Assembly: GCA_963704905.1 (NCBI GenBank)
Contig: CAVPHZ010000001.1
Coordinates: 259,438 to 323,437 of the forward strand
Origin: Candidatus Chisholmbacteria bacterium
GTDB taxonomy: Bacteria; Patescibacteriota; Microgenomatia; UBA1400; Chisholmbacteraceae
Direction of reading: 5' to 3'
DNA length: 64,000 nucleotides
A program made the translations under genes and the position numbers. Shown piece by piece: positions 1 to 64,000 of the stretch. The notes beneath the pieces are model-generated. The model was given only the letters and a program-made list of their open reading frames with translations. It did no database searches and was not told where the DNA came from. Within the stretch, counting starts at the first letter, position 1; the number at the start of each line of letters is the position of its first letter.

Positions 1-755
1 AATGACCTCGGCGGCATGAGACGCAGTATTTGAATTATTCCGGGATGAGTGAGATTTGTGGGAATGTGAAATCGAAAACCGAGTTTGTATGCAAGTGGTA
101 ATTGTATGATTAAGTGAAGAAACGCTCCTAGTATTACCCCTACCGCCGGACCAAAAATACCCATGTATGGTGAGAGAAAAACAATGCCGCCGATAATGCT
201 TAGGTTGTACACAATCGGTGAGATCGCGGGAACGAGAAATCGCTGATGTGATTGAATAATTGCTGTTAGAAATCCTGAGCCTGCAAAGAAAATCTGCGCG
301 AGTAAAAAGAACCTGAGAAGTCGTGATAAAAGGAGAAGGTTTTCTGCGTCGAGTGACGGTGCAAGAAGACCTGAAATCTGTGTGCTCAGTAGGAAAAATA
401 TAGTTATCAGAACAATAAACAAAGCGGAAATGATCGTGATTGTTCCTGAGGCTATCTCGGATGCTTCTGCTTCATCTTTTTTCAAGTATTTTGAAAATAC
501 TGGAATAAAGGCTGCGGATAATGCACCGGTAATCAGAAGTTGAAACAAAGTGTCCGGAATAACGAACGCAGCAAAGTACGCATCGAGTTGAGACTCTTGT
601 CCTCCAAAAAACTCCGCTGCTAAAAGTCGGTTGCGAATAAGCCCAAGTACTGAGGATGTAGCATAGGCAACCATAATAATAAACGCCGCCGAAAGAATAT
701 TGGTTTGGCGACGCAATAATAATGCCTTGCTATTACTGAGCAAACCTTTTACCAT
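1..755 (-). CDS. murJ: Lipid II flippase MurJ (MviN), N-terminal ~250 aa; C-terminus lies beyond the window start
   Basis: Minus-strand translation from ATG at 753-755 gives MVKGLLSNSKALLLRRQTNILSAAF...LIRNRLLAAEFFGGQESQLDAYFAAFVIPDTLFQLLITGALSAAFIPVFSKY..., the conserved MurJ N-terminal region. Absent from the ORF track because it runs off the window edge. Confidence 0.75.
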   Translation of the reverse strand, partial: MVKGLLSNSKALLLRRQTNILSAAFIIMVAYATSSVLGLIRNRLLAAEFFGGQESQLDAYFAAFVIPDTLFQLLITGALSAAFIPVFSKYLKKDEAEASEIASGTITIISALFIVLITIFFLLSTQISGLLAPSLDAENLLLLSRLLRFFLLAQIFFAGSGFLTAIIQSHQRFLVPAISPIVYNLSIIGGIVFLSPYMGIFGPAVGVILGAFLHLIIQLPLAYKLGFRFHIPTNLTHPGIIQILRLMPPRS

Positions 756-783
756 GCCAATTCAAGAGTATACCGTTATCTAC

Positions 784-812
784 TTGAGATTTAAAGCAGG
801 AAAGCGTAGAAT
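784..812 (+). promoter_or_regulatory. Sigma70-like promoter upstream of rpsT (TTGAGA-17 nt-TAGAAT)
   Basis: TTGAGA at 784-789, 17-nt spacer, TAGAAT at 807-812, about 14 nt before the rpsT ATG. Confidence 0.45.
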
Positions 813-826
813 ACGTCATCTCAATT

Positions 827-1072
827 ATGCCAATTACATCATCAGCCAAAAAGGCACTACGAAAAGATCGACGTAGAGCTGATATTAATAAACCGAAGCG
901 AACCAAGGTCCGTTTGGCACTTCGTACGGCAAAAGAGACTCAATCGCTAGAACATGTTTCTCAAGCCCATTCAGTTATTGATCGAGCCGCCAAAACTGGT
1001 GTTATTCATCAAAATACAGCATCGCGGCTGAAGTCGCGTCTTCATCGCTTTGTGAAAAAACAATCTTCATAG
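827..1072 (+). CDS. rpsT: 30S ribosomal protein S20
   Basis: 81 aa basic protein MPITSSAKKALRKDRRRADINKPKRTKVR...; S20-like length, charge pattern and SAKKA.R N-terminus. Confidence 0.85.
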   Translation: MPITSSAKKALRKDRRRADINKPKRTKVRLALRTAKETQSLEHVSQAHSVIDRAAKTGVIHQNTASRLKSRLHRFVKKQSS

Positions 1073-1119
1073 TTTCCTTTCTTTTTTGACAGCTTCTGAC
1101 TCTGGCCCTATACTTATTT

Positions 1120-1716
1120 GTGATGGCTGCCCGAAAAGTAAAAATCGACCTACTTCTTCGAAAAGATTTCAGTCAAAAGTCTGCTGGTAAGCTTCTGTTA
1201 TGGGCGCTTACCGTTGGACGATACATCGCAATCTTCACTGAGCTCGTCGTTATCGCAGGAGTTATTGCCCGCTTTACCCTTGATTATCAACGAAATCGAA
1301 TTACTGAGGATATTCTTGAACAACAGGCGTTAGTTGATTCTTATTACTCAACTGAATTACAGATACGACGAGTTCATGCTCAACTTTCAACTGTAGCTCA
1401 GCTTGAAGACAAACAACTTGAGGTGGCTGAGACACTTGAGAAACTTTCAGCAATTACTCCACCTGATCTTCGCGTCGATTCTATGAAATATGATCAGGAA
1501 GCCTTGGAAATTGAGGGCGCTGTTCTCTCTGCACAAGGACTGTCAACGTTTTTATTCGGGCTACAGACTCTCCCGGCGTTTGATGACATCGTGCTTGAAT
1601 CTGTAGAAACTGGTGGTCCAAAAGATCCAAGTATTCACTTTGTCGTGGTGGTAGAACTTGGTGGAATTGTTGAGCAAACACCAACTCAACAACAAGCTAG
1701 TGAATCTGAATTGTGA
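1120..1716 (+). CDS. PilN-like type IV pilus assembly protein (N-terminal TM + coiled-coil); tentative
   Basis: 198 aa; short cytoplasmic N-terminus, one TM (LLLWALTVGRYIAIFTELVVIAGVIA), then a coiled-coil-rich periplasmic part. Translationally coupled to the next ORF. Confidence 0.3.
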   Translation: MMAARKVKIDLLLRKDFSQKSAGKLLLWALTVGRYIAIFTELVVIAGVIARFTLDYQRNRITEDILEQQALVDSYYSTELQIRRVHAQLSTVAQLEDKQLEVAETLEKLSAITPPDLRVDSMKYDQEALEIEGAVLSAQGLSTFLFGLQTLPAFDDIVLESVETGGPKDPSIHFVVVVELGGIVEQTPTQQQASESEL

Positions 1717-1725
1717 GGATATCTT

Positions 1726-2373
1726 ATGGCATTTGAACAATCATCTATCCGTCGATATGGCCGCTTTTACCGTAATGCTCGAAAATATGCGTCTCGGCGC
1801 GAGGTGCTGATTTCTACTTATCTTATTTTGTCACTCTTTACTGTGTCATTTTTTGCGGCTGTTTTTATTCGTCCAACTGCTGTAAAAATTGCACGACTAT
1901 GGCGAGAAATCCAAGACAAGCGAACGGTTCAGACACAACTTGAGAAAAAAATACGAGATTTGGAGAAAGCACAGACTCTGTATACGTCAATTGAAGATGA
2001 GCTTTACCTTCTTGAGCGCGCTCTACCAACAGAGCCTCATTTCAATCGATTTGTACAGAAAATTGAATATTTATCATCAATACATGAAGTACGATTACAT
2101 TCTGGTCACTATTCGAGCGTCGAGCTCTACCGCCAAGAACCGGCTACCGCTTCTTCATCAGAGCTTGTTGCCTATCCGTTTGATATCACTTTACAAGGTT
2201 CATTTTCAGGCTTGAAAGAATTTGCTCAAGACTTGCAATCACTTGATCGTATGATCAGTCTTACCTCAATTTCGATGAGTCCTGTAGCAAGTCAGGAGCA
2301 AGAAGGAATTTATGAGTTGAGTGCGACAATTGAATCCTTGATGTATGCGTTTCCTGAGGGTCTTGAATATTAA
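1726..2373 (+). CDS. PilO-like pilus assembly protein; tentative
   Basis: 215 aa; one TM (LISTYLILSLFTVSFFAAVFI) then a coiled coil (QDKRTVQTQLEKKIRDLEKAQ) and a C-terminal domain. PilN-PilO-like architecture. Confidence 0.3.
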   Translation: MAFEQSSIRRYGRFYRNARKYASRREVLISTYLILSLFTVSFFAAVFIRPTAVKIARLWREIQDKRTVQTQLEKKIRDLEKAQTLYTSIEDELYLLERALPTEPHFNRFVQKIEYLSSIHEVRLHSGHYSSVELYRQEPATASSSELVAYPFDITLQGSFSGLKEFAQDLQSLDRMISLTSISMSPVASQEQEGIYELSATIESLMYAFPEGLEY

Positions 2374-2390
2374 TTAGTTTACACAATCCA

Positions 2391-2735
2391 ATGCCTACCA
2401 GCGAACAAATCAAAAAACAACTTTTTGAGTTGGGAATTCTTACACTTATCACCGTGCTGGTTTGGACTGGATATGGTGTGTATACCGCACTTACAGAACC
2501 ATCTCAATCACAAGTGACAAAAGAGGAATTGAGAACTGTTCCAACTAACCTCGATTTAAAGCAGCTCGAATCTCTTAAAAATAAAGTAGTCATTGATGAT
2601 AATACACTTACTAATTTTTCTTCAGGGAGAAAACCAGTTATAGAGGAAGGTACTCCCTCAGCATTACTTACACCCCCTCTAACCGAAGTGAGCGAGTCAA
2701 CATCGTCAGCCGCTCCTTCAAGCTTTAATCAATAA
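2391..2735 (+). CDS. Hypothetical single-pass membrane protein with Ser/Thr/Pro-rich tail
   Basis: 114 aa, TM GILTLITVLVWTGYGVY; same operon as the PilN/O-like genes. Confidence 0.3.
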   Translation: MPTSEQIKKQLFELGILTLITVLVWTGYGVYTALTEPSQSQVTKEELRTVPTNLDLKQLESLKNKVVIDDNTLTNFSSGRKPVIEEGTPSALLTPPLTEVSESTSSAAPSSFNQ

Positions 2736-2786
2736 CAAATTCGTCATGCATCCTATTGAGTTGATACAAAGTTTAGTGCTAGTATT

Positions 2787-4229
2787 GTGTTGATGCTTAA
2801 AAAGCGAATACCCACCATTTTGGGAATTTTTTTGTTGCTCGTAGGTATTGCGGCTGGTGTTTATTTGGTTGAACTTGGCCCGCAGTCTTTCACAACTCGG
2901 GCTAACCCAGAACTTCAACCAACGGGTGTGCGGGTATCAAATACTAGCGATAGATCTTTCACTGTATCTTGGAGAACTGAAGCTGCTTCACTCGGTTTTG
3001 TGCGTTATGGCGAAAATCGTTCATCACTTACCTTATCAGCGTTAGATAGTCGAGATGATGAAGGTAGTAGTGAACGATCGTTTACGAATCATTATGTTGA
3101 TGTTACGGGACTTACGCCACAGAAAACGTATTATTTTGAAATCATTTCTGGATCTGATTCGTCAGTTTTCAATGATGAGGGAAGCCCATTTTTGGTAACC
3201 ACAGGAGCTGCGTTACCACCTTCTGCATTATCAGATACTTCATATGGATCACTTTATTATCCCGATCTTAGTCCTGCAGAAGGCACGATTATTTATCTTA
3301 GCCTATCGAGTGGTACTGAGCTTTCTTCACTCACAGGTGCATCTGGAACTTGGGCAGTACCTCTATCGACAATGCGCAGTGATGATCTTTCCTCATACCT
3401 TGAGTATGATCGATCCGGCGCGGAGCTTCGTATTCTGGCACTAGGTCCTGATGGTTCACAAGCATCGGCAATCACTACAACGGGAAACGATTCACCTGTT
3501 AATGATCTGGTCCTTGGGGAGTCATATGACTTTACTATCTCACCGGTAGTTGATGGGTCACCAACAACACAAGAAAGTCAGTTTTCTCTCGAAGATTTTG
3601 ACGTCGATGTATCTACTCTTCCTTTAGAGAATGCCGTAACTGTTGAAAACATCTCTGAGGGAGAATCGGTCAATACTCAGCAACCAGCATTTGTGGGCGA
3701 GGCTCCACCAGGAGCGACTCTTGAAATTGTTCTAGAATCAAATCAACCTATATCAGACACTGTGGTGGTTGGCAATTCTGGTGAGTGGTCATGGTCTCCA
3801 TCGACATCACTTGAACCAGGACCACACACCATAACTCTTCGTTGGCTTGACGTAAATGGAATTAGTCGAGTTTTCACCCGAAACTTCGTCGTTTTCGCTC
3901 AAGGAGAGAGTTCTTTACCGTCATTTGAGGCAACTCCTTCTGCTTCACCGACTCCTGTAGAACTCGCTCAAGGTCCAAGCCCAACACCTCCTCCGGTATC
4001 ACAACCAACTCTTACTCCCACAGCTGCACCAACACCCGTTCCAACGGCTGTACCGACTTTAGCGCCATCACCCAGGGTGACACCGAGCACGTCATCGCCA
4101 TCCTCTTCGGCAACTGATCCATCTCTTCCTGTTCCTGGTACTGGTTTCTTTAGTATCGGAGTGGTTATCTTTGGTATTCTTTTGAGCGTGATTGGCTCCT
4201 CAGTTCTTTTCTTGAAACGATCAACATAA
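2787..4229 (+). CDS. Secreted/surface protein with N-terminal signal-anchor, FN3-like domain, Thr/Pro-rich linker and C-terminal hydrophobic anchor
   Basis: 480 aa. N-terminal TM/signal (IPTILGIFLLLVGIAAGVYLV). FN3-like block (TGVRVSNTSDRSFTVSWRTEAASLGFVRYGENRSSL...TGLTPQKTYYFEIISG). Long P/T/S-rich linker (TPSASPTPVELAQGPSPTPPPVSQPTLTPTAAPTPVPTAVPT...). C-terminus ...SLPVPGTGFFSIGVVIFGILLSVIGSSVLFLKRST = motif + TM + basic tail. Confidence 0.5.
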   Translation: MLMLKKRIPTILGIFLLLVGIAAGVYLVELGPQSFTTRANPELQPTGVRVSNTSDRSFTVSWRTEAASLGFVRYGENRSSLTLSALDSRDDEGSSERSFTNHYVDVTGLTPQKTYYFEIISGSDSSVFNDEGSPFLVTTGAALPPSALSDTSYGSLYYPDLSPAEGTIIYLSLSSGTELSSLTGASGTWAVPLSTMRSDDLSSYLEYDRSGAELRILALGPDGSQASAITTTGNDSPVNDLVLGESYDFTISPVVDGSPTTQESQFSLEDFDVDVSTLPLENAVTVENISEGESVNTQQPAFVGEAPPGATLEIVLESNQPISDTVVVGNSGEWSWSPSTSLEPGPHTITLRWLDVNGISRVFTRNFVVFAQGESSLPSFEATPSASPTPVELAQGPSPTPPPVSQPTLTPTAAPTPVPTAVPTLAPSPRVTPSTSSPSSSATDPSLPVPGTGFFSIGVVIFGILLSVIGSSVLFLKRST

Positions 4230-4263
4230 CTTTCCCTGTCTTTCGAACTGGTACAATACCTGC

Positions 4264-5535
4264 ATGCGTGTGGCTATTGTTGGAGCAGGATTTGTTGGCC
4301 TCACAAGTGCTTTCCGTTTACTTCAGCAAGGTCTGCAGGTCGAATTATTTGAAGCTTCGGAAATTCCGGGTGGTTTAGCCAGTGGATTTCAGCTTCCTCA
4401 GTGGGATTGGCCACTTGAACGGTTTTATCATCATATCTTTTCAAATGACCAGTCAATTATCCGACTTTCTCGCGAGATTGGTTGGCCAGCTCAATTCTAC
4501 CGACCAACGACTTCTCTTTATTACAACCAGGATATTTTTCCGTTTGACTCTGCTAAACATCTACTTGCATTTCCACATCTCACAATAGGTGAACGACTCC
4601 GAATGGGAGCAACGTTGGGTTTTTTAAAGATTACTCCTTTCTGGAAACCACTTGAGCATGTCGAAGCAGATAATTTTCTTTCCTTACTCATGGGTTCTCG
4701 TGGATATGAGACTGTATGGAAACCTTTGCTTAAAGCAAAATTTGGTCCTCATTATAAGAAGGTCAATGCTGCGTGGTTTTGGGCTCGGATACATAAGCGA
4801 ACACCAACACTGGGATATTTTCAACGTGGATTCCAAGGACTTGCAGATCAATTAACTCATGAGATACGTCTGCTTGGAGGAAGTATTCACTTAAACTCTC
4901 CTGTAGTAAGCATTGAGAAGAAGAAACGATATTTCAAATTAATCACTCAAGATGGCATTCATTCGTATGATCGAGTTCTCGTGACAACTGCAACACCTTT
5001 ATTTCTATCCATGGTACCTGAACTTCCTCAAGAGTATCGTCGACCGCTTTTAAACATGCAGCATCTTGACGCTCTGGTGGTTACGTTAGTCTCGCGAAAA
5101 TCTGTTATGCAGGATGTTTACTGGTTGAACGTACTTGATGCAAGGTTACCTTTTGTAATAGTAGTTGAGCATACGAATATGATTACTTCTCAACATTATG
5201 GTAACCAACACCTTCTCTACCTTGGTGCATATTTACCCACTAATCATCCGTTCTTCCAGCTCTCAAAACGCACCATTATCTCACTCGCTTTTGACGAACT
5301 ACGATCGATATATCCTACATTTGATGCAGGTAGCATTGTAGATAGCTTTGTTCATAGAGGACGATATGCCCAGCCAGTAGTTCCTATAAACTACTCCCAG
5401 AGAATTCCCAATTTTCGTACTCCCATAAACTATCTCTATCTTGGTAATTTGTCTATGGTGTATCCTTGGGATCGTGGTACAAACTATGCTGTTGAATTGG
5501 GAGAAACGCTGGCGAACATCATTACTCAGTCCTAG
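4264..5535 (+). CDS. FAD/NAD(P)-binding oxidoreductase (amine-oxidase/protoporphyrinogen-oxidase-like fold)
   Basis: N-terminal Rossmann dinucleotide motif MRVAIVGAGFVGLTSAFRL...ELFEASEIPGGLA; 423 aa. Confidence 0.6.
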   Translation: MRVAIVGAGFVGLTSAFRLLQQGLQVELFEASEIPGGLASGFQLPQWDWPLERFYHHIFSNDQSIIRLSREIGWPAQFYRPTTSLYYNQDIFPFDSAKHLLAFPHLTIGERLRMGATLGFLKITPFWKPLEHVEADNFLSLLMGSRGYETVWKPLLKAKFGPHYKKVNAAWFWARIHKRTPTLGYFQRGFQGLADQLTHEIRLLGGSIHLNSPVVSIEKKKRYFKLITQDGIHSYDRVLVTTATPLFLSMVPELPQEYRRPLLNMQHLDALVVTLVSRKSVMQDVYWLNVLDARLPFVIVVEHTNMITSQHYGNQHLLYLGAYLPTNHPFFQLSKRTIISLAFDELRSIYPTFDAGSIVDSFVHRGRYAQPVVPINYSQRIPNFRTPINYLYLGNLSMVYPWDRGTNYAVELGETLANIITQS

Positions 5536-7162
5536 CATTATCGCTCTCATTATTGTCGGGCTTATTTTACGGTTTTCTCATCTTGCATGGGGAAGTCCAT
5601 ATTTTTTTCATCCTGATGAGCGGAATATCGCTTCAGCGATTACTCGTTTAGAAATTCCAACTAACTACAATCCAGAGTTTTTTGCCTATGGTGGATTTCC
5701 AATATATCTGAATTTTTTCTTGCAATTTATACTCTCATTGTTTGGGATTATCATCGGGGTAGATCCATTCTCTTCCGCTGTGTATATCGGACGATTCCTT
5801 TCTGCTTTCTCATCAGTTGCGAGTATTCCTCTGACATTTCTGGTAGGAAAACGACTTTTTAATACACGTGTCGGGTTTCTCGCTATGCTTCTCGTAACTT
5901 TTAATGCTGGGCTCATTCAATATGCTCATTTTGGCACATTTGAGAGCATTCTTGCTCTCCTATACTTGCTTCTTGTTTTTGCATCACATCAGGTCATTAT
6001 AAAAAACTCTCTTATTTCCTGGATTTCTCTAGGGTTCATTGCTGGTCTATCTATAGGAACAAAAGTGACCAGTTTGCTCGTGCTCGGAGTCTATCCATAT
6101 CTGTTTTTCCTGCTACTCTATGGTGGTCAGGTTAAGAATCGTTGGCAACGGATTATCTTTCCTATGATTGTTTCGGTTGTACTGGCCGGGTTGATTTTCA
6201 TTGTGACCAATCCATATGTTCTCCTTGATTTTTCAAGTTTTCAAACAAGCGTATTGGCTGAAAGCAGTATCGCAAGTGGCTCAATTCCTGCCTTTTATAC
6301 ACGTCAATTTATTGATACTCTCCCAGTCATTTTTCATTTTTCGTCGATCTTTCCCTGGATATTGGGTTGGGGGCTGACTTTGGTTTTGCCGTTTGCAATT
6401 CTCTATGGCATTTGGACATTTAAGCTCGGAGATCAGAATTTCAAGCTATTATTCGTGGCTGTTATTCCGCATCTGATTTTCGATTTTTTTCTTTTTGCAA
6501 AGTGGACACGATATATTGTTCCACTTCTTCCTCTAATTATTATTCTCGTAACTGCGTTTTTAATTCATGCTCTTCAGTCACGAAATCAATTCAAACACTT
6601 ACTGATCACTTCGGTTCTATTTGGTGTTATTGTTACGACCTTGATATCTGGGTTATCTATGTATTCTGTTTATCGTAGACCAGATACTCGAATTGAGGCT
6701 GCTGCTTGGACTCAAGAATATATTCCTACATCTGCTTTGATACTGACCGAATCCAACGATCTTGGTATTCTTCCGTTCAGTCGAGATAGTGTTACTGCAT
6801 TTAATTTTTATGATCTTGATACTCCTTCCCAGAAAGCAACTGCCGTTCAACAGCTGATTGTTCAACTTGAGCGCAGTGATTACGTGCTGATTTTGAGTCG
6901 AAGGGTTTGGAGAAGTGTTCTGGCTCATCCTGAACGATTTCCGATTACCTCTCGCTTCTACTCCACACTCTTGGACAGAAGTTTGGGTTATTCACTCGTT
7001 CAGACTTTTTCAGCGTATCCAAATTTATTGGGTTGGGAATTTCCGGATAATGAAGCAGAGGAGACTTTTCGCGTTTTTGATCATCCGACACTGTACCTTT
7101 TTCATAAAGACGAGGTCAATTCAGCAGACTTTTATTATTCTATGCTGAATGGCGATATATGA
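5486..7162 (+). CDS. Polytopic membrane protein, putative GT-C-fold glycosyltransferase ('HPDERF' first-loop motif), paralog A
   Basis: >10 predicted TMs; first extracytoplasmic loop SHLAWGSPYFFHPDERN, a DE-containing motif as in ArnT/PMT-type GT-C enzymes. The track start 5441 is TTG and overlaps the upstream gene by 95 nt; first in-frame ATG is 5486, so the start is uncertain. Confidence 0.5.
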   Translation: MLLNWEKRWRTSLLSPSIIALIIVGLILRFSHLAWGSPYFFHPDERNIASAITRLEIPTNYNPEFFAYGGFPIYLNFFLQFILSLFGIIIGVDPFSSAVYIGRFLSAFSSVASIPLTFLVGKRLFNTRVGFLAMLLVTFNAGLIQYAHFGTFESILALLYLLLVFASHQVIIKNSLISWISLGFIAGLSIGTKVTSLLVLGVYPYLFFLLLYGGQVKNRWQRIIFPMIVSVVLAGLIFIVTNPYVLLDFSSFQTSVLAESSIASGSIPAFYTRQFIDTLPVIFHFSSIFPWILGWGLTLVLPFAILYGIWTFKLGDQNFKLLFVAVIPHLIFDFFLFAKWTRYIVPLLPLIIILVTAFLIHALQSRNQFKHLLITSVLFGVIVTTLISGLSMYSVYRRPDTRIEAAAWTQEYIPTSALILTESNDLGILPFSRDSVTAFNFYDLDTPSQKATAVQQLIVQLERSDYVLILSRRVWRSVLAHPERFPITSRFYSTLLDRSLGYSLVQTFSAYPNLLGWEFPDNEAEETFRVFDHPTLYLFHKDEVNSADFYYSMLNGDI

Positions 7163-8871
7163 GAACCTTTCGAGTGATAGTCATTCTTATTGTAATATTG
7201 TCACTTGGGGTACTGTTTCGTTTTTACGGTTTGAATTGGGATTCAAATCAACATCTTCATCCGGATGAACGATTCTTGACTCTGGTTACTCTTGATACGC
7301 ACTGGCCAAAAACATTTGCACAATACCTTACTCCTAATTTGTCACCACTTAACCCGTACAATGCTGGACACTCGTTCTTTGTCTATGGAACGTTCCCGCT
7401 AACACTTGTGAAGTTTCTTTCTTCGGTAATCACACTTCATTCAAATCCGTATCACAACATTACGCTGGTTGGGCGTGTAGCATCAGCTTTTTTTGATCTT
7501 GGAACGCTTATAGTTGTTTTTCTCATTGGCCGAAAGGTTTTTGGACAACGAGTGGGCCTAGTTGCAAGTTTTGTATATGCTTTGATGGTCCTTCCTATCC
7601 AACTCTCGCATTTCTTTGCTGTTGATACGTTTCTGGTTTTTTTTACGGTTCTCTCGTTCTACTTCATCCTATTCTCTGTTCCGAAAAAATTGTGTTGGCC
7701 TATGATTGTATTGAGCGGATGCTCATTTGGTTTGGGAATGGGAAGTAAGGTATCTGCTCTGATAATGCTTCCTGTTTTATTGATCGGATTGGCTTTTTCT
7801 GGAATGAAGAAATCGACACTTGTTTTAACATTTTCTGCTCTGGGTATGTTTCTTCTTTCTGCTTTGGTTGCCTTCCGAATCGCTGACCCACATGCTTTTT
7901 CCTCACAATCTGTCCTTGATTTACAATTTAACCATCAGTTTATTGATAATCTGAAACAGTTGAGACAATTCAACGCTCCCGAAACTCGCTTTCCCCCCTC
8001 GATTCAATGGATCTCGACCACACCTTATCTCTTTCCTTTGAAGAACATGCTGCTATGGGGTCTGGGTATCCCTCTAGGAATAATCACTTTCGTGGGTGTT
8101 TTTTATTACCTTTTAGTTGTTGTTGTGCAATTACGATCTTATTCCAAAAAAAATAAATTTTCTTTCACAACTATACCTGTTCAGCAATTATTTCAACTTT
8201 TGATTCTTATTTATATTTCTATTGTTTTTGTTTACCAGGGTGGGCAGTTTTCAAAGGCAATGAGGTATTTTTACCCAATATACCCTTTCCTTTCACTCGT
8301 AGCTGCTTTCTTTATAACTCAGATTATTATAAGAGTGATGAGTCGACGTTATTTTGTGCAGTTAGTAGTTTCTCTTGTTATCGTTTTTTATCCCTTCTCT
8401 TTTTTATCTATTTACTCTCGTCCACATTCCCGGGTTGTAGCGTCGCAGTGGATTTACGAGCACATACCTGTGAATTCCATCATCTCTTGCGAGTATTGGG
8501 ATGATTGCTTGCCACTTTCGCTTGGATCTAATTTTCCATCTCTCTATTCCACTGAAGTACTTCACCTTTATGATCCTGATACTCCTCAAAAGTGGGGCTT
8601 TATTAGTCAACAACTGGAAAAATTGGACTATTTCATACTCTCTTCAAATCGGCTCTCGGGTTCGATATCGCGTGTTCCCTCCCTTTACCCTCAAACATCT
8701 ACATTTTACAAAGACCTGTTTTCAGGAGCGCTTGGTTTTGAGCAAGTTGCTGAATTCACTTCACGTCCTACCATTCCGTTTTTGGATATTGAATTGGCCG
8801 ATGACGGAGCGGATGAGTCGTTTACAGTCTATGACCATCCGAAAGTGATGATTTTTCGTAAGAAATATTAA
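7159..8871 (+). CDS. Polytopic membrane protein, putative GT-C-fold glycosyltransferase ('HPDERF' motif), paralog B
   Basis: 570 aa; N-terminus MRTFRVIVILIVILSLGVLFRFYGLNWDSNQHLHPDERF parallels paralog A. 4-nt overlap with the upstream paralog. Confidence 0.55.
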   Translation: MRTFRVIVILIVILSLGVLFRFYGLNWDSNQHLHPDERFLTLVTLDTHWPKTFAQYLTPNLSPLNPYNAGHSFFVYGTFPLTLVKFLSSVITLHSNPYHNITLVGRVASAFFDLGTLIVVFLIGRKVFGQRVGLVASFVYALMVLPIQLSHFFAVDTFLVFFTVLSFYFILFSVPKKLCWPMIVLSGCSFGLGMGSKVSALIMLPVLLIGLAFSGMKKSTLVLTFSALGMFLLSALVAFRIADPHAFSSQSVLDLQFNHQFIDNLKQLRQFNAPETRFPPSIQWISTTPYLFPLKNMLLWGLGIPLGIITFVGVFYYLLVVVVQLRSYSKKNKFSFTTIPVQQLFQLLILIYISIVFVYQGGQFSKAMRYFYPIYPFLSLVAAFFITQIIIRVMSRRYFVQLVVSLVIVFYPFSFLSIYSRPHSRVVASQWIYEHIPVNSIISCEYWDDCLPLSLGSNFPSLYSTEVLHLYDPDTPQKWGFISQQLEKLDYFILSSNRLSGSISRVPSLYPQTSTFYKDLFSGALGFEQVAEFTSRPTIPFLDIELADDGADESFTVYDHPKVMIFRKKY

Positions 8872-9998
8872 TCTGCTTTCAGGAACAGCTTCTCGTATTT
8901 AATCATAGTTTGGTGATGATTAAATACCTTTTTAACTTTTTCTGCATGATGGGCGTATTTTCTTCTATTTGTTAGAACCTCACTGATTCCATCTGCAATC
9001 GCTCTTGGATTTTCTGATTCAACGAGTACTCCCATCCTCGTTTTTTGGATTACCCAACGAGCTCCGGGAATGTTGGTGCAAACTACTGGTACTCCATGAA
9101 GCATTGCTTCAACTTGAACTGAAGGGAAGCAATCTGACTTTGAAGGGAGCACAAAGACATCAAGCATCTCATAAAATGCAGCAAGTTTTTTTTCATCTCC
9201 TATAAGACCGAGTAAAATAATTCTATTTTTATATTTGTTTATCAATGGTTCTATTTTTTTCCAGTAATGTTCATAGGTTATTTTTGTTTCTCCGGAAAAC
9301 ACGAACAGCGTGTTTGCGTGTTTTTTTAAAACAAACGGTATTGATTGAAGTAGATACTCAACCCCTTTCTCCTCAACGAATCTCCCAGCAAAACCTACTA
9401 TCTTATGATTGCTGTTAATCTTGCTTCGTATCCATTTCCATTCTGCTACTCCTGGTTTCTCGATTGTTACGATTGGAGGAATGACAACCCACTTCTGCTG
9501 ATGAGATTTCAATACATTGGATTGTTGGGCATAATCTTGAGTTTGTATGATAATTTTTTCGGCTCGATTCAAGGCATAAGTTGATAATTGTTGATACAAC
9601 TTCATGATTGCAGTGTTTAGAGAGCCTGATGGTAAGAGAAGATCGCCATTGTGTATGACATACAGAGGTTTACTTGTTCTTTTTGTCAAGGTTGCTATGG
9701 CAGCGATTTCAGCTAGTGGAAGATAGACAATAATTCTATCGGCACTTTTTACAAGATGCTGAAATTGGATGAGAAAGGACGGTGCAATTTGGGTTCTGCT
9801 TACCCTGAGCATCACAGGAGATCTGTGCACTTTTACATTTCGTATAGTTTCTTGAATAGCTAATTCATTTGTGTGTTGGGTGCAGAGAACCTCAACGTCA
9901 TGTCCTCTATTGGCAAGCCCTTCTGCCAATCGGGCAGCATAGCGAGTTAGTCCAGTCCAGTGAGGTCGATAGTACGTGAGGGTGAAAAGCAATTTCAT
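8868..9998 (-). CDS. Glycosyltransferase family 4 (GT-B, retaining)
   Basis: 376 aa; N-terminal GT4-like domain (YYRPHWTGLTRYAARLAEGLANRGHDVEV) and C-terminal E-x7-E region FPSVQVEAMLHGVPVV. Confidence 0.75.
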   Translation of the reverse strand: MKLLFTLTYYRPHWTGLTRYAARLAEGLANRGHDVEVLCTQHTNELAIQETIRNVKVHRSPVMLRVSRTQIAPSFLIQFQHLVKSADRIIVYLPLAEIAAIATLTKRTSKPLYVIHNGDLLLPSGSLNTAIMKLYQQLSTYALNRAEKIIIQTQDYAQQSNVLKSHQQKWVVIPPIVTIEKPGVAEWKWIRSKINSNHKIVGFAGRFVEEKGVEYLLQSIPFVLKKHANTLFVFSGETKITYEHYWKKIEPLINKYKNRIILLGLIGDEKKLAAFYEMLDVFVLPSKSDCFPSVQVEAMLHGVPVVCTNIPGARWVIQKTRMGVLVESENPRAIADGISEVLTNRRKYAHHAEKVKKVFNHHQTMIKYEKLFLKAD

Positions 9999-10429
9999 TG
10001 CACTATTTGGTTTAGGTTTAATCTATTTGCATCTGCATGAATGATATGCACTTTAGAACATTTGCTTCGAAGGTAGTTCACTAGGGGAAGGTCGTCATCA
10101 ATAAAAATGTGTAAGTTCAATTTCTTTATCATCTTCTCTTTGAATAAGTGAGGTTGATGATTGTGTTCATTGATGACTATTTTCATAAACCAATGATCCA
10201 GGTGATTCTGTTTCAGCCATTCATCTGTCCTGTTTTTGAGAAAGTTATATCTACTTGAAACAATGAATAATTGATGTTTATTCATTCCAACAAGACGTTT
10301 GATAAGAATGATATTTTCTTTAATTGGTGGTCGAAGCAATGGATGGTGGCTTAGCCAACGAATGCGCTGCTCAACTTTAGTTGCTGGAAAACGATAGGCT
10401 AGGTTGGTTTTTTTATGATCTCGCACCAA
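9995..10429 (-). CDS. Hypothetical protein with HAD-like C-terminal motif (HIFIDDDL) but no N-terminal DxD; possibly truncated
   Basis: 144 aa ORF. An internal Met (MNKHQ...) at 10285 is an alternative start. Overlaps the start of the next + strand gene. Confidence 0.2.
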   Translation of the reverse strand: MVRDHKKTNLAYRFPATKVEQRIRWLSHHPLLRPPIKENIILIKRLVGMNKHQLFIVSSRYNFLKNRTDEWLKQNHLDHWFMKIVINEHNHQPHLFKEKMIKKLNLHIFIDDDLPLVNYLRSKCSKVHIIHADANRLNLNQIVQ

Positions 10430-12693
10430 CCATTCTCAAGAACGGTTTTTGGAATAAACGGTGGCTTGCTGATAGATTACCCCGTCTAGATCAAAGCCTA
10501 TGCGGAACGGTCTTGTTTTTACTTTTGATATTTTTCTTGAAGGCATTTGCGGTTATTATAGATGTTTCCTTTCTTATCACATCTTGGTGCTTTCTGATAT
10601 ACAATTTCCCTGTGCTTGTTCAAACATTTCTTACTGTACTCTACTGGTGGTTTGTAGTTTCGCTACTGGGAATCATAGCTTTTCCATTTATTGAACGCCT
10701 TTTTCATTCTTTTTTGGACAACGGCTGGGCATTTTCTCGAACTCTTGGGATATTGACTATGTCATTTTCTGTGTGGTTTTTAGGAAGTTTGCGTTTGATT
10801 TCTTTTCACTATTCAATTTGGGTTGTATTTCTCATTTTTGGGATGTTCTCTATTTATTTGTATATGAGAAGCGGTCTAAAAATTGTCTCACTATTGAGAG
10901 TTCGATGGCGGGTTATCTTCATGGAAGAAATATTATTTCTCATTCTTCTTTTCACTTGGTCTTTTGTTCGCTCCTATCAACCTGATATTAATGGGTTGGA
11001 GAAATTTATGGATTTTGGATTAATGAATTCTATTCTTCGGACTCAATTCTTTCCTCCATATGACATGTGGCTGGCTGGAGAAACCATCAATTATTACTAC
11101 TTTGGGCACTTAGTTGCTGCAGTTCTCACGAAACTCTCTCGTCTTTCTTCTTCAATCACTTACAACCTTATGATCGCCACTATTCTGGCGTTGAGTTTTA
11201 TCCAAACGTTTTCACTGGCAGCTACAATGACAGGCCATTTTCTCTCAACCTTGAAACGGAAAGTTTTGGTTCTTTCCGCTGGATTAATTTCAGCATCTGT
11301 ACTCGTTTTTGGGGGTAATCTCCATACTGTCTATACCCTTCTTACTAAGGGTTTAGCTGACTATTGGTATCCCGATGCTACACGATACATTCCTTATACC
11401 ATTCATGAGTTTCCTCTCTATAGCTTTGTTGTCTCTGACCTACATGGACACGTCAGTGATATTCCATTTGTGTTGTTATTCGTTGCAGTACTTTATAGTT
11501 TCCTGCCATACCTTAAGACAATTCGAGTTGCATTCCTTTCACGAGTTGTTATTGCTCGTATGACACTTCTTGGAGTTTTGTCTGGAATCCTCTATATGAC
11601 CAACGCGCTCGATGCATTTATCTATCTTGCCTTGTTTGCACTTCTTTTTCTGACTACCCGTCTTCGATATTCTCCGATTATTCAAGCAACTCAAGATACC
11701 ATCATTGGGAGTGGATATGTGACCTTTGTAGGAGTATTTATCTCCCTTCCGTTTCATCTTTCCTTTTCTCCCTTTGCTAAAGGAATAGCTCGGGTTCAAT
11801 CACATTCATCTTTTATACAACTCATTGTTTTATGGGGATTCTTTTTACTTGTTGGTTTTTCTGCTCTCTATCTGTTCGTTGTGCAAATGCGCGGACAAAA
11901 GCTTTTTTCTGTTTTTCGCTTATCGGTGATTGCTACCATTATTGTTGTTGTTCTATTTTCTCTGTTGCTGGTTCTTATCCCAGAGGTAGTGTATATCAAA
12001 GATATTTATATCCAAGAATATCATCGTGCAAATACCATGTTTAAACTTGTTTATCAGACATTTTTACTCATGTCGATTGTCACTGGCACAGTATTCGTTG
12101 GCGTTGTCCAGTATTTCTTGTCTGTACGTAATCGTTACTCGCTAGTAATATTTATATTGATGATATTTCTCTTGGTTGGTATCGGAAGTGTATTACTTTA
12201 TCCCTACTTTGCCATTCGTTCGTATTACAATGGTTTTTCACATTTTCAAGGTCTTAATGGTTTGTTGTGGATTGAGCGTCGGTATCCAGATGATTATGCC
12301 GCACTGGCTTGGTTACAAAGTAATATACGAGGACAACCAGTCATTCTTGAAGCTGTTGGTGAAAGTTATACTGACTTTGCACGAATATCAGCAAATTCAG
12401 GCTTACCTACCGTATTAGGCTGGAGAGTTCATGAATGGCTTTGGAGAGGGAGTTTTGATGAACCACAACTGAGGACTAATGATGTTTCTGTTATTTATAC
12501 ATCAACTGATCTTTATGAAGTATGTGAACTTATTGACCGTTATACCGTGGACTTTATCTTTCTTGGCTCGTTAGAGCGTCAACAGTATCCAGATTTTAAG
12601 GAACAGACTTTGGCTGATATTGGAGAACAGGTATTTTCCCAAGGTTTAACAAAGGTATATTCAACCCCAAGACCTTGTCAGGTTAAATCTTAA
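10381..12693 (+). CDS. Large polytopic membrane protein with NYYYFGH motif (Chlor_Arch_YYY-like, TIGR03662-type family by recollection)
   Basis: 770 aa, ~16-20 TMs. Motif GETINYYYFGHLVAAVL and C-terminal soluble domain with GLPTVLGWRVHEWLWRG. Track start is TTG at 10381 and the true start is uncertain. Confidence 0.5.
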   Translation: MLENDRLGWFFYDLAPTILKNGFWNKRWLADRLPRLDQSLCGTVLFLLLIFFLKAFAVIIDVSFLITSWCFLIYNFPVLVQTFLTVLYWWFVVSLLGIIAFPFIERLFHSFLDNGWAFSRTLGILTMSFSVWFLGSLRLISFHYSIWVVFLIFGMFSIYLYMRSGLKIVSLLRVRWRVIFMEEILFLILLFTWSFVRSYQPDINGLEKFMDFGLMNSILRTQFFPPYDMWLAGETINYYYFGHLVAAVLTKLSRLSSSITYNLMIATILALSFIQTFSLAATMTGHFLSTLKRKVLVLSAGLISASVLVFGGNLHTVYTLLTKGLADYWYPDATRYIPYTIHEFPLYSFVVSDLHGHVSDIPFVLLFVAVLYSFLPYLKTIRVAFLSRVVIARMTLLGVLSGILYMTNALDAFIYLALFALLFLTTRLRYSPIIQATQDTIIGSGYVTFVGVFISLPFHLSFSPFAKGIARVQSHSSFIQLIVLWGFFLLVGFSALYLFVVQMRGQKLFSVFRLSVIATIIVVVLFSLLLVLIPEVVYIKDIYIQEYHRANTMFKLVYQTFLLMSIVTGTVFVGVVQYFLSVRNRYSLVIFILMIFLLVGIGSVLLYPYFAIRSYYNGFSHFQGLNGLLWIERRYPDDYAALAWLQSNIRGQPVILEAVGESYTDFARISANSGLPTVLGWRVHEWLWRGSFDEPQLRTNDVSVIYTSTDLYEVCELIDRYTVDFIFLGSLERQQYPDFKEQTLADIGEQVFSQGLTKVYSTPRPCQVKS

Positions 12694-12699
12694 CTTTGC

Positions 12700-13767
12700 T
12701 TACTGAGTGTAAAACAACTTATTGACATACTCGTGGACTTCTTGCCAAGAATTATCTCTTCCAATTAGTATCCATTGCCCATCGTAAAGAGATGTCGGCG
12801 GATTTATGAGTAAACCGTCTTCATCCGCTGTTTGCTCTTGCAATAAACCTGTATGGATCGTTTGGTTTCTTGCCTTTAAAGCAAGCTTGGCAAGTGATAA
12901 ATATTCAGGTTCTGTGAGGTCTGTTTCTACTGAATCCGAGTATGTTTGAGTAAGTTCCCTCAGCTTTCCTGGGGAGAAAATCGTGTCCAGTGAAAGAACT
13001 TTATCTTTAAAGGCTGCAATTACTTGCTGTTGCCTTTGAGAACGGGCAAAATCTGTGCCTTGCTCTCCTTCGGCGTTGCGTGAGCGAACGAATTTTAATG
13101 CTCTTTCTCCGCTCATTGTCTGTAGTCCAGCATCGAAACGGAGGTGTTCATATCGCAGTTCCTCTGGTTCTGCGTTTTCCATTCCAGGGGTCGGGTATTT
13201 GAAGTCGTCAAAACTTTCAAGGACATTTACTTCGATCCCACCCACTAGATCGACGGCTCGCCTGAACCCATCAAAATCAAGGATGACTACATAGTGGATT
13301 GGTTGTCCAATTACCTCTTCAACGGCTGATTTAGATAGCACCAAACCGCCCCCGTCTCGTTTTTGTTCTCCGTAATAGTAGGTTGCGTTTATCTTCGTTT
13401 TCAGAGAGTCTATCCAGATATCTCTGGGTATGGAGAGCGTGGTTGTATCCGCAGAACTGAGGTTTATTGAAGTAACAATGATACTATCTGTTAACTCCGC
13501 CCCGTCAAGAATCACGCCTCCAATTCCAAGCAAGAGGATGTTTGTTCTTCCTTTTGTAGAGCGTAGTACTCCTTCCGGATCTCTGACTATGGAAAAGGCA
13601 GTCGCAGGACCCTGCATTAGATTTTTTATGAAACTAACGGTTGGCCGGAGCGTTGCATACAGAGTAAACATTCCCAGCGCTAGTACAGTGGCTAGAAATG
13701 TACCACGAACGAAATTTTTATGTCTGGTCAGTTTTCGTTTGATTTTACTTAGAATATGCTGATTCAT
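12700..13767 (-). CDS. LytR-CpsA-Psr (LCP) family glycopolymer phosphotransferase
   Basis: N-terminal TM then the LCP core (NILLLGIGG...DSIIVTSIN...LSIPRDIWIDS...HYVVILDFDGFRRAVDLVGGIEVNV). Start set at ATG 13765-13767, which makes an ATGA overlap with the tpiA stop; the track's 13812 start would overlap tpiA by 49 nt. Confidence 0.75.
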   Translation of the reverse strand: MNQHILSKIKRKLTRHKNFVRGTFLATVLALGMFTLYATLRPTVSFIKNLMQGPATAFSIVRDPEGVLRSTKGRTNILLLGIGGVILDGAELTDSIIVTSINLSSADTTTLSIPRDIWIDSLKTKINATYYYGEQKRDGGGLVLSKSAVEEVIGQPIHYVVILDFDGFRRAVDLVGGIEVNVLESFDDFKYPTPGMENAEPEELRYEHLRFDAGLQTMSGERALKFVRSRNAEGEQGTDFARSQRQQQVIAAFKDKVLSLDTIFSPGKLRELTQTYSDSVETDLTEPEYLSLAKLALKARNQTIHTGLLQEQTADEDGLLINPPTSLYDGQWILIGRDNSWQEVHEYVNKLFYTQ

Positions 13768-14474
13768 CTTTGCTTGAGTGCTTGATGGGCTAATTCCAAC
13801 ATTGCTATCCATTCCTTGGCATTAAGACTTGCACTTCCAGGTAGCACTCCGTCGATGCTCTCTTCTTTCATAAATGTTTGGATGTTTCTTGCTTTTATGC
13901 TTCCACCATATATAACTGTCTTAACTCCGCTGTCTGATTTGATCATTTGAATCGTTTCAACAACTTCGCTTATTGGCGCTGCTTTTCCTTCTCCAATTGG
14001 GCCATCTTGTTTACTAATAGCCTCAGGGGGTTCATACATGATTATTGCGTCAGTTATTACAGCCGTATCTAAGGCTAAAAATTGCTTTTTCCAATTGTCT
14101 TTATGCACTGCGATAATTGGTGTAATCCGGTTGTCTAATGCCTGCATCGCTTTTGCTGCTACCGCTTGTACTGATTCGGAGAAGTACGTGTATCTCTCCG
14201 AATGGCCAAGAATTGCATATTTTACAGTATTTGAAACCATACGGGCTGTAATTTCGCCAGTGTAAGCACCATCTCCATATGGAGACAGATCCTGTACACC
14301 TAAGGTTAACTCAGGGTATTGAGTTGAAAAAAGATCAATATGAATAAAAGATGGACAGAGGACAATTTCAAGGTCATTGCCAGTCGCTGGTGTTTTTCCT
14401 TTAACGTCATCAATCCAGATTTGAGCTTCTTTGAGCGTCTTGTTTGCTTTCCAATTTCCGATAAGATATTTCAT
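13764..14474 (-). CDS. tpiA: Triosephosphate isomerase
   Basis: MKYLIGNWKANKT..., GHSERY, and C-terminal YGGS motifs typical of TIM. Confidence 0.9.
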   Translation of the reverse strand: MKYLIGNWKANKTLKEAQIWIDDVKGKTPATGNDLEIVLCPSFIHIDLFSTQYPELTLGVQDLSPYGDGAYTGEITARMVSNTVKYAILGHSERYTYFSESVQAVAAKAMQALDNRITPIIAVHKDNWKKQFLALDTAVITDAIIMYEPPEAISKQDGPIGEGKAAPISEVVETIQMIKSDSGVKTVIYGGSIKARNIQTFMKEESIDGVLPGSASLNAKEWIAMLELAHQALKQR

Positions 14475-14548
14475 GTTTCTCTCTTCTCTATCCTTGACTC
14501 CTTGAGTATTCTTGATACAGTGGTTTTTTACAACTATTCGATTCTAGC

Positions 14549-16357
14549 ATGGCAGGAAATCTCCTCAAAGATTTAAATTCTCAACAAATCAAGGCAACTA
14601 CCTTTGGCGAAGGGCCGTTGTTGATTTTAGCTGGTGCAGGAAGCGGAAAAACTCGGACGATCGTTTACAGAGTGGCATACCTCATTCACGAAAAGGGTGT
14701 ACAACCTGATCGAATATTACTTACGACATTTACCAACAAAGCAGCCCATGAGATGCGCGAACGATTACTCCGCTTGGTTGGTTCTGCCCCTCCATTTTGT
14801 GGTACCTTTCATTCGCTTTGTGCAAAAGTTCTTCGAAAACACGGAAAACATCTGGGTATTTCTCCCTCGTATCTTATCTATGATGAGCGAGACCAGGAAG
14901 ATTTGATTAAACAGGCGATGATGAATCTGGATATTTCAGCTCGAGATTTCAAGCCACGTTCGGTATTAGCTACGATCAGTTCTGCTAAAAATGAACTCGT
15001 TGGACCAACTGAATACCCACAATTCGCTCGAGGGAGGTGGCAAGAAACAGTATCATCTATTTATCTTGAATATCAAAAACTTCTTCGACACTCCGATGCG
15101 TTGGATTTTGACGATCTTTTGATGGATACTGTGCGACTGCTTCAAAAAGAATCTTTTGTCTTGTCTACTTATCAGGATCAGTTTCAATATGTGCTTGTTG
15201 ATGAATATCAAGACACCAATCATGCACAGTATGTATTGACAAAACTTTTAGTAAATAAATGGCGTAATCTTTGTTGTGTCGGTGATGCCAGTCAATCAAT
15301 CTATGCATGGCGTGGAGCGGATTTCCGCAATCTTACACGAATCCGGGAAGATTTTTCTGATTTAACTGTGATTAATCTGGAGCGGAACTATCGCTCTACG
15401 CAGAATATCCTCGATGCTGCACATGGAGTTATTTCAAATAATACTAGCCATCCCATTCTCTCTTTGTGGACCAAAAGAAAAGGAGGGGAAGCAATCAGTA
15501 TCTTTGAGGCTCTGGACGAGAAAGATGAAGCGCATTTTATCCTTCGTACGATTCAAGAATATATTGATCTTGGGCATCACTATCGAGATTTTGCCATTCT
15601 CTATCGGACTAATGCTCAATCGAGAACATTTGAGGAGGCATTTGTGCGGGCTGGTATTCCCTATGTCCTTATTGGTGGTACCCGTTTTTATCAGCGGAAG
15701 GAGGTGAAAGACTGTCTAGCATATCTTCGTTTGCTTGCGAACCCTAACGATACAGTTAGTGCAGGCCGGATTGAAAAATTAGGAAAAAGAAAATTTTCAT
15801 TGTTCCAAGAATTTGCGCAACAATTTCGTTCCAAGAAACAACATATAGAGATGGCGACATCAGAAATTCTTGAACAGGTATTTAAAACCACAGACTATCT
15901 TGACCGTTATGACTCTGAAGATGAGGAGGAGCTCATGCGACTTGAAAATATTAAAGAACTCCATAGTGTTGCGGCTGAATTCCCTCTGCTCTTAGATTTT
16001 CTTGAGAATGTTGCTTTGGTCGAACAGGAACAACTCCCTCACATAAACCTTCAGACCCAGGGTAAGCAAGATGTTGTAACTATGATGACCTTACACTCGG
16101 CAAAGGGTTTAGAATTTCCCGTCGTATTTCTAGTCGGTATGGAAGAAGGACTTTTTCCTCATTCTCGAAGTATGCTTGACCGCGATGAGCTGGAAGAGGA
16201 GCGGAGACTCTGCTATGTCGGTATTACACGCGCAAAAGACCGGTTATTCTTTACTTTCGCTTCACAACGCTTGTATTTTGGATCTCGCTCATCTAACGTG
16301 GTTTCTCGATTCATGGGGGAGGTTCCAGAGCATCTCATTCGAGTAGTTACATTATAA
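14549..16357 (+). CDS. UvrD/PcrA/Rep-family ATP-dependent DNA helicase (compact, 602 aa)
   Basis: Walker A LILAGAGSGKTRTIVYR, motifs TFTNKAAHEMRERL, VLVDEYQDTN, YRS, TMMTLHSAKGLEFPVVF, CYVGITRAK. Confidence 0.85.
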   Translation: MAGNLLKDLNSQQIKATTFGEGPLLILAGAGSGKTRTIVYRVAYLIHEKGVQPDRILLTTFTNKAAHEMRERLLRLVGSAPPFCGTFHSLCAKVLRKHGKHLGISPSYLIYDERDQEDLIKQAMMNLDISARDFKPRSVLATISSAKNELVGPTEYPQFARGRWQETVSSIYLEYQKLLRHSDALDFDDLLMDTVRLLQKESFVLSTYQDQFQYVLVDEYQDTNHAQYVLTKLLVNKWRNLCCVGDASQSIYAWRGADFRNLTRIREDFSDLTVINLERNYRSTQNILDAAHGVISNNTSHPILSLWTKRKGGEAISIFEALDEKDEAHFILRTIQEYIDLGHHYRDFAILYRTNAQSRTFEEAFVRAGIPYVLIGGTRFYQRKEVKDCLAYLRLLANPNDTVSAGRIEKLGKRKFSLFQEFAQQFRSKKQHIEMATSEILEQVFKTTDYLDRYDSEDEEELMRLENIKELHSVAAEFPLLLDFLENVALVEQEQLPHINLQTQGKQDVVTMMTLHSAKGLEFPVVFLVGMEEGLFPHSRSMLDRDELEEERRLCYVGITRAKDRLFFTFASQRLYFGSRSSNVVSRFMGEVPEHLIRVVTL

Positions 16358-16384
16358 AACGGTATCGATTTCCTTTACTTAACT

Positions 16385-17023
16385 ATGGTGAACCGGCAGA
16401 AACAATTATTCTATGTACTCATTGGTAAACGAGTATTTGATGTCGTTTTGTCTCTTGGATTGGTGTTGTTCTTTCTCCCATTAGCACTTGTGATTTCCTT
16501 GGCAATTTGGATGGATTCATACGGACCAGTGTTTTTTACTCAGCGGCGGACGGGTAAACATGGTTCTTCATTCTTGCTCTTTAAGTTTCGTACAATGATT
16601 CCGAACGCTGATGAACGGAAGCAGCAATATTCTCATTTGAATGAAGCTGATGGGCCAGTATTTAAAATTTGGGCTGATCCAAGATTTACGTCTTTCGGAC
16701 GACTCCTCGCACATACCGGCTTTGACGAGTTGCCGCAGTTGATGAATGTACTTATCGGAGAGATGAGTCTTGTGGGCCCCCGCCCACTTCCAGTTGATGA
16801 AGCCAAGAAAATTCAAATGAAAACACGCAAGCTTCGTGAGTCTGTACTTCCTGGCATCACTTCATCCTGGGTTGTTTTGGGATCTCATCAGCTTTCATTT
16901 AAACAGTGGATGGAGTTGGATTGTACTTATTCTCAAGATGTGACTTTTTGGGGAGACTTTATGATTTTGCTTCGAACAGCTAAGATGATACTACGGTTTT
17001 TAAGTAAACCCTTCACATCATGA
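16385..17023 (+). CDS. Small monotopic phosphoglycosyl transferase (bacterial sugar transferase, PglC/WbaP C-terminal type)
   Basis: 212 aa; one N-terminal TM then DGPVFFTQRRTGKHGSSFLLFKFRTM...PRFTSFGRLLAHTGFDELPQLMNVLIGEMSLVGPRP, the PF02397 catalytic core. Confidence 0.8.
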   Translation: MVNRQKQLFYVLIGKRVFDVVLSLGLVLFFLPLALVISLAIWMDSYGPVFFTQRRTGKHGSSFLLFKFRTMIPNADERKQQYSHLNEADGPVFKIWADPRFTSFGRLLAHTGFDELPQLMNVLIGEMSLVGPRPLPVDEAKKIQMKTRKLRESVLPGITSSWVVLGSHQLSFKQWMELDCTYSQDVTFWGDFMILLRTAKMILRFLSKPFTS

Positions 17024-19152
17024 CTTTCTCTCGAATACAATCATTTTTCTCGTCAAGACACACCCTAGAACTTTTACCTCTTATTCTGATTGTGAGTCTA
17101 CTTCCATTTTTTCATGGAGGTGAATCATTTATTGCGCAACTCGTCTTTTTTATCTTTCCACTGCTTTATTTTCCAATCCTTCACCTATCAAAACGAAAGT
17201 TTTCAGCGAATATCAAATATGTGATGCTGATTTGGATATTATTTCTTTCCATTACGTTTTTATCCACTGTTTTCTCTGCGAGTCTTACTTTTTCGTTACC
17301 CATTTTTTTTAGATATCTAACCTATTTTGTTTACTTTGTGTTCGTCTACCTGGTTGTTGAACGAGAAAGAGATCTTCGGATATTCTCACATGCGATTCTA
17401 ACGGTTGGGGTGCTGCTCTCAGCAATGAGTGTCTATTTTATATTTTTTCCTCCGATTGGTATGCCTGTTCTCAACTTGGTTTACGCAAAATATGGCCACA
17501 ATCATCTTGCCGACTATTTGACTTTTACACTACCTGTTGCCATTGTTATTTATTTTGAACAGAAGTCTTTAGTCGGGAAGTTTTTCTCAGCCCTTTTGTT
17601 GGTTTTTCTATTTATCAGTTTCTATTTTTCTTTTGCACGTGCTGCCTTCCTAATTGTTCCTGTGATTATTGTTATTCTGATAAAACTTGTACATCCTCCG
17701 CTTAATAAAGCTGTTTTTGTGCTTATTGGTGGGTTGCTCCCAATTCTGATATTTTTGGGCATCACTTTTCTTTCTGAATCAGAATTTCAACAGAGATTTA
17801 GTTCTTTTCAAGAGCTTCAAAAACACTGGATTTGGAGACAAATAATTAAACCAGTTTCCAGTGAAGCGCGGTTTGAATATTGGAATCAAGCAAAGGAAGG
17901 GTTTTTATTCCGGCCGTTGATTGGAAACGGACCTGGGACGTTCCGACTCACCTCAAATCGATTTAAGCAAAAAGATATTTATTCTCACTATGCGCACAAC
18001 TATTTACTTCAAACCGCTTCTGAGCTTGGTTTAGCCGGACTACTTAGTCTGTTGGCTGTGTTTGTGCTGATTTTATTAAACATTTCCCTGCCAAAGAAGT
18101 CGTCACACCTTTCGTATGCTTTACTTTTCGGATCAATAGGCTCGTTGGGTCAAAGTTTTTTTAATTTTAATATGGATCTGGTTGCTATCTCTCTGTTGTT
18201 CTGGGTTGTTCTTTCGATGCTGCTTAAACTTTACTCCGGAAAATCATTGCGGCAGGTTCACGCTCGTATATTGAAAGTCTTTTTGTTTGTTATTATATTT
18301 CCGGCGTTGTTTGCTGTTTCTACACTGCTTAGTAATTATTATCTCCGGCTGGCAAAGAAGCATACCGAGACCTCAATTCAACTTGCTTATAAAAGTTACG
18401 TCACGGCCATGATATTTCCTGCCTTTGATGAACTCCGCTTTGGCGGTTTTCTCAACTTCATCCAATCCACACAGTACGTTTTTTCCGAGGACATCCCTCT
18501 TGGTCCGATTCTTTTCTGGAATAGAGAAGACCCACTGACTTACGCTGAGCTGGCCTCCTATTACAAGAGCTCTGATCCGCTTGAAGCAATGAGCTACTAT
18601 TCCAAGTCATTAGAATATGATCCAGCTAATTTCTCTACTGCAAAACAGTTTGCTCAATTCCTGATCGAACAAAATGACCACAATTTGGCTGAACGAGTGT
18701 TGCTACGCGCTGGAATGCGAAGGTATTTGACGCTCTTTTCTAAGGAAGAAGATCAACAATTTCATAAGCACATTGCAACGGATCGAAATTTGTTGTCTCT
18801 AAAAGATATTTCTATGTTTCTTGATGACTTTACTCAACATGAAGATCGATATTATGGAAAACTTTACTATCTTGTTGGCCTCCATTTCTTTCAAGAAGGA
18901 AAATTTCCTGAGGCCCAATTCTTCCTTGATGCGAGTCATCGATTTGCTCCAGATTGGAGCTATTTTTACTTAGAGCATGCTAATTTGTTATCAAGAATCG
19001 GTGATAATAATCAAGCTTTTCAATTGATTGATATTTGTCAAAAAAATTATTGGGCCGGGTCTCAATGCCAAGACTATAACGGTTGGGTTAAACAATCCGG
19101 TTTTCCTTTTCCTGGAAGATTTGAACGAGAAATTCGAAAGATTGATCACTAG
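17020..19152 (+). CDS. O-antigen ligase/polymerase (Wzy_C) domain membrane protein fused to C-terminal TPR repeats
   Basis: 710 aa; ~12 TMs with the Wzy_C signature YSHYAHNYLLQTASELGLAGLL; C-terminal ~300 aa soluble with TPR-like repeats. ATGA-coupled to the PGT gene. Confidence 0.6.
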   Translation: MTFSRIQSFFSSRHTLELLPLILIVSLLPFFHGGESFIAQLVFFIFPLLYFPILHLSKRKFSANIKYVMLIWILFLSITFLSTVFSASLTFSLPIFFRYLTYFVYFVFVYLVVERERDLRIFSHAILTVGVLLSAMSVYFIFFPPIGMPVLNLVYAKYGHNHLADYLTFTLPVAIVIYFEQKSLVGKFFSALLLVFLFISFYFSFARAAFLIVPVIIVILIKLVHPPLNKAVFVLIGGLLPILIFLGITFLSESEFQQRFSSFQELQKHWIWRQIIKPVSSEARFEYWNQAKEGFLFRPLIGNGPGTFRLTSNRFKQKDIYSHYAHNYLLQTASELGLAGLLSLLAVFVLILLNISLPKKSSHLSYALLFGSIGSLGQSFFNFNMDLVAISLLFWVVLSMLLKLYSGKSLRQVHARILKVFLFVIIFPALFAVSTLLSNYYLRLAKKHTETSIQLAYKSYVTAMIFPAFDELRFGGFLNFIQSTQYVFSEDIPLGPILFWNREDPLTYAELASYYKSSDPLEAMSYYSKSLEYDPANFSTAKQFAQFLIEQNDHNLAERVLLRAGMRRYLTLFSKEEDQQFHKHIATDRNLLSLKDISMFLDDFTQHEDRYYGKLYYLVGLHFFQEGKFPEAQFFLDASHRFAPDWSYFYLEHANLLSRIGDNNQAFQLIDICQKNYWAGSQCQDYNGWVKQSGFPFPGRFEREIRKIDH

Positions 19153-19227
19153 ATTGAGTCTCTCTTAACCCATATCAATCTTTATATTTCCTACTGACTG
19201 CAAAAAAACATTACAATATCTTCCATA

Positions 19228-20172
19228 ATGTCTGAAGATCGACATAAGCAAGTTCGTTCACAATCGGTTTCTGTTATAACGGTAACACGTGGTAGAGTTG
19301 AGTCTCTCGAGAAGCTATTGTTTTCACTTTCTAAGCAGATTATTTTGCCCTTGGAAGTTATTTTAGTGGTAAATGACCAATCCTCAGATCAAGAACAATT
19401 ACTCAGCGCCCAATTTAATAACTTGAGAATTAGTATCAATACGGAGCCGCGGATTGGAATTCCGATTGCCAGGAATACAGGAACAAGACATGCTCATGGC
19501 GATATTCTTGCCTTTATTGATGATGACTGTGTTGCATTACTCAATTGGGTGCAGCAAATAGAGCTAGCTCATGCATCGCTATCTGAAAAGTACATCATTC
19601 AAGGAAAATCAGTCAGTTTACCTCGAGAAAATTTCTATGCCAAGATTACGTCCCAGCATTATAAAAATTGGCTGGCTTCTCAGCTTTCAGCATCTAGAGA
19701 CTGTTCTACATTCGATACTAAAAATCTTTCTTTAAAACGATCTGTGTTCAAATATAAGCGAAATCTTTTTAACGAAAAATTACGTTATGGTTCAGATGAC
19801 ATCGAACTTGGCTTCCGGTTACGACAAAATGGGTATCGGATTATTTATGACAGCAGTATCGTAGTTCAACACTATGAACGGACGACGTATTTGACTTTTA
19901 TTCACCAACATCTTCGATTTGCTATGGGTGAGGCTGAGTCAAATCGTCTCATACAACACTTAGATCTGGTACGGATGTTTCCTCGTAAAAAAATGGCGCT
20001 TCACGTAAAAAGTATTTTTTTCAATCTCACTGTTTACATTCAATCGCTTCAATTCATTCAAATGATACGCTATATCCTGGTTATTATCAGTCTTTTTTTT
20101 GTTCGAACACTTGGATATTTATTCGGTTTGCTTTTAAGTAGAAAGCTCAAACAGTCGATCGAATTCACTTAA
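19228..20172 (+). CDS. Glycosyltransferase family 2
   Basis: VSVITVTRGR...ILVVNDQSSD...FIDDDCV = GT2 DxD fold; C-terminal TM. Confidence 0.7.
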   Translation: MSEDRHKQVRSQSVSVITVTRGRVESLEKLLFSLSKQIILPLEVILVVNDQSSDQEQLLSAQFNNLRISINTEPRIGIPIARNTGTRHAHGDILAFIDDDCVALLNWVQQIELAHASLSEKYIIQGKSVSLPRENFYAKITSQHYKNWLASQLSASRDCSTFDTKNLSLKRSVFKYKRNLFNEKLRYGSDDIELGFRLRQNGYRIIYDSSIVVQHYERTTYLTFIHQHLRFAMGEAESNRLIQHLDLVRMFPRKKMALHVKSIFFNLTVYIQSLQFIQMIRYILVIISLFFVRTLGYLFGLLLSRKLKQSIEFT

Positions 20173-20197
20173 TGTATTATGACAATTAACTCCTAAG

Positions 20198-20659
20198 ATG
20201 AAACAGCAATTTAAAATTGGTCTTGTAACATCCAGAGGCGGTCATCTTTATCAACTCTACCGGCTGAAAAAATGGTGGAAAAATCATGATCGTTTTTGGA
20301 TTACGTTTCGAGGGGAAGACGTTGACTCCCTTCTTACTGATGAGAGGATCCATTATGCCTATTCACCTGAATCGAGAAATGTTGTTAATGCCATCAAAAA
20401 CGCGTTCTTGTCCATTCGGATTCTTCGAAAAGAGCGACCGGATATTCTTATCAGCTGCGGAGCCGGTATTGCTCCTCCAGTATTTTTTGTTGCAAAACTT
20501 TTCGGAACTCGATTAATCTATATCGAACCGTATGATTTTATCGAGTATCCCAGTTTATCTGGAAGGCTTGTCCGAATTTTGGTTGATAAATATCTTGTTC
20601 AACATAAACGGCAACTCCGATTTTTTTTACGGGCTGAATATTGGGGATCCACGCTATGA
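20198..20659 (+). CDS. Alg14-like membrane-anchor subunit of a split UDP-sugar transferase (PssD/Cps14F-type)
   Basis: 153 aa; KIGLVTSRGGHLYQLYRL...PDILISCGAGIAPPVFFVAKLFG matches the Alg14 family pattern. Confidence 0.7.
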   Translation: MKQQFKIGLVTSRGGHLYQLYRLKKWWKNHDRFWITFRGEDVDSLLTDERIHYAYSPESRNVVNAIKNAFLSIRILRKERPDILISCGAGIAPPVFFVAKLFGTRLIYIEPYDFIEYPSLSGRLVRILVDKYLVQHKRQLRFFLRAEYWGSTL

Positions 20660-21162
20660 TTTTTGTTACCGTAGGAACTACTCCTTATCCTTTTAAGCGG
20701 GTCGATAAGATTATCGATCATTTATTGAAGACTTTTCCAAAGGAAAATATAATTTATCAATCTCCAACAACCTTAAAAAATTCGAAAGCTGGGTTGGTTA
20801 TTCATTCGGAGTTTTCTTATTCCCGTTTTGTCGAATTGATTCGAAGTGCACGAGTTGTCATTTGCCATGGTGGTCCGGCTACGCTTTTTCTCTGTTTACA
20901 ATACGCTAAACGCAAGCCTTTTGTTATTCCCCGTTTACGATTTTATGGCGAACATGTTGATAATCATCAACTTTATTTTGTTAAATATCTCAGGAAACAA
21001 GCTACTATTGTCACAACTATTCGTGAACAAAACATCATGTCAGATTCAATTTCTTATTGTACTACTCCTCAAGTCCAGAAAAAACGGCAGAATCTTAGTA
21101 GTACACCTACTCTAATCCGTAATCTTGATCATTTTCTCGAATCAATCCAATTGAAGACGTAA
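20641..21162 (+). CDS. Alg13-like catalytic subunit (GT28 C-terminal domain; PssE/Cps14G-type)
   Basis: 173 aa; MIFVTVGTTPYPFKRV...VICHGGPATLF...FVIPRL pattern of Alg13/MurG C-terminal domain; overlaps the Alg14-like gene by 19 nt. Confidence 0.7.
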   Translation: MGIHAMIFVTVGTTPYPFKRVDKIIDHLLKTFPKENIIYQSPTTLKNSKAGLVIHSEFSYSRFVELIRSARVVICHGGPATLFLCLQYAKRKPFVIPRLRFYGEHVDNHQLYFVKYLRKQATIVTTIREQNIMSDSISYCTTPQVQKKRQNLSSTPTLIRNLDHFLESIQLKT

Positions 21163-21170
21163 AATACTCG

Positions 21171-22268
21171 GTGCAGTGCATATCTATGAAAGTTGCAATT
21201 GTTCATGATTCATTACTTGAGTTTGGTGGGGCTGAGCGGACGCTTGCAGTTTTTTTTCAGCTGTTTCCTCAGGCAGACCTGTACACAATGTATTTTGAAC
21301 AGTCAGTCCTAGATCAACTGAGGCGAGAGTATGGACTCAATTTCAAGCCGCATGCCGATATACTACAATCATCATTTTTCAGAGGTCGGAGTTCTTTGGC
21401 TCAACTTCTTTCACCTTTTGTTTGGAGATATCAGAAATTAGATGACTACGATCTTGTTCTTTCACACAGCTTTCATCTTATGGCAAATCTTGTGCAACCA
21501 AAACATGCAACTCACATCCAATATATTCAATCTCCACCGAAAAATATTGTAGGTCTTGAGCCTATATCGAGATTGCAATACTTTTTTCCATATCATTTAC
21601 TTCATCAAAAGCTCTATCTCTCTGCGTTGAGATCAACTCCGTATATTATTGTTAATTCTCAGCATATTCTAAAAACTATTCGAGAGATCAGCGGTATAGT
21701 TGCATCAGTCATTTATCCTCCAGTGCAGATTCCTTTGTTCTATCAACAGAAACGGAAACCTCAACATTATCTTTTTGTATCTAGGCTTGAACCTCAAAAA
21801 GGAGTTGAGATTGTCATTGAAGCTGCAAATCGATTACACCTTCCTTTAAAAATCCTTGGGGAATCGAGGATTGCTAGGTATAAAAATTTTCTTCATCACC
21901 TTGCAGGCCCGACAATTTCTTTTGAAGGAATAAAGACTCTAGAACAAATTCGAGACTACTATCAATCAGCCTACGCTTTGATTTTCGCTAGTCGAAATGA
22001 AGATTTTGGCATAAGCCCTGTTGAAGCCATGGCCAGTGGAATACCAGTTATTGCATTCCATTCAGGTGGAGTGACAGAGACTGTTGTTGAATATAAAACT
22101 GGAATGTTTTTTTATGAATACTCTGCGGATAGTTTGGTTCGTTCACTACGAAAATTTGATTGGGAACGGTACTCTCCTAAACTTCTCCATTCACATGCAA
22201 AGCAATTTAGTGTACAGCGGTTTAAAAAAGAGTTTGAAGATTATCTCTCTTCTTCACTGGAGAGATAA
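21171..22268 (+). CDS. Glycosyltransferase family 4
   Basis: KVAIVHDSLLEFGGAERTLAVFFQLFPQADLYT N-terminal GT4-like domain and C-terminal E..E region (FGISPVEAMASGIPVIAF). Alternative start at MKVAIV (21186). Confidence 0.7.
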   Translation: MQCISMKVAIVHDSLLEFGGAERTLAVFFQLFPQADLYTMYFEQSVLDQLRREYGLNFKPHADILQSSFFRGRSSLAQLLSPFVWRYQKLDDYDLVLSHSFHLMANLVQPKHATHIQYIQSPPKNIVGLEPISRLQYFFPYHLLHQKLYLSALRSTPYIIVNSQHILKTIREISGIVASVIYPPVQIPLFYQQKRKPQHYLFVSRLEPQKGVEIVIEAANRLHLPLKILGESRIARYKNFLHHLAGPTISFEGIKTLEQIRDYYQSAYALIFASRNEDFGISPVEAMASGIPVIAFHSGGVTETVVEYKTGMFFYEYSADSLVRSLRKFDWERYSPKLLHSHAKQFSVQRFKKEFEDYLSSSLER

Positions 22269-22276
22269 TCTTTATT

Positions 22277-23167
22277 TTAATTTAACACTGCGTATTTACG
22301 ACCAGCTTTGTAGAAAATCGGATAGATTACGAAGAGTACTAGAAATCCGACTTTTCCCCAGATATTTCGTTCTCTCAATCGGAGAGTTACCTCGTTCAAC
22401 CACAGTTTCTTATCGTCCTGCTTTAGTGAGGGGGTGGGGTGTATTCTCTTTTGTTGCAGGAGTTTTTGTATTCCGTATCCCTTCCAGAAATTTTTCGAAA
22501 TGAATTTTAATAGGGAGGTTGAGTATTGATGAGAAACACTCATTTCAGGGTTGTAGTGCATGTTGCTGTCTTTTAAAAACATCCTTTCTCCAAGCTCGGT
22601 GTCTTCAAGGTGTGTGTTTCCGAAAGTCGTGTCTGATGAGAAGTTAAATTTCTTTATAAAACTTGCTTTAAATGCAGAGTTTTTCGTATCAATTGCCGAT
22701 CCAGATTTTATTTTACAAATTGCGGATAAGTTCGGAATTGTTTGCATCAACCAGCGCAAGGTATAGGCTTCTTCTATACGCATGTAAGTGTTTTCTATAA
22801 GAGTTGTGCTCTTTCCAACCACTCCAACTGAATCTGGGTAAGATTGAAAGAATTGTTCAATACTTTCTATCCACTTATCATCTGCAACGCAGTCATCATC
22901 GGTAAAAGCAATGATATTTCCTCTTGCTTGTTCCATCCCTCTATTACGAGCATATGAAATGCCTATCTTTTGTTCATTGGAGTATTTGAGAGGGAGTAGT
23001 TTATTGTACTTTTGGCAGATACCAACGGTGTTGTCCGATGACGAATTATCGATTACAAGCACTTCAATTGGCTTGATTGACTGAGAAGTCAGTGATTGAA
23101 GGCAAGTGTTTAATTGTTCTGCCCTATTTCTCGTAGGAATAATTATGCTAACTTTTCTATTTATCAT
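22277..23167 (-). CDS. Glycosyltransferase family 2
   Basis: VSIIIPTRNRAEQL...VLVIDNSSSD...AFTDDDCV. Confidence 0.75.
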   Translation of the reverse strand: MINRKVSIIIPTRNRAEQLNTCLQSLTSQSIKPIEVLVIDNSSSDNTVGICQKYNKLLPLKYSNEQKIGISYARNRGMEQARGNIIAFTDDDCVADDKWIESIEQFFQSYPDSVGVVGKSTTLIENTYMRIEEAYTLRWLMQTIPNLSAICKIKSGSAIDTKNSAFKASFIKKFNFSSDTTFGNTHLEDTELGERMFLKDSNMHYNPEMSVSHQYSTSLLKFISKNFWKGYGIQKLLQQKRIHPTPSLKQDDKKLWLNEVTLRLRERNIWGKVGFLVLFVIYPIFYKAGRKYAVLN

Positions 23168-23984
23168 CTGGAAAGTTGTAGGTATAGTATCTCTCGGGAA
23201 TGTTCGGAATGCTTCCGTCTGGAAACAGTGATGTTAATTGTGATTTATAGAGTTGTATAAGATCTTTTTTTTTCTCCACATTTTCAAATATTTCCATGAT
23301 TTTGTAATATCTTGGATCAGTTTGGAAAAACTTTTCTACCTCAGGATGCTTACTGTTGTATGGAAAGTCTTCCCAAAATATGGTGTCCTTCCCCCTTGTA
23401 ATTGATAAAATAACATCTCGAATCATTACGTGATCAATGTGCCCGCCAATACCCAATGGTGCAAATATTGTTTGTTTTGGTCTAATAGCGTTTTCTATCT
23501 CTGTTACAAGATCTGATCGTGTGTCATTGTCTAGCTTTGAAATTTTTCCAGAAAATAGGTGCTTTGAGGTTGGATATACATGGACCAGCTCGGGAATAAT
23601 GCTAGATACCATCTTTTCTAATTTGCTTGTTATTTTTTTCTTTCTCCAGAGGGCATCGATAAACTTTTTGTGGTGAAGACTTAGCTTGAGTCTCTTTAAC
23701 GATCTCTCATCTTCTCTTTTTCTCTCTTTGAACATTGATACTGGTTCGGAAAATCCTGATTTCTCTGCCACTTTTTTTGCAGCTTTGGTGTAAGGAGGTT
23801 CAGAGGCTTGAGTAAACATTGTGATGACTCGAATCTTCTTCTTTTCATTCACTAAAGATGTCAGAAGTACTCCGCAGGACAACATCGCATCGTCAAGATG
23901 AGGTGAGATGAATACTAGCTCCTTGCTTTTAAGCATCTTTTCTTGTAGTGTGTTGGAACTTTTTTTAGATCTCGTATCTGACAT
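23157..23984 (-). CDS. PIG-L/LmbE-family N-acetylglucosaminyl deacetylase
   Basis: VFISPHLDDAMLSCGV (HxDD) and GIGGHIDHVMI motifs. Confidence 0.7.
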   Translation of the reverse strand: MSDTRSKKSSNTLQEKMLKSKELVFISPHLDDAMLSCGVLLTSLVNEKKKIRVITMFTQASEPPYTKAAKKVAEKSGFSEPVSMFKERKREDERSLKRLKLSLHHKKFIDALWRKKKITSKLEKMVSSIIPELVHVYPTSKHLFSGKISKLDNDTRSDLVTEIENAIRPKQTIFAPLGIGGHIDHVMIRDVILSITRGKDTIFWEDFPYNSKHPEVEKFFQTDPRYYKIMEIFENVEKKKDLIQLYKSQLTSLFPDGSIPNIPERYYTYNFPDDK

Positions 23985-24009
23985 ATACTGTGAGCAGTTT
24001 ATCAGATCA

Positions 24010-25059
24010 ATGTTGTTGAACTTAGCTATGATGTATTCGTTGATTTCACTGCTGTACTGCTCTAAATGTCAGAAGTCAATAAGACCTGAGAAGATTATTA
24101 ATAAAGTTCGAGACAAAATTTTGCATGGCACTCTCTCATGTGCTTGTCAATTATATCCAGTTCTTAATGGAGTGGTATTTTATAAACAAGACAAGATTCA
24201 AAAGAAAGTACTCCATTTTGTAGAGCACGAGAAAGAACTTCTTTCTATTAACAAGCAAATACCATTTTTTCTTTTTTCTTTACGATTAGGGTCGGTTGTC
24301 ACTTATCAACTAGTCAAGATTTGTGTTACTTATCTCAATCTTCAAAATATATCTCTAACTAAATTCTACCAACTAGTTCTTTTCCTTCAACTGGGCAACT
24401 GGGATTGGATATCCTACCTCAGAAAAAAGCAATCACATCCAAGCTTTTTTTCATCAGTTATATCAAGCATCTTGGTTAAAAAAAATGATTATCTTCTAGA
24501 TGTTGGATGTGGTGCGGGACATTTTTTAAATATTTTTGAAAATGACTCAAGGAATATTCGTTGTATCGGAGTGGATCACGACCTTACAAGCCTTTACCTT
24601 GCGAGCAAGTACTTATCTCCATCGAGTAGTTATATTTATCTTGATTTGGAAGACTCTCTTCCATTTCCACCAAACGCGTTTCAGCGAATATTCAGCTGTG
24701 ATTCATTCCATCTTGTGAATCAAAAACAAGCATTGATTAATGAATTATCAAGAATTTCCAAGTCTGGTACAATTGCGTTAAACCACCTTCATAATTCTCG
24801 ATATTTTTCTAATAAACATGGTTTTGATGAGCCTTCCCTTACACCACGTCAGTATTTAGCACTGTTTACAGATGCAAAAGTAAATCCTGTGCTTTACTCT
24901 GAAGTTGTTGTTACTGAGGGACGGCTACAATATGTGGATACACGTACTCGATTACCAACTCTTCCTACGCTTACTCTCGTCGCATACACTGGACACCAAC
25001 TTGGCAAGAAAGGCGACCTGACTCTTTCTAATAAACCATATGCTCCTAATAGTCTTTAA
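24010..25059 (+). CDS. Class I SAM-dependent methyltransferase with N-terminal Cys-rich (zinc-ribbon-like) segment
   Basis: LLDVGCGAGHFLNIF motif I; N-terminal CSKCQKS...CAC. The track start 23908 overlaps the convergent upstream gene; first ATG clear of it is 24010. Confidence 0.5.
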   Translation: MLLNLAMMYSLISLLYCSKCQKSIRPEKIINKVRDKILHGTLSCACQLYPVLNGVVFYKQDKIQKKVLHFVEHEKELLSINKQIPFFLFSLRLGSVVTYQLVKICVTYLNLQNISLTKFYQLVLFLQLGNWDWISYLRKKQSHPSFFSSVISSILVKKNDYLLDVGCGAGHFLNIFENDSRNIRCIGVDHDLTSLYLASKYLSPSSSYIYLDLEDSLPFPPNAFQRIFSCDSFHLVNQKQALINELSRISKSGTIALNHLHNSRYFSNKHGFDEPSLTPRQYLALFTDAKVNPVLYSEVVVTEGRLQYVDTRTRLPTLPTLTLVAYTGHQLGKKGDLTLSNKPYAPNSL

Positions 25060-25060
25060 T

Positions 25061-26197
25061 CTAAGTGATAAAGATGTTGTGAAGTTTTTCTGTCGACACT
25101 TCCCATGAGAATTGTTTTGCTAGTTGGATGCATTTCTTTTGAATTTGTATTTTTTCTTTATTGGTTAACCCGTCATAAAACATAATTCTCTTTTGCAATT
25201 CAGTTGTACTCGCATCTTCTAATATCAACCGGGGGTCAATTTTCTTCTGAAGTTTTGCGAGTTCACCGACTTGAGTCGTCAACATTGGTGTTCCACAGGC
25301 AATTGATTCGAGATAACTCAACGGTAAAACCTCGGTTCTTGAAGGAAGAATGGTTATCAGGCTCTGGTGATAGAGTGTAGCTAACTTCTCTGGTGTTTGA
25401 TTCTTGAAAGCTTTGCAATTGTTTAAGTAGTTGATTTTAAAGAGAATACCCTTTTCGTACAGCTGATCGCTCGATTCTACATAGGCAAAAAGAAACTGAA
25501 ATGCTTTGAGGTTTTTTGCCGTCTCAATAATTGTTGATACTCCTTTGTCTTCGCTCAGGCGACCACTGTACAGAATCGTCTTACGCGATGTGTTCTTCTT
25601 CTGTCCTTTTGAGTTGAACACATTCTGCTGAATACCATAAGGAATAACTTCGATTCTCTTTACTTTCAAGAATGAGAAGTGGCGTCTTAGTTTTCGTTTG
25701 GCTGTTTCTGTTGGACATACCACTTTATCGACCTTTCGAAGTGTTATGCGCTCAATGATTGTCATTGTGCTGAAATACATGAATATATACACCATTAAAA
25801 AGAATGCGTGTCGGTGTTTTTTACATTCAACCAAGACTGTATCATGTTTCATTCCATGGAAATGAAAGATCCGCTTACTTCTCCGGCTTGTTGGATGGAG
25901 TGTTGCTACAAACAGACACACTAATGATGGAGAGTAGATCACTTCTCTTTGAGTTTTTATAGAAAACTTTTGACTGAGCGCGTTCCAGCAGCTACTAAGA
26001 TTTGAAATTAAATTCAACCAGAGCTGAAATTTTGGACCTGGTCTAGCAAAGGTTTTATATGTTCTTATCTCTGCATCAGTGATGGTATTTGAACCATATT
26101 GTTTTTTGTAGCTGCTAATAAACTGCTTCGTCGCAATCCATTCCCCACCAGCCTCATGCGGATACAAGGCGAGAATGTTGTATTTGTTATGTTTCAC
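25061..26197 (-). CDS. Glycosyltransferase family 4
   Basis: C-terminal glycos_transf_1 region with TEVLPLSYLESIACGTPMLTTQVGE. Confidence 0.7.
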   Translation of the reverse strand: MKHNKYNILALYPHEAGGEWIATKQFISSYKKQYGSNTITDAEIRTYKTFARPGPKFQLWLNLISNLSSCWNALSQKFSIKTQREVIYSPSLVCLFVATLHPTSRRSKRIFHFHGMKHDTVLVECKKHRHAFFLMVYIFMYFSTMTIIERITLRKVDKVVCPTETAKRKLRRHFSFLKVKRIEVIPYGIQQNVFNSKGQKKNTSRKTILYSGRLSEDKGVSTIIETAKNLKAFQFLFAYVESSDQLYEKGILFKINYLNNCKAFKNQTPEKLATLYHQSLITILPSRTEVLPLSYLESIACGTPMLTTQVGELAKLQKKIDPRLILEDASTTELQKRIMFYDGLTNKEKIQIQKKCIQLAKQFSWEVSTEKLHNIFIT

Positions 26198-26215
26198 TGA
26201 AATTAGTTGATGCTA

Positions 26216-27151
26216 TTACTCTTCGCTGTCGAGAAGTTTTGTGATTGTTGGAAAGACACTTATATGGTCAAAGTTTAATGGCAATACTGATCCAATTTTT
26301 ACTGGTATGTCATCGAACGCGTATATTTCGTTTCGAAATACTTTTGTCTTCAATAGAATGGTATATGTTACATCCTTTAATACAGGATCTGTTACTTCCA
26401 GTGGTTGTCCCATGTCAGTAATTACAATTCTTCTAGCTGGCACTATCTCATTTGACTCTATTTTAACCAATACATTTTTATTTGAATCGAGAATCTTGTC
26501 ACCAACCTTCACTGCATCGGCTATTTCCGGTAACACTCCGTACACATCTGAGTACTCTCTTGAAGGGTAGAGAAGCTTTGCTTCAAGTTCTACAACTTCT
26601 GTTTCGTAAATATCCTGAATGTTGTTCACATCTGTTACAAGACCGTCAAATTGAATGGTGGAAAAATTAAACTGAAGAGGGGTTCCAAACGCCAGCTTTT
26701 GACCTTTAATTGAATATGCTTTGCTTCTGGAGTCGTATACTGCTCTTGTTTGAATCGTAAGATATACTACTTTTCTAGGAATGGTATTTGAATCTGAAAA
26801 GTAGTCTCCTCTTAATTCGCGTGGTTGACTAACATCAAATGATTCGACATCGACAATTTGAGAGTTTATTCTCCCTAAAGCATCTTTTTCCACATCACCT
26901 ATTTGAAATCTGTTCGCAAACCAACTCAAAGGTTGTGTTCTGGCATAAAGCAAGTCACGATCTGTTACTTTAACCCGTAGCTCAACAAATTCAGTCTTTC
27001 TAAATAAAAAAATAAAAACTCCTATTAGTACCGCTCCTAATACTACAAACAGTACGTAGTCTATAGTTCGTAGTGAGAGTTTTTTTAGCAAGTCTCCAGC
27101 TAATATGCTCTGCCATTTTTTCCTTAGTGTCATCATTATAGTCTCACTCAT
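26216..27151 (-). CDS. Hypothetical membrane-anchored extracytoplasmic protein
   Basis: 311 aa, a single N-terminal TM (IDYVLFVVLGAVLIGVFIFLF); no recognisable catalytic motifs; overlaps the Wzy-like gene by 4 nt. Confidence 0.3.
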   Translation of the reverse strand: MSETIMMTLRKKWQSILAGDLLKKLSLRTIDYVLFVVLGAVLIGVFIFLFRKTEFVELRVKVTDRDLLYARTQPLSWFANRFQIGDVEKDALGRINSQIVDVESFDVSQPRELRGDYFSDSNTIPRKVVYLTIQTRAVYDSRSKAYSIKGQKLAFGTPLQFNFSTIQFDGLVTDVNNIQDIYETEVVELEAKLLYPSREYSDVYGVLPEIADAVKVGDKILDSNKNVLVKIESNEIVPARRIVITDMGQPLEVTDPVLKDVTYTILLKTKVFRNEIYAFDDIPVKIGSVLPLNFDHISVFPTITKLLDSEE

Positions 27152-28614
27152 GAGTATCCGATAAGCATCCCGAGTATGATACCCAATAGAGGAAATTCTA
27201 GCAAGGCGATATGGGGTTGAAATACGTAATATATCATGATGGCTAGTAAGTTTATTTTTACTAACAACCCTTCAAAGTTGTTGACCTTTTTAACTTTTAA
27301 AGAAAAACCAGAAAGAAATATCATAAAAAATAAAATCATTGCAAAAATGCCTGAATCGACCAAGATTTGTATATATGCATTATGAACAGCTGTTGGAAAT
27401 ATACTTATTATTCCTCTTGGAAAGTATTTTATTATGGTAGCCTCATTTGTTCCTACCCCAGTTCCAATCCATAGATTAAACTGACTCGCATAGAGACCTT
27501 CTTTTATTAATTCTAATCTTGTTTCAATGCCAGCTCCTTTGTAAAAAGTATTTATAGTGAGAGCAAGTCGTGGACTAATAAGCAAAATTACTGACACAGA
27601 TAAAACACTAAAATATGCAACGTAACTTCGCCATTCCACCCTCTTCAATTTAGCAATCAACGTGCGTTTGTATTTATTTACGATTACAATTATTCCTATT
27701 AATGCTGCTGACCATACAGTCCTACTATTGCTCAGCAAAATAGTAAGACAAGATAAAAGTATTGGCACAAAGTATAGAAAGTTTCGAAAATTATTTTTTT
27801 CTTTCCATGTAAGAGCCAAATAAAGAGTTGTCTGTGTGAGAATTAGAATACCAAGTTGATTTGCATTGGTGTATGTACCTAATGGACGAAAGAACTGAGG
27901 AGAGTCTGGACTCTGACCAATTCCAGCTGACTGATAAGATTCTACACCTAATCTGATAGTTGACTGTTTTACAAACTGCATTATCGAAATAACAGATTGG
28001 AATGTGATCATTCCGGCGAGCAGTGTTGATATTCTTCTTTTATATTGTTGAGAGGTATTAATTATGTGTAGTGTTGAGAAGATCATAACTATTATAATTG
28101 CTTGTTGGACTGCAAGTATCATGGAGGTGGAGAAAAATGGAGATTTAATTGAGGAAATCAGTGCTAGTATTATATAACCAATTACACTACATGATAACAA
28201 TTTATGATGGAAAATCTTCTTTATAGTTTTATTAAATTCTTCGAACGCTTCGAATCGAATCATCCCTATTAATAAAAATAATAGTATTACATGATATGGC
28301 GTTATTCCCCATCCAGTCAGATATCCAAAACGGTAAACTTCATTTTCCATTAATCGTCCAGGAATAGCTTCGACGGTATACCACTTGCCAATCTTAAATT
28401 GACTAGCAAACACCGAAGCTAGATATAATCCAAGCGTGAGTGATTTATTCAAAACACTTGAAATAACAGCGACAAAAAGAAGCCAAATTAGAATAGCTTT
28501 ATTTGATGATGCGCTGAATAGTGCACTGAAACTTGCCAATAATGTCGATGAAATTGCTGGGTGTTTGAATGCTATTTTTTTAACTTTTGTTATGATGCTG
28601 CTATGAAACTTCAT
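27148..28614 (-). CDS. Wzy-like O-antigen polymerase / O-antigen ligase family membrane protein
   Basis: 488 aa, ~11 TMs; signature AVHNAYIQILVDSGIFAMIL (H-N-x-Y-hydrophobic-x(3)-E/D-x-G). Confidence 0.6.
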   Translation of the reverse strand: MKFHSSIITKVKKIAFKHPAISSTLLASFSALFSASSNKAILIWLLFVAVISSVLNKSLTLGLYLASVFASQFKIGKWYTVEAIPGRLMENEVYRFGYLTGWGITPYHVILLFLLIGMIRFEAFEEFNKTIKKIFHHKLLSCSVIGYIILALISSIKSPFFSTSMILAVQQAIIIVMIFSTLHIINTSQQYKRRISTLLAGMITFQSVISIMQFVKQSTIRLGVESYQSAGIGQSPDSPQFFRPLGTYTNANQLGILILTQTTLYLALTWKEKNNFRNFLYFVPILLSCLTILLSNSRTVWSAALIGIIVIVNKYKRTLIAKLKRVEWRSYVAYFSVLSVSVILLISPRLALTINTFYKGAGIETRLELIKEGLYASQFNLWIGTGVGTNEATIIKYFPRGIISIFPTAVHNAYIQILVDSGIFAMILFFMIFLSGFSLKVKKVNNFEGLLVKINLLAIMIYYVFQPHIALLEFPLLGIILGMLIGYS

Positions 28615-29412
28615 AATTCTCCCTTTTATATTCTCATTCGGTCGTGGAATTCATTTCATTATTTTGATCAATGTATTGAATCTGTATTCAAACAACATTT
28701 TAATGATTATACGATTTTGTTCGTTGATGATTGTTCTGAGTATACCAAGGATCAAAAACAGCACATCAAACAGCGCCTGAGTGGTCATATTGTTGTATTT
28801 AACAAAGAGCGCAAGCATTCACTTCGCAATGCCTATGAGATGCTGCGCACTTATGTTTCTGACGATACTTCGATAATTTTTAATCTCGATGGGGATGATT
28901 TTCTTTCAAGCCCTAAGGCATTTCAAATAATTCAGGACACCTATCAGCAAACGAATTGTTTATTAACTTATGGGGAGTGCTTTGTGCTAAAAAATTCCTG
29001 GACACCGTCGAGATATTTGCCATCTCGTTACGTACTTAAAGGTTTGAATATCCGATACCCTTCTGACGTTGAGAAAAATAATTTGTATCGAAAGGATTAT
29101 TTTCGTCCGCTTCATCCCCGAACATGGAAGGTGGATCTCTTCAGAAAAATTAGACTACAGGATTTACTCGATGACCACGGTAAGTGGTTTACCACATGTG
29201 AAGATCAAGCAATGTATTTTCCAATGCTCGAAATGAGTGGAGGTCGTTACCATGTTTTAAGGCAACCCTTATATTACTACAGAACAGGTCATGTGATTTC
29301 TGATGAGGTGTTACATCGCTCGCTACAACTACAAGATGAGAGGGATATTCAAAAAAAACCACCATACTCTCCCTTGGAAGAACAGGCAAGTAACTTAAAA
29401 CATAATATTTAG
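28603..29412 (+). CDS. Glycosyltransferase family 2-like
   Basis: ILIRSWNSFHYFDQCIESVFKQHFNDYTILFVDDCSE...LDGDDFL. Track start 28561 is GTG and overlaps the upstream gene; first ATG is 28603. Confidence 0.6.
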   Translation: MKLHNSPFYILIRSWNSFHYFDQCIESVFKQHFNDYTILFVDDCSEYTKDQKQHIKQRLSGHIVVFNKERKHSLRNAYEMLRTYVSDDTSIIFNLDGDDFLSSPKAFQIIQDTYQQTNCLLTYGECFVLKNSWTPSRYLPSRYVLKGLNIRYPSDVEKNNLYRKDYFRPLHPRTWKVDLFRKIRLQDLLDDHGKWFTTCEDQAMYFPMLEMSGGRYHVLRQPLYYYRTGHVISDEVLHRSLQLQDERDIQKKPPYSPLEEQASNLKHNI

Positions 29413-29434
29413 TTGAGAAAATATTGAAATTTTT

Positions 29435-30574
29435 TCATATCTTCATTGAGAATCGCGTTTTTGCTTTTTCATGAATGATATTTGTGATCCGCCGATTTGC
29501 TACTGCCCATGACCATTCTTTTTCCATCTCTCTCGATGGTTGTCTTATATAGTTGGTGGGGAAAAACACTTTATATTTCATGTAGAACAATAACACTTTT
29601 TGTTGAATTTGTAAGTTATTCCTATAATTATTTACTTCTCTTTCTAGCTCCTTAGGCACAACCTCAGGAAAAAGTTCTTCCAATAACATGAATTGCCAAA
29701 ATAAATACTCTTTCAGTTTGAATTTTTTAAGAATTATAATAATTTCGTTCCATTTGATATTAGATTTATATGTTTGAATAACCTTCGCAAATTCTAACAA
29801 TCTAATCCCTAATTGAAAGTTGTGCTGTAGGAATAGGTGTAAGAATAGGCTCAATGTAAGTGTCGTGGGTGAAACTGTCGTTACATAAAGATTATGATAG
29901 TGAACCTTGTTTCTCCTTTTAAATATCTCCTGTGTAATCGCTGCAATGCTCTGATTGTTGAGAATGGGGGAGGTAAAAAAGTTATACGTATCCGCTACCG
30001 AAGTGTGTATTTCCACTCTATGACTTCCCTTTGAAAAAACTTCCTCTCTCCTTGGAAGAAAAAAATCTATTGAAGGAATGCGGTTTAGTTTTACTTCATT
30101 CGTTGATTCAGAAAGATATTGGTAACTGCTTTTAAATAAAATGTTGGTTGTTCTTTTGAATTCTTCTATAGGTATGAGTATATCAATATCATTTGGGATT
30201 TTTATTCTCTCCTTACCCCACAATTCGTGATTTCTTGCGTAGGTTTTTAAGATGATGTAATTAAGGTCTTGCGCTATTAACTCCTTGATTATCTTCTCTG
30301 ATTGTTTTTCATGCCACAGCGCCTTGAGTTGTATGTGGCGTTTCTGTTTGGTTAGGTTGTTCACAAGTTTTAGTGGGATGTGCTTTGACAAATTGTTACT
30401 TCTAAGTTGATTGATGACTACAACTTGTAAGAAGTTATTCTCTATGATATTCAAAACTTTCTCCCAGTGTAAATCTGATGTAGAGATTAGATTTTCTATT
30501 TTTCTAACAGTATTTTGTGAACGAGTGACTTCAAGTTGACAAAATAGTTTAATCAATTTAGTTTCTTTGAACAT
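29435..30574 (-). CDS. Putative nucleotidyltransferase (PF14907 'uncharacterised nucleotidyltransferase'-like)
   Basis: 379 aa; ...IILKTYARNHELWGKERIKIPNDIDILIPIEEF... resembles the G-x-R...DiDlLv pattern of that family. Family assignment is from memory of the motif. Confidence 0.45.
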   Translation of the reverse strand: MFKETKLIKLFCQLEVTRSQNTVRKIENLISTSDLHWEKVLNIIENNFLQVVVINQLRSNNLSKHIPLKLVNNLTKQKRHIQLKALWHEKQSEKIIKELIAQDLNYIILKTYARNHELWGKERIKIPNDIDILIPIEEFKRTTNILFKSSYQYLSESTNEVKLNRIPSIDFFLPRREEVFSKGSHRVEIHTSVADTYNFFTSPILNNQSIAAITQEIFKRRNKVHYHNLYVTTVSPTTLTLSLFLHLFLQHNFQLGIRLLEFAKVIQTYKSNIKWNEIIIILKKFKLKEYLFWQFMLLEELFPEVVPKELEREVNNYRNNLQIQQKVLLFYMKYKVFFPTNYIRQPSREMEKEWSWAVANRRITNIIHEKAKTRFSMKI

Positions 30575-30685
30575 TTTACTGCCTCGGAATGGTTATACAT
30601 CAAATTATTACAGCATTAGTCTTGAGAAAGTTTATATTCGTTCAAGTTTATATACATTCAATGTGGTATTTTGAATGCCTCATCT

Positions 30686-31135
30686 CTAACTATTCTTGAG
30701 TATCAAGCGATTAATATTAAGCACTCCTTTTCTTGTCAAAGACAAAATCTTTATCCTTGGGAAACGAACTGACAATCTAGTGAAAATTACTATTATGGGT
30801 GTGAGCGCTACTGTGGACAACTTTTTTTCGTAATGCTTCCACTTTCCGTCTATCTTGATGCTTGTCACTTTTCCCTCAATTATCTTTATTTTATTTCTCT
30901 GATCAAAGTGTCTATTCGCATCCGCTACTGTTTTGATACCACCATTAGTGGTCTTGATTACCCTATGAACTAGTGGGATTTCTGTTCCGTTACTTCTTAT
31001 ATAGGTAACTCCGATAATATCTCCAACTTTTATTTTCTCTTTTATAGCTCTATTTAATAACAACAGTTCGCCTTTGCGGATTGTTGGCTCCATACTTCTA
31101 CTGTTGATTCTTACTAGATTTATAAATTTTTCCAT
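30686..31135 (-). CDS. Signal peptidase I of the SipW/Sec11 (S26B, ER/archaeal) type
   Basis: 149 aa; box B NSRSMEPTIRKGELLLL, box D VGDIIGVTY...IPLVHRVIK, C-terminal TM. This is the SipW/Sec11 pattern (Ser-Met-Glu-Pro ... His-Arg-Val). Confidence 0.6.
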   Translation of the reverse strand: MEKFINLVRINSRSMEPTIRKGELLLLNRAIKEKIKVGDIIGVTYIRSNGTEIPLVHRVIKTTNGGIKTVADANRHFDQRNKIKIIEGKVTSIKIDGKWKHYEKKLSTVALTPIIVIFTRLSVRFPRIKILSLTRKGVLNINRLILKNS

Positions 31136-31272
31136 ATTTCTTATTGTGTTATTTGCTCTTTTTCACGATAATCCTAATGTTCCTTATCACGTAATTTTAC
31201 CCTACTAACATTAATCGATTTGCTCATTCTCCTTTTCGCAAATTAATTGGTAGAATAATCTTCTAATACATC

Positions 31273-31899
31273 ATGAATTTTTCAAAAGGGTCAACTATTG
31301 TTGCTTTCGGAGCTCATCCAGATGATATCGAAGTTGGAATGGGTGGAACATTAGCCTATCTCTCAAGTTCATTTAAGGTTTTTCCGGTGATTGCCACTGT
31401 GCCAAATAATAAACGAACCAGAGTGAATGAAGCTAAAAACGCAGCAGCACTTCTAGGTATTCGGCAACCGATTTTTTTGAACATTTCAAAGAATGATTTC
31501 CTTTTTACACGTAAAGTAGTAACCCTTATAGACAAATTGGTTGATAAACTTGATCCAGATTATGTTTTCACTCACTGGATTGGTGATTCCCACCAAGACC
31601 ATCAAAACCTAACTAAGGTTGTAATTTCAGTTTGCAGGAAAAATCGATCTTCCCTTTTTATGTATGAAAGCATGATCCCTGGTGGGATAACGGATAAGGC
31701 TTTTCGAGCGCAGCTTTATGTTGATATTTCTGCTCATTTTAAAAAGAAAATATCCTCAATCAGAGCGAGTAAAACGCAACTCTCAAAACATGGTGCGTCT
31801 TGGCTAAAAGGAATAGAAGGAAGGTCGAGGTTGCGAGGATTTGAAATTGGAACTAAATACGCAGAAGCGTTTGAGGTGATAAAAATCGTACATAAATAG
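31273..31899 (+). CDS. PIG-L/LmbE-family deacetylase (second copy)
   Basis: TIVAFGAHPDDIEVGMGGT and HWIGDSHQDHQN motifs. Confidence 0.7.
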   Translation: MNFSKGSTIVAFGAHPDDIEVGMGGTLAYLSSSFKVFPVIATVPNNKRTRVNEAKNAAALLGIRQPIFLNISKNDFLFTRKVVTLIDKLVDKLDPDYVFTHWIGDSHQDHQNLTKVVISVCRKNRSSLFMYESMIPGGITDKAFRAQLYVDISAHFKKKISSIRASKTQLSKHGASWLKGIEGRSRLRGFEIGTKYAEAFEVIKIVHK

Positions 31900-32073
31900 T
31901 CATGAGATAACTTCTTTTTTTGACTTTTTATTTACTGAGCCGGTTTAACACCTCAAATACTAAATCAACACTATACATTTTTCTGCATTTCTTGCTAAGC
32001 TTTTGAGATTTCCTCCAAAGATAATTCCAATATTATTCCAGAAGTATATTCACTGCCATTAGTTATATTGCTC

Positions 32074-33324
32074 TTAATAAAATGTGGTAATTCCGTACTT
32101 CTTCAGTTCTTTTGAGGCGTTGTTTATTCTTCTTTTTACAACTTTCTTTGGGACTTTCGGTTCCAGTGTCGTTGATCTTGCTTCAGGTCTTTCACTATAC
32201 TCGAAGAGTGTCACCTGTTGAAATCCAATTTTTTTTATCGTATTTATCGTTTTTTGAAAATCTTTTTCAGTTTCTGTAGGAAAACCGACAATTACCTGCG
32301 TATCGATCCGTAATTCTGGATATTCCTTTTTTAATTCGAGCATTGCTATTTCTATTTCTTCAATTTTTCCCCTTCTTAGCATAAGTTTTAGTACTCTGTT
32401 GCTCCCAGATTGGATCGGACATAGAATCCTAGTAATTTTTTTTGTCTTTATAATTTTTTTCAGCTCTTCACGATAGTTGATCAACCATTCAGGATCTAGT
32501 TCTGAAATTGAAATGTTGTATTTTCCTTTATGTTTCACGATCTCTTCTAAGAGTCCTGGAAAGGTTTCTCCAATATCTAAACCATACAGTCCAACATTAT
32601 CAGATAATATATTGAATTCTTTATATCCTTCTGTGAGTCCTTCTTCGAATTCTCTTACACAGACATCTAAAGGTTTGCTTCTTAGTCTCCCGACGGCTTT
32701 CCATATGACACAATATGAACACCTTCTGCTGCATCCCCAACCAACTCTAATATGGTAAGTTCTTGCTGCAATAGAGTCAGGCCTGACATTATCAATACTC
32801 TCTAGTATTGATGGTGAAATATATGTAAGAAGGTGAACACTTTTATTTTTTAGACCATGAAAGGTGTATTTCATTGCTTTATAAAACACACTTCTGTTGT
32901 CACTATCGTTATTAACGTGAGGGAAATTGCTTTTGATATCACCTCGTTTTCTCTTGAATGTTTGATTAGCATCTCGCAGTGTAGAGAATTTAATCTTCAA
33001 GTGTGGATTTATGTTGTCAAATTTTTCAAGATTATCAGTTGCCAGCGCTTCTCCTTGGTGTATCTCTTTTAAACGCCTTGGGTTGATGTTAACAAGACAC
33101 CCAGTTACAATTAATTTTCCTTTATGTTTCTGGAGTGCACGGATTCTTTCTATCGACTTTTCTTCGTCTCTTCCTCTAAACGCACATGTATTTAAGATCA
33201 TTGTATTTGCTAAAGCAGGATGCCCGATCCAGTAATAGCCATTACTCGTAAAATAGCTTTTCATTTTTTGGGTGTCCAATAACCTTCTAGGACATCCTAA
33301 TGATTCGATATACACTGTCTTCAT
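32074..33324 (-). CDS. Radical SAM methylthiotransferase (MiaB/RimO/MtaB family), no TRAM domain
   Basis: N-terminal MTTase domain (VYIESLGCP...NTCAF...VTGCL) and radical SAM HIRVGWGCSRRCSYC; 416 aa. No C-terminal TRAM-like domain visible. Confidence 0.7.
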   Translation of the reverse strand: MKTVYIESLGCPRRLLDTQKMKSYFTSNGYYWIGHPALANTMILNTCAFRGRDEEKSIERIRALQKHKGKLIVTGCLVNINPRRLKEIHQGEALATDNLEKFDNINPHLKIKFSTLRDANQTFKRKRGDIKSNFPHVNNDSDNRSVFYKAMKYTFHGLKNKSVHLLTYISPSILESIDNVRPDSIAARTYHIRVGWGCSRRCSYCVIWKAVGRLRSKPLDVCVREFEEGLTEGYKEFNILSDNVGLYGLDIGETFPGLLEEIVKHKGKYNISISELDPEWLINYREELKKIIKTKKITRILCPIQSGSNRVLKLMLRRGKIEEIEIAMLELKKEYPELRIDTQVIVGFPTETEKDFQKTINTIKKIGFQQVTLFEYSERPEARSTTLEPKVPKKVVKRRINNASKELKKYGITTFY

Positions 33325-33531
33325 TTCACCTTACCTTTTTCAGAGTGCTTTTATATTATCTTCCCTTGATCATTCATTACCCATTGAGCTGGTGATTCCG
33401 ATCGAGAGAATCCCATTATACGCATGCATCGGTAACAGTTTTTTAAGATTTATTTTGATGCTTTGTGTCTTAACTATTTTCATTTCGATTGGTCTGTTTG
33501 AACTCTGGTAGTTACTATTCTAATCATTAAT

Positions 33532-34071
33532 TTACAATTTTAGCTCCTTTATTTCTAGGTTGTCCCATTTCTCTTTGCGTAACTGATTTTCAAAATGCGA
33601 GAATCTATAATTCTTACCATATCTTTTCACTCCTATTGTATGACGAAAGAATGTCATATGACCAACTACAGTGACTGAGTGGTATCTTTCACTTCTCATG
33701 TACGTGAGGAATCTGCACGCTCTCTCTTTTATCTCGTTGAAGCTCTCACTGCTGTCATACTTCCAATCTGGATTTTGTCTTATTTGCTGGATATGTTCTT
33801 TCCAAAAGTTACGAACAACGTCTAGTGGTTGAGCGTATAATACTTTTGGAGCAACGTATTCATAAATGAAATCAAGTATTTCGTATTCTTGAAAGAGCAT
33901 CTCAGCTGTTTGCCTTGCCCTTATTAGAGGTGATGTGTATACCTTCTCTGGTTTTAGACCTGATGCTGTGTTAAACAAATTTCCTGAAGTTACAATGGGG
34001 GTATCCTCTCTTGGGTATAATCCTTGTAAAGCATCAATAGTCTTTGCGTGCCTTAATAAGACTAGTTTCAT
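33532..34071 (-). CDS. Histidine phosphatase (phosphoglycerate-mutase-like) family protein
   Basis: MKLVLLRHAKT (RHG motif), ...SPLIRARQTAE..., VVGHMTFF. Confidence 0.65.
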   Translation of the reverse strand: MKLVLLRHAKTIDALQGLYPREDTPIVTSGNLFNTASGLKPEKVYTSPLIRARQTAEMLFQEYEILDFIYEYVAPKVLYAQPLDVVRNFWKEHIQQIRQNPDWKYDSSESFNEIKERACRFLTYMRSERYHSVTVVGHMTFFRHTIGVKRYGKNYRFSHFENQLRKEKWDNLEIKELKL

Positions 34072-34304
34072 TTATTCTGTGAATTAATAATGATTGGCGC
34101 GAGTATTTTAGCAATTCTCTTGAGTTAGTATTAGATAAACTACTTTATGAATATATTGTTAGGTTCTACAATTATTAGTATAGTTCATTTAGCACGTTTC
34201 GGGCGATAATATGATTTCTAACGTAACAGCGCAGGCTCATTGTCGAGAATACCAAGTTCGTTGCAACTTTATTCAATGTCTGGAGGTAGTACCTTAATTT
34301 TCTG

Positions 34305-35249
34305 ATGGTTGAAAAAGATGTTTCAATACTCATTTCCGGCGCAGGTGCGGCTGCTGGAATCGGTGCTATTAAGTCACTTCGTCTGGCAAATTTTAGTGGG
34401 AAAATTACGGCAATAGATAGTTCAGATTACTCTGCAGGTTTCTATCTTGCTGATAGGAACTATGTTGTTCCGCGAGCAAGAAATCCTAAGTATATTGGAA
34501 GACTGTTTGAGATTGTTGAAGAAGAGCGTATCAATCTCATTATCCCGACATCCGGTTTTGATATTTTTCCTATATCAAAACATGCGTCTGAGTTGAATAA
34601 AAAAGGCGTCGTTGTTTTTATGAGTGACTATTCAACCATGTTGTTGTGTTCTGATAAATATCAAGCGGCAATGAAGGTGTCCGCTTTTTCACCAATACCA
34701 AAGCACTACAAAACTATTCGACAAGTGAAGGAATATCCAGTTTTTATTAAACCACTTAAAGGTAAGGGTTCAATAAATTGCTATGTTTGCAAGAGTAGAA
34801 GAGAAGTTGAGGCTTATCAGCGTTTGGTTGGTGATAACTTCATTATTCAAGAGCATCTTCCTGGCAAGGAATACACTGTTGATCTATTGTCCGATTTCAA
34901 TAGAAAGGTTGTTGTGGCAGTTCCGAGACTAAGGATAAGAACTGAATCTGGGATATCTACAACAGGTAAAGTTCTATTGGATCCGAATTTGAGTAGCCTA
35001 GCGAAAAAAATATGTCATTTCATTGGCATCATTGGGCCTGCTTGCATCCAATTTAAAGAAGATCGACGTCGACAGGTGAAGTTTACTGAAATTAATCCAC
35101 GTTTGGGAGGGGGATCGATAATTTCCACTATCGCGGGGGTTAATATTCCTCGACTCCTCATAGATCTTTTCTTAAATAGATCGTTTCCAACTCCAAAGTT
35201 TCAAGAAGTACTCGTTACGAGGTATCTCGAGGAAAAATCACTCAACTAA
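34305..35249 (+). CDS. ATP-grasp domain ligase (CarB/PylC-like fold, 314 aa)
   Basis: ILISGAGAAAGIGAIKSL..., YPVFIKPLKGKGSINCYVCKS..., IIQEHLPGKEYTVD..., ACIQFKE...FTEINPRLGGG match ATP-grasp A/B/C subdomain motifs. Confidence 0.65.
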   Translation: MVEKDVSILISGAGAAAGIGAIKSLRLANFSGKITAIDSSDYSAGFYLADRNYVVPRARNPKYIGRLFEIVEEERINLIIPTSGFDIFPISKHASELNKKGVVVFMSDYSTMLLCSDKYQAAMKVSAFSPIPKHYKTIRQVKEYPVFIKPLKGKGSINCYVCKSRREVEAYQRLVGDNFIIQEHLPGKEYTVDLLSDFNRKVVVAVPRLRIRTESGISTTGKVLLDPNLSSLAKKICHFIGIIGPACIQFKEDRRRQVKFTEINPRLGGGSIISTIAGVNIPRLLIDLFLNRSFPTPKFQEVLVTRYLEEKSLN

Positions 35250-36279
35250 TGCTTTTATAATTCTTCCACAATTTTTTTAAGACGTTATCTGTGTATTTTT
35301 CTCGTATTGCTTTCCGTGAAGTATGAAATTGTAAGTTTTCCAATTCGTTTACTTCTTTCGTGCTTATTTCCAAATACCTACACGCTCGTCTTATTGCAGA
35401 GGAGACGATCGTCTTGTCTTCTATTTTTTTTCTAAAATATACTGCATCTAAGATAAACATTAATAGTCTACGCGAAAAGTACTCTTGACGAAGATTAATC
35501 AATCGATTCTGATCACTGCGAAGTTGTTTCATTAATTGAGCTTGAGATTTTTTTTCAAATATTTCATCTCGAATAGCTCTGTGCCTTTCTCCCGCAATGC
35601 TCCCAAGTGGGTCGATCCAAAATCGTCGATTCGATGATCTCATGTCTGGACTCGAGGTAGAGAATTTGTATCCTAAGTAGAAACAATGACGACTCCAGAA
35701 AATTGAAGATTCTTGTGGAAGAGGAATTTGCTCAGTAGAGAATGCGAGATTGTTGAACTTGGCGCTCACTACTCCAAAATACCCTCCAAAAAAGAATGGT
35801 CCAAATAGTTTGTTTTCGATGTTTTCTTGCCAACTAATTAATTTCATCAAGTCTGGTAAAAACACTTGTCTTTGCAACCTGACTAAGGGAAGGTATCTTA
35901 CCCTTCCTCTTAAAACGTCGGCGTTGGGGTTTTTGACAAAGTCTTTTCGTATGTTGATATAAAAATCTCTCAAGGGCCAATTGTCAGCGTCGGTACTTAA
36001 TAAATGAGTGGCTCGCTGTGAGGCGTGTTTTAATCCTTTATGTTTTGCGTACAGAGCGCCTTCTCTCTTCTCGTATATTACATCCAAGTTTATTTGTTTG
36101 TTCCATTTGTGCCAGGATTTTATCTTCCGCACCGTCGCATCCGTGCTATTGTTATCAACAATAACAAAGAGTATCTTCTGATCTTCTTGAGTGGTGAACT
36201 TCTCAAGTGCAGATACTATGTATCTTTCCTCATTATGTGTGGGGATTACCACCGCAATATCGAAATCCATGGCACTCAT
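35242..36279 (-). CDS. GT2-like glycosyltransferase with ~120-aa C-terminal extension (paralog 1 of 2)
   Basis: IAVVIPTHNEERYI...FVIVDNNSTD...LSTDADN; homologous along its length to 37374..38411 (shared GPFFFGGYF/GPYFFGSHF and ...RRL.../...RFLW... blocks). Confidence 0.65.
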   Translation of the reverse strand: MSAMDFDIAVVIPTHNEERYIVSALEKFTTQEDQKILFVIVDNNSTDATVRKIKSWHKWNKQINLDVIYEKREGALYAKHKGLKHASQRATHLLSTDADNWPLRDFYINIRKDFVKNPNADVLRGRVRYLPLVRLQRQVFLPDLMKLISWQENIENKLFGPFFFGGYFGVVSAKFNNLAFSTEQIPLPQESSIFWSRHCFYLGYKFSTSSPDMRSSNRRFWIDPLGSIAGERHRAIRDEIFEKKSQAQLMKQLRSDQNRLINLRQEYFSRRLLMFILDAVYFRKKIEDKTIVSSAIRRACRYLEISTKEVNELENLQFHTSRKAIREKYTDNVLKKLWKNYKSIS

Positions 36280-36291
36280 CCAGAATCTACT

Positions 36292-36555
36292 TTACTCAAT
36301 CAATAGTTTTTTTCTTCTTAGCTTGTTCAACAACTTCTCAACGTCAGCTTTTGCGGATAGATGGCTGACGTCATATTCTACTTTCAGTTTATTTATTATT
36401 TCGTCTTGAGATCTTGCCTTTGCTAAGAACTTCCAAATCAGAGTAGCAGATTCGTTAAGGCTGATAATTTCATCCTTTTCTTCGTCGAGGATGTGCATTT
36501 CTCCGTCCACTTCTTGGCAAATTATTTTCTTTTTTCTTTGATATTTTTTAGCCAT
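36292..36555 (-). CDS. PqqD-family protein (RiPP recognition element, RRE)
   Basis: 87 aa; ...QEVDGEMHILDEEKDEIISLNESATLIWKFLAKARSQDEIINKLKVEYDVSHLSAKADVEKLLNKLRRKKLLIE matches the PqqD consensus (vdGe..lld....i..LNeta..iW.l.....t.eeIv..L...Ydv......aDv..fl..L...gLI). Confidence 0.8.
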   Translation of the reverse strand: MAKKYQRKKKIICQEVDGEMHILDEEKDEIISLNESATLIWKFLAKARSQDEIINKLKVEYDVSHLSAKADVEKLLNKLRRKKLLIE

Positions 36556-37384
36556 CTTCGGTAATTTTCTTTATCAATATAGGAATAAAGTCTGAATCTG
36601 GGCGTAATTTTATTTGATATATGTCTACGTTGTCAATAAAACTGAAAATAAGCTTCCCGAACTCTTTGATTTCCTTTTGACTGAATAATGTATTTGGCAT
36701 AAACGGAATGTGAGAGTTCATTCTTATCAATGACAATTTATCTGAAAAACTCAGATTATTAATTTTATGCCTTTCTCCATGCGATGGAGAAAATACAGCT
36801 TTAACGATATACGGTGAATTATTATGAATATGTTGTTTAAAGATATCAAATCTGTTTGTTTCTAAAAAAGGAGAGGGATAGATAACAAATTCATTATTTT
36901 TTTTAAAAATAAACGCTGAGTTGTCCGAGAGTATCACTGATCCTGGTATTCGTTTCTTGATTAAATCTACTATTGTTGATTTTCCGCTTCCAGATTTTCC
37001 AGAAAAAATTATTGCTTTTTTTTCAATAAGAATCGATGATGCGTGAAGCACGAATCCGCCTGACTTGTGAAGAATGATATTAAAAATTCTTGCAATGAAT
37101 TGATGGACTGCGGGGTATAAAAAAATTGGTGCTTTTGAAGCGTGGATTGTGAATAAGTTGGATTTTGGATTTTGAAAAAAAGTGAGCGATATGTTTCTTT
37201 CACTGCTGTCTTTTATTTTTAATCTTGTGTGAATTAACCCTTTCTTGCTCTTGAGTTTGCACGAAATAAATTGACAGTTTTCATATAATTTTGTGAAATA
37301 TTTTATCCAATCAGACGCTGCTATAAGTTCGCACTCCATGTTTGCGTACTGTATGAATACTTGTTCATGCTTGCTACTTTTCAT
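36548..37384 (-). CDS. HPr kinase C-terminal-domain-like P-loop kinase (HprK_C, PF07475-like), as found in RRE-associated kinase pairs
   Basis: 278 aa; GGFVLHASSILIEKKAIIFSGKSGSGKSTIVDLI...VILSDNSAFIF = HprK_C-like P-loop; overlaps the PqqD gene by 8 nt. Confidence 0.7.
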   Translation of the reverse strand: MKSSKHEQVFIQYANMECELIAASDWIKYFTKLYENCQFISCKLKSKKGLIHTRLKIKDSSERNISLTFFQNPKSNLFTIHASKAPIFLYPAVHQFIARIFNIILHKSGGFVLHASSILIEKKAIIFSGKSGSGKSTIVDLIKKRIPGSVILSDNSAFIFKKNNEFVIYPSPFLETNRFDIFKQHIHNNSPYIVKAVFSPSHGERHKINNLSFSDKLSLIRMNSHIPFMPNTLFSQKEIKEFGKLIFSFIDNVDIYQIKLRPDSDFIPILIKKITEDG

Positions 37385-38411
37385 CTAGATACCTGTTCAT
37401 TTTCACATTAATTTGTTTTAATACATCAGCTTCTAAGCGGTTGAATATTTTAGCTTGATTAACTATTCCATTTTCTTTCGTCAAGAGTTCCTCCGTATGG
37501 TTAATAAATCCCAGTGCCTTCTGCATTGCCCTTCTGGCGTTATGGTGGATTTGATTAGTTTGAACCCAGAAAACATAAGCATCGATCATTGACCAGAGAA
37601 ATCTCTTTGAAAATTTAGCCACTAGTTTTCCTTTCAACTTACTCGCTTCATTATCTGACATTCTTTTAAATTGTATTCCTTGATCGCTTACATCTTTGTC
37701 ATATGGTGAGCTCACATTTCCTATATATTCCGCAATTGTTCTCTCTTGGTAGAGTAGTATTCTTCTGTCGTGTGGCTTAACAGCGAGTTTTGAACGCAAA
37801 AATTTTCCGCCAAGATAATGGCATCTTCTGGAAAGTAAGATGTCTTCGCCCATATACTTTTCATGATTCTCGGGATTAAATAAAAGAATATTTCTATAGA
37901 ACTTGGTTCGGATTGCAAAGTGTGATCCAAAGAAATATGGTCCAAATATTGAGTATTCAAGATTCCATATTTTTCTTTGCATGTTTACAATCTCTGGAGC
38001 TGTAATTTTTTTCCACAACCTAATTCTTGGATTGATTGCTTTTCTGCCAGACAGAATATCTATACGCTCCTCCGCAAAAGAGTCGACAGTAGATTGGATT
38101 AGGTTTGATGGAAACGTTGTGTCGGCATCGGTGCTAATTAAAATGTCTGATGATGTTTTTGAAGCCTTATCTAAACCTGTCCTTCTGGAGTATACCGTCC
38201 CTTGTCGTCTTTCTTGAATGATGCTGTAGGTGATGCCAGATTTTCTGCAGAACTCTTCTATGATTTCTGGAGTCTTGTCTATGCAATTGTTATTTACAAA
38301 AATTACCTCCCACTTAATATTGGATGCTGTTTGTTGATTAGCGAGGCATATTAAGGTATTCGTTATGTAGTATTCTTCGTTGAAAAATGGAATAACTACT
38401 GCACAGTTCAT
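37374..38411 (-). CDS. GT2-like glycosyltransferase with C-terminal extension (paralog 2 of 2)
   Basis: CAVVIPFFNEEYYI...VIFVNNNCID...ISTDADT; same architecture as 35242..36279. Confidence 0.65.
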   Translation of the reverse strand: MNCAVVIPFFNEEYYITNTLICLANQQTASNIKWEVIFVNNNCIDKTPEIIEEFCRKSGITYSIIQERRQGTVYSRRTGLDKASKTSSDILISTDADTTFPSNLIQSTVDSFAEERIDILSGRKAINPRIRLWKKITAPEIVNMQRKIWNLEYSIFGPYFFGSHFAIRTKFYRNILLFNPENHEKYMGEDILLSRRCHYLGGKFLRSKLAVKPHDRRILLYQERTIAEYIGNVSSPYDKDVSDQGIQFKRMSDNEASKLKGKLVAKFSKRFLWSMIDAYVFWVQTNQIHHNARRAMQKALGFINHTEELLTKENGIVNQAKIFNRLEADVLKQINVKMNRYLDEK

Positions 38412-39076
38412 CTCTTGTTTTGCTTTGCGTACTGTCTGAAATCGATTAAGTCGATCCTTTTCCTCTTAATAGCATTTTTGACTTTATCACTGGTTAACAC
38501 CTCTACCTCTCTGTTTCTTTGCATGCGGTAGGGATCCTTCAATCGGTTACTTGTCCACCCGGGATGACAGATCAGCTCTGTACTACCTGGTTCTAATGAA
38601 TCCAAACAACTGATCAAGTGACTCGTGCTGATGTTCTCCGGTGTAGGTCTTCCGGAGATTAAACCATAGAACCTCGTCTCTATGTAATGATTGTTGTCAT
38701 AACGAAATTCAAGCTGTTGTTTCTTGACCAGCATACGTATTTTAAAATACATTTTTTTGGAAAATTTAAACCCTTTATGATAATCTAGATGCGTTGGTTT
38801 GAACTTAAAATACCTTTGAAAAACCCCTAGTTGTTCATTTGTCTTTGCTACGATACTTTCTGCTGTGATATTTTTATCTTCGACCTGTATGTGAATGCCC
38901 CAATTGATATCACTGTTTTGTTGAACTAACTTCTGAGTGTGTGAAAGATGGTTTCTATTTAAAAGAATGCTTGTTGAAGTAACAATTCCTTTTCTAATTG
39001 CATACAGTATTCCATGACTAATACCTGGACTAATGCCGAAGTCGTCGGCATTCACAATTAACTTTCTAGATTGCAT
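38408..39076 (-). CDS. YdjC/ChbG-family carbohydrate deacetylase
   Basis: LIVNADDFGISPGISHGIL... plus THLDYHKG and CHPG motifs of the YdjC family. Confidence 0.7.
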   Translation of the reverse strand: MQSRKLIVNADDFGISPGISHGILYAIRKGIVTSTSILLNRNHLSHTQKLVQQNSDINWGIHIQVEDKNITAESIVAKTNEQLGVFQRYFKFKPTHLDYHKGFKFSKKMYFKIRMLVKKQQLEFRYDNNHYIETRFYGLISGRPTPENISTSHLISCLDSLEPGSTELICHPGWTSNRLKDPYRMQRNREVEVLTSDKVKNAIKRKRIDLIDFRQYAKQNKR

Positions 39077-39115
39077 TGGGAATATTTTACTTAAAAAAGC
39101 AACATTCTTGAATTG

Positions 39116-39226
39116 TTAGTGCTCTGCGTAGAAGCTTGAAATAAATTTCTCTGTTTTGAGCTCTGGTTTAACGTATTTTTTTCGGTTTGTCTTCTTCTCT
39201 TCTTGCTTGTTGATCTTTCTCATCAT
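39116..39226 (-). CDS. Candidate small ORF (36 aa, Lys-rich): MMRKINKQEEKKTNRKKYVKPELKTEKFISSFYAEH; possible precursor/substrate peptide of the downstream RRE-kinase-GT operon
   Basis: Hand-translated on the minus strand. Strong SD AAAGGGGGTG 5 nt upstream of ATG (39224-39226), TAA stop at 39116-39118. Lies 39 nt upstream of the YdjC gene on the same strand and below the ORF-track size cutoff. Confidence 0.4.
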   Translation of the reverse strand: MMRKINKQEEKKTNRKKYVKPELKTEKFISSFYAEH

Positions 39227-39263
39227 TCACACCCCCTTTACCTCCATACTTTGGTATATCTCA

Positions 39264-39293
39264 AGGTTAGCATGCTTCTTGAGTAGTTGTCAA
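39264..39293 (-). promoter_or_regulatory. Sigma70-like promoter for the small-ORF/YdjC/GT2/kinase/PqqD/GT2 operon
   Basis: Minus strand: consensus -35 TTGACA (39288-39293), 18-nt spacer, -10 TAACCT (39264-39269), ~35 nt upstream of the small-ORF ATG. Confidence 0.4.
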
Positions 39294-39405
39294 GTTATTA
39301 TTTAGTGATGGTAACAATGTGAAAATGATTAAAAATCAGTGTATCTTGTTCTATTCTTTCTTGCTTACGTTACAATAAGTTAATATCTGTACTCTTAATC
39401 TAGAA

Positions 39406-40044
39406 ATGAGATCGGAAAATCCTTATAAAACTCTTGAAAAAATTGAATCTGTTTGCAAAAAATGCAACATTCCAACAATTGGAGTAAATACTGGTGAGGT
39501 TTTGTCGTTGCTTGCAGCTTTACATAAACCTCGAAAGATACTGGAAATCGGAACAGGAGGTGGATACTCGACAATTTGGATTGCAAGTAAGTTAACGCAT
39601 AACTATTTCATTGATACAATTGAAAAAGACAAAAGCGTGTATTCCATAGCCATGAAAAATATTACAAGCACTCGATTTTCAAATAATATTCATCTCATCC
39701 ACTCTGATGCTCTCACTTGGATAAACAGAAAAACGAATGAAGAGTACGATTACATCTTTGTTGATGGAAAGAAAAGTGAATACCATCGATATTTAGAGTC
39801 ATGTAGACCTCTTCTTAGAAAAAAAGGGCTGATTATATTTGATGACACTTTGTTCTGGCTGAAAAAAAATACAGATACTGCTCGGGCCTTTAAGACAAGA
39901 AAAGAGAAGATTTTCCATATCCTGAAGATGAAAAGGCTTGAGGTATATTTTAGAGATTTTAATAGGAAATTCCAGAAGAATTCTCAATACAATGCGGTAT
40001 TCATTCCCATAGAGAATGGTTTAACCATCGGTCAGAAGTTATAA
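39406..40044 (+). CDS. Class I SAM-dependent O-methyltransferase (family 3, caffeoyl-CoA-OMT-like)
   Basis: KILEIGTGGGYSTIWIA..., YDYIFVDGKKSEY..., GLIIFDDTLFW. Confidence 0.65.
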   Translation: MRSENPYKTLEKIESVCKKCNIPTIGVNTGEVLSLLAALHKPRKILEIGTGGGYSTIWIASKLTHNYFIDTIEKDKSVYSIAMKNITSTRFSNNIHLIHSDALTWINRKTNEEYDYIFVDGKKSEYHRYLESCRPLLRKKGLIIFDDTLFWLKKNTDTARAFKTRKEKIFHILKMKRLEVYFRDFNRKFQKNSQYNAVFIPIENGLTIGQKL

Positions 40045-40082
40045 GCGAATTTTACTTAGAGCTCTTTCTATTCGTAGTTATT

Positions 40083-41111
40083 ATGATTATTCTCAAACAG
40101 ATTGTTTTTGCTTTTTCTTCGATGCTGTTCTTCTTTTCGCTTGGAAGGTGGCCATTTTTTAATTGGCGTTATCGATACGTTTTACCTCTATCAGCTGTTT
40201 TTTCTTTTACATCTCTGGTTTATACACTCTCTCAGTACAGATTTTCGTACTATGAGTTGTTCCTGCTTTTATTACTCTTGCTGTTTAGCTTAATCTATGG
40301 AAAGAGAAGAAAGTATTATGGTGGTTCAACGCTTTTTCAACAAATGTCACATGGCTTGATTACTGTCGAAGAAAATAAATCAAAAAATATTCGAGTACTA
40401 AAGCGAGATGGAAAAACTACCTCAGGTATCGAGCTAACAACCCAGCAGCCGACTTCAAAATTGCTCTGGTTTCCTCATCTTTCAGAGCTTTTCCCTTTTA
40501 AGATAACGCGTGTTCTTTGTATTGGAGGTGGAGCTTGTGCTTATCCAATTTATGCTTTGAAAATGAATCCAGAAATGTATATGGATGTCGTTGAAATCGA
40601 TCCGGTAGTTGTTGAGGTAGCTAAGAAGTACTTTCCTCTTCCAATAGCTAGTGGCTTTAAACTTATTCAAGATAATGCTTTACGATGGCTTAAGAAAAAT
40701 CACAAAAAGAAATATGACCTCATTTTTGTTGATGTAGGAATTATCTCGTCGGTTTCACAAGTTTCATACAACACTCAATTCCTGAATGAAAACGCTTTAA
40801 AAGATTATATAAGATGTCTATCTAAGAATGGCACAGTAATGATAAATATTATGATGACCTTACTTTCTGGAGATATTAAACTAAATTATGAGTTGCTTTC
40901 TGCCTTTAATAAATCTTTTCGATCCTATCTCGCGTTTGTTACTAATCCGATAATCGACAAGGCTCAATTGAATGACGTCCTGCACATCTTCAGTAGACAG
41001 AAAGTTATTCAAGGTCTACTTAGAAAGAAACTATCCTTAACACCCGAAGACCAGTTGTCATTTAATAAGAACGATTATCTACAGATGCTTGACTCTCGTC
41101 AGGTTGGTTAG
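40083..41111 (+). CDS. Membrane-anchored spermidine-synthase-fold (aminopropyl/methyl-transferase-like) protein
   Basis: 2-3 N-terminal TMs then RVLCIGGGACAYPIYALKMNPEMYMDVVEIDPVVVEVAKKYF and YDLIFVDV, matching the spermidine/spermine synthase Rossmann motifs. Confidence 0.5.
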   Translation: MIILKQIVFAFSSMLFFFSLGRWPFFNWRYRYVLPLSAVFSFTSLVYTLSQYRFSYYELFLLLLLLLFSLIYGKRRKYYGGSTLFQQMSHGLITVEENKSKNIRVLKRDGKTTSGIELTTQQPTSKLLWFPHLSELFPFKITRVLCIGGGACAYPIYALKMNPEMYMDVVEIDPVVVEVAKKYFPLPIASGFKLIQDNALRWLKKNHKKKYDLIFVDVGIISSVSQVSYNTQFLNENALKDYIRCLSKNGTVMINIMMTLLSGDIKLNYELLSAFNKSFRSYLAFVTNPIIDKAQLNDVLHIFSRQKVIQGLLRKKLSLTPEDQLSFNKNDYLQMLDSRQVG

Positions 41112-41127
41112 TTTAATACGTTAACAT

Positions 41128-41889
41128 TTACTTTTTTTTGGGGGGGGTGTATTTGAAGTTGTATTCTTTTTCATAAAGGCGAATAATTCCTTTTGGGGTG
41201 CTTTTTGCTCGAATCTCGCCATTGAATAACCAAATAGCTCGATTGCAGATTTTTTTCAGTAACTCAAAAGAGTGTGTAGCAATAATTATTGTTTTTCGTT
41301 TTTTCCTAAACTCGTTAATTTTATCTAGTGATTTTTGTTTGAAATTATTATCCCCAACAGAAATATTTTCATCTAGAATAAGAACTTCTGGTGAGGCATG
41401 AATAGCAATGGCAAAACTTATTCGTAGCTTCATTCCGTCTGAGTATGTATATAATGGCGCATCGATAAACCCACCGATGTCCGCAAAGGTTGTAATGCTT
41501 TTTAGTTTTTTTACGATTTCATTTTTATCCATTCCAAGCAATAAACCATTCAAGAAAATGTTTTCTTCCCCGGTTAAATCTGGGTGAAACCCAGCTCCAA
41601 GTTCAATGAGGGATATAATTTTATGCTCACAGAGAATGCTACCGTACGTAGGGGTTGTTATCCCTGCCATAATCTTAAGAAGGGTTGTTTTTCCTGATCC
41701 ATTTGCCCCGAAGATACCAACTGAGTCTCCTTTAAATACTGTTAAGTTTATGTCCCTTAGGGCGTAGAATTCTTCAGTTTTTTTTCTTTTGAAAATATTT
41801 TCTACTAGCGTAGGTTTCTCGTGATGAACGACATACTTCTTTCCAATGTGCTTAAGCTTAATGATAGTTTCTCTCATTTTTACAACCAA
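41128..41889 (-). CDS. ABC transporter ATP-binding protein, Wzt/TagH/KpsT type (glycan export)
   Basis: Walker A GANGSGKTTLLKIMAGI, signature YSDGMKLRISFA, Walker B LILDE. Confidence 0.8.
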   Translation of the reverse strand: MVVKMRETIIKLKHIGKKYVVHHEKPTLVENIFKRKKTEEFYALRDINLTVFKGDSVGIFGANGSGKTTLLKIMAGITTPTYGSILCEHKIISLIELGAGFHPDLTGEENIFLNGLLLGMDKNEIVKKLKSITTFADIGGFIDAPLYTYSDGMKLRISFAIAIHASPEVLILDENISVGDNNFKQKSLDKINEFRKKRKTIIIATHSFELLKKICNRAIWLFNGEIRAKSTPKGIIRLYEKEYNFKYTPPKKK

Positions 41890-42662
41890 TCAACGAAGTA
41901 TGGACTTTCCCTTATGAATATGTAGATCCCAACACATATAACAACCATGCTTATCACTAAATTGGTCATCATCAGTTGAACATTTATTAATCCTTGATTC
42001 AAAATTGCCATATGAAATAACTCAAAAATACTTGTAAGAGGGTTAATTAAAAATAGCTTATGTAAAGAATCTGGGATGATACTTAAGTTATAAATAATTG
42101 GTGTTATATAGAACCACAAGATTAGCGCTGATTGAATAAAAAAGTTTATGTCTCTAAAGCGCACCTGGAGGCTTGATGTGATTAGAGACAAACCAATCGT
42201 AAACATTAGCAGCCATACAAGAGCTGGTAACATTATAAGTATCTCGGGAAATAGGAGTTTGTTGGTTAATAATAAAAATATTCCTAGCAAAAATAGTGAA
42301 ATTAAAAGGTGGATAAAGTTAGAGAATATCATTGAAATCGGTATTACTTCCTTTGAAAATTTCGTTTTTTGCAGTAATGATCGCTCATTAACGAAACTTG
42401 GGGTAGTCTTAGTTACTGAGAGTAGAAAAAATTGCCATGGTAATAATCCTGTAAATAAAAATAGGAAATAGTCAGGTATTCTAATATACAAAGAAAAAAT
42501 TAGACCGATGATTGTCATTTGAAGCAAGGGGTTAAGTAAAACCCATAAAAAACCAAATATTGCCCTTTTATATCGAGCTTTTATCTCTCTTTCGGTCATC
42601 ACCCAAAGAAAGTCTAGATATTTATTCATATTTTCTCTAGTTTTTTTTCTACGAATGAGCAT
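41880..42662 (-). CDS. ABC-2 type permease (Wzm/TagG/KpsM-like)
   Basis: 260 aa, 6 TMs, ABC-2 family pattern; overlaps the ATPase gene by 10 nt. Confidence 0.75.
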   Translation of the reverse strand: MLIRRKKTRENMNKYLDFLWVMTEREIKARYKRAIFGFLWVLLNPLLQMTIIGLIFSLYIRIPDYFLFLFTGLLPWQFFLLSVTKTTPSFVNERSLLQKTKFSKEVIPISMIFSNFIHLLISLFLLGIFLLLTNKLLFPEILIMLPALVWLLMFTIGLSLITSSLQVRFRDINFFIQSALILWFYITPIIYNLSIIPDSLHKLFLINPLTSIFELFHMAILNQGLINVQLMMTNLVISMVVICVGIYIFIRESPYFVDWL

Positions 42663-42879
42663 GAATTTACTAATCTATTTATATTAAGATATATCCTTAA
42701 TATACATTATGATGCTTTTATAAAATTAAATATTTTTAAATATACTTTGTTAACAATAAGAATAATTTTAGAACTACGATATTACTCTATAGCATTCTGA
42801 TAGGCTACAATCCAATATCTACAGTACTTTTCTAATTTGATGCATTTTACTAAATATCCATGGTATTCTAGATGTTAAT

Positions 42880-43515
42880 ATGCCGGAGTCGAATCAACGT
42901 ATACATGATCAGTTAATTCAACCTTCATTACAGGAAAATACATCTTCACTTCAGCCTTCTCCTCGGTCCTGGTTTACAAGACGAAAGATACCACTATTTA
43001 GTGTTATTGTAATGATGGTTCTTTTGGGTATCGTTTTGGTGGTATACCTTCTTTCTCAGCGTTCTTTTGATAATCAACCTAGAACAGAAAATCCAATTCC
43101 TGTGTCATCATTGCCTATAGAATCGAGTACATCAACAATATTTGGTACTCAAACTGTAAACCTGGTAGCGATTCAAGATGCCTCACCTTCTGGGTTTGGA
43201 TATGCGAATCGAAATATCACTTCATATAATATCCTTCATCATGTTCTCGCAGTTCTTCCCAAACCTCCACAAGGAACATTCTATGAAGCTTGGCTCATTC
43301 GAAACCCAAATGAAAACTTCAGCTTAGGGAGACTATATAGAAGTGAAGAAGGCCAATATCTTCTCACAAGCGACTGGGTATATTTTCCGAATGAATTACC
43401 TTTTTCTTCTTTTGAAGACTTTCCAAAGATCGTTGTTTCTCTTGAAACTTCTGAAGATGACGTCATTGAGAGGCGGTTGCTGGTCGGTCAATTTTCAGAA
43501 CCAGAAAGTAACTAA
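42880..43515 (+). CDS. Membrane-anchored protein with anti-sigma-K (RskA)-like C-terminal domain; tentative
   Basis: Single TM (LFSVIVMMVLLGIVLVVYLL) and extracytoplasmic ...GTFYEAWLIRNPNENFSLGRL..., resembling the RskA C-terminal motif. Confidence 0.3.
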   Translation: MPESNQRIHDQLIQPSLQENTSSLQPSPRSWFTRRKIPLFSVIVMMVLLGIVLVVYLLSQRSFDNQPRTENPIPVSSLPIESSTSTIFGTQTVNLVAIQDASPSGFGYANRNITSYNILHHVLAVLPKPPQGTFYEAWLIRNPNENFSLGRLYRSEEGQYLLTSDWVYFPNELPFSSFEDFPKIVVSLETSEDDVIERRLLVGQFSEPESN

Positions 43516-43526
43516 ATTTTTCTAGA

Positions 43527-44279
43527 TTGTATATCAAAGTAATTTTGCTACAATTTTTTCCTATGAACATCTTTGTTCGTCGTATTCGGTATCTGCCCGT
43601 CCTGAGCATGATAAGTTTATTTCTTTTTGCACTGCTTTTTTCTCCATCATCGACATCGGGAACTATTGACCAAGTTTCGCTTTCATTTCTTCGCCAACCG
43701 ACACCAATTCTGGCAACAGAGTCGAAATTTACTGAGCAGGTAGAAAGTTGGGAAGAATCGATTGATTTTTCAACCGTTTACGTTAAAGATGACTCGTATG
43801 AGCTTGGTACTGAAGTCATCACTCGGGAAGGGTCGCCGGGAAAAAAGCGAGTAATTCAAACTACCGTAACCTACGATGGAGAAGATTACTCGACTTCAAT
43901 TGAGGAAGATATTCTGATAGAGGCTGAGAATCAGGTGATTGTACAAGGAACAAAAATCGTATTGAGAACAATAGAGAGTGAGTACGGAAATCTCACGTAT
44001 TCACAGACCTTTTCAAATATGTGGGCGACGAGTTATGACTCGACTTGCTCTGGGTGTAGTACTACAACAGCGACGGGAATGAAGCAGGGTTATGGAGTGG
44101 TTGCGGTTGATCCAACTGTAATCCCACTTTATAGCAAAGTCTTCGTCCCAGGCTATGGCATTGCTCTTGTGGGTGATGTTGGTGGATCGATTAAGGGAAA
44201 TAGAATCGATCTTGGGTATGACTCTCTTGGCGGACAGTGGAAAGCACATTCTGTAGATGTGTATCTGCTTGTCGATTAA
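43527..44279 (+). CDS. G5 + 3D domain cell-wall protein (YabE/RpfB-like)
   Basis: G5-like block YELGTEVITREGSPGKKRVIQTTVTYDGEDY...; C-terminal 3D domain (ATSYDSTCSGCSTTTATGMKQGYGVVAVDPTVIPLYSKVFVPGYGIALVGDVGGSIKGNRIDL). Confidence 0.6.
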   Translation: MYIKVILLQFFPMNIFVRRIRYLPVLSMISLFLFALLFSPSSTSGTIDQVSLSFLRQPTPILATESKFTEQVESWEESIDFSTVYVKDDSYELGTEVITREGSPGKKRVIQTTVTYDGEDYSTSIEEDILIEAENQVIVQGTKIVLRTIESEYGNLTYSQTFSNMWATSYDSTCSGCSTTTATGMKQGYGVVAVDPTVIPLYSKVFVPGYGIALVGDVGGSIKGNRIDLGYDSLGGQWKAHSVDVYLLVD

Positions 44280-44323
44280 TTTTTTTAGCTCTCAGAATCC
44301 CCTGTATAATAAAGCTTATCACT

Positions 44324-45361
44324 ATGGTCATTCGTGAAGTTCGCATTGACGAAAAATCCCCTTTTAATTTACTTGCTCAGCATCCGGTTCAAAGTTGGGA
44401 ATGGGGGGAGTTTAAGAAAAAAACTGGAGTTGAAGTTGTCCGTTTAGCTTCTTTTCATAAAGAAACTATGCAGGCTGGGTATCAGATTAGTTTTCACCCA
44501 GTTCCGAAGACGTCATACAGTGTTGGCTACTTTCCTAAAGGCCCCCTTCCAGATGATGATCTCCTTGAAGCACTTATCGATGTTGGACGTAGGCGAAATG
44601 CGCTTTATATAAAACTCGATCCAAATGTCCAAACAAAAGATGGTCAGGAAGTTTTTCAAGAACTTTCGAAGAAATTTGATCTTCGATTAGGGCGTACGGT
44701 ATTTACACCTAATACTTTTTTTATTGATCTCACAAAATCTGAGGACGAGTTGCTAGCGTCCATGAAATCAAAGTCTCGTTACAATATACGTTTGGCAAAG
44801 CGACATGGAGTTACCGTCCATGAAGATAACAGCACGAAAGCTATTGAAACCTATCTTCGATTAACTCGAGAAACTGCTACACGGCAAGGATTCTATGCCC
44901 ATGATGAAGAGTATCATCGACTTCTGTGGGAAATTCTTCACACTTCAATGGAACGTGCTGGTCAAGATCCAATCGCCCGCCTTCTGGTTGCGAAGTATAC
45001 AAAGGAAATTCTTGTCACTTGGATGGTCTTTGTCTTTCATAAAACCCTCTATTATCCTTATGGTGCTTCGTCGAGCAAACATCAGAATCTCATGGCAAGT
45101 AATCTTATGATGTGGGAGGCTATGCGTTTTGGAAAGACGCTTGGCTGTCAGTTGTTTGACCTTTGGGGTTCGCTTGGATCGAATCCAGATCCAAAGAACC
45201 CATGGTATGGATTTCATCGATTTAAAGAGGGGTTTGGCGGGGAGCTCATTCATTTTGTAGGAACCTACGATTTGGTCATTCAACCACAGCTCTATCCTCT
45301 GTTTCGGTTTGCTGAAGATGCCCGGTGGAAGGTGTTGCGCATCCTTTCAAAATTCCGATGA
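44324..45361 (+). CDS. FemAB-family peptidoglycan interpeptide-bridge aminoacyltransferase (FemX/MurM-like), copy 1
   Basis: ...HPVQSWEWGEFKKKTG...FYAHDEEYHRLLWEI...LYYPYGASSSKHQNLMASNLMMWEAMRFGKTLGCQLFDLWG... = FemAB family. The track's 44237 start overlaps the upstream gene; ATG at 44324. Confidence 0.65.
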   Translation: MVIREVRIDEKSPFNLLAQHPVQSWEWGEFKKKTGVEVVRLASFHKETMQAGYQISFHPVPKTSYSVGYFPKGPLPDDDLLEALIDVGRRRNALYIKLDPNVQTKDGQEVFQELSKKFDLRLGRTVFTPNTFFIDLTKSEDELLASMKSKSRYNIRLAKRHGVTVHEDNSTKAIETYLRLTRETATRQGFYAHDEEYHRLLWEILHTSMERAGQDPIARLLVAKYTKEILVTWMVFVFHKTLYYPYGASSSKHQNLMASNLMMWEAMRFGKTLGCQLFDLWGSLGSNPDPKNPWYGFHRFKEGFGGELIHFVGTYDLVIQPQLYPLFRFAEDARWKVLRILSKFR

Positions 45362-46258
45362 TTGACTTACGACAATCTCCTTTCTACGCAGAGCATATGA
45401 AGAAACTTGGGTGGATTGTTGAGACTCTTCCTAGTCTCTCTCGGTCTTCTTCTCGTAACTCTTCTCCTCGAATATTTGCTTACATTCGCAGATTACCTTT
45501 TCTACCTATCTCTATTATGAAAATTCAACGCTTTACCCCTATTCCAGATTTCGGTAAGATCGTCGCATTAAACCGAAAACATCGAGTGTTCTCGATCACG
45601 CTTGAGCCTGGACTACTCAATAAAATAGACAAAGTTCATTTTACCAAAGCAATAACAAGGTTTAAATATCGATCATTGAATTGGCCGTTACAGCCAACTT
45701 CAACTGTCCGCGTAAATTTGAAACAATCTCTGCAAGTACTTCTAAAGGGATTGGGTTCTGATGCGAGAGCGAGTGTTCGTAAAGCTAAGCAGACTTGCAA
45801 GGTAAAGTTCATTTCTACTGATGACCGTTTAGAAATTGAGCAGTTTTATGAGTTTTGGAAACAAAATGGAAAAGGGTATGTGCCATCACAGAAAGAGTTT
45901 GATAGTTTACTTCAGGCTTTTGAAAACAATGCGACTCTTGTCTTAGTTTTTAAAGATCGTGAACTTCTTTCTGGTGTTGTCATTCTTTTTCATGATCGGC
46001 AGGCATATTATTACTATGCAGCAACTTCGTCAAAAGGCAGGAGAGAGTTTGCAGGTTACTACTCAACTTGGAGAGCAATTCTTGAAGCTAAGCGACGAGG
46101 ATGTTTGTGTTTGATTTTGAAGGTATCTATGATGAGCGGTTTCCAAAACTTAAGCGGTGGAAAGGATTTTCTCGGTTTAAGAAGAAGTTTGGCGGAGAGA
46201 TCATTCGTTATCCTTTACCTGTAGGTCGGTTTCGTTTACCAATTTCTTTTTCTTTATA
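45358..46258 (+). CDS. FemAB-family aminoacyltransferase, copy 2, carrying an apparent -1 frameshift near 46100 (pseudogene or sequencing error)
   Basis: ATGA-coupled to copy 1. The track ORF ends ...KRRGCLCLILKVSMMSG...; a different frame from ~46100 gives MFVFDFEGIYDERFPKLKRWKGFSRFKKKFGGEIIRYPLPV..*, the canonical FemAB C-terminus (DFEGI ... FK..FGG), ending at 46258. Confidence 0.5.
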
Positions 46259-46271
46259 AGATATTAGAGCT

Positions 46272-49115
46272 CTACTTTGGCTTGGCCGCAAAGGGGCAAA
46301 TGCGATTGTATTCGCAAAAATTGCATGGGAACGGGTAGCCTGGTTTTGCGGGAAATTGGGAGTCTTTCATCTTTTGAGTCATCTTGATTAAATACTCCTC
46401 TTCGCGCTTTAAATCTTTTTCGTCCCTGGAAGTGGTGATTTTCAAGTTTTCTTCAATAAAGTAAAGACTCATTTTGTTGATGTTGATGCCAAATGCTTCT
46501 TTGGCTGCAAGGCCGTAGATGGAAAGTTGTTTGTCTTTATCAACAGATTTTTGATCACTCGGAGCGCCGGTTTTGTAGTCAACAATTTCTAGTTCGTCAT
46601 CAGTTTCATCGATGCGATCGATTTTTCCGACAAATTGGACTCCAGCAATATTGAGTTGAAAACGTTTTTCGAGAAGCTTCGGTTTCCCTAAGACAGACTT
46701 GAATTCTTGATGATAGGTTGTTAAGGCTTTATTACCAGCTTTGAAACGCTCTTGTTTGTGACTCTCTGATTCGTATCCAAGTTCGATGAAATTCTTTTTA
46801 TAAATCGTTAAGAAGGTTTTTAAGTCTGGAATCGTTCCCTGCTGTTCGTGCCGATGAAACTCATGAAGCGTGTTATGAATTGTTTCCCCAAACGAAAGTG
46901 CATGATGTGGTTCCGCTGGAACCCTGAGCAAATATCGATATTTGTACTTCAAGGGACAGGCAAGAAATGTATCGATTTGACTATAGGAAAGGCGTTTTAT
47001 TTCAATCTCTCCTTTTTTATCTAAATAGCGAACAGTTGGTGAAGAAAATCCTTTTTCGAGAAGGGAAAGTTGCGATGAGGTTTGCTGGGCTTTTTTTTCT
47101 TTAATACCTGTTTCTTTTAAAAAACCGCTCGGTTTTCTTTCTCTCACACCACCGTAATCTTTGGCATAGGAAAAGAAGAGGTAATCCCTGGCTCTGGTCA
47201 TAGCAACGTAGAATAGACGGCGTTCCTCTTGAGTGAATTCACTCCCTTGGGGAAGTTCTTCTTTGATTAGCTCCTCTGGAAATGCAATTGGATCTCTTCT
47301 ATTAATTGAAGGGAATCTACCAACGATAAGTGAAGGAACAAATACCACTGGAAATTCGAGACCTTTGGCAGCATGAATGGTGAGAAGGTTAATTGTGTCA
47401 ATGTCTTCAATTACGGCTTGGGCTGGATTTTCTCCAGCTTCTTCCCACAACTCGAGTGTTTCGATGAAGTCTGTTATTGTTGATTGCTTGGTCGTTGTTT
47501 CGGAACGTTTTATTTTTTCAAAGAGGAGGTTGATGTTTTTTATTTTTAATTGATTTTCGATTGTCTCTTGTTCCGTGAACGTTAAGATGTAGCCAGTTTT
47601 GAAAATAAAGGTGTAGAGTAGCTTACTCACCGGCTCCGACAGTGCCTGGTCTTGAAACTTCTGAATCATAGTGATAATATCTTTTATCCTCTGGTCATCT
47701 TCATTTTTGAGTATTTCCCAAAGCGGGCTTTGCAGGCTTCTGGCTTTATTGAGAAGCTCTAGAAGAAAATCTGCTGAGAGGCCAAGCACTGAGAGATGCA
47801 AGAAGTGAAATAGTGAGCTAGTCTCTTCTGGGTTGGCAATGACTCGCAATACATGTAAGAGCTCTCTTACCTCTTCTTGGTTAAAAAGCCCTCGATTTCC
47901 GATGAGCTGGTATGGCATCCCTGCTCGTCTGAATCCTGCAACAAAAGGGTCTAGGTGGGCATTAGCGCGTGCGAGGATGGCGAAATCCTTATATGAGTAG
48001 TTATGTTTGGCGAGGAGCTTGAGAATTTTACCTACGACAGCGTCGACTTCATTGGTTTCGGAAGTGGCGGCTATGATTTGCGGTGTATTAAATTTTTCCT
48101 GCCTCACTGGTTTCAGATTTTTGTTGATGTTCAATTTATTCTCTAATCTGTCTGGATTGTTATTTTGAATGAGTTTGTAGGCACTTGTGAGTAGAGATTT
48201 GGTTGAGCGATAATTTGTTGTTAGTACTACTTCTTTGGCTTTCGGGTAGTCTTTTTTAAACTCTAGGATGTTACTCACCGCAGCGCCTCGAAATTTGTAG
48301 ATGGATTGGTCGTCGTCGCCAACGACGATAAGGTTTGGATTTTGGCTGGCTGGGGCAAGAAGTTTGATGAGTTGGTATTGTGCGTAATTCGTATCTTGAA
48401 ATTCGTCTACAAGTATGTGGCTGAATTGATTCTGGTATTTTTTCAGAATTGATTTTCTTTGGCGAAATAGAAGGAGCGTTTTGGTGATGAGGTCTCCAAA
48501 ATCTAGGAAGGAGTCTTTGATTTTCAATTTCTCGTAGGTGTCAAAGGCTTTGGCGAGTTCTAGAACTCTTTGCGCTTGCTCTTGTTCTTCTTGGGTTTTA
48601 GCCTTTTTCATTTTTTTCGTCGCATATTTGGTTAATTCTTCGGTGGTGGTATCTTCGTCTTTGGCTCTGGAAAAAAATTTCAGTAGTGCCGAGATGAACT
48701 TGGTTGGATTTCCCAATGGGCGATAGTAGTTGAGCTTGAACTCAAATAGATGTTTTTTCAACATTATCCATTGGTCCACAGGAGTTATGATTTTGTAGCT
48801 CGGATCCAGTCCAATTTCCAAGGCCTCAGCGCGGAGGATGCGATCGCATAGGCTGTGAAAGGTTCCAAGCCAAGGCTCTTCGTAGCCTAGAGGCATGACG
48901 ACGTCTAATCTGTCTAACATCTCGGTTGCTGACTTGTCTGTGAAGGTCGCCGCAAATATATGAAGCGGGTCAATGTTTTTCTTGTGAATCAAGTACTTAA
49001 TTCTCTCTGTCACTACCGTGGTTTTCCCACTCCCGGCGCCAGCAATGATGAGCAGTGGACCTTTCGAATGTGTAACCGCTTGTTTTTGCTGTGTATTTAT
49101 CTTTATCTGATTCAT
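46272..49115 (-). CDS. UvrD/PcrA-type helicase fused to C-terminal PD-(D/E)xK RecB/Cas4-like nuclease (AddA-like)
   Basis: N-terminal LLIIAGAGSGKTTVVTERI, ...VDEFQDTN..., TIHAAKGLEFPVVFV; C-terminal nuclease GKIDRIDETDDELEIVDYKTG with Cys-cluster (FLACPLKYKYRY ... CNFCEYNRICPF). Confidence 0.8.
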   Translation of the reverse strand: MNQIKINTQQKQAVTHSKGPLLIIAGAGSGKTTVVTERIKYLIHKKNIDPLHIFAATFTDKSATEMLDRLDVVMPLGYEEPWLGTFHSLCDRILRAEALEIGLDPSYKIITPVDQWIMLKKHLFEFKLNYYRPLGNPTKFISALLKFFSRAKDEDTTTEELTKYATKKMKKAKTQEEQEQAQRVLELAKAFDTYEKLKIKDSFLDFGDLITKTLLLFRQRKSILKKYQNQFSHILVDEFQDTNYAQYQLIKLLAPASQNPNLIVVGDDDQSIYKFRGAAVSNILEFKKDYPKAKEVVLTTNYRSTKSLLTSAYKLIQNNNPDRLENKLNINKNLKPVRQEKFNTPQIIAATSETNEVDAVVGKILKLLAKHNYSYKDFAILARANAHLDPFVAGFRRAGMPYQLIGNRGLFNQEEVRELLHVLRVIANPEETSSLFHFLHLSVLGLSADFLLELLNKARSLQSPLWEILKNEDDQRIKDIITMIQKFQDQALSEPVSKLLYTFIFKTGYILTFTEQETIENQLKIKNINLLFEKIKRSETTTKQSTITDFIETLELWEEAGENPAQAVIEDIDTINLLTIHAAKGLEFPVVFVPSLIVGRFPSINRRDPIAFPEELIKEELPQGSEFTQEERRLFYVAMTRARDYLFFSYAKDYGGVRERKPSGFLKETGIKEKKAQQTSSQLSLLEKGFSSPTVRYLDKKGEIEIKRLSYSQIDTFLACPLKYKYRYLLRVPAEPHHALSFGETIHNTLHEFHRHEQQGTIPDLKTFLTIYKKNFIELGYESESHKQERFKAGNKALTTYHQEFKSVLGKPKLLEKRFQLNIAGVQFVGKIDRIDETDDELEIVDYKTGAPSDQKSVDKDKQLSIYGLAAKEAFGININKMSLYFIEENLKITTSRDEKDLKREEEYLIKMTQKMKDSQFPAKPGYPFPCNFCEYNRICPFAAKPK

Positions 49116-49126
49116 TATTTTGGAAA

Positions 49127-50173
49127 TTACGACTTGCCCTTGTCTGGAGTGTCAATTTTGAGTTGGTCCTCATCGCTCTTTAACCGCTCTGTGGTAGTGA
49201 GTTTTTGCCCCAGTCTGATAAACGTGTTGCTTACCTCTGAAAACTTGTTGTAGGCGTTCCCGATGTGCCCACCGAGCGTTGTAAGGTGTGCTTCGACTCG
49301 CTCATAATCCTTTTGAATCGCTCGTAAAAGAATAAATATTTCTTTTGAGCGTGACTCAATTTTTTTACCCTCAAAGGTGAGGAGTATCATTTGTAAGTGT
49401 GCATACAAGGTTGTGGGTGATACTGGATAGACACGCTTTTGACGAGCATAATCTGTCAGACTATTGCTGTTGACGATTTCGTAGTACACCGGTTCACTGG
49501 GAACATACATCAAAGCAAAATCCATAGTACCTTCTTCTGGAAGAATGTATTTTTTTGCGATGTCATCGAGGTGTTTTCGAACATCTTTTTTAAAATCCTG
49601 CCTGGCAGTTTCCCTGTCTTTTTTTGTTTCTCCTTCAATAATTCTCTGGAAATTTTCCATGGGAAATTTTGAATCGATAGGAAGAATGCCAGCGTCAGTT
49701 TGAATAGCAGCGTCGACTTTAGTTCCCGATTTGAACATGTACTGGAGATGAAATGTTTTTTTGGGAAAGATTTGGCTAATGAGGTCCCCTAATACCTGCT
49801 CGCCAATATTTCCTCGAAGTTTTGGACTTTGAAGAAATGACTGCAGATCTCGCATTGACTGAGAGATAGAAGAAAACTGACCAGCTTCTTTTTGTAGTGC
49901 ACCAATAACCTCAGCAGCTTTATCGAGGCGTTTATTGAGCGAGTCTGAGGTTTTGAGTAAAGTGTCGGTAACATTTTTGTTTGATTGTTCAAGTGATTTT
50001 GCTAAAACTCCCTGAAGCTCTTTGATATCTTTTTGGGTTGATTTTGCCCATTCGAGAAGAGTGTTGTCTTCATCTGCCTTTTTCAAGCTTTCGAGCTTGC
50101 TTGAAATATACCAAGCAGAGAGAGCAAACCCAGCAACTATAATACTTGAAAGGAGATAGACTTCCCTTGGCAT
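49127..50173 (-). CDS. rmuC: DNA recombination protein RmuC
   Basis: N-terminal TM, long coiled coil, C-terminal RmuC domain (...DAAIQTDAGILPIDSKFPMENF...MDFALMYVPSEPVYYEI...). Confidence 0.7.
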   Translation of the reverse strand: MPREVYLLSSIIVAGFALSAWYISSKLESLKKADEDNTLLEWAKSTQKDIKELQGVLAKSLEQSNKNVTDTLLKTSDSLNKRLDKAAEVIGALQKEAGQFSSISQSMRDLQSFLQSPKLRGNIGEQVLGDLISQIFPKKTFHLQYMFKSGTKVDAAIQTDAGILPIDSKFPMENFQRIIEGETKKDRETARQDFKKDVRKHLDDIAKKYILPEEGTMDFALMYVPSEPVYYEIVNSNSLTDYARQKRVYPVSPTTLYAHLQMILLTFEGKKIESRSKEIFILLRAIQKDYERVEAHLTTLGGHIGNAYNKFSEVSNTFIRLGQKLTTTERLKSDEDQLKIDTPDKGKS

Positions 50174-50183
50174 GATGTATCCC

Positions 50184-50318
50184 TTATGATAGTACTCCAG
50201 AAAGTGAGTTTATGAGAACCACTGCTCCGACTGCAATAACCCCAATCCCAATAATATACAGGAGCATTTTTTTATTTCCTTCTTTTGACATGAATGGGAT
50301 TGATGATTCTTTGTTCAT
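50184..50318 (-). CDS. Possible 44-aa single-TM micro-protein upstream of rmuC
   Basis: Hand-translated minus strand: MNKESSIPFMSKEGNKKMLLYIIGIGVIAVGAVVLINSLSGVLS; stop 10 nt before the rmuC start. Confidence 0.25.
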   Translation of the reverse strand: MNKESSIPFMSKEGNKKMLLYIIGIGVIAVGAVVLINSLSGVLS

Positions 50319-50382
50319 GACGTCGACATTGTACATTCTTTTTTACTCAAGAGCAAAAAGATAAAGCATTACCAGCATAACG

Positions 50383-50718
50383 ATGAAAAAACTCCCTAAA
50401 AAGCGATTTCTGCCTACCATCCTATTCGGTGCGCTTTCGTGGTTGGTTGTTATTTTCTTGGTTCTTTTTGTTGATCCTATTGTCTTGCGGGATTTTCCGT
50501 TACACGGATTGTATTTGCCATTTATATTCTTTCTGTTTTTCGCTCTTTTCTTCAGCTGTTCGTTTATCCTCTTTCATACAAGAAGAGGGTTTTTTATTTC
50601 AATTGGTGTGATTGCATATCTCTATCTTCGATTATTTGGTCTTGGACACTATCTTAATCTTTTGCTGTTACTCTCTTTTTTTCTGATCTTGGAACTTGCT
50701 CTTTCATCCCGAAGCTAG
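50383..50718 (+). CDS. Hypothetical small membrane protein (3 TMs)
   Basis: 111 aa hydrophobic ORF with basic N-terminus MKKLPKKRF. Confidence 0.35.
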   Translation: MKKLPKKRFLPTILFGALSWLVVIFLVLFVDPIVLRDFPLHGLYLPFIFFLFFALFFSCSFILFHTRRGFFISIGVIAYLYLRLFGLGHYLNLLLLLSFFLILELALSSRS

Positions 50719-50779
50719 GATTGACAGTTCAAAGTCATCCATGCTATACAACACTTAGTTCATCTAATTAAATTGTTAC

Positions 50780-51151
50780 TTGTTTAAGATGCAGGTCTCA
50801 AATAGAAAACTCAACTCCACTTTGGAAAAGCAAATTTTCTCTGTATTTCACCAGATGTTATCCGATTTACGCACCCCTGAAGAAGCTAAGAGAGTTTTTG
50901 AAGATTTGTTGACTGAAACTGAGCGAACCGCATTAGCTAAGCGACTTGCAATTGCCGCGTTTTTAGATAAAGGTCGAAGCTATGAGAACATCCGTGAGAC
51001 ACTGAAAGTTTCATCGGCTACGATAGCCTCTGTAGCCGAGCAGATGGGCAACCCGGGCATTCAGCTTGCTCTAACTAAGATTAAAGCTGAGGAGTGGGCT
51101 GATGAATGGGCTGAAAAAATTAGTGGCTTGTTTAAGAAAATTCGAACGTAG
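50780..51151 (+). CDS. TrpR-like YerC/YecD family DNA-binding protein
   Basis: ...LLTETERTALAKRLAIAAFLDKGRSYENIRETLKVSSATIASVAEQM... matches the YerC/YecD (Trp repressor-like) pattern. Confidence 0.6.
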   Translation: MFKMQVSNRKLNSTLEKQIFSVFHQMLSDLRTPEEAKRVFEDLLTETERTALAKRLAIAAFLDKGRSYENIRETLKVSSATIASVAEQMGNPGIQLALTKIKAEEWADEWAEKISGLFKKIRT

Positions 51152-51233
51152 TGTGATCTTCTCTTAACCTGATTCCCCTCAATAGTTTATCCAGTTCTGA
51201 TACAATTATTTTATTAGTTAGTCATATTTCATC

Positions 51234-52670
51234 ATGAATAATCGAAAGTACATAACCGCGGCAATCCCATATGTTAATGCGAAACCACATATTGGTCATG
51301 CATTGGAGTTTATTCAGACAAATACTCTGGCACGCTACTATCGACTCCTTGGGCATGATGTGTTAACGCTATCTGGAGGAGATGAAAACGCGCTTAAGAA
51401 TGTTCAAGCTGCAGAACAAGCAGGCGTTGCTATTCAGAAATTTGTGGATGAGAACACTGAGCGATTTCGAATACTTTCTGAACAACTCAATGCACCATTT
51501 GATATTTGGCAAAAAGGAAGTGATACAAATAGGCATTTTCCTTCAAGCCAGAAGCTTTGGATGCTATGTGATCAGGCAGGAGATATTTACAAAAAACCCT
51601 ACACAGGTCTCTATTGCGTTGGTTGTGAAGCATTTTATTCTGTTGAAGAGCTTGATGATACGGGAGAGTGTTTCGAACATCCTGGCAGATCTCTGGAGCA
51701 AGTTGAGGAGGAAAATTATTTCTTTCGTCTTTCAAAATATCAAGAGCGACTTGAAAAGCTTATCAGATCTAGGTCATTTGAAATCATCCCTGAAACTCGG
51801 AAAAATGAAGTGTTAACATTCATTCAGAGCGGTCTTCAAGACATTAGCATTTCTCGAACTAATGAACGGGCTCGGAATTGGGGCGTGCCAGTTCCAGGCG
51901 ACCCAACTCAACGAATTTATGTATGGTTTGATGCCTTAAATATCTATCAATCTGGTATTGGATTTGGTTGGGATGATAAGACATATAAAAAATGGTGGCC
52001 TGCTGATACTCATGTTATTGGAAAAGGGATCATTCGCTTTCACGCTATTTATTGGACTGCCTTCCTGCTTTCTGCAGGTCTTAGGCTTCCGAAACGATTG
52101 TTTGTGCATGAATATTTCACTGTTGATGGCCAGAAAATGAGTAAAACTATTGGGAACGTCTATGATCCTACCCCGCTGGTAAAAGAACGCGGCGCGGATC
52201 CGCTTCGTTATTATTGCTTGGCAAAGATATCACCATTTCTTGACGGAGATTTTTCTGAAGTGAAGCTGTTTGATGCGTATAATTCCGACTTAGCAAATAG
52301 CCTTGGAAACACCGTTCAACGAGTAGCAACCTTATGTGAACGCTCAGGTTTTTCGTTTAAACAAGATGACCCGCCAGGCTTTCGGAGTGAAGTTCAAGCG
52401 GCAATGGCTGTGTATCGTTTTGACCTAGCCTTGCGAGAAATCTGGAAATCGATAAGTCGAGTTGAAAAAGCACTGGAGCGCTCTCAACCTTGGAAGCTCG
52501 AAGGGAAGAAACTTCTGTCAACACTTACAGAAATGGTTGCTCATTTACGACAAGTTGGTTTTGAACTGCAGCCGTTTCTGCCGGAGTCAGCTGAGAGGAT
52601 TCTTGAAATATTCCGTGGTTCAACGATTACAGCTCCGAAGCCTTTGTTTCCTCGATCAGAACAACCTTAG
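51234..52670 (+). CDS. metG: Methionyl-tRNA synthetase (short form, no C-terminal tRNA-binding extension)
   Basis: HIGH motif (PHIGHA), zinc knuckle CVGCEAF...C, KMSKT motif; 478 aa. Confidence 0.85.
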   Translation: MNNRKYITAAIPYVNAKPHIGHALEFIQTNTLARYYRLLGHDVLTLSGGDENALKNVQAAEQAGVAIQKFVDENTERFRILSEQLNAPFDIWQKGSDTNRHFPSSQKLWMLCDQAGDIYKKPYTGLYCVGCEAFYSVEELDDTGECFEHPGRSLEQVEEENYFFRLSKYQERLEKLIRSRSFEIIPETRKNEVLTFIQSGLQDISISRTNERARNWGVPVPGDPTQRIYVWFDALNIYQSGIGFGWDDKTYKKWWPADTHVIGKGIIRFHAIYWTAFLLSAGLRLPKRLFVHEYFTVDGQKMSKTIGNVYDPTPLVKERGADPLRYYCLAKISPFLDGDFSEVKLFDAYNSDLANSLGNTVQRVATLCERSGFSFKQDDPPGFRSEVQAAMAVYRFDLALREIWKSISRVEKALERSQPWKLEGKKLLSTLTEMVAHLRQVGFELQPFLPESAERILEIFRGSTITAPKPLFPRSEQP

Positions 52671-52690
52671 CTAGAGAAATCGACTTTATT

Positions 52691-52951
52691 TTAATCAAAT
52701 GCAATATGGGATTTGATGTTTTTTGCTACCTCGGATGGGTTTTCATATGACCAGGCTGCGTCTTCATTTTTCTCTCCCTCAATTAGGAGATGCCAATAGG
52801 TGGCTTTTCCTTTCCAGGGATAGGTGTAGGGTGTTTCACTTTTTTTAAACCACTCCATTTTCAAAGAATCTGGAGGAAAATACTGGTTTCTTTCGATAAC
52901 TACTGTTTGGTCGCTCTCGGCAATACTTTTATCCTTCCAAGTTACTTTCAT
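52691..52951 (-). CDS. DUF427 domain protein
   Basis: MKVTWKDKSIAESDQTVVIERNQYFPPDSL...TYPWKGKATYWHLLIEGEKNEDAAWSYENP matches the DUF427 conserved pattern. Start set at the internal Met; the track start 53032 would overlap tatD. Confidence 0.55.
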   Translation of the reverse strand: MKVTWKDKSIAESDQTVVIERNQYFPPDSLKMEWFKKSETPYTYPWKGKATYWHLLIEGEKNEDAAWSYENPSEVAKNIKSHIAFD

Positions 52952-53012
52952 TACATGCTCCTTTCTCAGATAGGTTATTATTACAATTATCCGCCAATAG
53001 GCATTATTTACT

Positions 53013-53840
53013 GTGATGATTGACACACACACGCATTTAAATTTTCAGGCCTTTGAGAATGACTGGCAAGCGGTTGTAGACAGAGCCATCGATACTGGCG
53101 TGGGTAGTATGATCGTGGTTGGAACAGATGTTGTAAGTAGTCGAAAAGCGATTGAAATGGCAAGTGCTCATCCCTCGCTGTTTGCCAGCGTCGGTGTACA
53201 TCCGCATCATGCAAAAGGTATAGTCGAGCAATCCAAAGCAGTGAAGAGTGAAATAATGCAGATTCGATCACTCCTCAAACATCCTCGAGTAGTGGCAGTT
53301 GGTGAGGTTGGATTGGATTATCACATCTATCAATATTCGAGATATTCTCAACCTTACAACAATGATGAGTCGAATACGCTTACAACACTTCAAAAAGAGC
53401 TATTTATTGCTCAGGTTCAGCTGGCTGTTGAATTTCATAAACCACTTATTATTCATAGTCGAGATGCAAAGGAAGAGGTATTGGATCTTCTTTTATCTGA
53501 GGTACCTTCTTTAGGAAGTGATCCTAGAGGTGTGTTCCATTGTTTTGAAGGGAGTAAAAAGTACCTCTTGAGAATACTAGATGCAGGTTTTTTTGTAAGC
53601 TTTACGGGAAATATTACCTATAGCGAAGATCGAGAAAAAGTAGCCTCGCTGGTTCCTCTCAATAAACTTCTTCTTGAAACTGACTCGCCGTTTATGACCC
53701 CTATGCCTCTGCGGGGAAAGCGTAATGAACCTTCCTATGTTAAAATTGTTGCGGAAAAGCATGCTCTATCTAGAGGTGTTCATTTTAATGAAGTGTTAAA
53801 ACACACTCAAGAAAATGCTCTTGAGTTATTTCATCTATGA
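53013..53840 (+). CDS. tatD: TatD-family metal-dependent hydrolase/DNase
   Basis: MIDTHTHLNF..., GEVGLDYH, ...IIHSRDA..., FHCFEG, ETDSPFMTP. Confidence 0.8.
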   Translation: MMIDTHTHLNFQAFENDWQAVVDRAIDTGVGSMIVVGTDVVSSRKAIEMASAHPSLFASVGVHPHHAKGIVEQSKAVKSEIMQIRSLLKHPRVVAVGEVGLDYHIYQYSRYSQPYNNDESNTLTTLQKELFIAQVQLAVEFHKPLIIHSRDAKEEVLDLLLSEVPSLGSDPRGVFHCFEGSKKYLLRILDAGFFVSFTGNITYSEDREKVASLVPLNKLLLETDSPFMTPMPLRGKRNEPSYVKIVAEKHALSRGVHFNEVLKHTQENALELFHL

Positions 53841-55324
53841 GTAATTTAAAAAAAAGCGGTATTGGACGACCACCCCGTTGGCTGGAATTCATCCCAGGTT
53901 TGTTTTCCTGGTCACTCATCTTGTTTCCTTTTTGGGGATCTTTGATTGTTCCAGTTGCGGTAGCCTACTATGTGCTTGCGTTTGCGGTGTATTGGCTCTA
54001 TCGCTCAGTGTCTACCGCAGTACTTTCTGTCATTGCTCATTTTCGCATGCAATCAGCTCAGGTATATGATTGGATGAGTGACTTAGCAGTTTTTCCAGAT
54101 TGGAAAGACATTCATCATGTGATACTCATTCCTACTTACAAAGAACCTTTACATACTCTGAAACGCACATTAAAAGGAATTGAGAAACAAACGTTACCAA
54201 AAAATCAAATAAGTATTGTCGTTTCATTTGAAGAAAGAGAAGGAGGGGTAGGTAAGAGTAAATCTCATGCTCTTCAAAGGGAATTTGGAAAAGTCTTTAA
54301 AAACTTTTTTATCACCTTCCATCCCGATCTTCCCGGTGAGGTGAAGGGAAAGTCCTCAAATACATCCTGGGCAGCAAAGTTTGTAAAAAAAGAACTGGTT
54401 GATAATCAAGGGTACGATATTTCCAAAATGACAGTAACGAGTGAAGATGCAGATGCGGTGCTTCACTCGAATTATTTAGCAGCTTTAACGTATTCTTTTC
54501 TTGATCATCCTCATAGACACCGTCGAATTTGGCAAGCATCGATCGTTTTTTATAACAACATTTGGAGCGTACCAGCACCAATACGAGTATTGGCAACGAT
54601 TTGGAGTGTCGTTCAGATGTATATTCTCATGCGTCAAGATAGGCTTATTAATTTTTCTACTTACTCTACTAGCCTGAAGCTCATTCATGAAATAGGTTAT
54701 TGGGATGTCGATGTCATTCCGGAAGATTATCGATTATTTTTTAAAGCGTATTTTCATTACAAAGGAGACATTGAAGTTGAGCCTATATTTTTACCTGTTT
54801 ATGCTGATGCTGCTCAGTCAACAAGTTATTGGAAAACGATGGTGAATCAATATGAACAGGTAAAGCGGTGGGCATGGGGTGTATCTGATGATCCGTATAT
54901 TATTCAAAAATGGCTGGAAGCTAAAGATATTTCTTTTTGGGAAAAGACGATTCGAGTTGTTAAAGTTCTCGAGGATCACTTTCTATGGCCGGTTAACTGG
55001 TTTGCAATTACCATCGGGGCACTACTTCCTCCTTTAATCAATAAGGAATTTTCTCGAACAATACTCGGGAAAACTTTGCCACAGGTATCATCATTTATAT
55101 TAACGCTTTCTCTCGTTTCTTTGGTCGCAATAATATTTATTGATGCACGCCAACGACCACCACGACCAGCTGAAGTGTCGCTTCTCAAGAGACTTTTTCA
55201 ACCATTTGAGTTTTTGCTACTCCCTATTGTGGGATTTTTCTTTAATGCTCTTCCAGGTATTGATGCACACACCAGGCTGATGTTTGGAAAATACATTGAA
55301 TATAAAGTAACGGAGAAGGTGTAA
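53837..55324 (+). CDS. Membrane-embedded processive GT2 (cellulose/PNAG-synthase-like, QxxRW motif)
   Basis: N-terminal TMs, GT2 core (HVILIPTYKEP...TSEDADAVL), Q-x-x-R-W as QVKRWAWG, C-terminal TMs. ATGA overlap with tatD. Confidence 0.65.
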   Translation: MSNLKKSGIGRPPRWLEFIPGLFSWSLILFPFWGSLIVPVAVAYYVLAFAVYWLYRSVSTAVLSVIAHFRMQSAQVYDWMSDLAVFPDWKDIHHVILIPTYKEPLHTLKRTLKGIEKQTLPKNQISIVVSFEEREGGVGKSKSHALQREFGKVFKNFFITFHPDLPGEVKGKSSNTSWAAKFVKKELVDNQGYDISKMTVTSEDADAVLHSNYLAALTYSFLDHPHRHRRIWQASIVFYNNIWSVPAPIRVLATIWSVVQMYILMRQDRLINFSTYSTSLKLIHEIGYWDVDVIPEDYRLFFKAYFHYKGDIEVEPIFLPVYADAAQSTSYWKTMVNQYEQVKRWAWGVSDDPYIIQKWLEAKDISFWEKTIRVVKVLEDHFLWPVNWFAITIGALLPPLINKEFSRTILGKTLPQVSSFILTLSLVSLVAIIFIDARQRPPRPAEVSLLKRLFQPFEFLLLPIVGFFFNALPGIDAHTRLMFGKYIEYKVTEKV

Positions 55325-55383
55325 TTTATTATTGACATCAAAAATAACTTAGATTCTTCGTTCTCTGATGATAGAATGAGTTC

Positions 55384-56901
55384 ATGAACTTGGATCAGTC
55401 TTCTTTGTCGAACGTATTCATCTCCTTTGTTAAACGTTATAAATTTCTTTTTCTCTTACTTCTATTTATATTTTTTCTGCGAATTCCATCATTGATGGAG
55501 CCGAATCGATATGCCGATGAGGATATTTATTTAACCCTCGGTCATGGGATGCGACAGGGATTGGTGTTTTATCGTGATATTCATGACAACAAACCCCCCC
55601 TCCTTTACGTGGTTGCTGGTCTGGCTGGAAATTTGTTTTGGTTTCGATTCATTCTTTTGGTTGTCCATGCCATCGGCGTAGTGATTTTTTATAAACTTGC
55701 AGAGCTCGTTTTTGATAACAGAAGATGGGCGATCTTGATTTCAACGCTCATTTTTGGATTGTTCTCCACGCTTCCTCCACTTGAAGGAAACATTGCTAAT
55801 GGGGAAAATTTTATGATCGTATCGGCTTTGGCTGGTGTGTACCTCCTTTATCGAGCTTTAATTAATCTAAACGAACATGATCGAATATGGGTTTACCCAC
55901 TCGCTGGGTTTCTTTTTTCAATTGCATTTCTTTTTAAAATACCGATTGCATTTGATTTTGCTGGGATAGTTCTCTTTTGGTTGTTTTTTGTTGAACCGGA
56001 ACTACGCCTCACTCAACGTCTGGCTCGTCTATTTTCAAAAGAGTTTATTTTATTGATCGGTGGTTTTCTGATGCCAATACTTCTAAGTATTGTGTATTAC
56101 GCTTTTAACGGAGCCTTCGAACCCTATGTACGTTCAGCACTCATGCAAAATATTGGCTACCTCTCTAGTTGGGGTGGGGAGGGTGGTTCTGTTCTTCAAA
56201 ATCCACTTGTTTGGAGAGGATTGGTTGTTATTGGTTTAACGGGTTTGCTGCTCATTTTTTCAAAACGCATATCTCTAGCATCCCGATTTGTCTTGGTATG
56301 GACTGTATTTTCAATGTATGGAGCGCTTCTCTCAAGCCGGCCATATCCCCACTATTTATTGGAGCCTTTAGTTCCCGTATCTCTCCTTCTGATGTTGGTG
56401 ATTATTCAGTTTCTTGAACGAAGAGCTATTTCGTTGAGTATATCTATTCTTGTTTTAGTCCTCATTATCGTTTCGTATTATCAAATTGATTTTTGGGAGT
56501 ATGAAACGCTCTCGTATTACAGGAATTATGTAGATTATGCTTCAGGAAAAAAGAGTTGGGATGACTATCTAAAATATTGGGGAGCGGGGAGGAACTATCA
56601 AGTAGCGTCTTATCTTCAACACCATACCAGCGAGAATGATCGAGTGTATGTTTGGGGGACTGAGCCAGCGATTTACTCAGTGTCAGGTCGATTACCTGTC
56701 AGTCGATATACTGTTGCGTATCATGTTGTTGACTTTGATGCGTATGACCATACGATTCAAGCAATTCAATCAGAAAAGCCTATGTATATTGTCGTGTTTG
56801 AAGACGGACCTGATTTTGAAGCGTTACATGCGCTTCTTGAAAAAGGATATTTGTTGGAAACAACCATTGATGGAGTGTCTGTCTACCGAATTCTGTATTA
56901 A
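55384..56901 (+). CDS. GT-C glycosyltransferase, ArnT/PMT (GT39/GT83)-like
   Basis: 505 aa polytopic; first-loop motif NRYADEDIYLTLGHGM... as in ArnT/PMT-family enzymes. Confidence 0.6.
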   Translation: MNLDQSSLSNVFISFVKRYKFLFLLLLFIFFLRIPSLMEPNRYADEDIYLTLGHGMRQGLVFYRDIHDNKPPLLYVVAGLAGNLFWFRFILLVVHAIGVVIFYKLAELVFDNRRWAILISTLIFGLFSTLPPLEGNIANGENFMIVSALAGVYLLYRALINLNEHDRIWVYPLAGFLFSIAFLFKIPIAFDFAGIVLFWLFFVEPELRLTQRLARLFSKEFILLIGGFLMPILLSIVYYAFNGAFEPYVRSALMQNIGYLSSWGGEGGSVLQNPLVWRGLVVIGLTGLLLIFSKRISLASRFVLVWTVFSMYGALLSSRPYPHYLLEPLVPVSLLLMLVIIQFLERRAISLSISILVLVLIIVSYYQIDFWEYETLSYYRNYVDYASGKKSWDDYLKYWGAGRNYQVASYLQHHTSENDRVYVWGTEPAIYSVSGRLPVSRYTVAYHVVDFDAYDHTIQAIQSEKPMYIVVFEDGPDFEALHALLEKGYLLETTIDGVSVYRILY

Positions 56902-56968
56902 TTCATTGTAATCTTCTTTTCGATACGCTTTTCTCAAGAATTACCCTTGTGTGTGATATACTTTCGCC

Positions 56969-57370
56969 ATGTCTTCTCGAAGCCCAACTCGCCGACACGC
57001 TCATACTGTTCTTTCGCTCCGTGAGTCTTTTGCTCTCCTCTGGCGGGATCCTGTTGTAGGATTATCGTTTCGGATAACAGTTTTGCTTCTCGGGTTTTTT
57101 ATTTTTATTATGATGTTTTTTTATTGGAGGCTTCCTCCTGAGATACCTTTTGCATATTCACGTCCCTGGGGTGTTGGACAGCTTGTTCCACTGATATTTC
57201 TGTTTGTCATCCTCTCTTTAGTTGTGCTTATTATTCTGATCAACGCTTTGCTTGCAACATTCCTTTTTTCCAGAGAACAACTTCTTGCAAGGATACTGGT
57301 TTGGATAAGTGCTTTGGTTGTCTTACTTGTTGATATTACGGTATTGCGCGTCGTGTTACTGGTTACATAA
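56969..57370 (+). CDS. Hypothetical small membrane protein
   Basis: 133 aa, 3 predicted TMs. Confidence 0.3.
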   Translation: MSSRSPTRRHAHTVLSLRESFALLWRDPVVGLSFRITVLLLGFFIFIMMFFYWRLPPEIPFAYSRPWGVGQLVPLIFLFVILSLVVLIILINALLATFLFSREQLLARILVWISALVVLLVDITVLRVVLLVT

Positions 57371-57374
57371 ATCC

Positions 57375-58481
57375 ATGGTATCGAGCAACTTATTTTCTCA
57401 AATATTCTTATTTCCGCTTCTCATCACATTTATACTCGCATTTATCTTTACGCCAGTCGTTCGGCGAGTTTATCTCTTACGTAAATGGCTTGATGATCCT
57501 GCTATTCAATCTCATCCGAAGGTCGTCCATACCTACCCAGTTCCCCGAGGGGGTGGTCTGGCTATCTATGGTGCTGTTGCAATCAGTGCTCTCATTTTTC
57601 TTGGTATAGATAAGCAAGTGATCGGAATTCTTCTCGGTGGATTTGTTATTGCACTGGTTGGTTTTTTTGATGACCTTCATGATTTAAACCCTTATCTTCG
57701 TTTATTTCTTGGATTTCTGGCTGCGGCATTGGTTGTCTTTAGTGGAGTAGGGGTTGCGTTTATCACTAATCCGTTTGGAGAAGGGGTTCTTCATCTCGAT
57801 TGGCCGAGAATTACTTTTTTTCTTTTTGGAGAAATGCATACTCTCTGGGTCATTTCTGATTTGTTTGCTCTGGTATGGATTGTGTGGAATATGAACATGG
57901 TGAATTGGTCAAAGGGTCTTGATGGACAACTTCCTGGAATCGTGGTTGTAGCTGCAATTGTGATTGCACTTCTATCTTTCCGGTTTACTGAAGATGTTAC
58001 TCAATGGGAAGTTTCTATTCTGGCAGCAATCACGGCTGGGGCGTACTTGGGTTTTCTTCCCTGGAACTTCTATCCTCAAAAAATTATGCCTGGGTATGGT
58101 GGAGGAGCATTGGCAGGATTCCTTCTCGGTACATTAGCTATTTTATCTGGAGCCAAGGTAGCGACAATGATTTTGGTCCTTGGAATCCCAACAATGGATG
58201 CTGTTTATACAATTGTCCGAAGAATGGCCTCAGGTAAATCTCCTGTTTGGGGGGATCGCGGTCATTTTCATCATCGTTTATTGGATCTGGGTTGGGGTAA
58301 GCGTCGAGTGGCCATATTTTATTGGATTGTGAGTGGTATCCTTGGAATGCTGGCACTTCAATTGAATGCTCGACAGAAATTGTTTACAATCGTGTCGCTT
58401 GCTTTGGTATTAGGAGGTATTCTTTTATGGCTCAGTCAATTTATCTTCTCGTCAAAAGCGCCAGACCGCGACAGTGGCTGA
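57375..58481 (+). CDS. Polyprenyl-phosphate N-acetylhexosamine-1-phosphate transferase (MraY/WecA family)
   Basis: ...VGFFDDLHDLNPYLRL..., ...NWSKGLDGQ..., GDRGHFHHRLLDLGW motifs of the MraY/WecA superfamily. Start set at the first ATG after the upstream stop (track start 57309 overlaps). Confidence 0.7.
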   Translation: MVSSNLFSQIFLFPLLITFILAFIFTPVVRRVYLLRKWLDDPAIQSHPKVVHTYPVPRGGGLAIYGAVAISALIFLGIDKQVIGILLGGFVIALVGFFDDLHDLNPYLRLFLGFLAAALVVFSGVGVAFITNPFGEGVLHLDWPRITFFLFGEMHTLWVISDLFALVWIVWNMNMVNWSKGLDGQLPGIVVVAAIVIALLSFRFTEDVTQWEVSILAAITAGAYLGFLPWNFYPQKIMPGYGGGALAGFLLGTLAILSGAKVATMILVLGIPTMDAVYTIVRRMASGKSPVWGDRGHFHHRLLDLGWGKRRVAIFYWIVSGILGMLALQLNARQKLFTIVSLALVLGGILLWLSQFIFSSKAPDRDSG

Positions 58482-59368
58482 AAAACTTTGCCCTTTTTGC
58501 GGCTCTCATTTTTTCTGGAAAGCTGTTTGTGGTTCAAAGCTTTGTTTCTGTCATATGGGCATTTGTCATTTTTTCGATTCTCACTTCTTCTGTATATCTT
58601 TTTAATGATGTCGTTGATGCTCCTCTAGACCGTAAACATCCTTACAAACGACTTCGCCCAGTTGCATCTGGAAAACTTCCTTTATCACTTGCACTTTTTG
58701 TTGCAATTCTAGGATTTTTTATTTCACTTGCATTTGCACGAGGTTTATCGCTTTTCTTTTTTCTTGCCTGTCTTGCATATCTCGTCCTTCACGTTCTTTA
58801 TTCCTTGTGGATCAAACATATTCCAATTCTTGATCTCCTGGCGATTGCAACCGGTTTCATTATTCGGGTATACGCCGGCGCGCTGGTTATTGATGCTCAT
58901 ATGAGTGTTTGGTTCTTACTCACCGTCATCTCCTTGTCCTTGTTTTTGGCCGTCGGAAAAAGACAGAGCGAGAGAACACTTCTCATTGGCCACGGGGAAG
59001 AGCTCTCTTCGCACCGTAGTACATTAGTCCGATACAGCAACAGGATTCTTGATGTATATACCAGCATGTTTGCAAATACAGTATGGATCACCTATGCCAT
59101 GTTTACTTTTCTTGAGCCTCAACGGGTTCCAACACGCCCTAAGGTGGTTGGCTTCTTGTCAGTTCTTCCTCATACCTTGGTTGCGCAAAAGTGGCTCATG
59201 GCCACTGTGCCAGTTGTTGTCTATGGAGTGATGCGATACCTCCAACTCATTTATGAGAGTAATAAGGGAGAAAGTCCTGATGAAGTTCTGGTTTCTGATC
59301 GACCTTTGCTTGGAGCAGTTATTGTATGGGCAATAATGGTTATTGCGGTTATCTATGGAATTGGATAG
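58427..59368 (+). CDS. UbiA-family prenyl-phosphate transferase resembling decaprenyl-phosphate phosphoribosyltransferase (DPPR synthase)
   Basis: KSARPRQWLKNFALFAALIFSG...SVYLFNDVVDAPLDRKHPYKRLRPVASGKL = UbiA first Asp-rich motif in a DPPR-synthase-like context. The start (MAQSIYL...) overlaps the upstream gene by ~55 nt. Confidence 0.55.
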   Translation: MAQSIYLLVKSARPRQWLKNFALFAALIFSGKLFVVQSFVSVIWAFVIFSILTSSVYLFNDVVDAPLDRKHPYKRLRPVASGKLPLSLALFVAILGFFISLAFARGLSLFFFLACLAYLVLHVLYSLWIKHIPILDLLAIATGFIIRVYAGALVIDAHMSVWFLLTVISLSLFLAVGKRQSERTLLIGHGEELSSHRSTLVRYSNRILDVYTSMFANTVWITYAMFTFLEPQRVPTRPKVVGFLSVLPHTLVAQKWLMATVPVVVYGVMRYLQLIYESNKGESPDEVLVSDRPLLGAVIVWAIMVIAVIYGIG

Positions 59369-59400
59369 ATCGTTAAAAGTCTGGATACGAGGATGCACCT

Positions 59401-60288
59401 TCACTTCACAAGCTTGGCATAACGACCAGAGATCCAACCTTCCTGCCCATCACTGAGAAGGATTTTGTGCCAGCCGCTTTCATTGGTATCTAGATAACTA
59501 TATCTTTCACCTGGATTTACTTTCGCTACTTCGTTGTCTGCTGCAGTTGTTGGTTCTTTGCGAACCCGTAACCATCCTGTGGGAGTTTCAAGAATTTCAA
59601 TATACGGTTTATCTACTTTTGCAGAGGGTGATGCAGGTTTTGATTCTTCTGGTGTGGGTTTTGGTGACTCATCGTCCTCTGCTTCGGGTTTTTCTTCTCC
59701 ACTGGGAGAGGCTTGTGCAATAGGTTCTCGGGCAAGTTGTACATCCACCGTAAGCTTGTGTCCTGAAACGGTTTTTATTTGAATTTGCCGTTGCTTATAC
59801 CCTGGCGCTGAAACGGAAAGCGTGTGTTCTCCTTCCTCCACGTTTTTTACTTGGAGAGGAGTAAATCCCTTTGGCTGTCCATCCAATTTTACTGAAGCGT
59901 TGTCTGGTATTGATATGACCGCGATCTCCACTGCGTCGCTGGTTGCTAGTGGTTCTAGTGTTAAGGTTGCACCACTTGCTTCCTGCCTGTCTTGCGCAAA
60001 ATCATAGGTAATGACTGTGGTAATGCCGGGGTAAAGTTTGACTGTCGTCTCCCACTCTATTAATCCTTCTCCATCAGGAACGAGGCGAACATTGTAGTCT
60101 TGGCTCTTTAATTCCTGACTCTTAAACGGTGTTTCTCCGACTTTTTCGTCGTTTAAAAATACCGCTGCATTCGGATTTGTAGTTATTTGGATTGCTGCTT
60201 GTTGTCGCTGTAAAAAACCTGGAAGCAAACTGCATCCCGATAAGATAACGGCAGAAAAAATTGCGATAAATACCGCTTTTTTTCTCAT
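59401..60288 (-). CDS. Lipoprotein with PEGA domains and C-terminal SH3-like domain
   Basis: MRKKAVFIAIFSAVILSGC lipobox; PEGA-like repeats (VFLNDEKVGETPF..., VKLDGQPKGFTPLQ...); C-terminal GWLRVRKEP...GWISGRY. The track start 60327 lies upstream of the probable Met. Confidence 0.55.
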   Translation of the reverse strand: MRKKAVFIAIFSAVILSGCSLLPGFLQRQQAAIQITTNPNAAVFLNDEKVGETPFKSQELKSQDYNVRLVPDGEGLIEWETTVKLYPGITTVITYDFAQDRQEASGATLTLEPLATSDAVEIAVISIPDNASVKLDGQPKGFTPLQVKNVEEGEHTLSVSAPGYKQRQIQIKTVSGHKLTVDVQLAREPIAQASPSGEEKPEAEDDESPKPTPEESKPASPSAKVDKPYIEILETPTGWLRVRKEPTTAADNEVAKVNPGERYSYLDTNESGWHKILLSDGQEGWISGRYAKLVK

Positions 60289-60575
60289 AGAGGGCCTTAT
60301 GATAACAGAAATTCTTATCTGGTACAAGAAAATCTTTGCTTTTCGTGTTGGGTGGCTGATTCTGGTAGCGTCGATGAGGAAACGGAGATAAAAGCTGAGA
60401 TCTAGAAAGGTGTTGTTTAATTTCGATTTTCCAAAGCTAAGATAGCGATGGCCAAGAAGATAGCCGAAAAAAAGAATGGGAAATACATCTCTTTATTCTA
60501 AACTGACCTTTTTAAACTCCGTTAGATACTGGGAGCTGGTTTTTCTCGAGTTTCTGCTATAATTTTGAGGTAGTT

Positions 60576-60647
60576 GGCCTGGTGGCGAAGTGGTAACGCT
60601 GCGGTCTGCAAAACCGCGATGCGCGGGTTCGATTCCCGCCCAGGCCT
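60576..60647 (+). tRNA. tRNA-Cys (anticodon GCA)
   Basis: 72 nt. Acceptor stem GGCCTGG/CCAGGCC perfectly paired, discriminator U, anticodon stem GCGGT/ACCGC with loop CUGCAAA (GCA), T-arm GCGGG-TTCGATT-CCCGC. TATAAT at 60558-60563 sits 12 nt upstream. Confidence 0.85.
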
Positions 60648-60668
60648 CAATTATGTAGAATCTTGTAC

Positions 60669-61724
60669 CTAGACGCTTCCTATTTGAATTGCCTGTTCGA
60701 GAAGGCGATTGGAATATCCCCATTCATTGTCGTACCAGGCCATAACTTTTACGAGAGTACCGTCTGTAACTTGCGTTAAGGAAAGATCGACAATGGCTGA
60801 TTCTGAACGGCCAATGATGTCGCTACTTACCAACGGCTCATCGGTTACGGCAAGGATGCCTTTCCAATGCAAAGCTGATGTAGCTTCTTTGAATGCATGA
60901 TTTACTTCATTCACTGTTGTGTTCTTCTCAACCAGATATGTAATATCGGAGATCGATCCGGTTGCCACCGGAACGCGTAGTGACACACCATCAAACTTTC
61001 CTTTCAGTTCGGGAATGGTTTTGGTTGTCGCCTTTGCTGCTCCTGTGCTGGTTGGGATGATGTTGAGTGCGGCAGCGCGAGCTCGTCGTAAGTCTTTGTG
61101 AGAGTTGTCCTGCAGACGTTGATCATCTGTATATCCATGAATGGTTGTAAGCATTGCTTTTTGTATCTTGAATTTTGAATGAATGATTGAGGTCACCGGA
61201 GCCGTGCAGTTGGTGGTACATGATGCGTTGTCGGCAATCTTACCTTTTCCGTCGTATTCATTTACACCCAATACATAGGTTCCTATGCTCTCACTTTTTC
61301 CTGGCGCTGAGATCAGGACTTTTTTTGCTCCAGCTTTTAGGTGAAGTGAAGCCTCTTCCTGCGTACGAAATTTTCCAGTCGACTCAATAACGACATCGAT
61401 GTCATAATTCTTCCAGGGAAGCTTGGATGGATCTCGTTGTGCTAATACAGGAATGGTTTTTCTTTCAAACTCAATACTTCCTAGTTGAGAATCTTTCTCA
61501 GTTGTTTCTTCAGGCTTCTTAAGTTCTTTTGCTTGAATACTTTCTTGGAGTTTTCCGTAGACCGTGTCATATTTGAGTAGATGTACCCAGCCTTCGATTG
61601 GCATTGATCCAGAAGTGTTAATGGCTACTATGTCGAGCTTTTTTTGAAGATCTTCTCTCCGTAACCAAGCTCTGACTGCTAAACGCCCTATTCTCCCAAA
61701 TCCATTTATCGCTAATTTAATCAT
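60669..61724 (-). CDS. gap: Glyceraldehyde-3-phosphate dehydrogenase
   Basis: MIKLAINGFGRIGRL..., ...SCTTNC..., ...WYDNEWGYS. SD AAGGAG 7 nt upstream of ATG at 61724; the track's longer N-terminus is spurious. Confidence 0.85.
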   Translation of the reverse strand: MIKLAINGFGRIGRLAVRAWLRREDLQKKLDIVAINTSGSMPIEGWVHLLKYDTVYGKLQESIQAKELKKPEETTEKDSQLGSIEFERKTIPVLAQRDPSKLPWKNYDIDVVIESTGKFRTQEEASLHLKAGAKKVLISAPGKSESIGTYVLGVNEYDGKGKIADNASCTTNCTAPVTSIIHSKFKIQKAMLTTIHGYTDDQRLQDNSHKDLRRARAAALNIIPTSTGAAKATTKTIPELKGKFDGVSLRVPVATGSISDITYLVEKNTTVNEVNHAFKEATSALHWKGILAVTDEPLVSSDIIGRSESAIVDLSLTQVTDGTLVKVMAWYDNEWGYSNRLLEQAIQIGSV

Positions 61725-62706
61725 TTGAATCTCCTTTTTCAATTGCATTAAGACCTGGTAAGGTGCCTTCTGATAAATATTGTAGCATTGCGCCTCCCCC
61801 CATTGAAATGTGGTCGAGTTTATTCTCAGCTTTGAAAACAGTTGCTGCGGCCTCTGTATCACCACCGCCGATGACAGTATACCCTGAAGAGTTATTCACT
61901 GCTTTGGCAATGATTTCTGTTCCACGCTCTGCATCTTCACTTTCAAACACACCCATTGGTCCGTTCCAGACAACTGTGCCTGCTGTTTCTATATGCTGAG
62001 CGAATTCGATTGCCGATTCTTCTAATATATCTCTACCATCTTTTCTCAATTGAGCTACTCGAATACACGCCATCACTTCTGGTGAGCAAGTATTTCCTAT
62101 TTCTTGAGCAAGTTTGCCACCCACCAATATTTCATCTGCTAGATTGACGATTTTTTCGATCAAGGGAAGTTTGGTCTTAAGCTTGGCTCCACCAATAACA
62201 AATACTACTGGTCGCGTAGGGTTGTCCCTTACTTTATTTAATGCTTTCACCTCTTTTTTGAAGTGTACGCCAATTGCTGAAGGAAGAAGTAGGGGGAGTG
62301 TAACAATCGACGCATGACTTCTATGTGAAACAGCGAAAGCGTCGTTGATAAATACTTCTCCTTTTTGTGCAAGACTTTGGGCAAAGTTTCTGTCATTTAA
62401 TTCTTCTCCAGGATTGAAACGGAGATTCTCCTCAACTTTTATTGGTGCTGAGCTGGGTAGTAAAGACCGTAGAAGCTTCTCAATGGGTGCTACTCTAAGC
62501 TTATCGACAATAATTCCCCCTGGACGATCAATGTGGCAGAGAATAACAATTTTTTCCGGTCTTCGTTTGAGTACATAGTGTATTGTCTCAAATGACGCTT
62601 TTATTCTGGTATCATCAACTACTTTTCCATTGTTTAGTGGGACATCGTAGTCTGAACGTAAAAGAACTTTTTTTCCTTCAATGTTTAAATCGTCAAGGCT
62701 TTTCAT
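61717..62706 (-). CDS. pgk: Phosphoglycerate kinase (compact)
   Basis: ...LLRSDYDVPL..., ...FINDAFAVSHRSHAS..., ...GGGDTEAA..., ...MGGGAMLQYL. Confidence 0.8.
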   Translation of the reverse strand: MKSLDDLNIEGKKVLLRSDYDVPLNNGKVVDDTRIKASFETIHYVLKRRPEKIVILCHIDRPGGIIVDKLRVAPIEKLLRSLLPSSAPIKVEENLRFNPGEELNDRNFAQSLAQKGEVFINDAFAVSHRSHASIVTLPLLLPSAIGVHFKKEVKALNKVRDNPTRPVVFVIGGAKLKTKLPLIEKIVNLADEILVGGKLAQEIGNTCSPEVMACIRVAQLRKDGRDILEESAIEFAQHIETAGTVVWNGPMGVFESEDAERGTEIIAKAVNNSSGYTVIGGGDTEAAATVFKAENKLDHISMGGGAMLQYLSEGTLPGLNAIEKGDSND

Positions 62707-62749
62707 CTTTTCACTTGAAGTGTAGCATACTCATCTTATTCATTTTTAT

Positions 62750-62777
62750 TTGACTTCTGTACACTGTTTGATATAAT
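62750..62777 (+). promoter_or_regulatory. Sigma70-like promoter with extended -10 (TTGACT-16 nt-TGaTATAAT)
   Basis: TTGACT 62750-62755, TATAAT 62772-62777 preceded by TG; upstream of the M23 peptidase gene. Confidence 0.5.
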
Positions 62778-62790
62778 CCCTTCTCATAAA

Positions 62791-62811
62791 CCGCCAGAAG
62801 GTGGTTTTTTT
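62791..62811 (+). terminator. Intrinsic-terminator-like hairpin + U7 immediately downstream of the promoter (possible attenuator)
   Basis: CCGCC-AGAA-GGTGG (one G-U pair) then TTTTTTT at 62805-62811, only ~8 nt after the predicted TSS. Confidence 0.3.
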
Positions 62812-62865
62812 CTTGCTCATCACTATATGAGTCAAAACAGACATGTGGCCTGAATAAGCCGCACT

Positions 62866-63663
62866 ATGATACAAATGCCACAGTATTCATCTTCGCTCTC
62901 ATTGGCGGCGATGAAACCTCGATATTTCTTGTCGTATTTCGGCAAGCAGTTTATCTCATTATGTTCTTGGCTGTTTGAACTTCGCCTGCTTTGGTATCTC
63001 ATTATTGGAGTTTGGTTTTCTATTGTTGAGCATGGCACTGAGACTCTTCAACACCACATCCCGGATACTCAGGGGAGTGATTTGTTCAGCTTTCTTATTC
63101 GTCCATTTTTTGAACATCGTCTTGCTCGTGGTTTATTTGGCGTGAGTCTGATCGTAGCATTAGTTGTTGTCGGCTTCTTTGGTTCAATTCTTCCCTCACA
63201 ATCAACCACTGTGTTTGCTGACTTTCCAAGCGGGGCAACTGAACCTGCTACTGAACTTTCTATTGTTCAAGCTCCAACAGAAATTGTTGTGTCGACTGAG
63301 CGACGATATCAGATGCCTGTTGATTTAATTGGAGTTTCACAAGGCTTCCAACGCCATCACCCTGGAGTTGACCTTCGAGCTGCACATGAATCTCAGATTC
63401 AGCCTATTACAGAAGGTGTGATTGTGGATGTTGTTCATAGCGCATATGGTTATGGTCAAGCTATCATCATCAATCATGCAGACGGCGTTTCTTCAATGTA
63501 CGCTCATGTTGGAAAAATATTCATCGATCCTGGAGCTAATGTTGATAAAGACACCGTAATTGCAACAGTTGGACTCACAGGCTATACAACTGGTCCACAT
63601 CTTCATCTTGAAGTTTATAACAAGGGAGCTGCGGTTAATCCACAAGCGTTTCTAGGATATTAA
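62866..63663 (+). CDS. M23/LytM-family peptidoglycan endopeptidase with N-terminal TM
   Basis: HHPGVDLRA (HxxxD) and TGPHLHLEV (HxH) motifs. Confidence 0.75.
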   Translation: MIQMPQYSSSLSLAAMKPRYFLSYFGKQFISLCSWLFELRLLWYLIIGVWFSIVEHGTETLQHHIPDTQGSDLFSFLIRPFFEHRLARGLFGVSLIVALVVVGFFGSILPSQSTTVFADFPSGATEPATELSIVQAPTEIVVSTERRYQMPVDLIGVSQGFQRHHPGVDLRAAHESQIQPITEGVIVDVVHSAYGYGQAIIINHADGVSSMYAHVGKIFIDPGANVDKDTVIATVGLTGYTTGPHLHLEVYNKGAAVNPQAFLGY

Positions 63664-64000
63664 CTCTTTACAAGGGTTCCCACGTCTTCTCCGAGAATAA
63701 CGCGTTTAAGATTTCCTTCCTCAAAGAGGTTGAATACAATGATTGGAAGATCGTTTTCCATACATAGGGAGAGAGCAGCAGTGTCCATGACTTGAATGCC
63801 GTCTTCTTTAATTGCGTCAATGAATTTTATTGTTGTAAAGTGTTTCGCATCCTTGTATTTCAATGGGTCTTTGTCATAAATACCATCGACCTTTGTCGCT
63901 TTGATAAATACTTCTGCGTTTAACTCTAATGCTCTCAGGGCACCACCTGTGTCTGTCGTAAAATATGGGCTTCCAACACCAGCTGCGAGAATCACCACTC
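63660..64000 (-). CDS. pyrH: UMP kinase, C-terminal part (N-terminus beyond window end)
   Basis: ...ILAAGVGSPYFTTDTGGALRALEL...VDGIYDKDP... matches PyrH; 4-nt overlap with the peptidase gene end. Confidence 0.75.
   Translation of the reverse strand, partial: VVILAAGVGSPYFTTDTGGALRALELNAEVFIKATKVDGIYDKDPLKYKDAKHFTTIKFIDAIKEDGIQVMDTAALSLCMENDLPIIVFNLFEEGNLKRVILGEDVGTLVKS

Follow-up and report, generated by a model that had tools for sequence, protein, structure and literature searches.

Within the 64-kb window, i.e. the whole stretch of DNA that was analyzed, positions 53837-59368 hold a block of five co-directional genes on the plus strand (Table 1). The gene calls are identical to the public calls on the 772,908-bp contig, and the true starts of GT4/PNPT and UbiA are ATG 57375 and ATG 58427, not GTG 57309 and TTG 58322. 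A preliminary description had placed four enzyme classes here, and all of them (GT2, GT-C, GT4 and UbiA) were found in place on that strand; it had missed the fifth gene, which encodes a small three-helix membrane protein (sTM). The gaps within the block are 59, 67 and 4 nt, GT4 and UbiA overlap by 55 nt (likewise in L001 and L002), and the block overlaps TatD by 4 nt. All five genes are real and strongly conserved, not chance ORFs.

Table 1. Genes of the block, in window coordinates.
Gene	Product	Coordinates	Strand	Length
GT2	HAS/BcsA-like QxxRW synthase	53837..55324	+	495 aa
GT-C	ArnT/OST-like	55384..56901	+	505 aa
sTM	small three-helix membrane protein	56969..57370	+	133 aa
GT4/PNPT	MraY/WecA-family, atypical clade	57375..58481	+	368 aa
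UbiA	UbiA-fold PPPRS/DPPRS-like	58427..59368	+	313 aa

The sequence clearly identifies the UbiA protein as a polyprenyl-phosphate phosphoribosyltransferase (DPPRS/PPPRS). It scored 203.7 and 201.9 bits against the NCBIfam DPPRS models, slightly under their equivalog cut-offs (234 and 207), as compared to at most 49 bits for any other UbiA subfamily model (generic prenyltransferase 49, heme O synthase 31.7, DGGGPS 22, UbiA 20.2). In Pfam it matched PF01040 (4.8e-15), and in the PDB only the two entries of Mtb Rv3806c, 8j8j (3.7e-32) and 8j8k (3.4e-22), with no other UbiA-superfamily structure at E<=0.01. Model scores and PDB match thus agree with the DPPR-synthase-like class proposed in the preliminary description, and the protein is not like the MenA, UbiA, heme O or DGGGP enzymes. 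This was further supported by the active site. The PRPP, Mg and 5'-phosphate contacts of Rv3806c have been defined (PMC10994848), and of the 12 residues listed as PRPP/Mg contacts 10 are kept, the altered ones being Q135 (His here) and Y157 (Phe here); R22, K28, Y70, N73, D77, K87, R90, Y138 and K143 of Rv3806c recur unchanged and do not vary among 22 homologues. Nucleotides 58595-58660 encode the motif Y57..N60-D61..D64...D68..K74..R77, including the previously quoted NDVVDAPLDRKHP (nt 58604-58642), while G-K178-R179-x-x-E182 (GKRxxE) stands in place of the second Asp-rich motif of prenyltransferases. Of the 482 aa in model NF006088, the alignment covered positions 191-385, the UbiA half alone, and it showed no extra fused domain, e.g. 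a phosphatase. Both NCBI and JGI annotate homologues as decaprenyl-phosphate phosphoribosyltransferase.

Neither the GT2 nor the GT-C protein itself matched any Pfam or NCBIfam model, even at E<=10, and their classes were assigned through homologues carrying PF13632 and PF13231, respectively, together with AlphaFold models and Foldseek. On its model (pLDDT 84), the GT2 product is predicted to be a membrane-integrated family-2 glycosyltransferase of the hyaluronan/cellulose-synthase type, as its best structural matches in the PDB were Chlorella-virus HAS (7sp7, 2.4e-10), BcsA (5ej1/4p00) and Xenopus HAS1. More than 4266 homologues were found, the best 120 at 62-82% identity and many with PF13632. 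The motifs D204xD206 (TSEDAD), E296-D297 (PEDY) and Q341xxR344W345 (QVKRW, aa 341-345, nt 54857-54871) are common to HAS and BcsA and invariant across 39 homologues, which together with the fold bears out the processive-type QxxRW class. Size and architecture also agree (two N-terminal TM helices, GT-A domain, interface helices, C-terminal TM helices), although the identity is just 10-16% and the protein has neither a PilZ domain nor a BcsB partner. Conservation within the block is highest for GT2 (1.43 bits/aa).

The GT-C product is predicted from its model (pLDDT 92) to be a GT-C fold glycosyltransferase of the ArnT/OST-like type, with ~11 TM helices and a small C-terminal alpha/beta domain. 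Foldseek retrieved AglB (3waj, 8.7e-6), ArnT (5f15, TM 0.54/0.51), STT3, DPY19, PglB, Pmt4 and ALG6, as compared to only E=0.72 for EmbA/B. The acidic motif RYADEDIY (Y43-A-D45-E46-D-I-Y49) follows TM1 in the first outer loop, with D45/E46 invariant across 39 homologues, and fold and motif confirm the ArnT/PMT-like class suggested earlier. The homologues carry PF13231 (PMT_2) and PF27757, some being labelled ArnT-family or GT39, and at least three further GT-C-like genes are present in the window.

The PNPT protein belongs to PF00953 (3.1e-26) and shares the DDxxD and HxHH motifs and a ~10-TM core with MraY, WecA and TagO; MraY structures are its best PDB sequence matches (5jnq, 2.5e-10). The MraY/WecA-type family was therefore correctly named in the preliminary description, but its "HexNAc-1-P transferase" is unsupported, since the protein is far under the cut-offs for WecA (67.5 bits, cut-off 326) and MraY (54.4 bits, cut-off 192) and the canonical Mg-binding Asp is absent. 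The alignments display these substitutions: Tyr replaces the Mg-binding Asp of 'FMGDxGS' ('IMPGYGGGA', nt 58083-58109) and Lys the first Asp of 'DGxDG', whereas DD (aa 99-100) and HFHH (aa 297-300) are intact. This motif state is conserved in 80 orthologues, unlike canonical relatives. Across the clade, DD and HxHH are kept at >=90%, whereas the (F/L)(M/L)GD Asp is Tyr, Phe or absent in most members and the first DGxDG Asp is Lys, Ser or Asn. A role as primer synthase is uncertain because a residue needed by canonical members is missing. This loss is not tied to UbiA pairing, as some UbiA-paired members of the clade (P0367) still have 'PGD'. In further contrast to MraY, WecA and TagO, the PNPT gene pairs with PPPRS and is not part of a dcw or teichoic-acid cluster, and it has an extra three-helix module, as an upstream gene or fused.

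Here the module is sTM, which matched no Pfam or NCBIfam model. Three hydrophobic segments are predicted, and by the positive-inside rule the conserved loop (LPPxIP(L/F)xY..PWG..QL) is probably extracytoplasmic. Orthologues occupy the equivalent position in 54 of 78 loci, and in relatives sTM is fused to the GT4 N-terminus, giving proteins of 470-523 aa whose N-terminal ~130 aa match the sTM profile (E 1e-25 to 2e-12). sTM is predicted to be a partner or subunit of the PNPT protein.

A PPPRS relative is encoded in 548 species-representative stretches, and the block recurs nearly unchanged throughout Microgenomates in the order RmuC ... MetRS-TatD-GT2-(GT-C)-sTM-GT4-UbiA-PEGA-GAPDH-PGK-M23. In the window, GAPDH, PGK, the M23 peptidase and a UMP-kinase fragment (60.7-64 kb) were recognized from sequence and orthologous loci only. 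A Pro/Ser-rich PEGA/SH3 surface protein adjoins the cluster. GT4 is immediately upstream of UbiA in 78 of 79 loci and GT2 is at the locus in 51 of 60; conservation ranks GT2 > GAPDH > UbiA > GT4 > MetRS. GT2, PNPT and PPPRS form a constant triad, conserved like GAPDH, that is retained in more distant lineages with fused sTM-GT4. GT-C is the least constant member and optional in cis: it is at the locus in 54 of 67 cases and elsewhere, as in Collierbacteria-type genomes, gone or swapped for an Acyl_transf_3 protein or opposite-strand PMT_2 paralogues.

Since the synteny includes unrelated housekeeping genes (RmuC, MetRS, TatD, GAPDH, PGK), adjacency is weak evidence of shared function, and with GT-C so variable it carries less than the preliminary description had assumed. 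The genes might be neighbors merely through frozen core synteny, with GT2 making an exopolysaccharide alone, GT-C using a polyprenyl-P-hexose made elsewhere and PNPT/PPPRS leading to another product. We regard such separate pathways as unlikely, if by no means far-fetched. The conserved order of genes without a glycan role, the dispensability of GT-C in cis, the additional GT-C-like genes in the window and the separate GtrB-like GT2 and PMT_2 pairs in related loci (L024, L041) are all in line with them. They are opposed by the GT4-UbiA overlap and adjacency and by the triad itself, which outlasts rearrangement of both flanks (L020, L043, L068) and divergence to 37-42% GT4 identity; moreover, all members are membrane glycan enzymes with polyprenyl-linked substrates or surface-polymer products.

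Taken together, we propose that CPR bacteria of the Microgenomates group, which are tiny and uncultivated, carry in this block a core envelope glycan module centered on a lipid-linked pentose donor, a reading to which we give an even chance. Most likely, the enzymes of the block make a lipid-carried pentose, with which a sugar polymer at the cell surface is built or decorated. As read from the sequence, PPPRS would join PRPP and polyprenyl phosphate to polyprenyl-P-5-phosphoribofuranose at the inner membrane face. The preliminary description had suggested a complete pathway. However, a 5'-phosphatase (HAD-PRP or PAP2), a recognizable flippase (MATE/SMR/GtrA) and DprE1/DprE2 or another epimerase were all absent from the locus and from the 54 ORFs of the 64-kb window scanned against Pfam, which comprised the 43 ORFs of at least 150 aa before 50.3 kb plus 11 between 50.4 and 60.3 kb. 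The 5'-phosphate would be removed by an enzyme encoded outside the block, and because an epimerase is absent in cis the donor would remain polyprenyl-P-ribofuranose, the likely product for a core envelope glycan. After flipping of the donor outward, a GT-C would transfer the pentofuranose outside the membrane, here most likely the adjacent ArnT-like protein; genomes without a GT-C in cis would draw on one of their many other PMT_2-type paralogues. Two acceptors may serve, alone or together: a surface polymer from the HAS/BcsA-like GT2, and a glycan linked to polyprenyl-PP whose priming would fall to the atypical PNPT and its three-helix partner. As the triad is conserved like GAPDH and belongs to the core synteny, the product is probably a basic constituent of the wall or surface and not a decoration that varies between strains.

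Possibly, the pathway is instead of the arabinan type, as in Corynebacteriales or for Pseudomonas pilin, with DprE1/DprE2-like epimerases elsewhere in the genome giving polyprenyl-P-arabinofuranose for transfer by the GT-C. The set of PNPT, GT2, PPPRS and GT-C mirrors WecA, GlfT2, UbiA and Aft/Emb (PMC10994848; general knowledge), the window also encodes an LCP ligase and a Wzm/Wzt-type ABC-2 transporter, and the region inspected is 64 kb of a 773-kb contig. Nevertheless, this is quite unlikely: neither the window nor the locus of >80 relatives yielded a FAD_binding_4/ALO or SDR gene, whereas epimerases sit in the cluster in characterized and predicted systems (PMC11127046), and neither the GT-C (ArnT/OST-like, Emb at E=0.72) nor the integral-membrane GT2 resembles its counterpart, Emb and GlfT2.

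There is a slim chance that the atypical PNPT and sTM act on the PPPRS product (5'-dephosphorylation/phosphotransfer, flipping, or an unusual lipid-linked phosphoribosyl intermediate) and not in HexNAc-1-P priming. Such a role would fit the near-obligate pairing with PPPRS by overlapping genes, the lack of another candidate in cis for the missing steps, the loss of the Mg-binding and one DGxDG Asp with DD and HxHH kept, and the distinct architecture marked by the sTM fusion. It fits poorly with the 'PGD' retained in some UbiA-paired members, with the probably extracytoplasmic sTM loop, far from the PNPT active site, and with a PNPT superfamily that has no precedent for such activity. A last reading, in which the UbiA homologue would prenylate an aromatic or lipid acceptor like MenA, UbiA, heme O synthase or a DGGGP synthase and the glycan interpretation would be wrong, is very improbable and already disfavored, since PF01040 membership and the '4-hydroxybenzoate polyprenyltransferase' label of many homologues in JGI auto-annotation are outweighed by the model scores, the exclusive PDB match, the Rv3806c-specific phosphoribose and 5'-phosphate ligands and the GKRxxE replacement. 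CPR bacteria are not known to respire via quinones, which makes a role in quinone prenylation unexpected.

The core envelope glycan module that we propose thus consists of known enzyme types in an arrangement, and with an odd PNPT partner, not previously described; we found no literature linking CPR to a PPPRS pentose pathway. The new points are the constant GT2-PNPT-PPPRS triad, the GT-C optional in cis, the sTM-PNPT fusion and the clade's loss of the Mg-binding Asp. Contrary to the preliminary description, the combination as such is not unusual outside Actinobacteria: the wide occurrence of PPPRS plus GT-C systems there is established (Kelly et al. 2024, PMC11127046), extracytoplasmic pentofuranosylation by them has been demonstrated experimentally, and the same cluster is found throughout Microgenomates.

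The mycobacterial/corynebacterial arabinogalactan system (Rv3806c UbiA, Rv3807c, DprE1/E2, Rv3789, WecA, GlfT2, Aft/Emb) has the same four classes as the block, with LCP ligase and ABC-2 exporter in the same window, and its Rv3806c is the sole solved structure matched by the PPPRS, with substrate contacts kept. It differs in its DprE1/E2, PAP2 phosphatase and GtrA-like gene, none of which was seen in the scanned window ORFs, in its Emb/Aft-like GT-C and peripheral GlfT2, and in that the PNPT of the block is neither a WecA nor a MraY equivalog. In pilin D-arabinofuranosylation of Pseudomonas aeruginosa Pa5196/PA7 (PPPRS, DprE1/E2 homologues and GT-C TfpW; PMC11127046), a non-actinobacterial PPPRS likewise supplies the donor for a GT-C acting on a surface structure. 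Type IV pili are encoded by CPR as well, with PilN/PilO in the window, and the PEGA/SH3 protein lies beside the block; but the block has no epimerase genes and the locus no pilin gene, and a protein acceptor for the pentose is pure speculation. The three-component system of Citrobacter youngae O1/O2 (ORF15 PPPRS-PRP, ORF14 MATE flippase, ORF12 GT136 GT-C; PMC11127046) shares the N-D..D...D and (K/R)R..E loops of the UbiA-fold PPPRS and an ArnT-like GT-C with an acidic/Tyr motif directly after TM1 and a C-terminal extracytoplasmic domain. Both lack an epimerase in cis, and the published rule, Ribf by default when the cluster has none (PMC11127046), predicts ribofuranose. In contrast to Citrobacter, the block has no HAD phosphatase domain on its PPPRS and no MATE, SMR or GtrA flippase gene, its GT-C is optional at the locus and may or may not belong to GT136, and it adds more constant partners, the HAS/BcsA-like GT2 and the atypical PNPT with its three-helix subunit, in the core genome and not in an O-antigen or serotype locus.

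Five plus-strand genes are tightly packed at 53837-59368 of the window, encoding a GT2 and a GT-C glycosyltransferase, a three-helix membrane protein (sTM), a MraY/WecA-family protein (PNPT, also called GT4) and a UbiA-family protein, and the public gene calls match the five lengths in the table exactly. The DNA comes from a CPR/Patescibacteria bacterium in the Microgenomates group, with Chisholmbacteria as the closest named relatives. The GC content of this module (0.38-0.44) is of ordinary composition, and the module lies outside the low-GC glycan island at 16-44 kb. A scan for promoters and terminators gave no more sites than shuffled sequence and does not inform on operon structure, and tRNA and Rfam scans returned a tRNA-Cys alone, outside the module.

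Features of the module and of other parts of the window
Feature	Position	Strand	Remarks
GT2	53837-55324	+	495 aa; ATG shares 4 nt with the TatD stop codon
GT-C	55384-56901	+	505 aa
sTM	56969-57370	+	133-aa membrane protein
GT4/PNPT	57375-58481	+	368 aa; overlong mechanical ORF starts at GTG 57309
UbiA-family PPPRS	58427-59368	+	313 aa; 55-nt overlap with GT4; overlong mechanical ORF starts at TTG 58322
PEGA + SH3 surface protein	59401-60327	-	convergent with the UbiA gene
tRNA-Cys(GCA)	60576-60648		between the PEGA gene and GAPDH
PilN and PilO genes	1120-2373		type IV pilus assembly; at window start
Second GT-C neighbourhood	4264-13812
FAD oxidoreductase	immediately upstream of 5441-7162		PRK07233 (NCBIfam), 404 bits; Amino_oxidase
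Two PMT_2 GT-C genes	5441-7162, 7159-8871		directly after the FAD oxidoreductase
GT1	8868-9998	-
DUF2298/'YYY' membrane protein	10381-12693
LCP (LytR-CpsA-Psr) ligase	12700-13812	-
Glycan island	~16385-42662		low GC (0.34-0.37); composition unlike the module
Wzm/Wzt-type ABC-2 exporter	41128-42662		in the low-GC glycan island
Two adjacent FemAB-family genes	44237-46224		peptidoglycan cross-bridge type

The sequence of the UbiA-family protein argues that the window encodes a PRPP-dependent polyprenyl-phosphate 5-phosphoribosyltransferase (PPPRS). Pfam gives it the UbiA-superfamily membrane fold (PF01040, 4.8e-15, 56 bits vs. a cut-off of 34.2), and multiple hydrophobic segments are predicted. 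Against the NCBIfam models for decaprenyl-phosphate phosphoribosyltransferases (DPPRS) it scored 203.7 bits (NF008977) and 201.9 bits (NF008978), as compared to at most 49.3 bits for any prenyltransferase model (heme O synthase 31.7, the 4-hydroxybenzoate prenyltransferase UbiA 20.2, DGGGPS 22). The DPPRS scores lie below the equivalog cut-offs (234 and 207, respectively; for NF008976, 130 vs. 474), and as a near miss on the first two models the protein is a diverged member of the family rather than a textbook equivalog. Homologues with 57-60% identity are named DPPRS by NCBI, and JGI likewise gives this name to some homologues. When PDB sequences were searched, the matches were two entries of M. 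tuberculosis Rv3806c only (8j8j, 3.7e-32). The preliminary description had called this homologue DPPRS-like, a view that would fail if it clustered with quinone or heme O prenyltransferases; both the scores and the Rv3806c match oppose such a clustering, and the assignment stands.

The residues of Rv3806c that bind Mg2+, ribose, the 5'-phosphate and pyrophosphate are R22, K28, Y70, N73, D77, K87, R90, Q135, Y138, K143, Y157 and K208 (PMC10994848), and we mapped them onto the PPPRS through the PDB search alignment. Nine are identical (R22, K28, Y70, N73, D77, K87, R90, Y138 and K143 correspond to R13, K19, Y57, N60, D64, K74, R77, Y125 and K130) and these are invariant in 22 CPR homologues. Q135 is replaced by H122 and Y157 by F144, a phenylalanine that is also found at this position in some mycobacteria (PMC10994848), while K208 aligns with a serine next to an invariant R197. 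Where true prenyltransferases have their second Asp-rich motif, the PPPRS has G-K-R-x-x-E, and the corresponding loop is the one that was mutated in the C. youngae enzyme ORF15 (PMC11127046).

The PPPRS (313 aa) aligns with the 482-aa model NF006088 over its UbiA half alone (positions 191-385) and thus carries no fused phosphatase domain. The cluster, the conserved locus of the relatives and the scanned ORFs of the window contained no HAD or PAP2 phosphatase, no MATE, SMR or GtrA flippase, and no DprE1 (FAD_binding_4/ALO), DprE2 (SDR) or other epimerase. For clusters that lack an epimerase in cis, a published rule gives ribofuranose (PMC11127046), and by this rule ribofuranose is predicted here. 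In one relative only (L083:10440-11096), which has the fused sTM-GT4 gene, the gene for a CYTH enzyme (triphosphate tunnel metalloenzyme) starts 3 nt after the UbiA gene, and this enzyme might serve as a phosphohydrolase partner.

Direct Pfam and NCBIfam scans gave nothing useful for GT2, GT-C and sTM, even at E<=10, and for GT2 and GT-C both single-sequence and profile searches of PDB sequences returned only noise, so that fold prediction was needed. Relatives of GT2 number more than 4,266; identity is 62-82% for the top 120, and PF13632 is carried by many. Its D204/D206 (DxD), E296/D297 (ED, with the catalytic base) and Q341/R344/W345 (QxxRW) are invariant in 39 homologues. The AlphaFold model (pLDDT 84, pTM 0.84) predicts a GT-A domain packed on a TM bundle, as in the BcsA/HAS/chitin synthase type, and its best Foldseek matches were Chlorella-virus HAS (7sp7, 2.4e-10), Xenopus hyaluronan synthase and BcsA (4p00, TMq 0.53). 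Motifs and fold together make GT2 a predicted processive-type membrane synthase of this class, one whose model is also well matched by PcManGT (6yv7), a minimal CesA-like enzyme that does not polymerise.

Homologues of GT-C carry PF13231 (PMT_2), some being named ArnT-family or GT39, and in the loop that follows TM1 they all keep D45/E46. The AlphaFold model (pLDDT 92) was matched in Foldseek by AglB, ArnT (TM 0.54), STT3, DPY19, PglB, Pmt4 and ALG6, and by EmbA/B at E=0.72 only. The multi-TM fold with an acidic residue in the first predicted extracytoplasmic loop places the protein in the GT-C(A) class (ArnT/PMT/OST). The invariant motifs and the Foldseek matches thus confirm the labels that GT2 and GT-C had been given earlier.

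GT4/PNPT matched PF00953 at 3e-26 (92.7 bits vs. a cut-off of 27) over profile positions 2-159 of 160. It scored 54.4 bits with the MraY model TIGR00445 (cut-off 192), on which score it was rejected as the cell's MraY, and 67.5 bits with the WecA model TIGR02380 (cut-off 326). By these scores it belongs to the PNPT superfamily and is neither a MraY nor a WecA equivalog. In alignments with three MraY structures, DD and the histidine cluster HFHH are matched, but the Asp of 'FMGDxGS' is changed to Tyr ('IMPGYGGGA', the canonical 'GD' being 'GY') and the first Asp of 'DGLDG' to Lys ('KGLDG'). The full set of PNPT catalytic and Mg motifs (DDxxD, NxxNxxDGxDG, (F/L)(M/L)GDxGS, HHH) is therefore not present in this protein, and its motif state is conserved in 80 orthologues. 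The Asp residues of the FMGD and DGxDG motifs are important in MraY/WecA.

An exhaustive search of 1.84 billion representatives gave 520 PNPT relatives at E<=1e-30, and the best 150 were aligned. Among these 150, the nearest relatives have 'WS(K/S/N)G(V/L)DGQ' with 'MPG(Y/F)' or '(W/Y)GFGA', a minority keeping 'PGD', and the more distant ones are canonical ('LDGLDGL' with 'GD' or 'GE'). The motif pattern is specific to the clade of GT4/PNPT, in contrast to its canonical relatives. One relative with canonical motifs (P0439) is located elsewhere, without UbiA. Loss of the Asp as a cause or consequence of the pairing with UbiA was rejected, since another relative (P0367) has its UbiA partner despite retaining 'PGD'.

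About 22 of the PNPT representatives are 470-523 aa long and have an extra ~130 aa at the N-terminus with the sTM motif LPxxIPLWY..PWG..QL. Fused sTM-GT4 genes were also recovered as loci (n=5), and their N-terminal region matches the sTM profile (E 1e-25 to 2e-12). This argues that sTM behaves as a subunit or module of the PNPT clade and not as a free-standing flippase. An independent GtrA/SMR-type flippase was dropped as a candidate function, since sTM has no family match, has three helices only and is fused to PNPT in relatives.

Among the GTDB species representatives scanned, a PPPRS relative is encoded in 548 stretches, and the best 80 loci all share one neighbourhood. Counting only loci with enough sequence, GT4 is directly upstream of UbiA in 78 of 79, sTM is present in 54 of 78, GT-C in 54 of 67 and GT2 in 51 of 60. 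The sole exception to the GT4-UbiA pairing is a Chisholmbacteria contig (L006:498-3647) with GT-C, sTM and UbiA but no GT4 between them; as this contig is 3.9 kb long, either a genuine deletion or an error of assembly may account for it. Another locus (L084:2998-4173) has a HEPN/nucleotidyltransferase toxin-antitoxin pair and a small ORF separating sTM-GT4 from UbiA, so that the otherwise tight pair can be split. GT-C is absent in Collierbacteria-type loci, and in others an O-acyltransferase or PMT_2 paralogues on the opposite strand take its place. Insertions between the GT2 and GT-C/GT4 genes include GlmS, which is a supply of UDP-GlcNAc precursor, an Acyl_transf_3 O-acyltransferase replacing GT-C and extra PMT_2-type GT-C paralogues (L036:5110-6864, L027:6311-7495 and L016:5608-6909). 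Lineages that are more distant (37-42% identity) and have sTM fused to GT4 retain the order GT2 - sTM-GT4 - UbiA, with or without GT-C. Many of the related MAG records (L009, L011, L012 and others) are titled 'uncultured Pseudomonadales bacterium' and have a gene order identical to that of the Microgenomates loci; the titles suggest that these TPA assemblies carry a placeholder name or a wrong label.

The wider order is also kept (RmuC ... MetRS-TatD-GT2-GT-C-sTM-GT4-UbiA-<PEGA/SH3-<GAPDH-<PGK-M23), and as the housekeeping neighbours are syntenic too, synteny alone is no proof of shared function; the points at which the order breaks say more. TatD was rejected both as a module member and as the phosphatase that the pathway lacks, since it accompanies MetRS and is absent from two loci (L083 and L087) where GT2, PNPT and PPPRS persist together. 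The PEGA/SH3 gene adjoins UbiA in 52 of 70 loci, and its protein has a Pro/Ser/Glu/Lys-rich linker (...SPSGEEKPEAEDDESPKPTPEESKPASPSAK...) that could be a target of O-glycosylation. We rejected it as a module member, since it travels with the GAPDH-PGK block in four rearranged loci (L020, L034, L043 and L068). Conservation across the loci, in bits/aa, was 1.43 for GT2, 1.27 for GAPDH, 1.18 for UbiA, 1.10 for GT4, 0.84 for MetRS, 0.60 for GT-C and 0.28 for sTM. GT2, UbiA and GT4 are conserved like GAPDH and more than MetRS, and GT-C and sTM evolve faster.

Other products of the window are an LCP ligase, Wzy-type proteins, an ABC-2 exporter and a minimum of three further GT-C-like proteins, a gene set as would be expected in a monoderm building wall-linked glycopolymers. 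The FAD enzyme adjoining the GT-Cs of the second neighbourhood could act on a lipid-linked sugar. The glycan island holds a Bac_transf initiating transferase, two Wzy_C proteins (one with TPR), an Alg14/Alg13-like pair and several GT1/GT2 genes, together with two PIG-L deacetylases, NTP_transf_5, a radical-SAM MiaB-like gene, an ATP-grasp gene, YdjC and methyltransferases.

As hardly any CPR/Patescibacteria have been cultivated, their cell envelope is essentially uncharacterised. The mycobacterial wall is the best-known setting of lipid-linked pentose chemistry, which is a drug target there. The high conservation of the module and its position in the core genome suggest a basic envelope component. 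A module conserved like glycolytic enzymes and carrying a PPPRS predicts, for an entire class of CPR bacteria, ribofuranose or an epimer of it in a core surface glycan made via a lipid-linked donor. By analogy with experimentally established systems, the PPPRS product would be dephosphorylated, flipped and then used by a GT-C outside the membrane (PMC11127046). Judging from gene linkage, the polymer of the HAS/BcsA-like synthase may be the acceptor, or a lipid-PP-linked glycan for which the atypical PNPT makes the primer, or both. The module also draws attention to an unusual MraY/WecA-family clade, Asp-less and with its three-helix module fused or adjacent, whose activity could fill the missing pathway steps. 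A more far-reaching proposal, which we regard as improbable, is that Microgenomates have an unrecognised route to lipid-linked pentose, where a PNPT-derived enzyme without the Mg-binding Asp and with a three-helix subunit would work directly with the PPPRS by processing, flipping or extending polyprenyl-P-ribose-5-P, replacing phosphatase and flippase, and the product would feed the HAS-like synthase for an essential CPR-specific wall polymer containing pentofuranose.

In the papers searched, no link came up between CPR, Patescibacteria or Microgenomates and decaprenyl or polyprenyl phosphoribose, and the UbiA neighbourhood of the Lipocone paper is a different system. The closest functional analogue of the module is the three-component system of C. 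youngae, and the closest relative of the PPPRS in sequence and structure is Mtb Rv3806c. Such a combination had earlier been called unusual outside Actinobacteria, which no longer holds (PMC11127046). As in the three-component systems of Kelly et al. 2024, the PPPRS gene is clustered with a GT-C gene (54/67 related loci), which in the window lies 1.5 kb upstream on the same strand, and the ArnT-like fold of this GT-C is as reported for C. youngae ORF12, a member of CAZy GT136 (PMC11127046). Unlike the system of Kelly et al. 2024, the module has no gene for a flippase (MATE there, SMR/GtrA type in mycobacteria) or for a 5'-phosphoribose phosphatase, whether as a fused HAD PRP or separate. Compared with both the C. 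youngae and the Mtb systems, the module lacks phosphatase, flippase and epimerase genes and has an optional GT-C; two further partners, the QxxRW synthase and the Asp-less PNPT with its three-helix module, are more constant.
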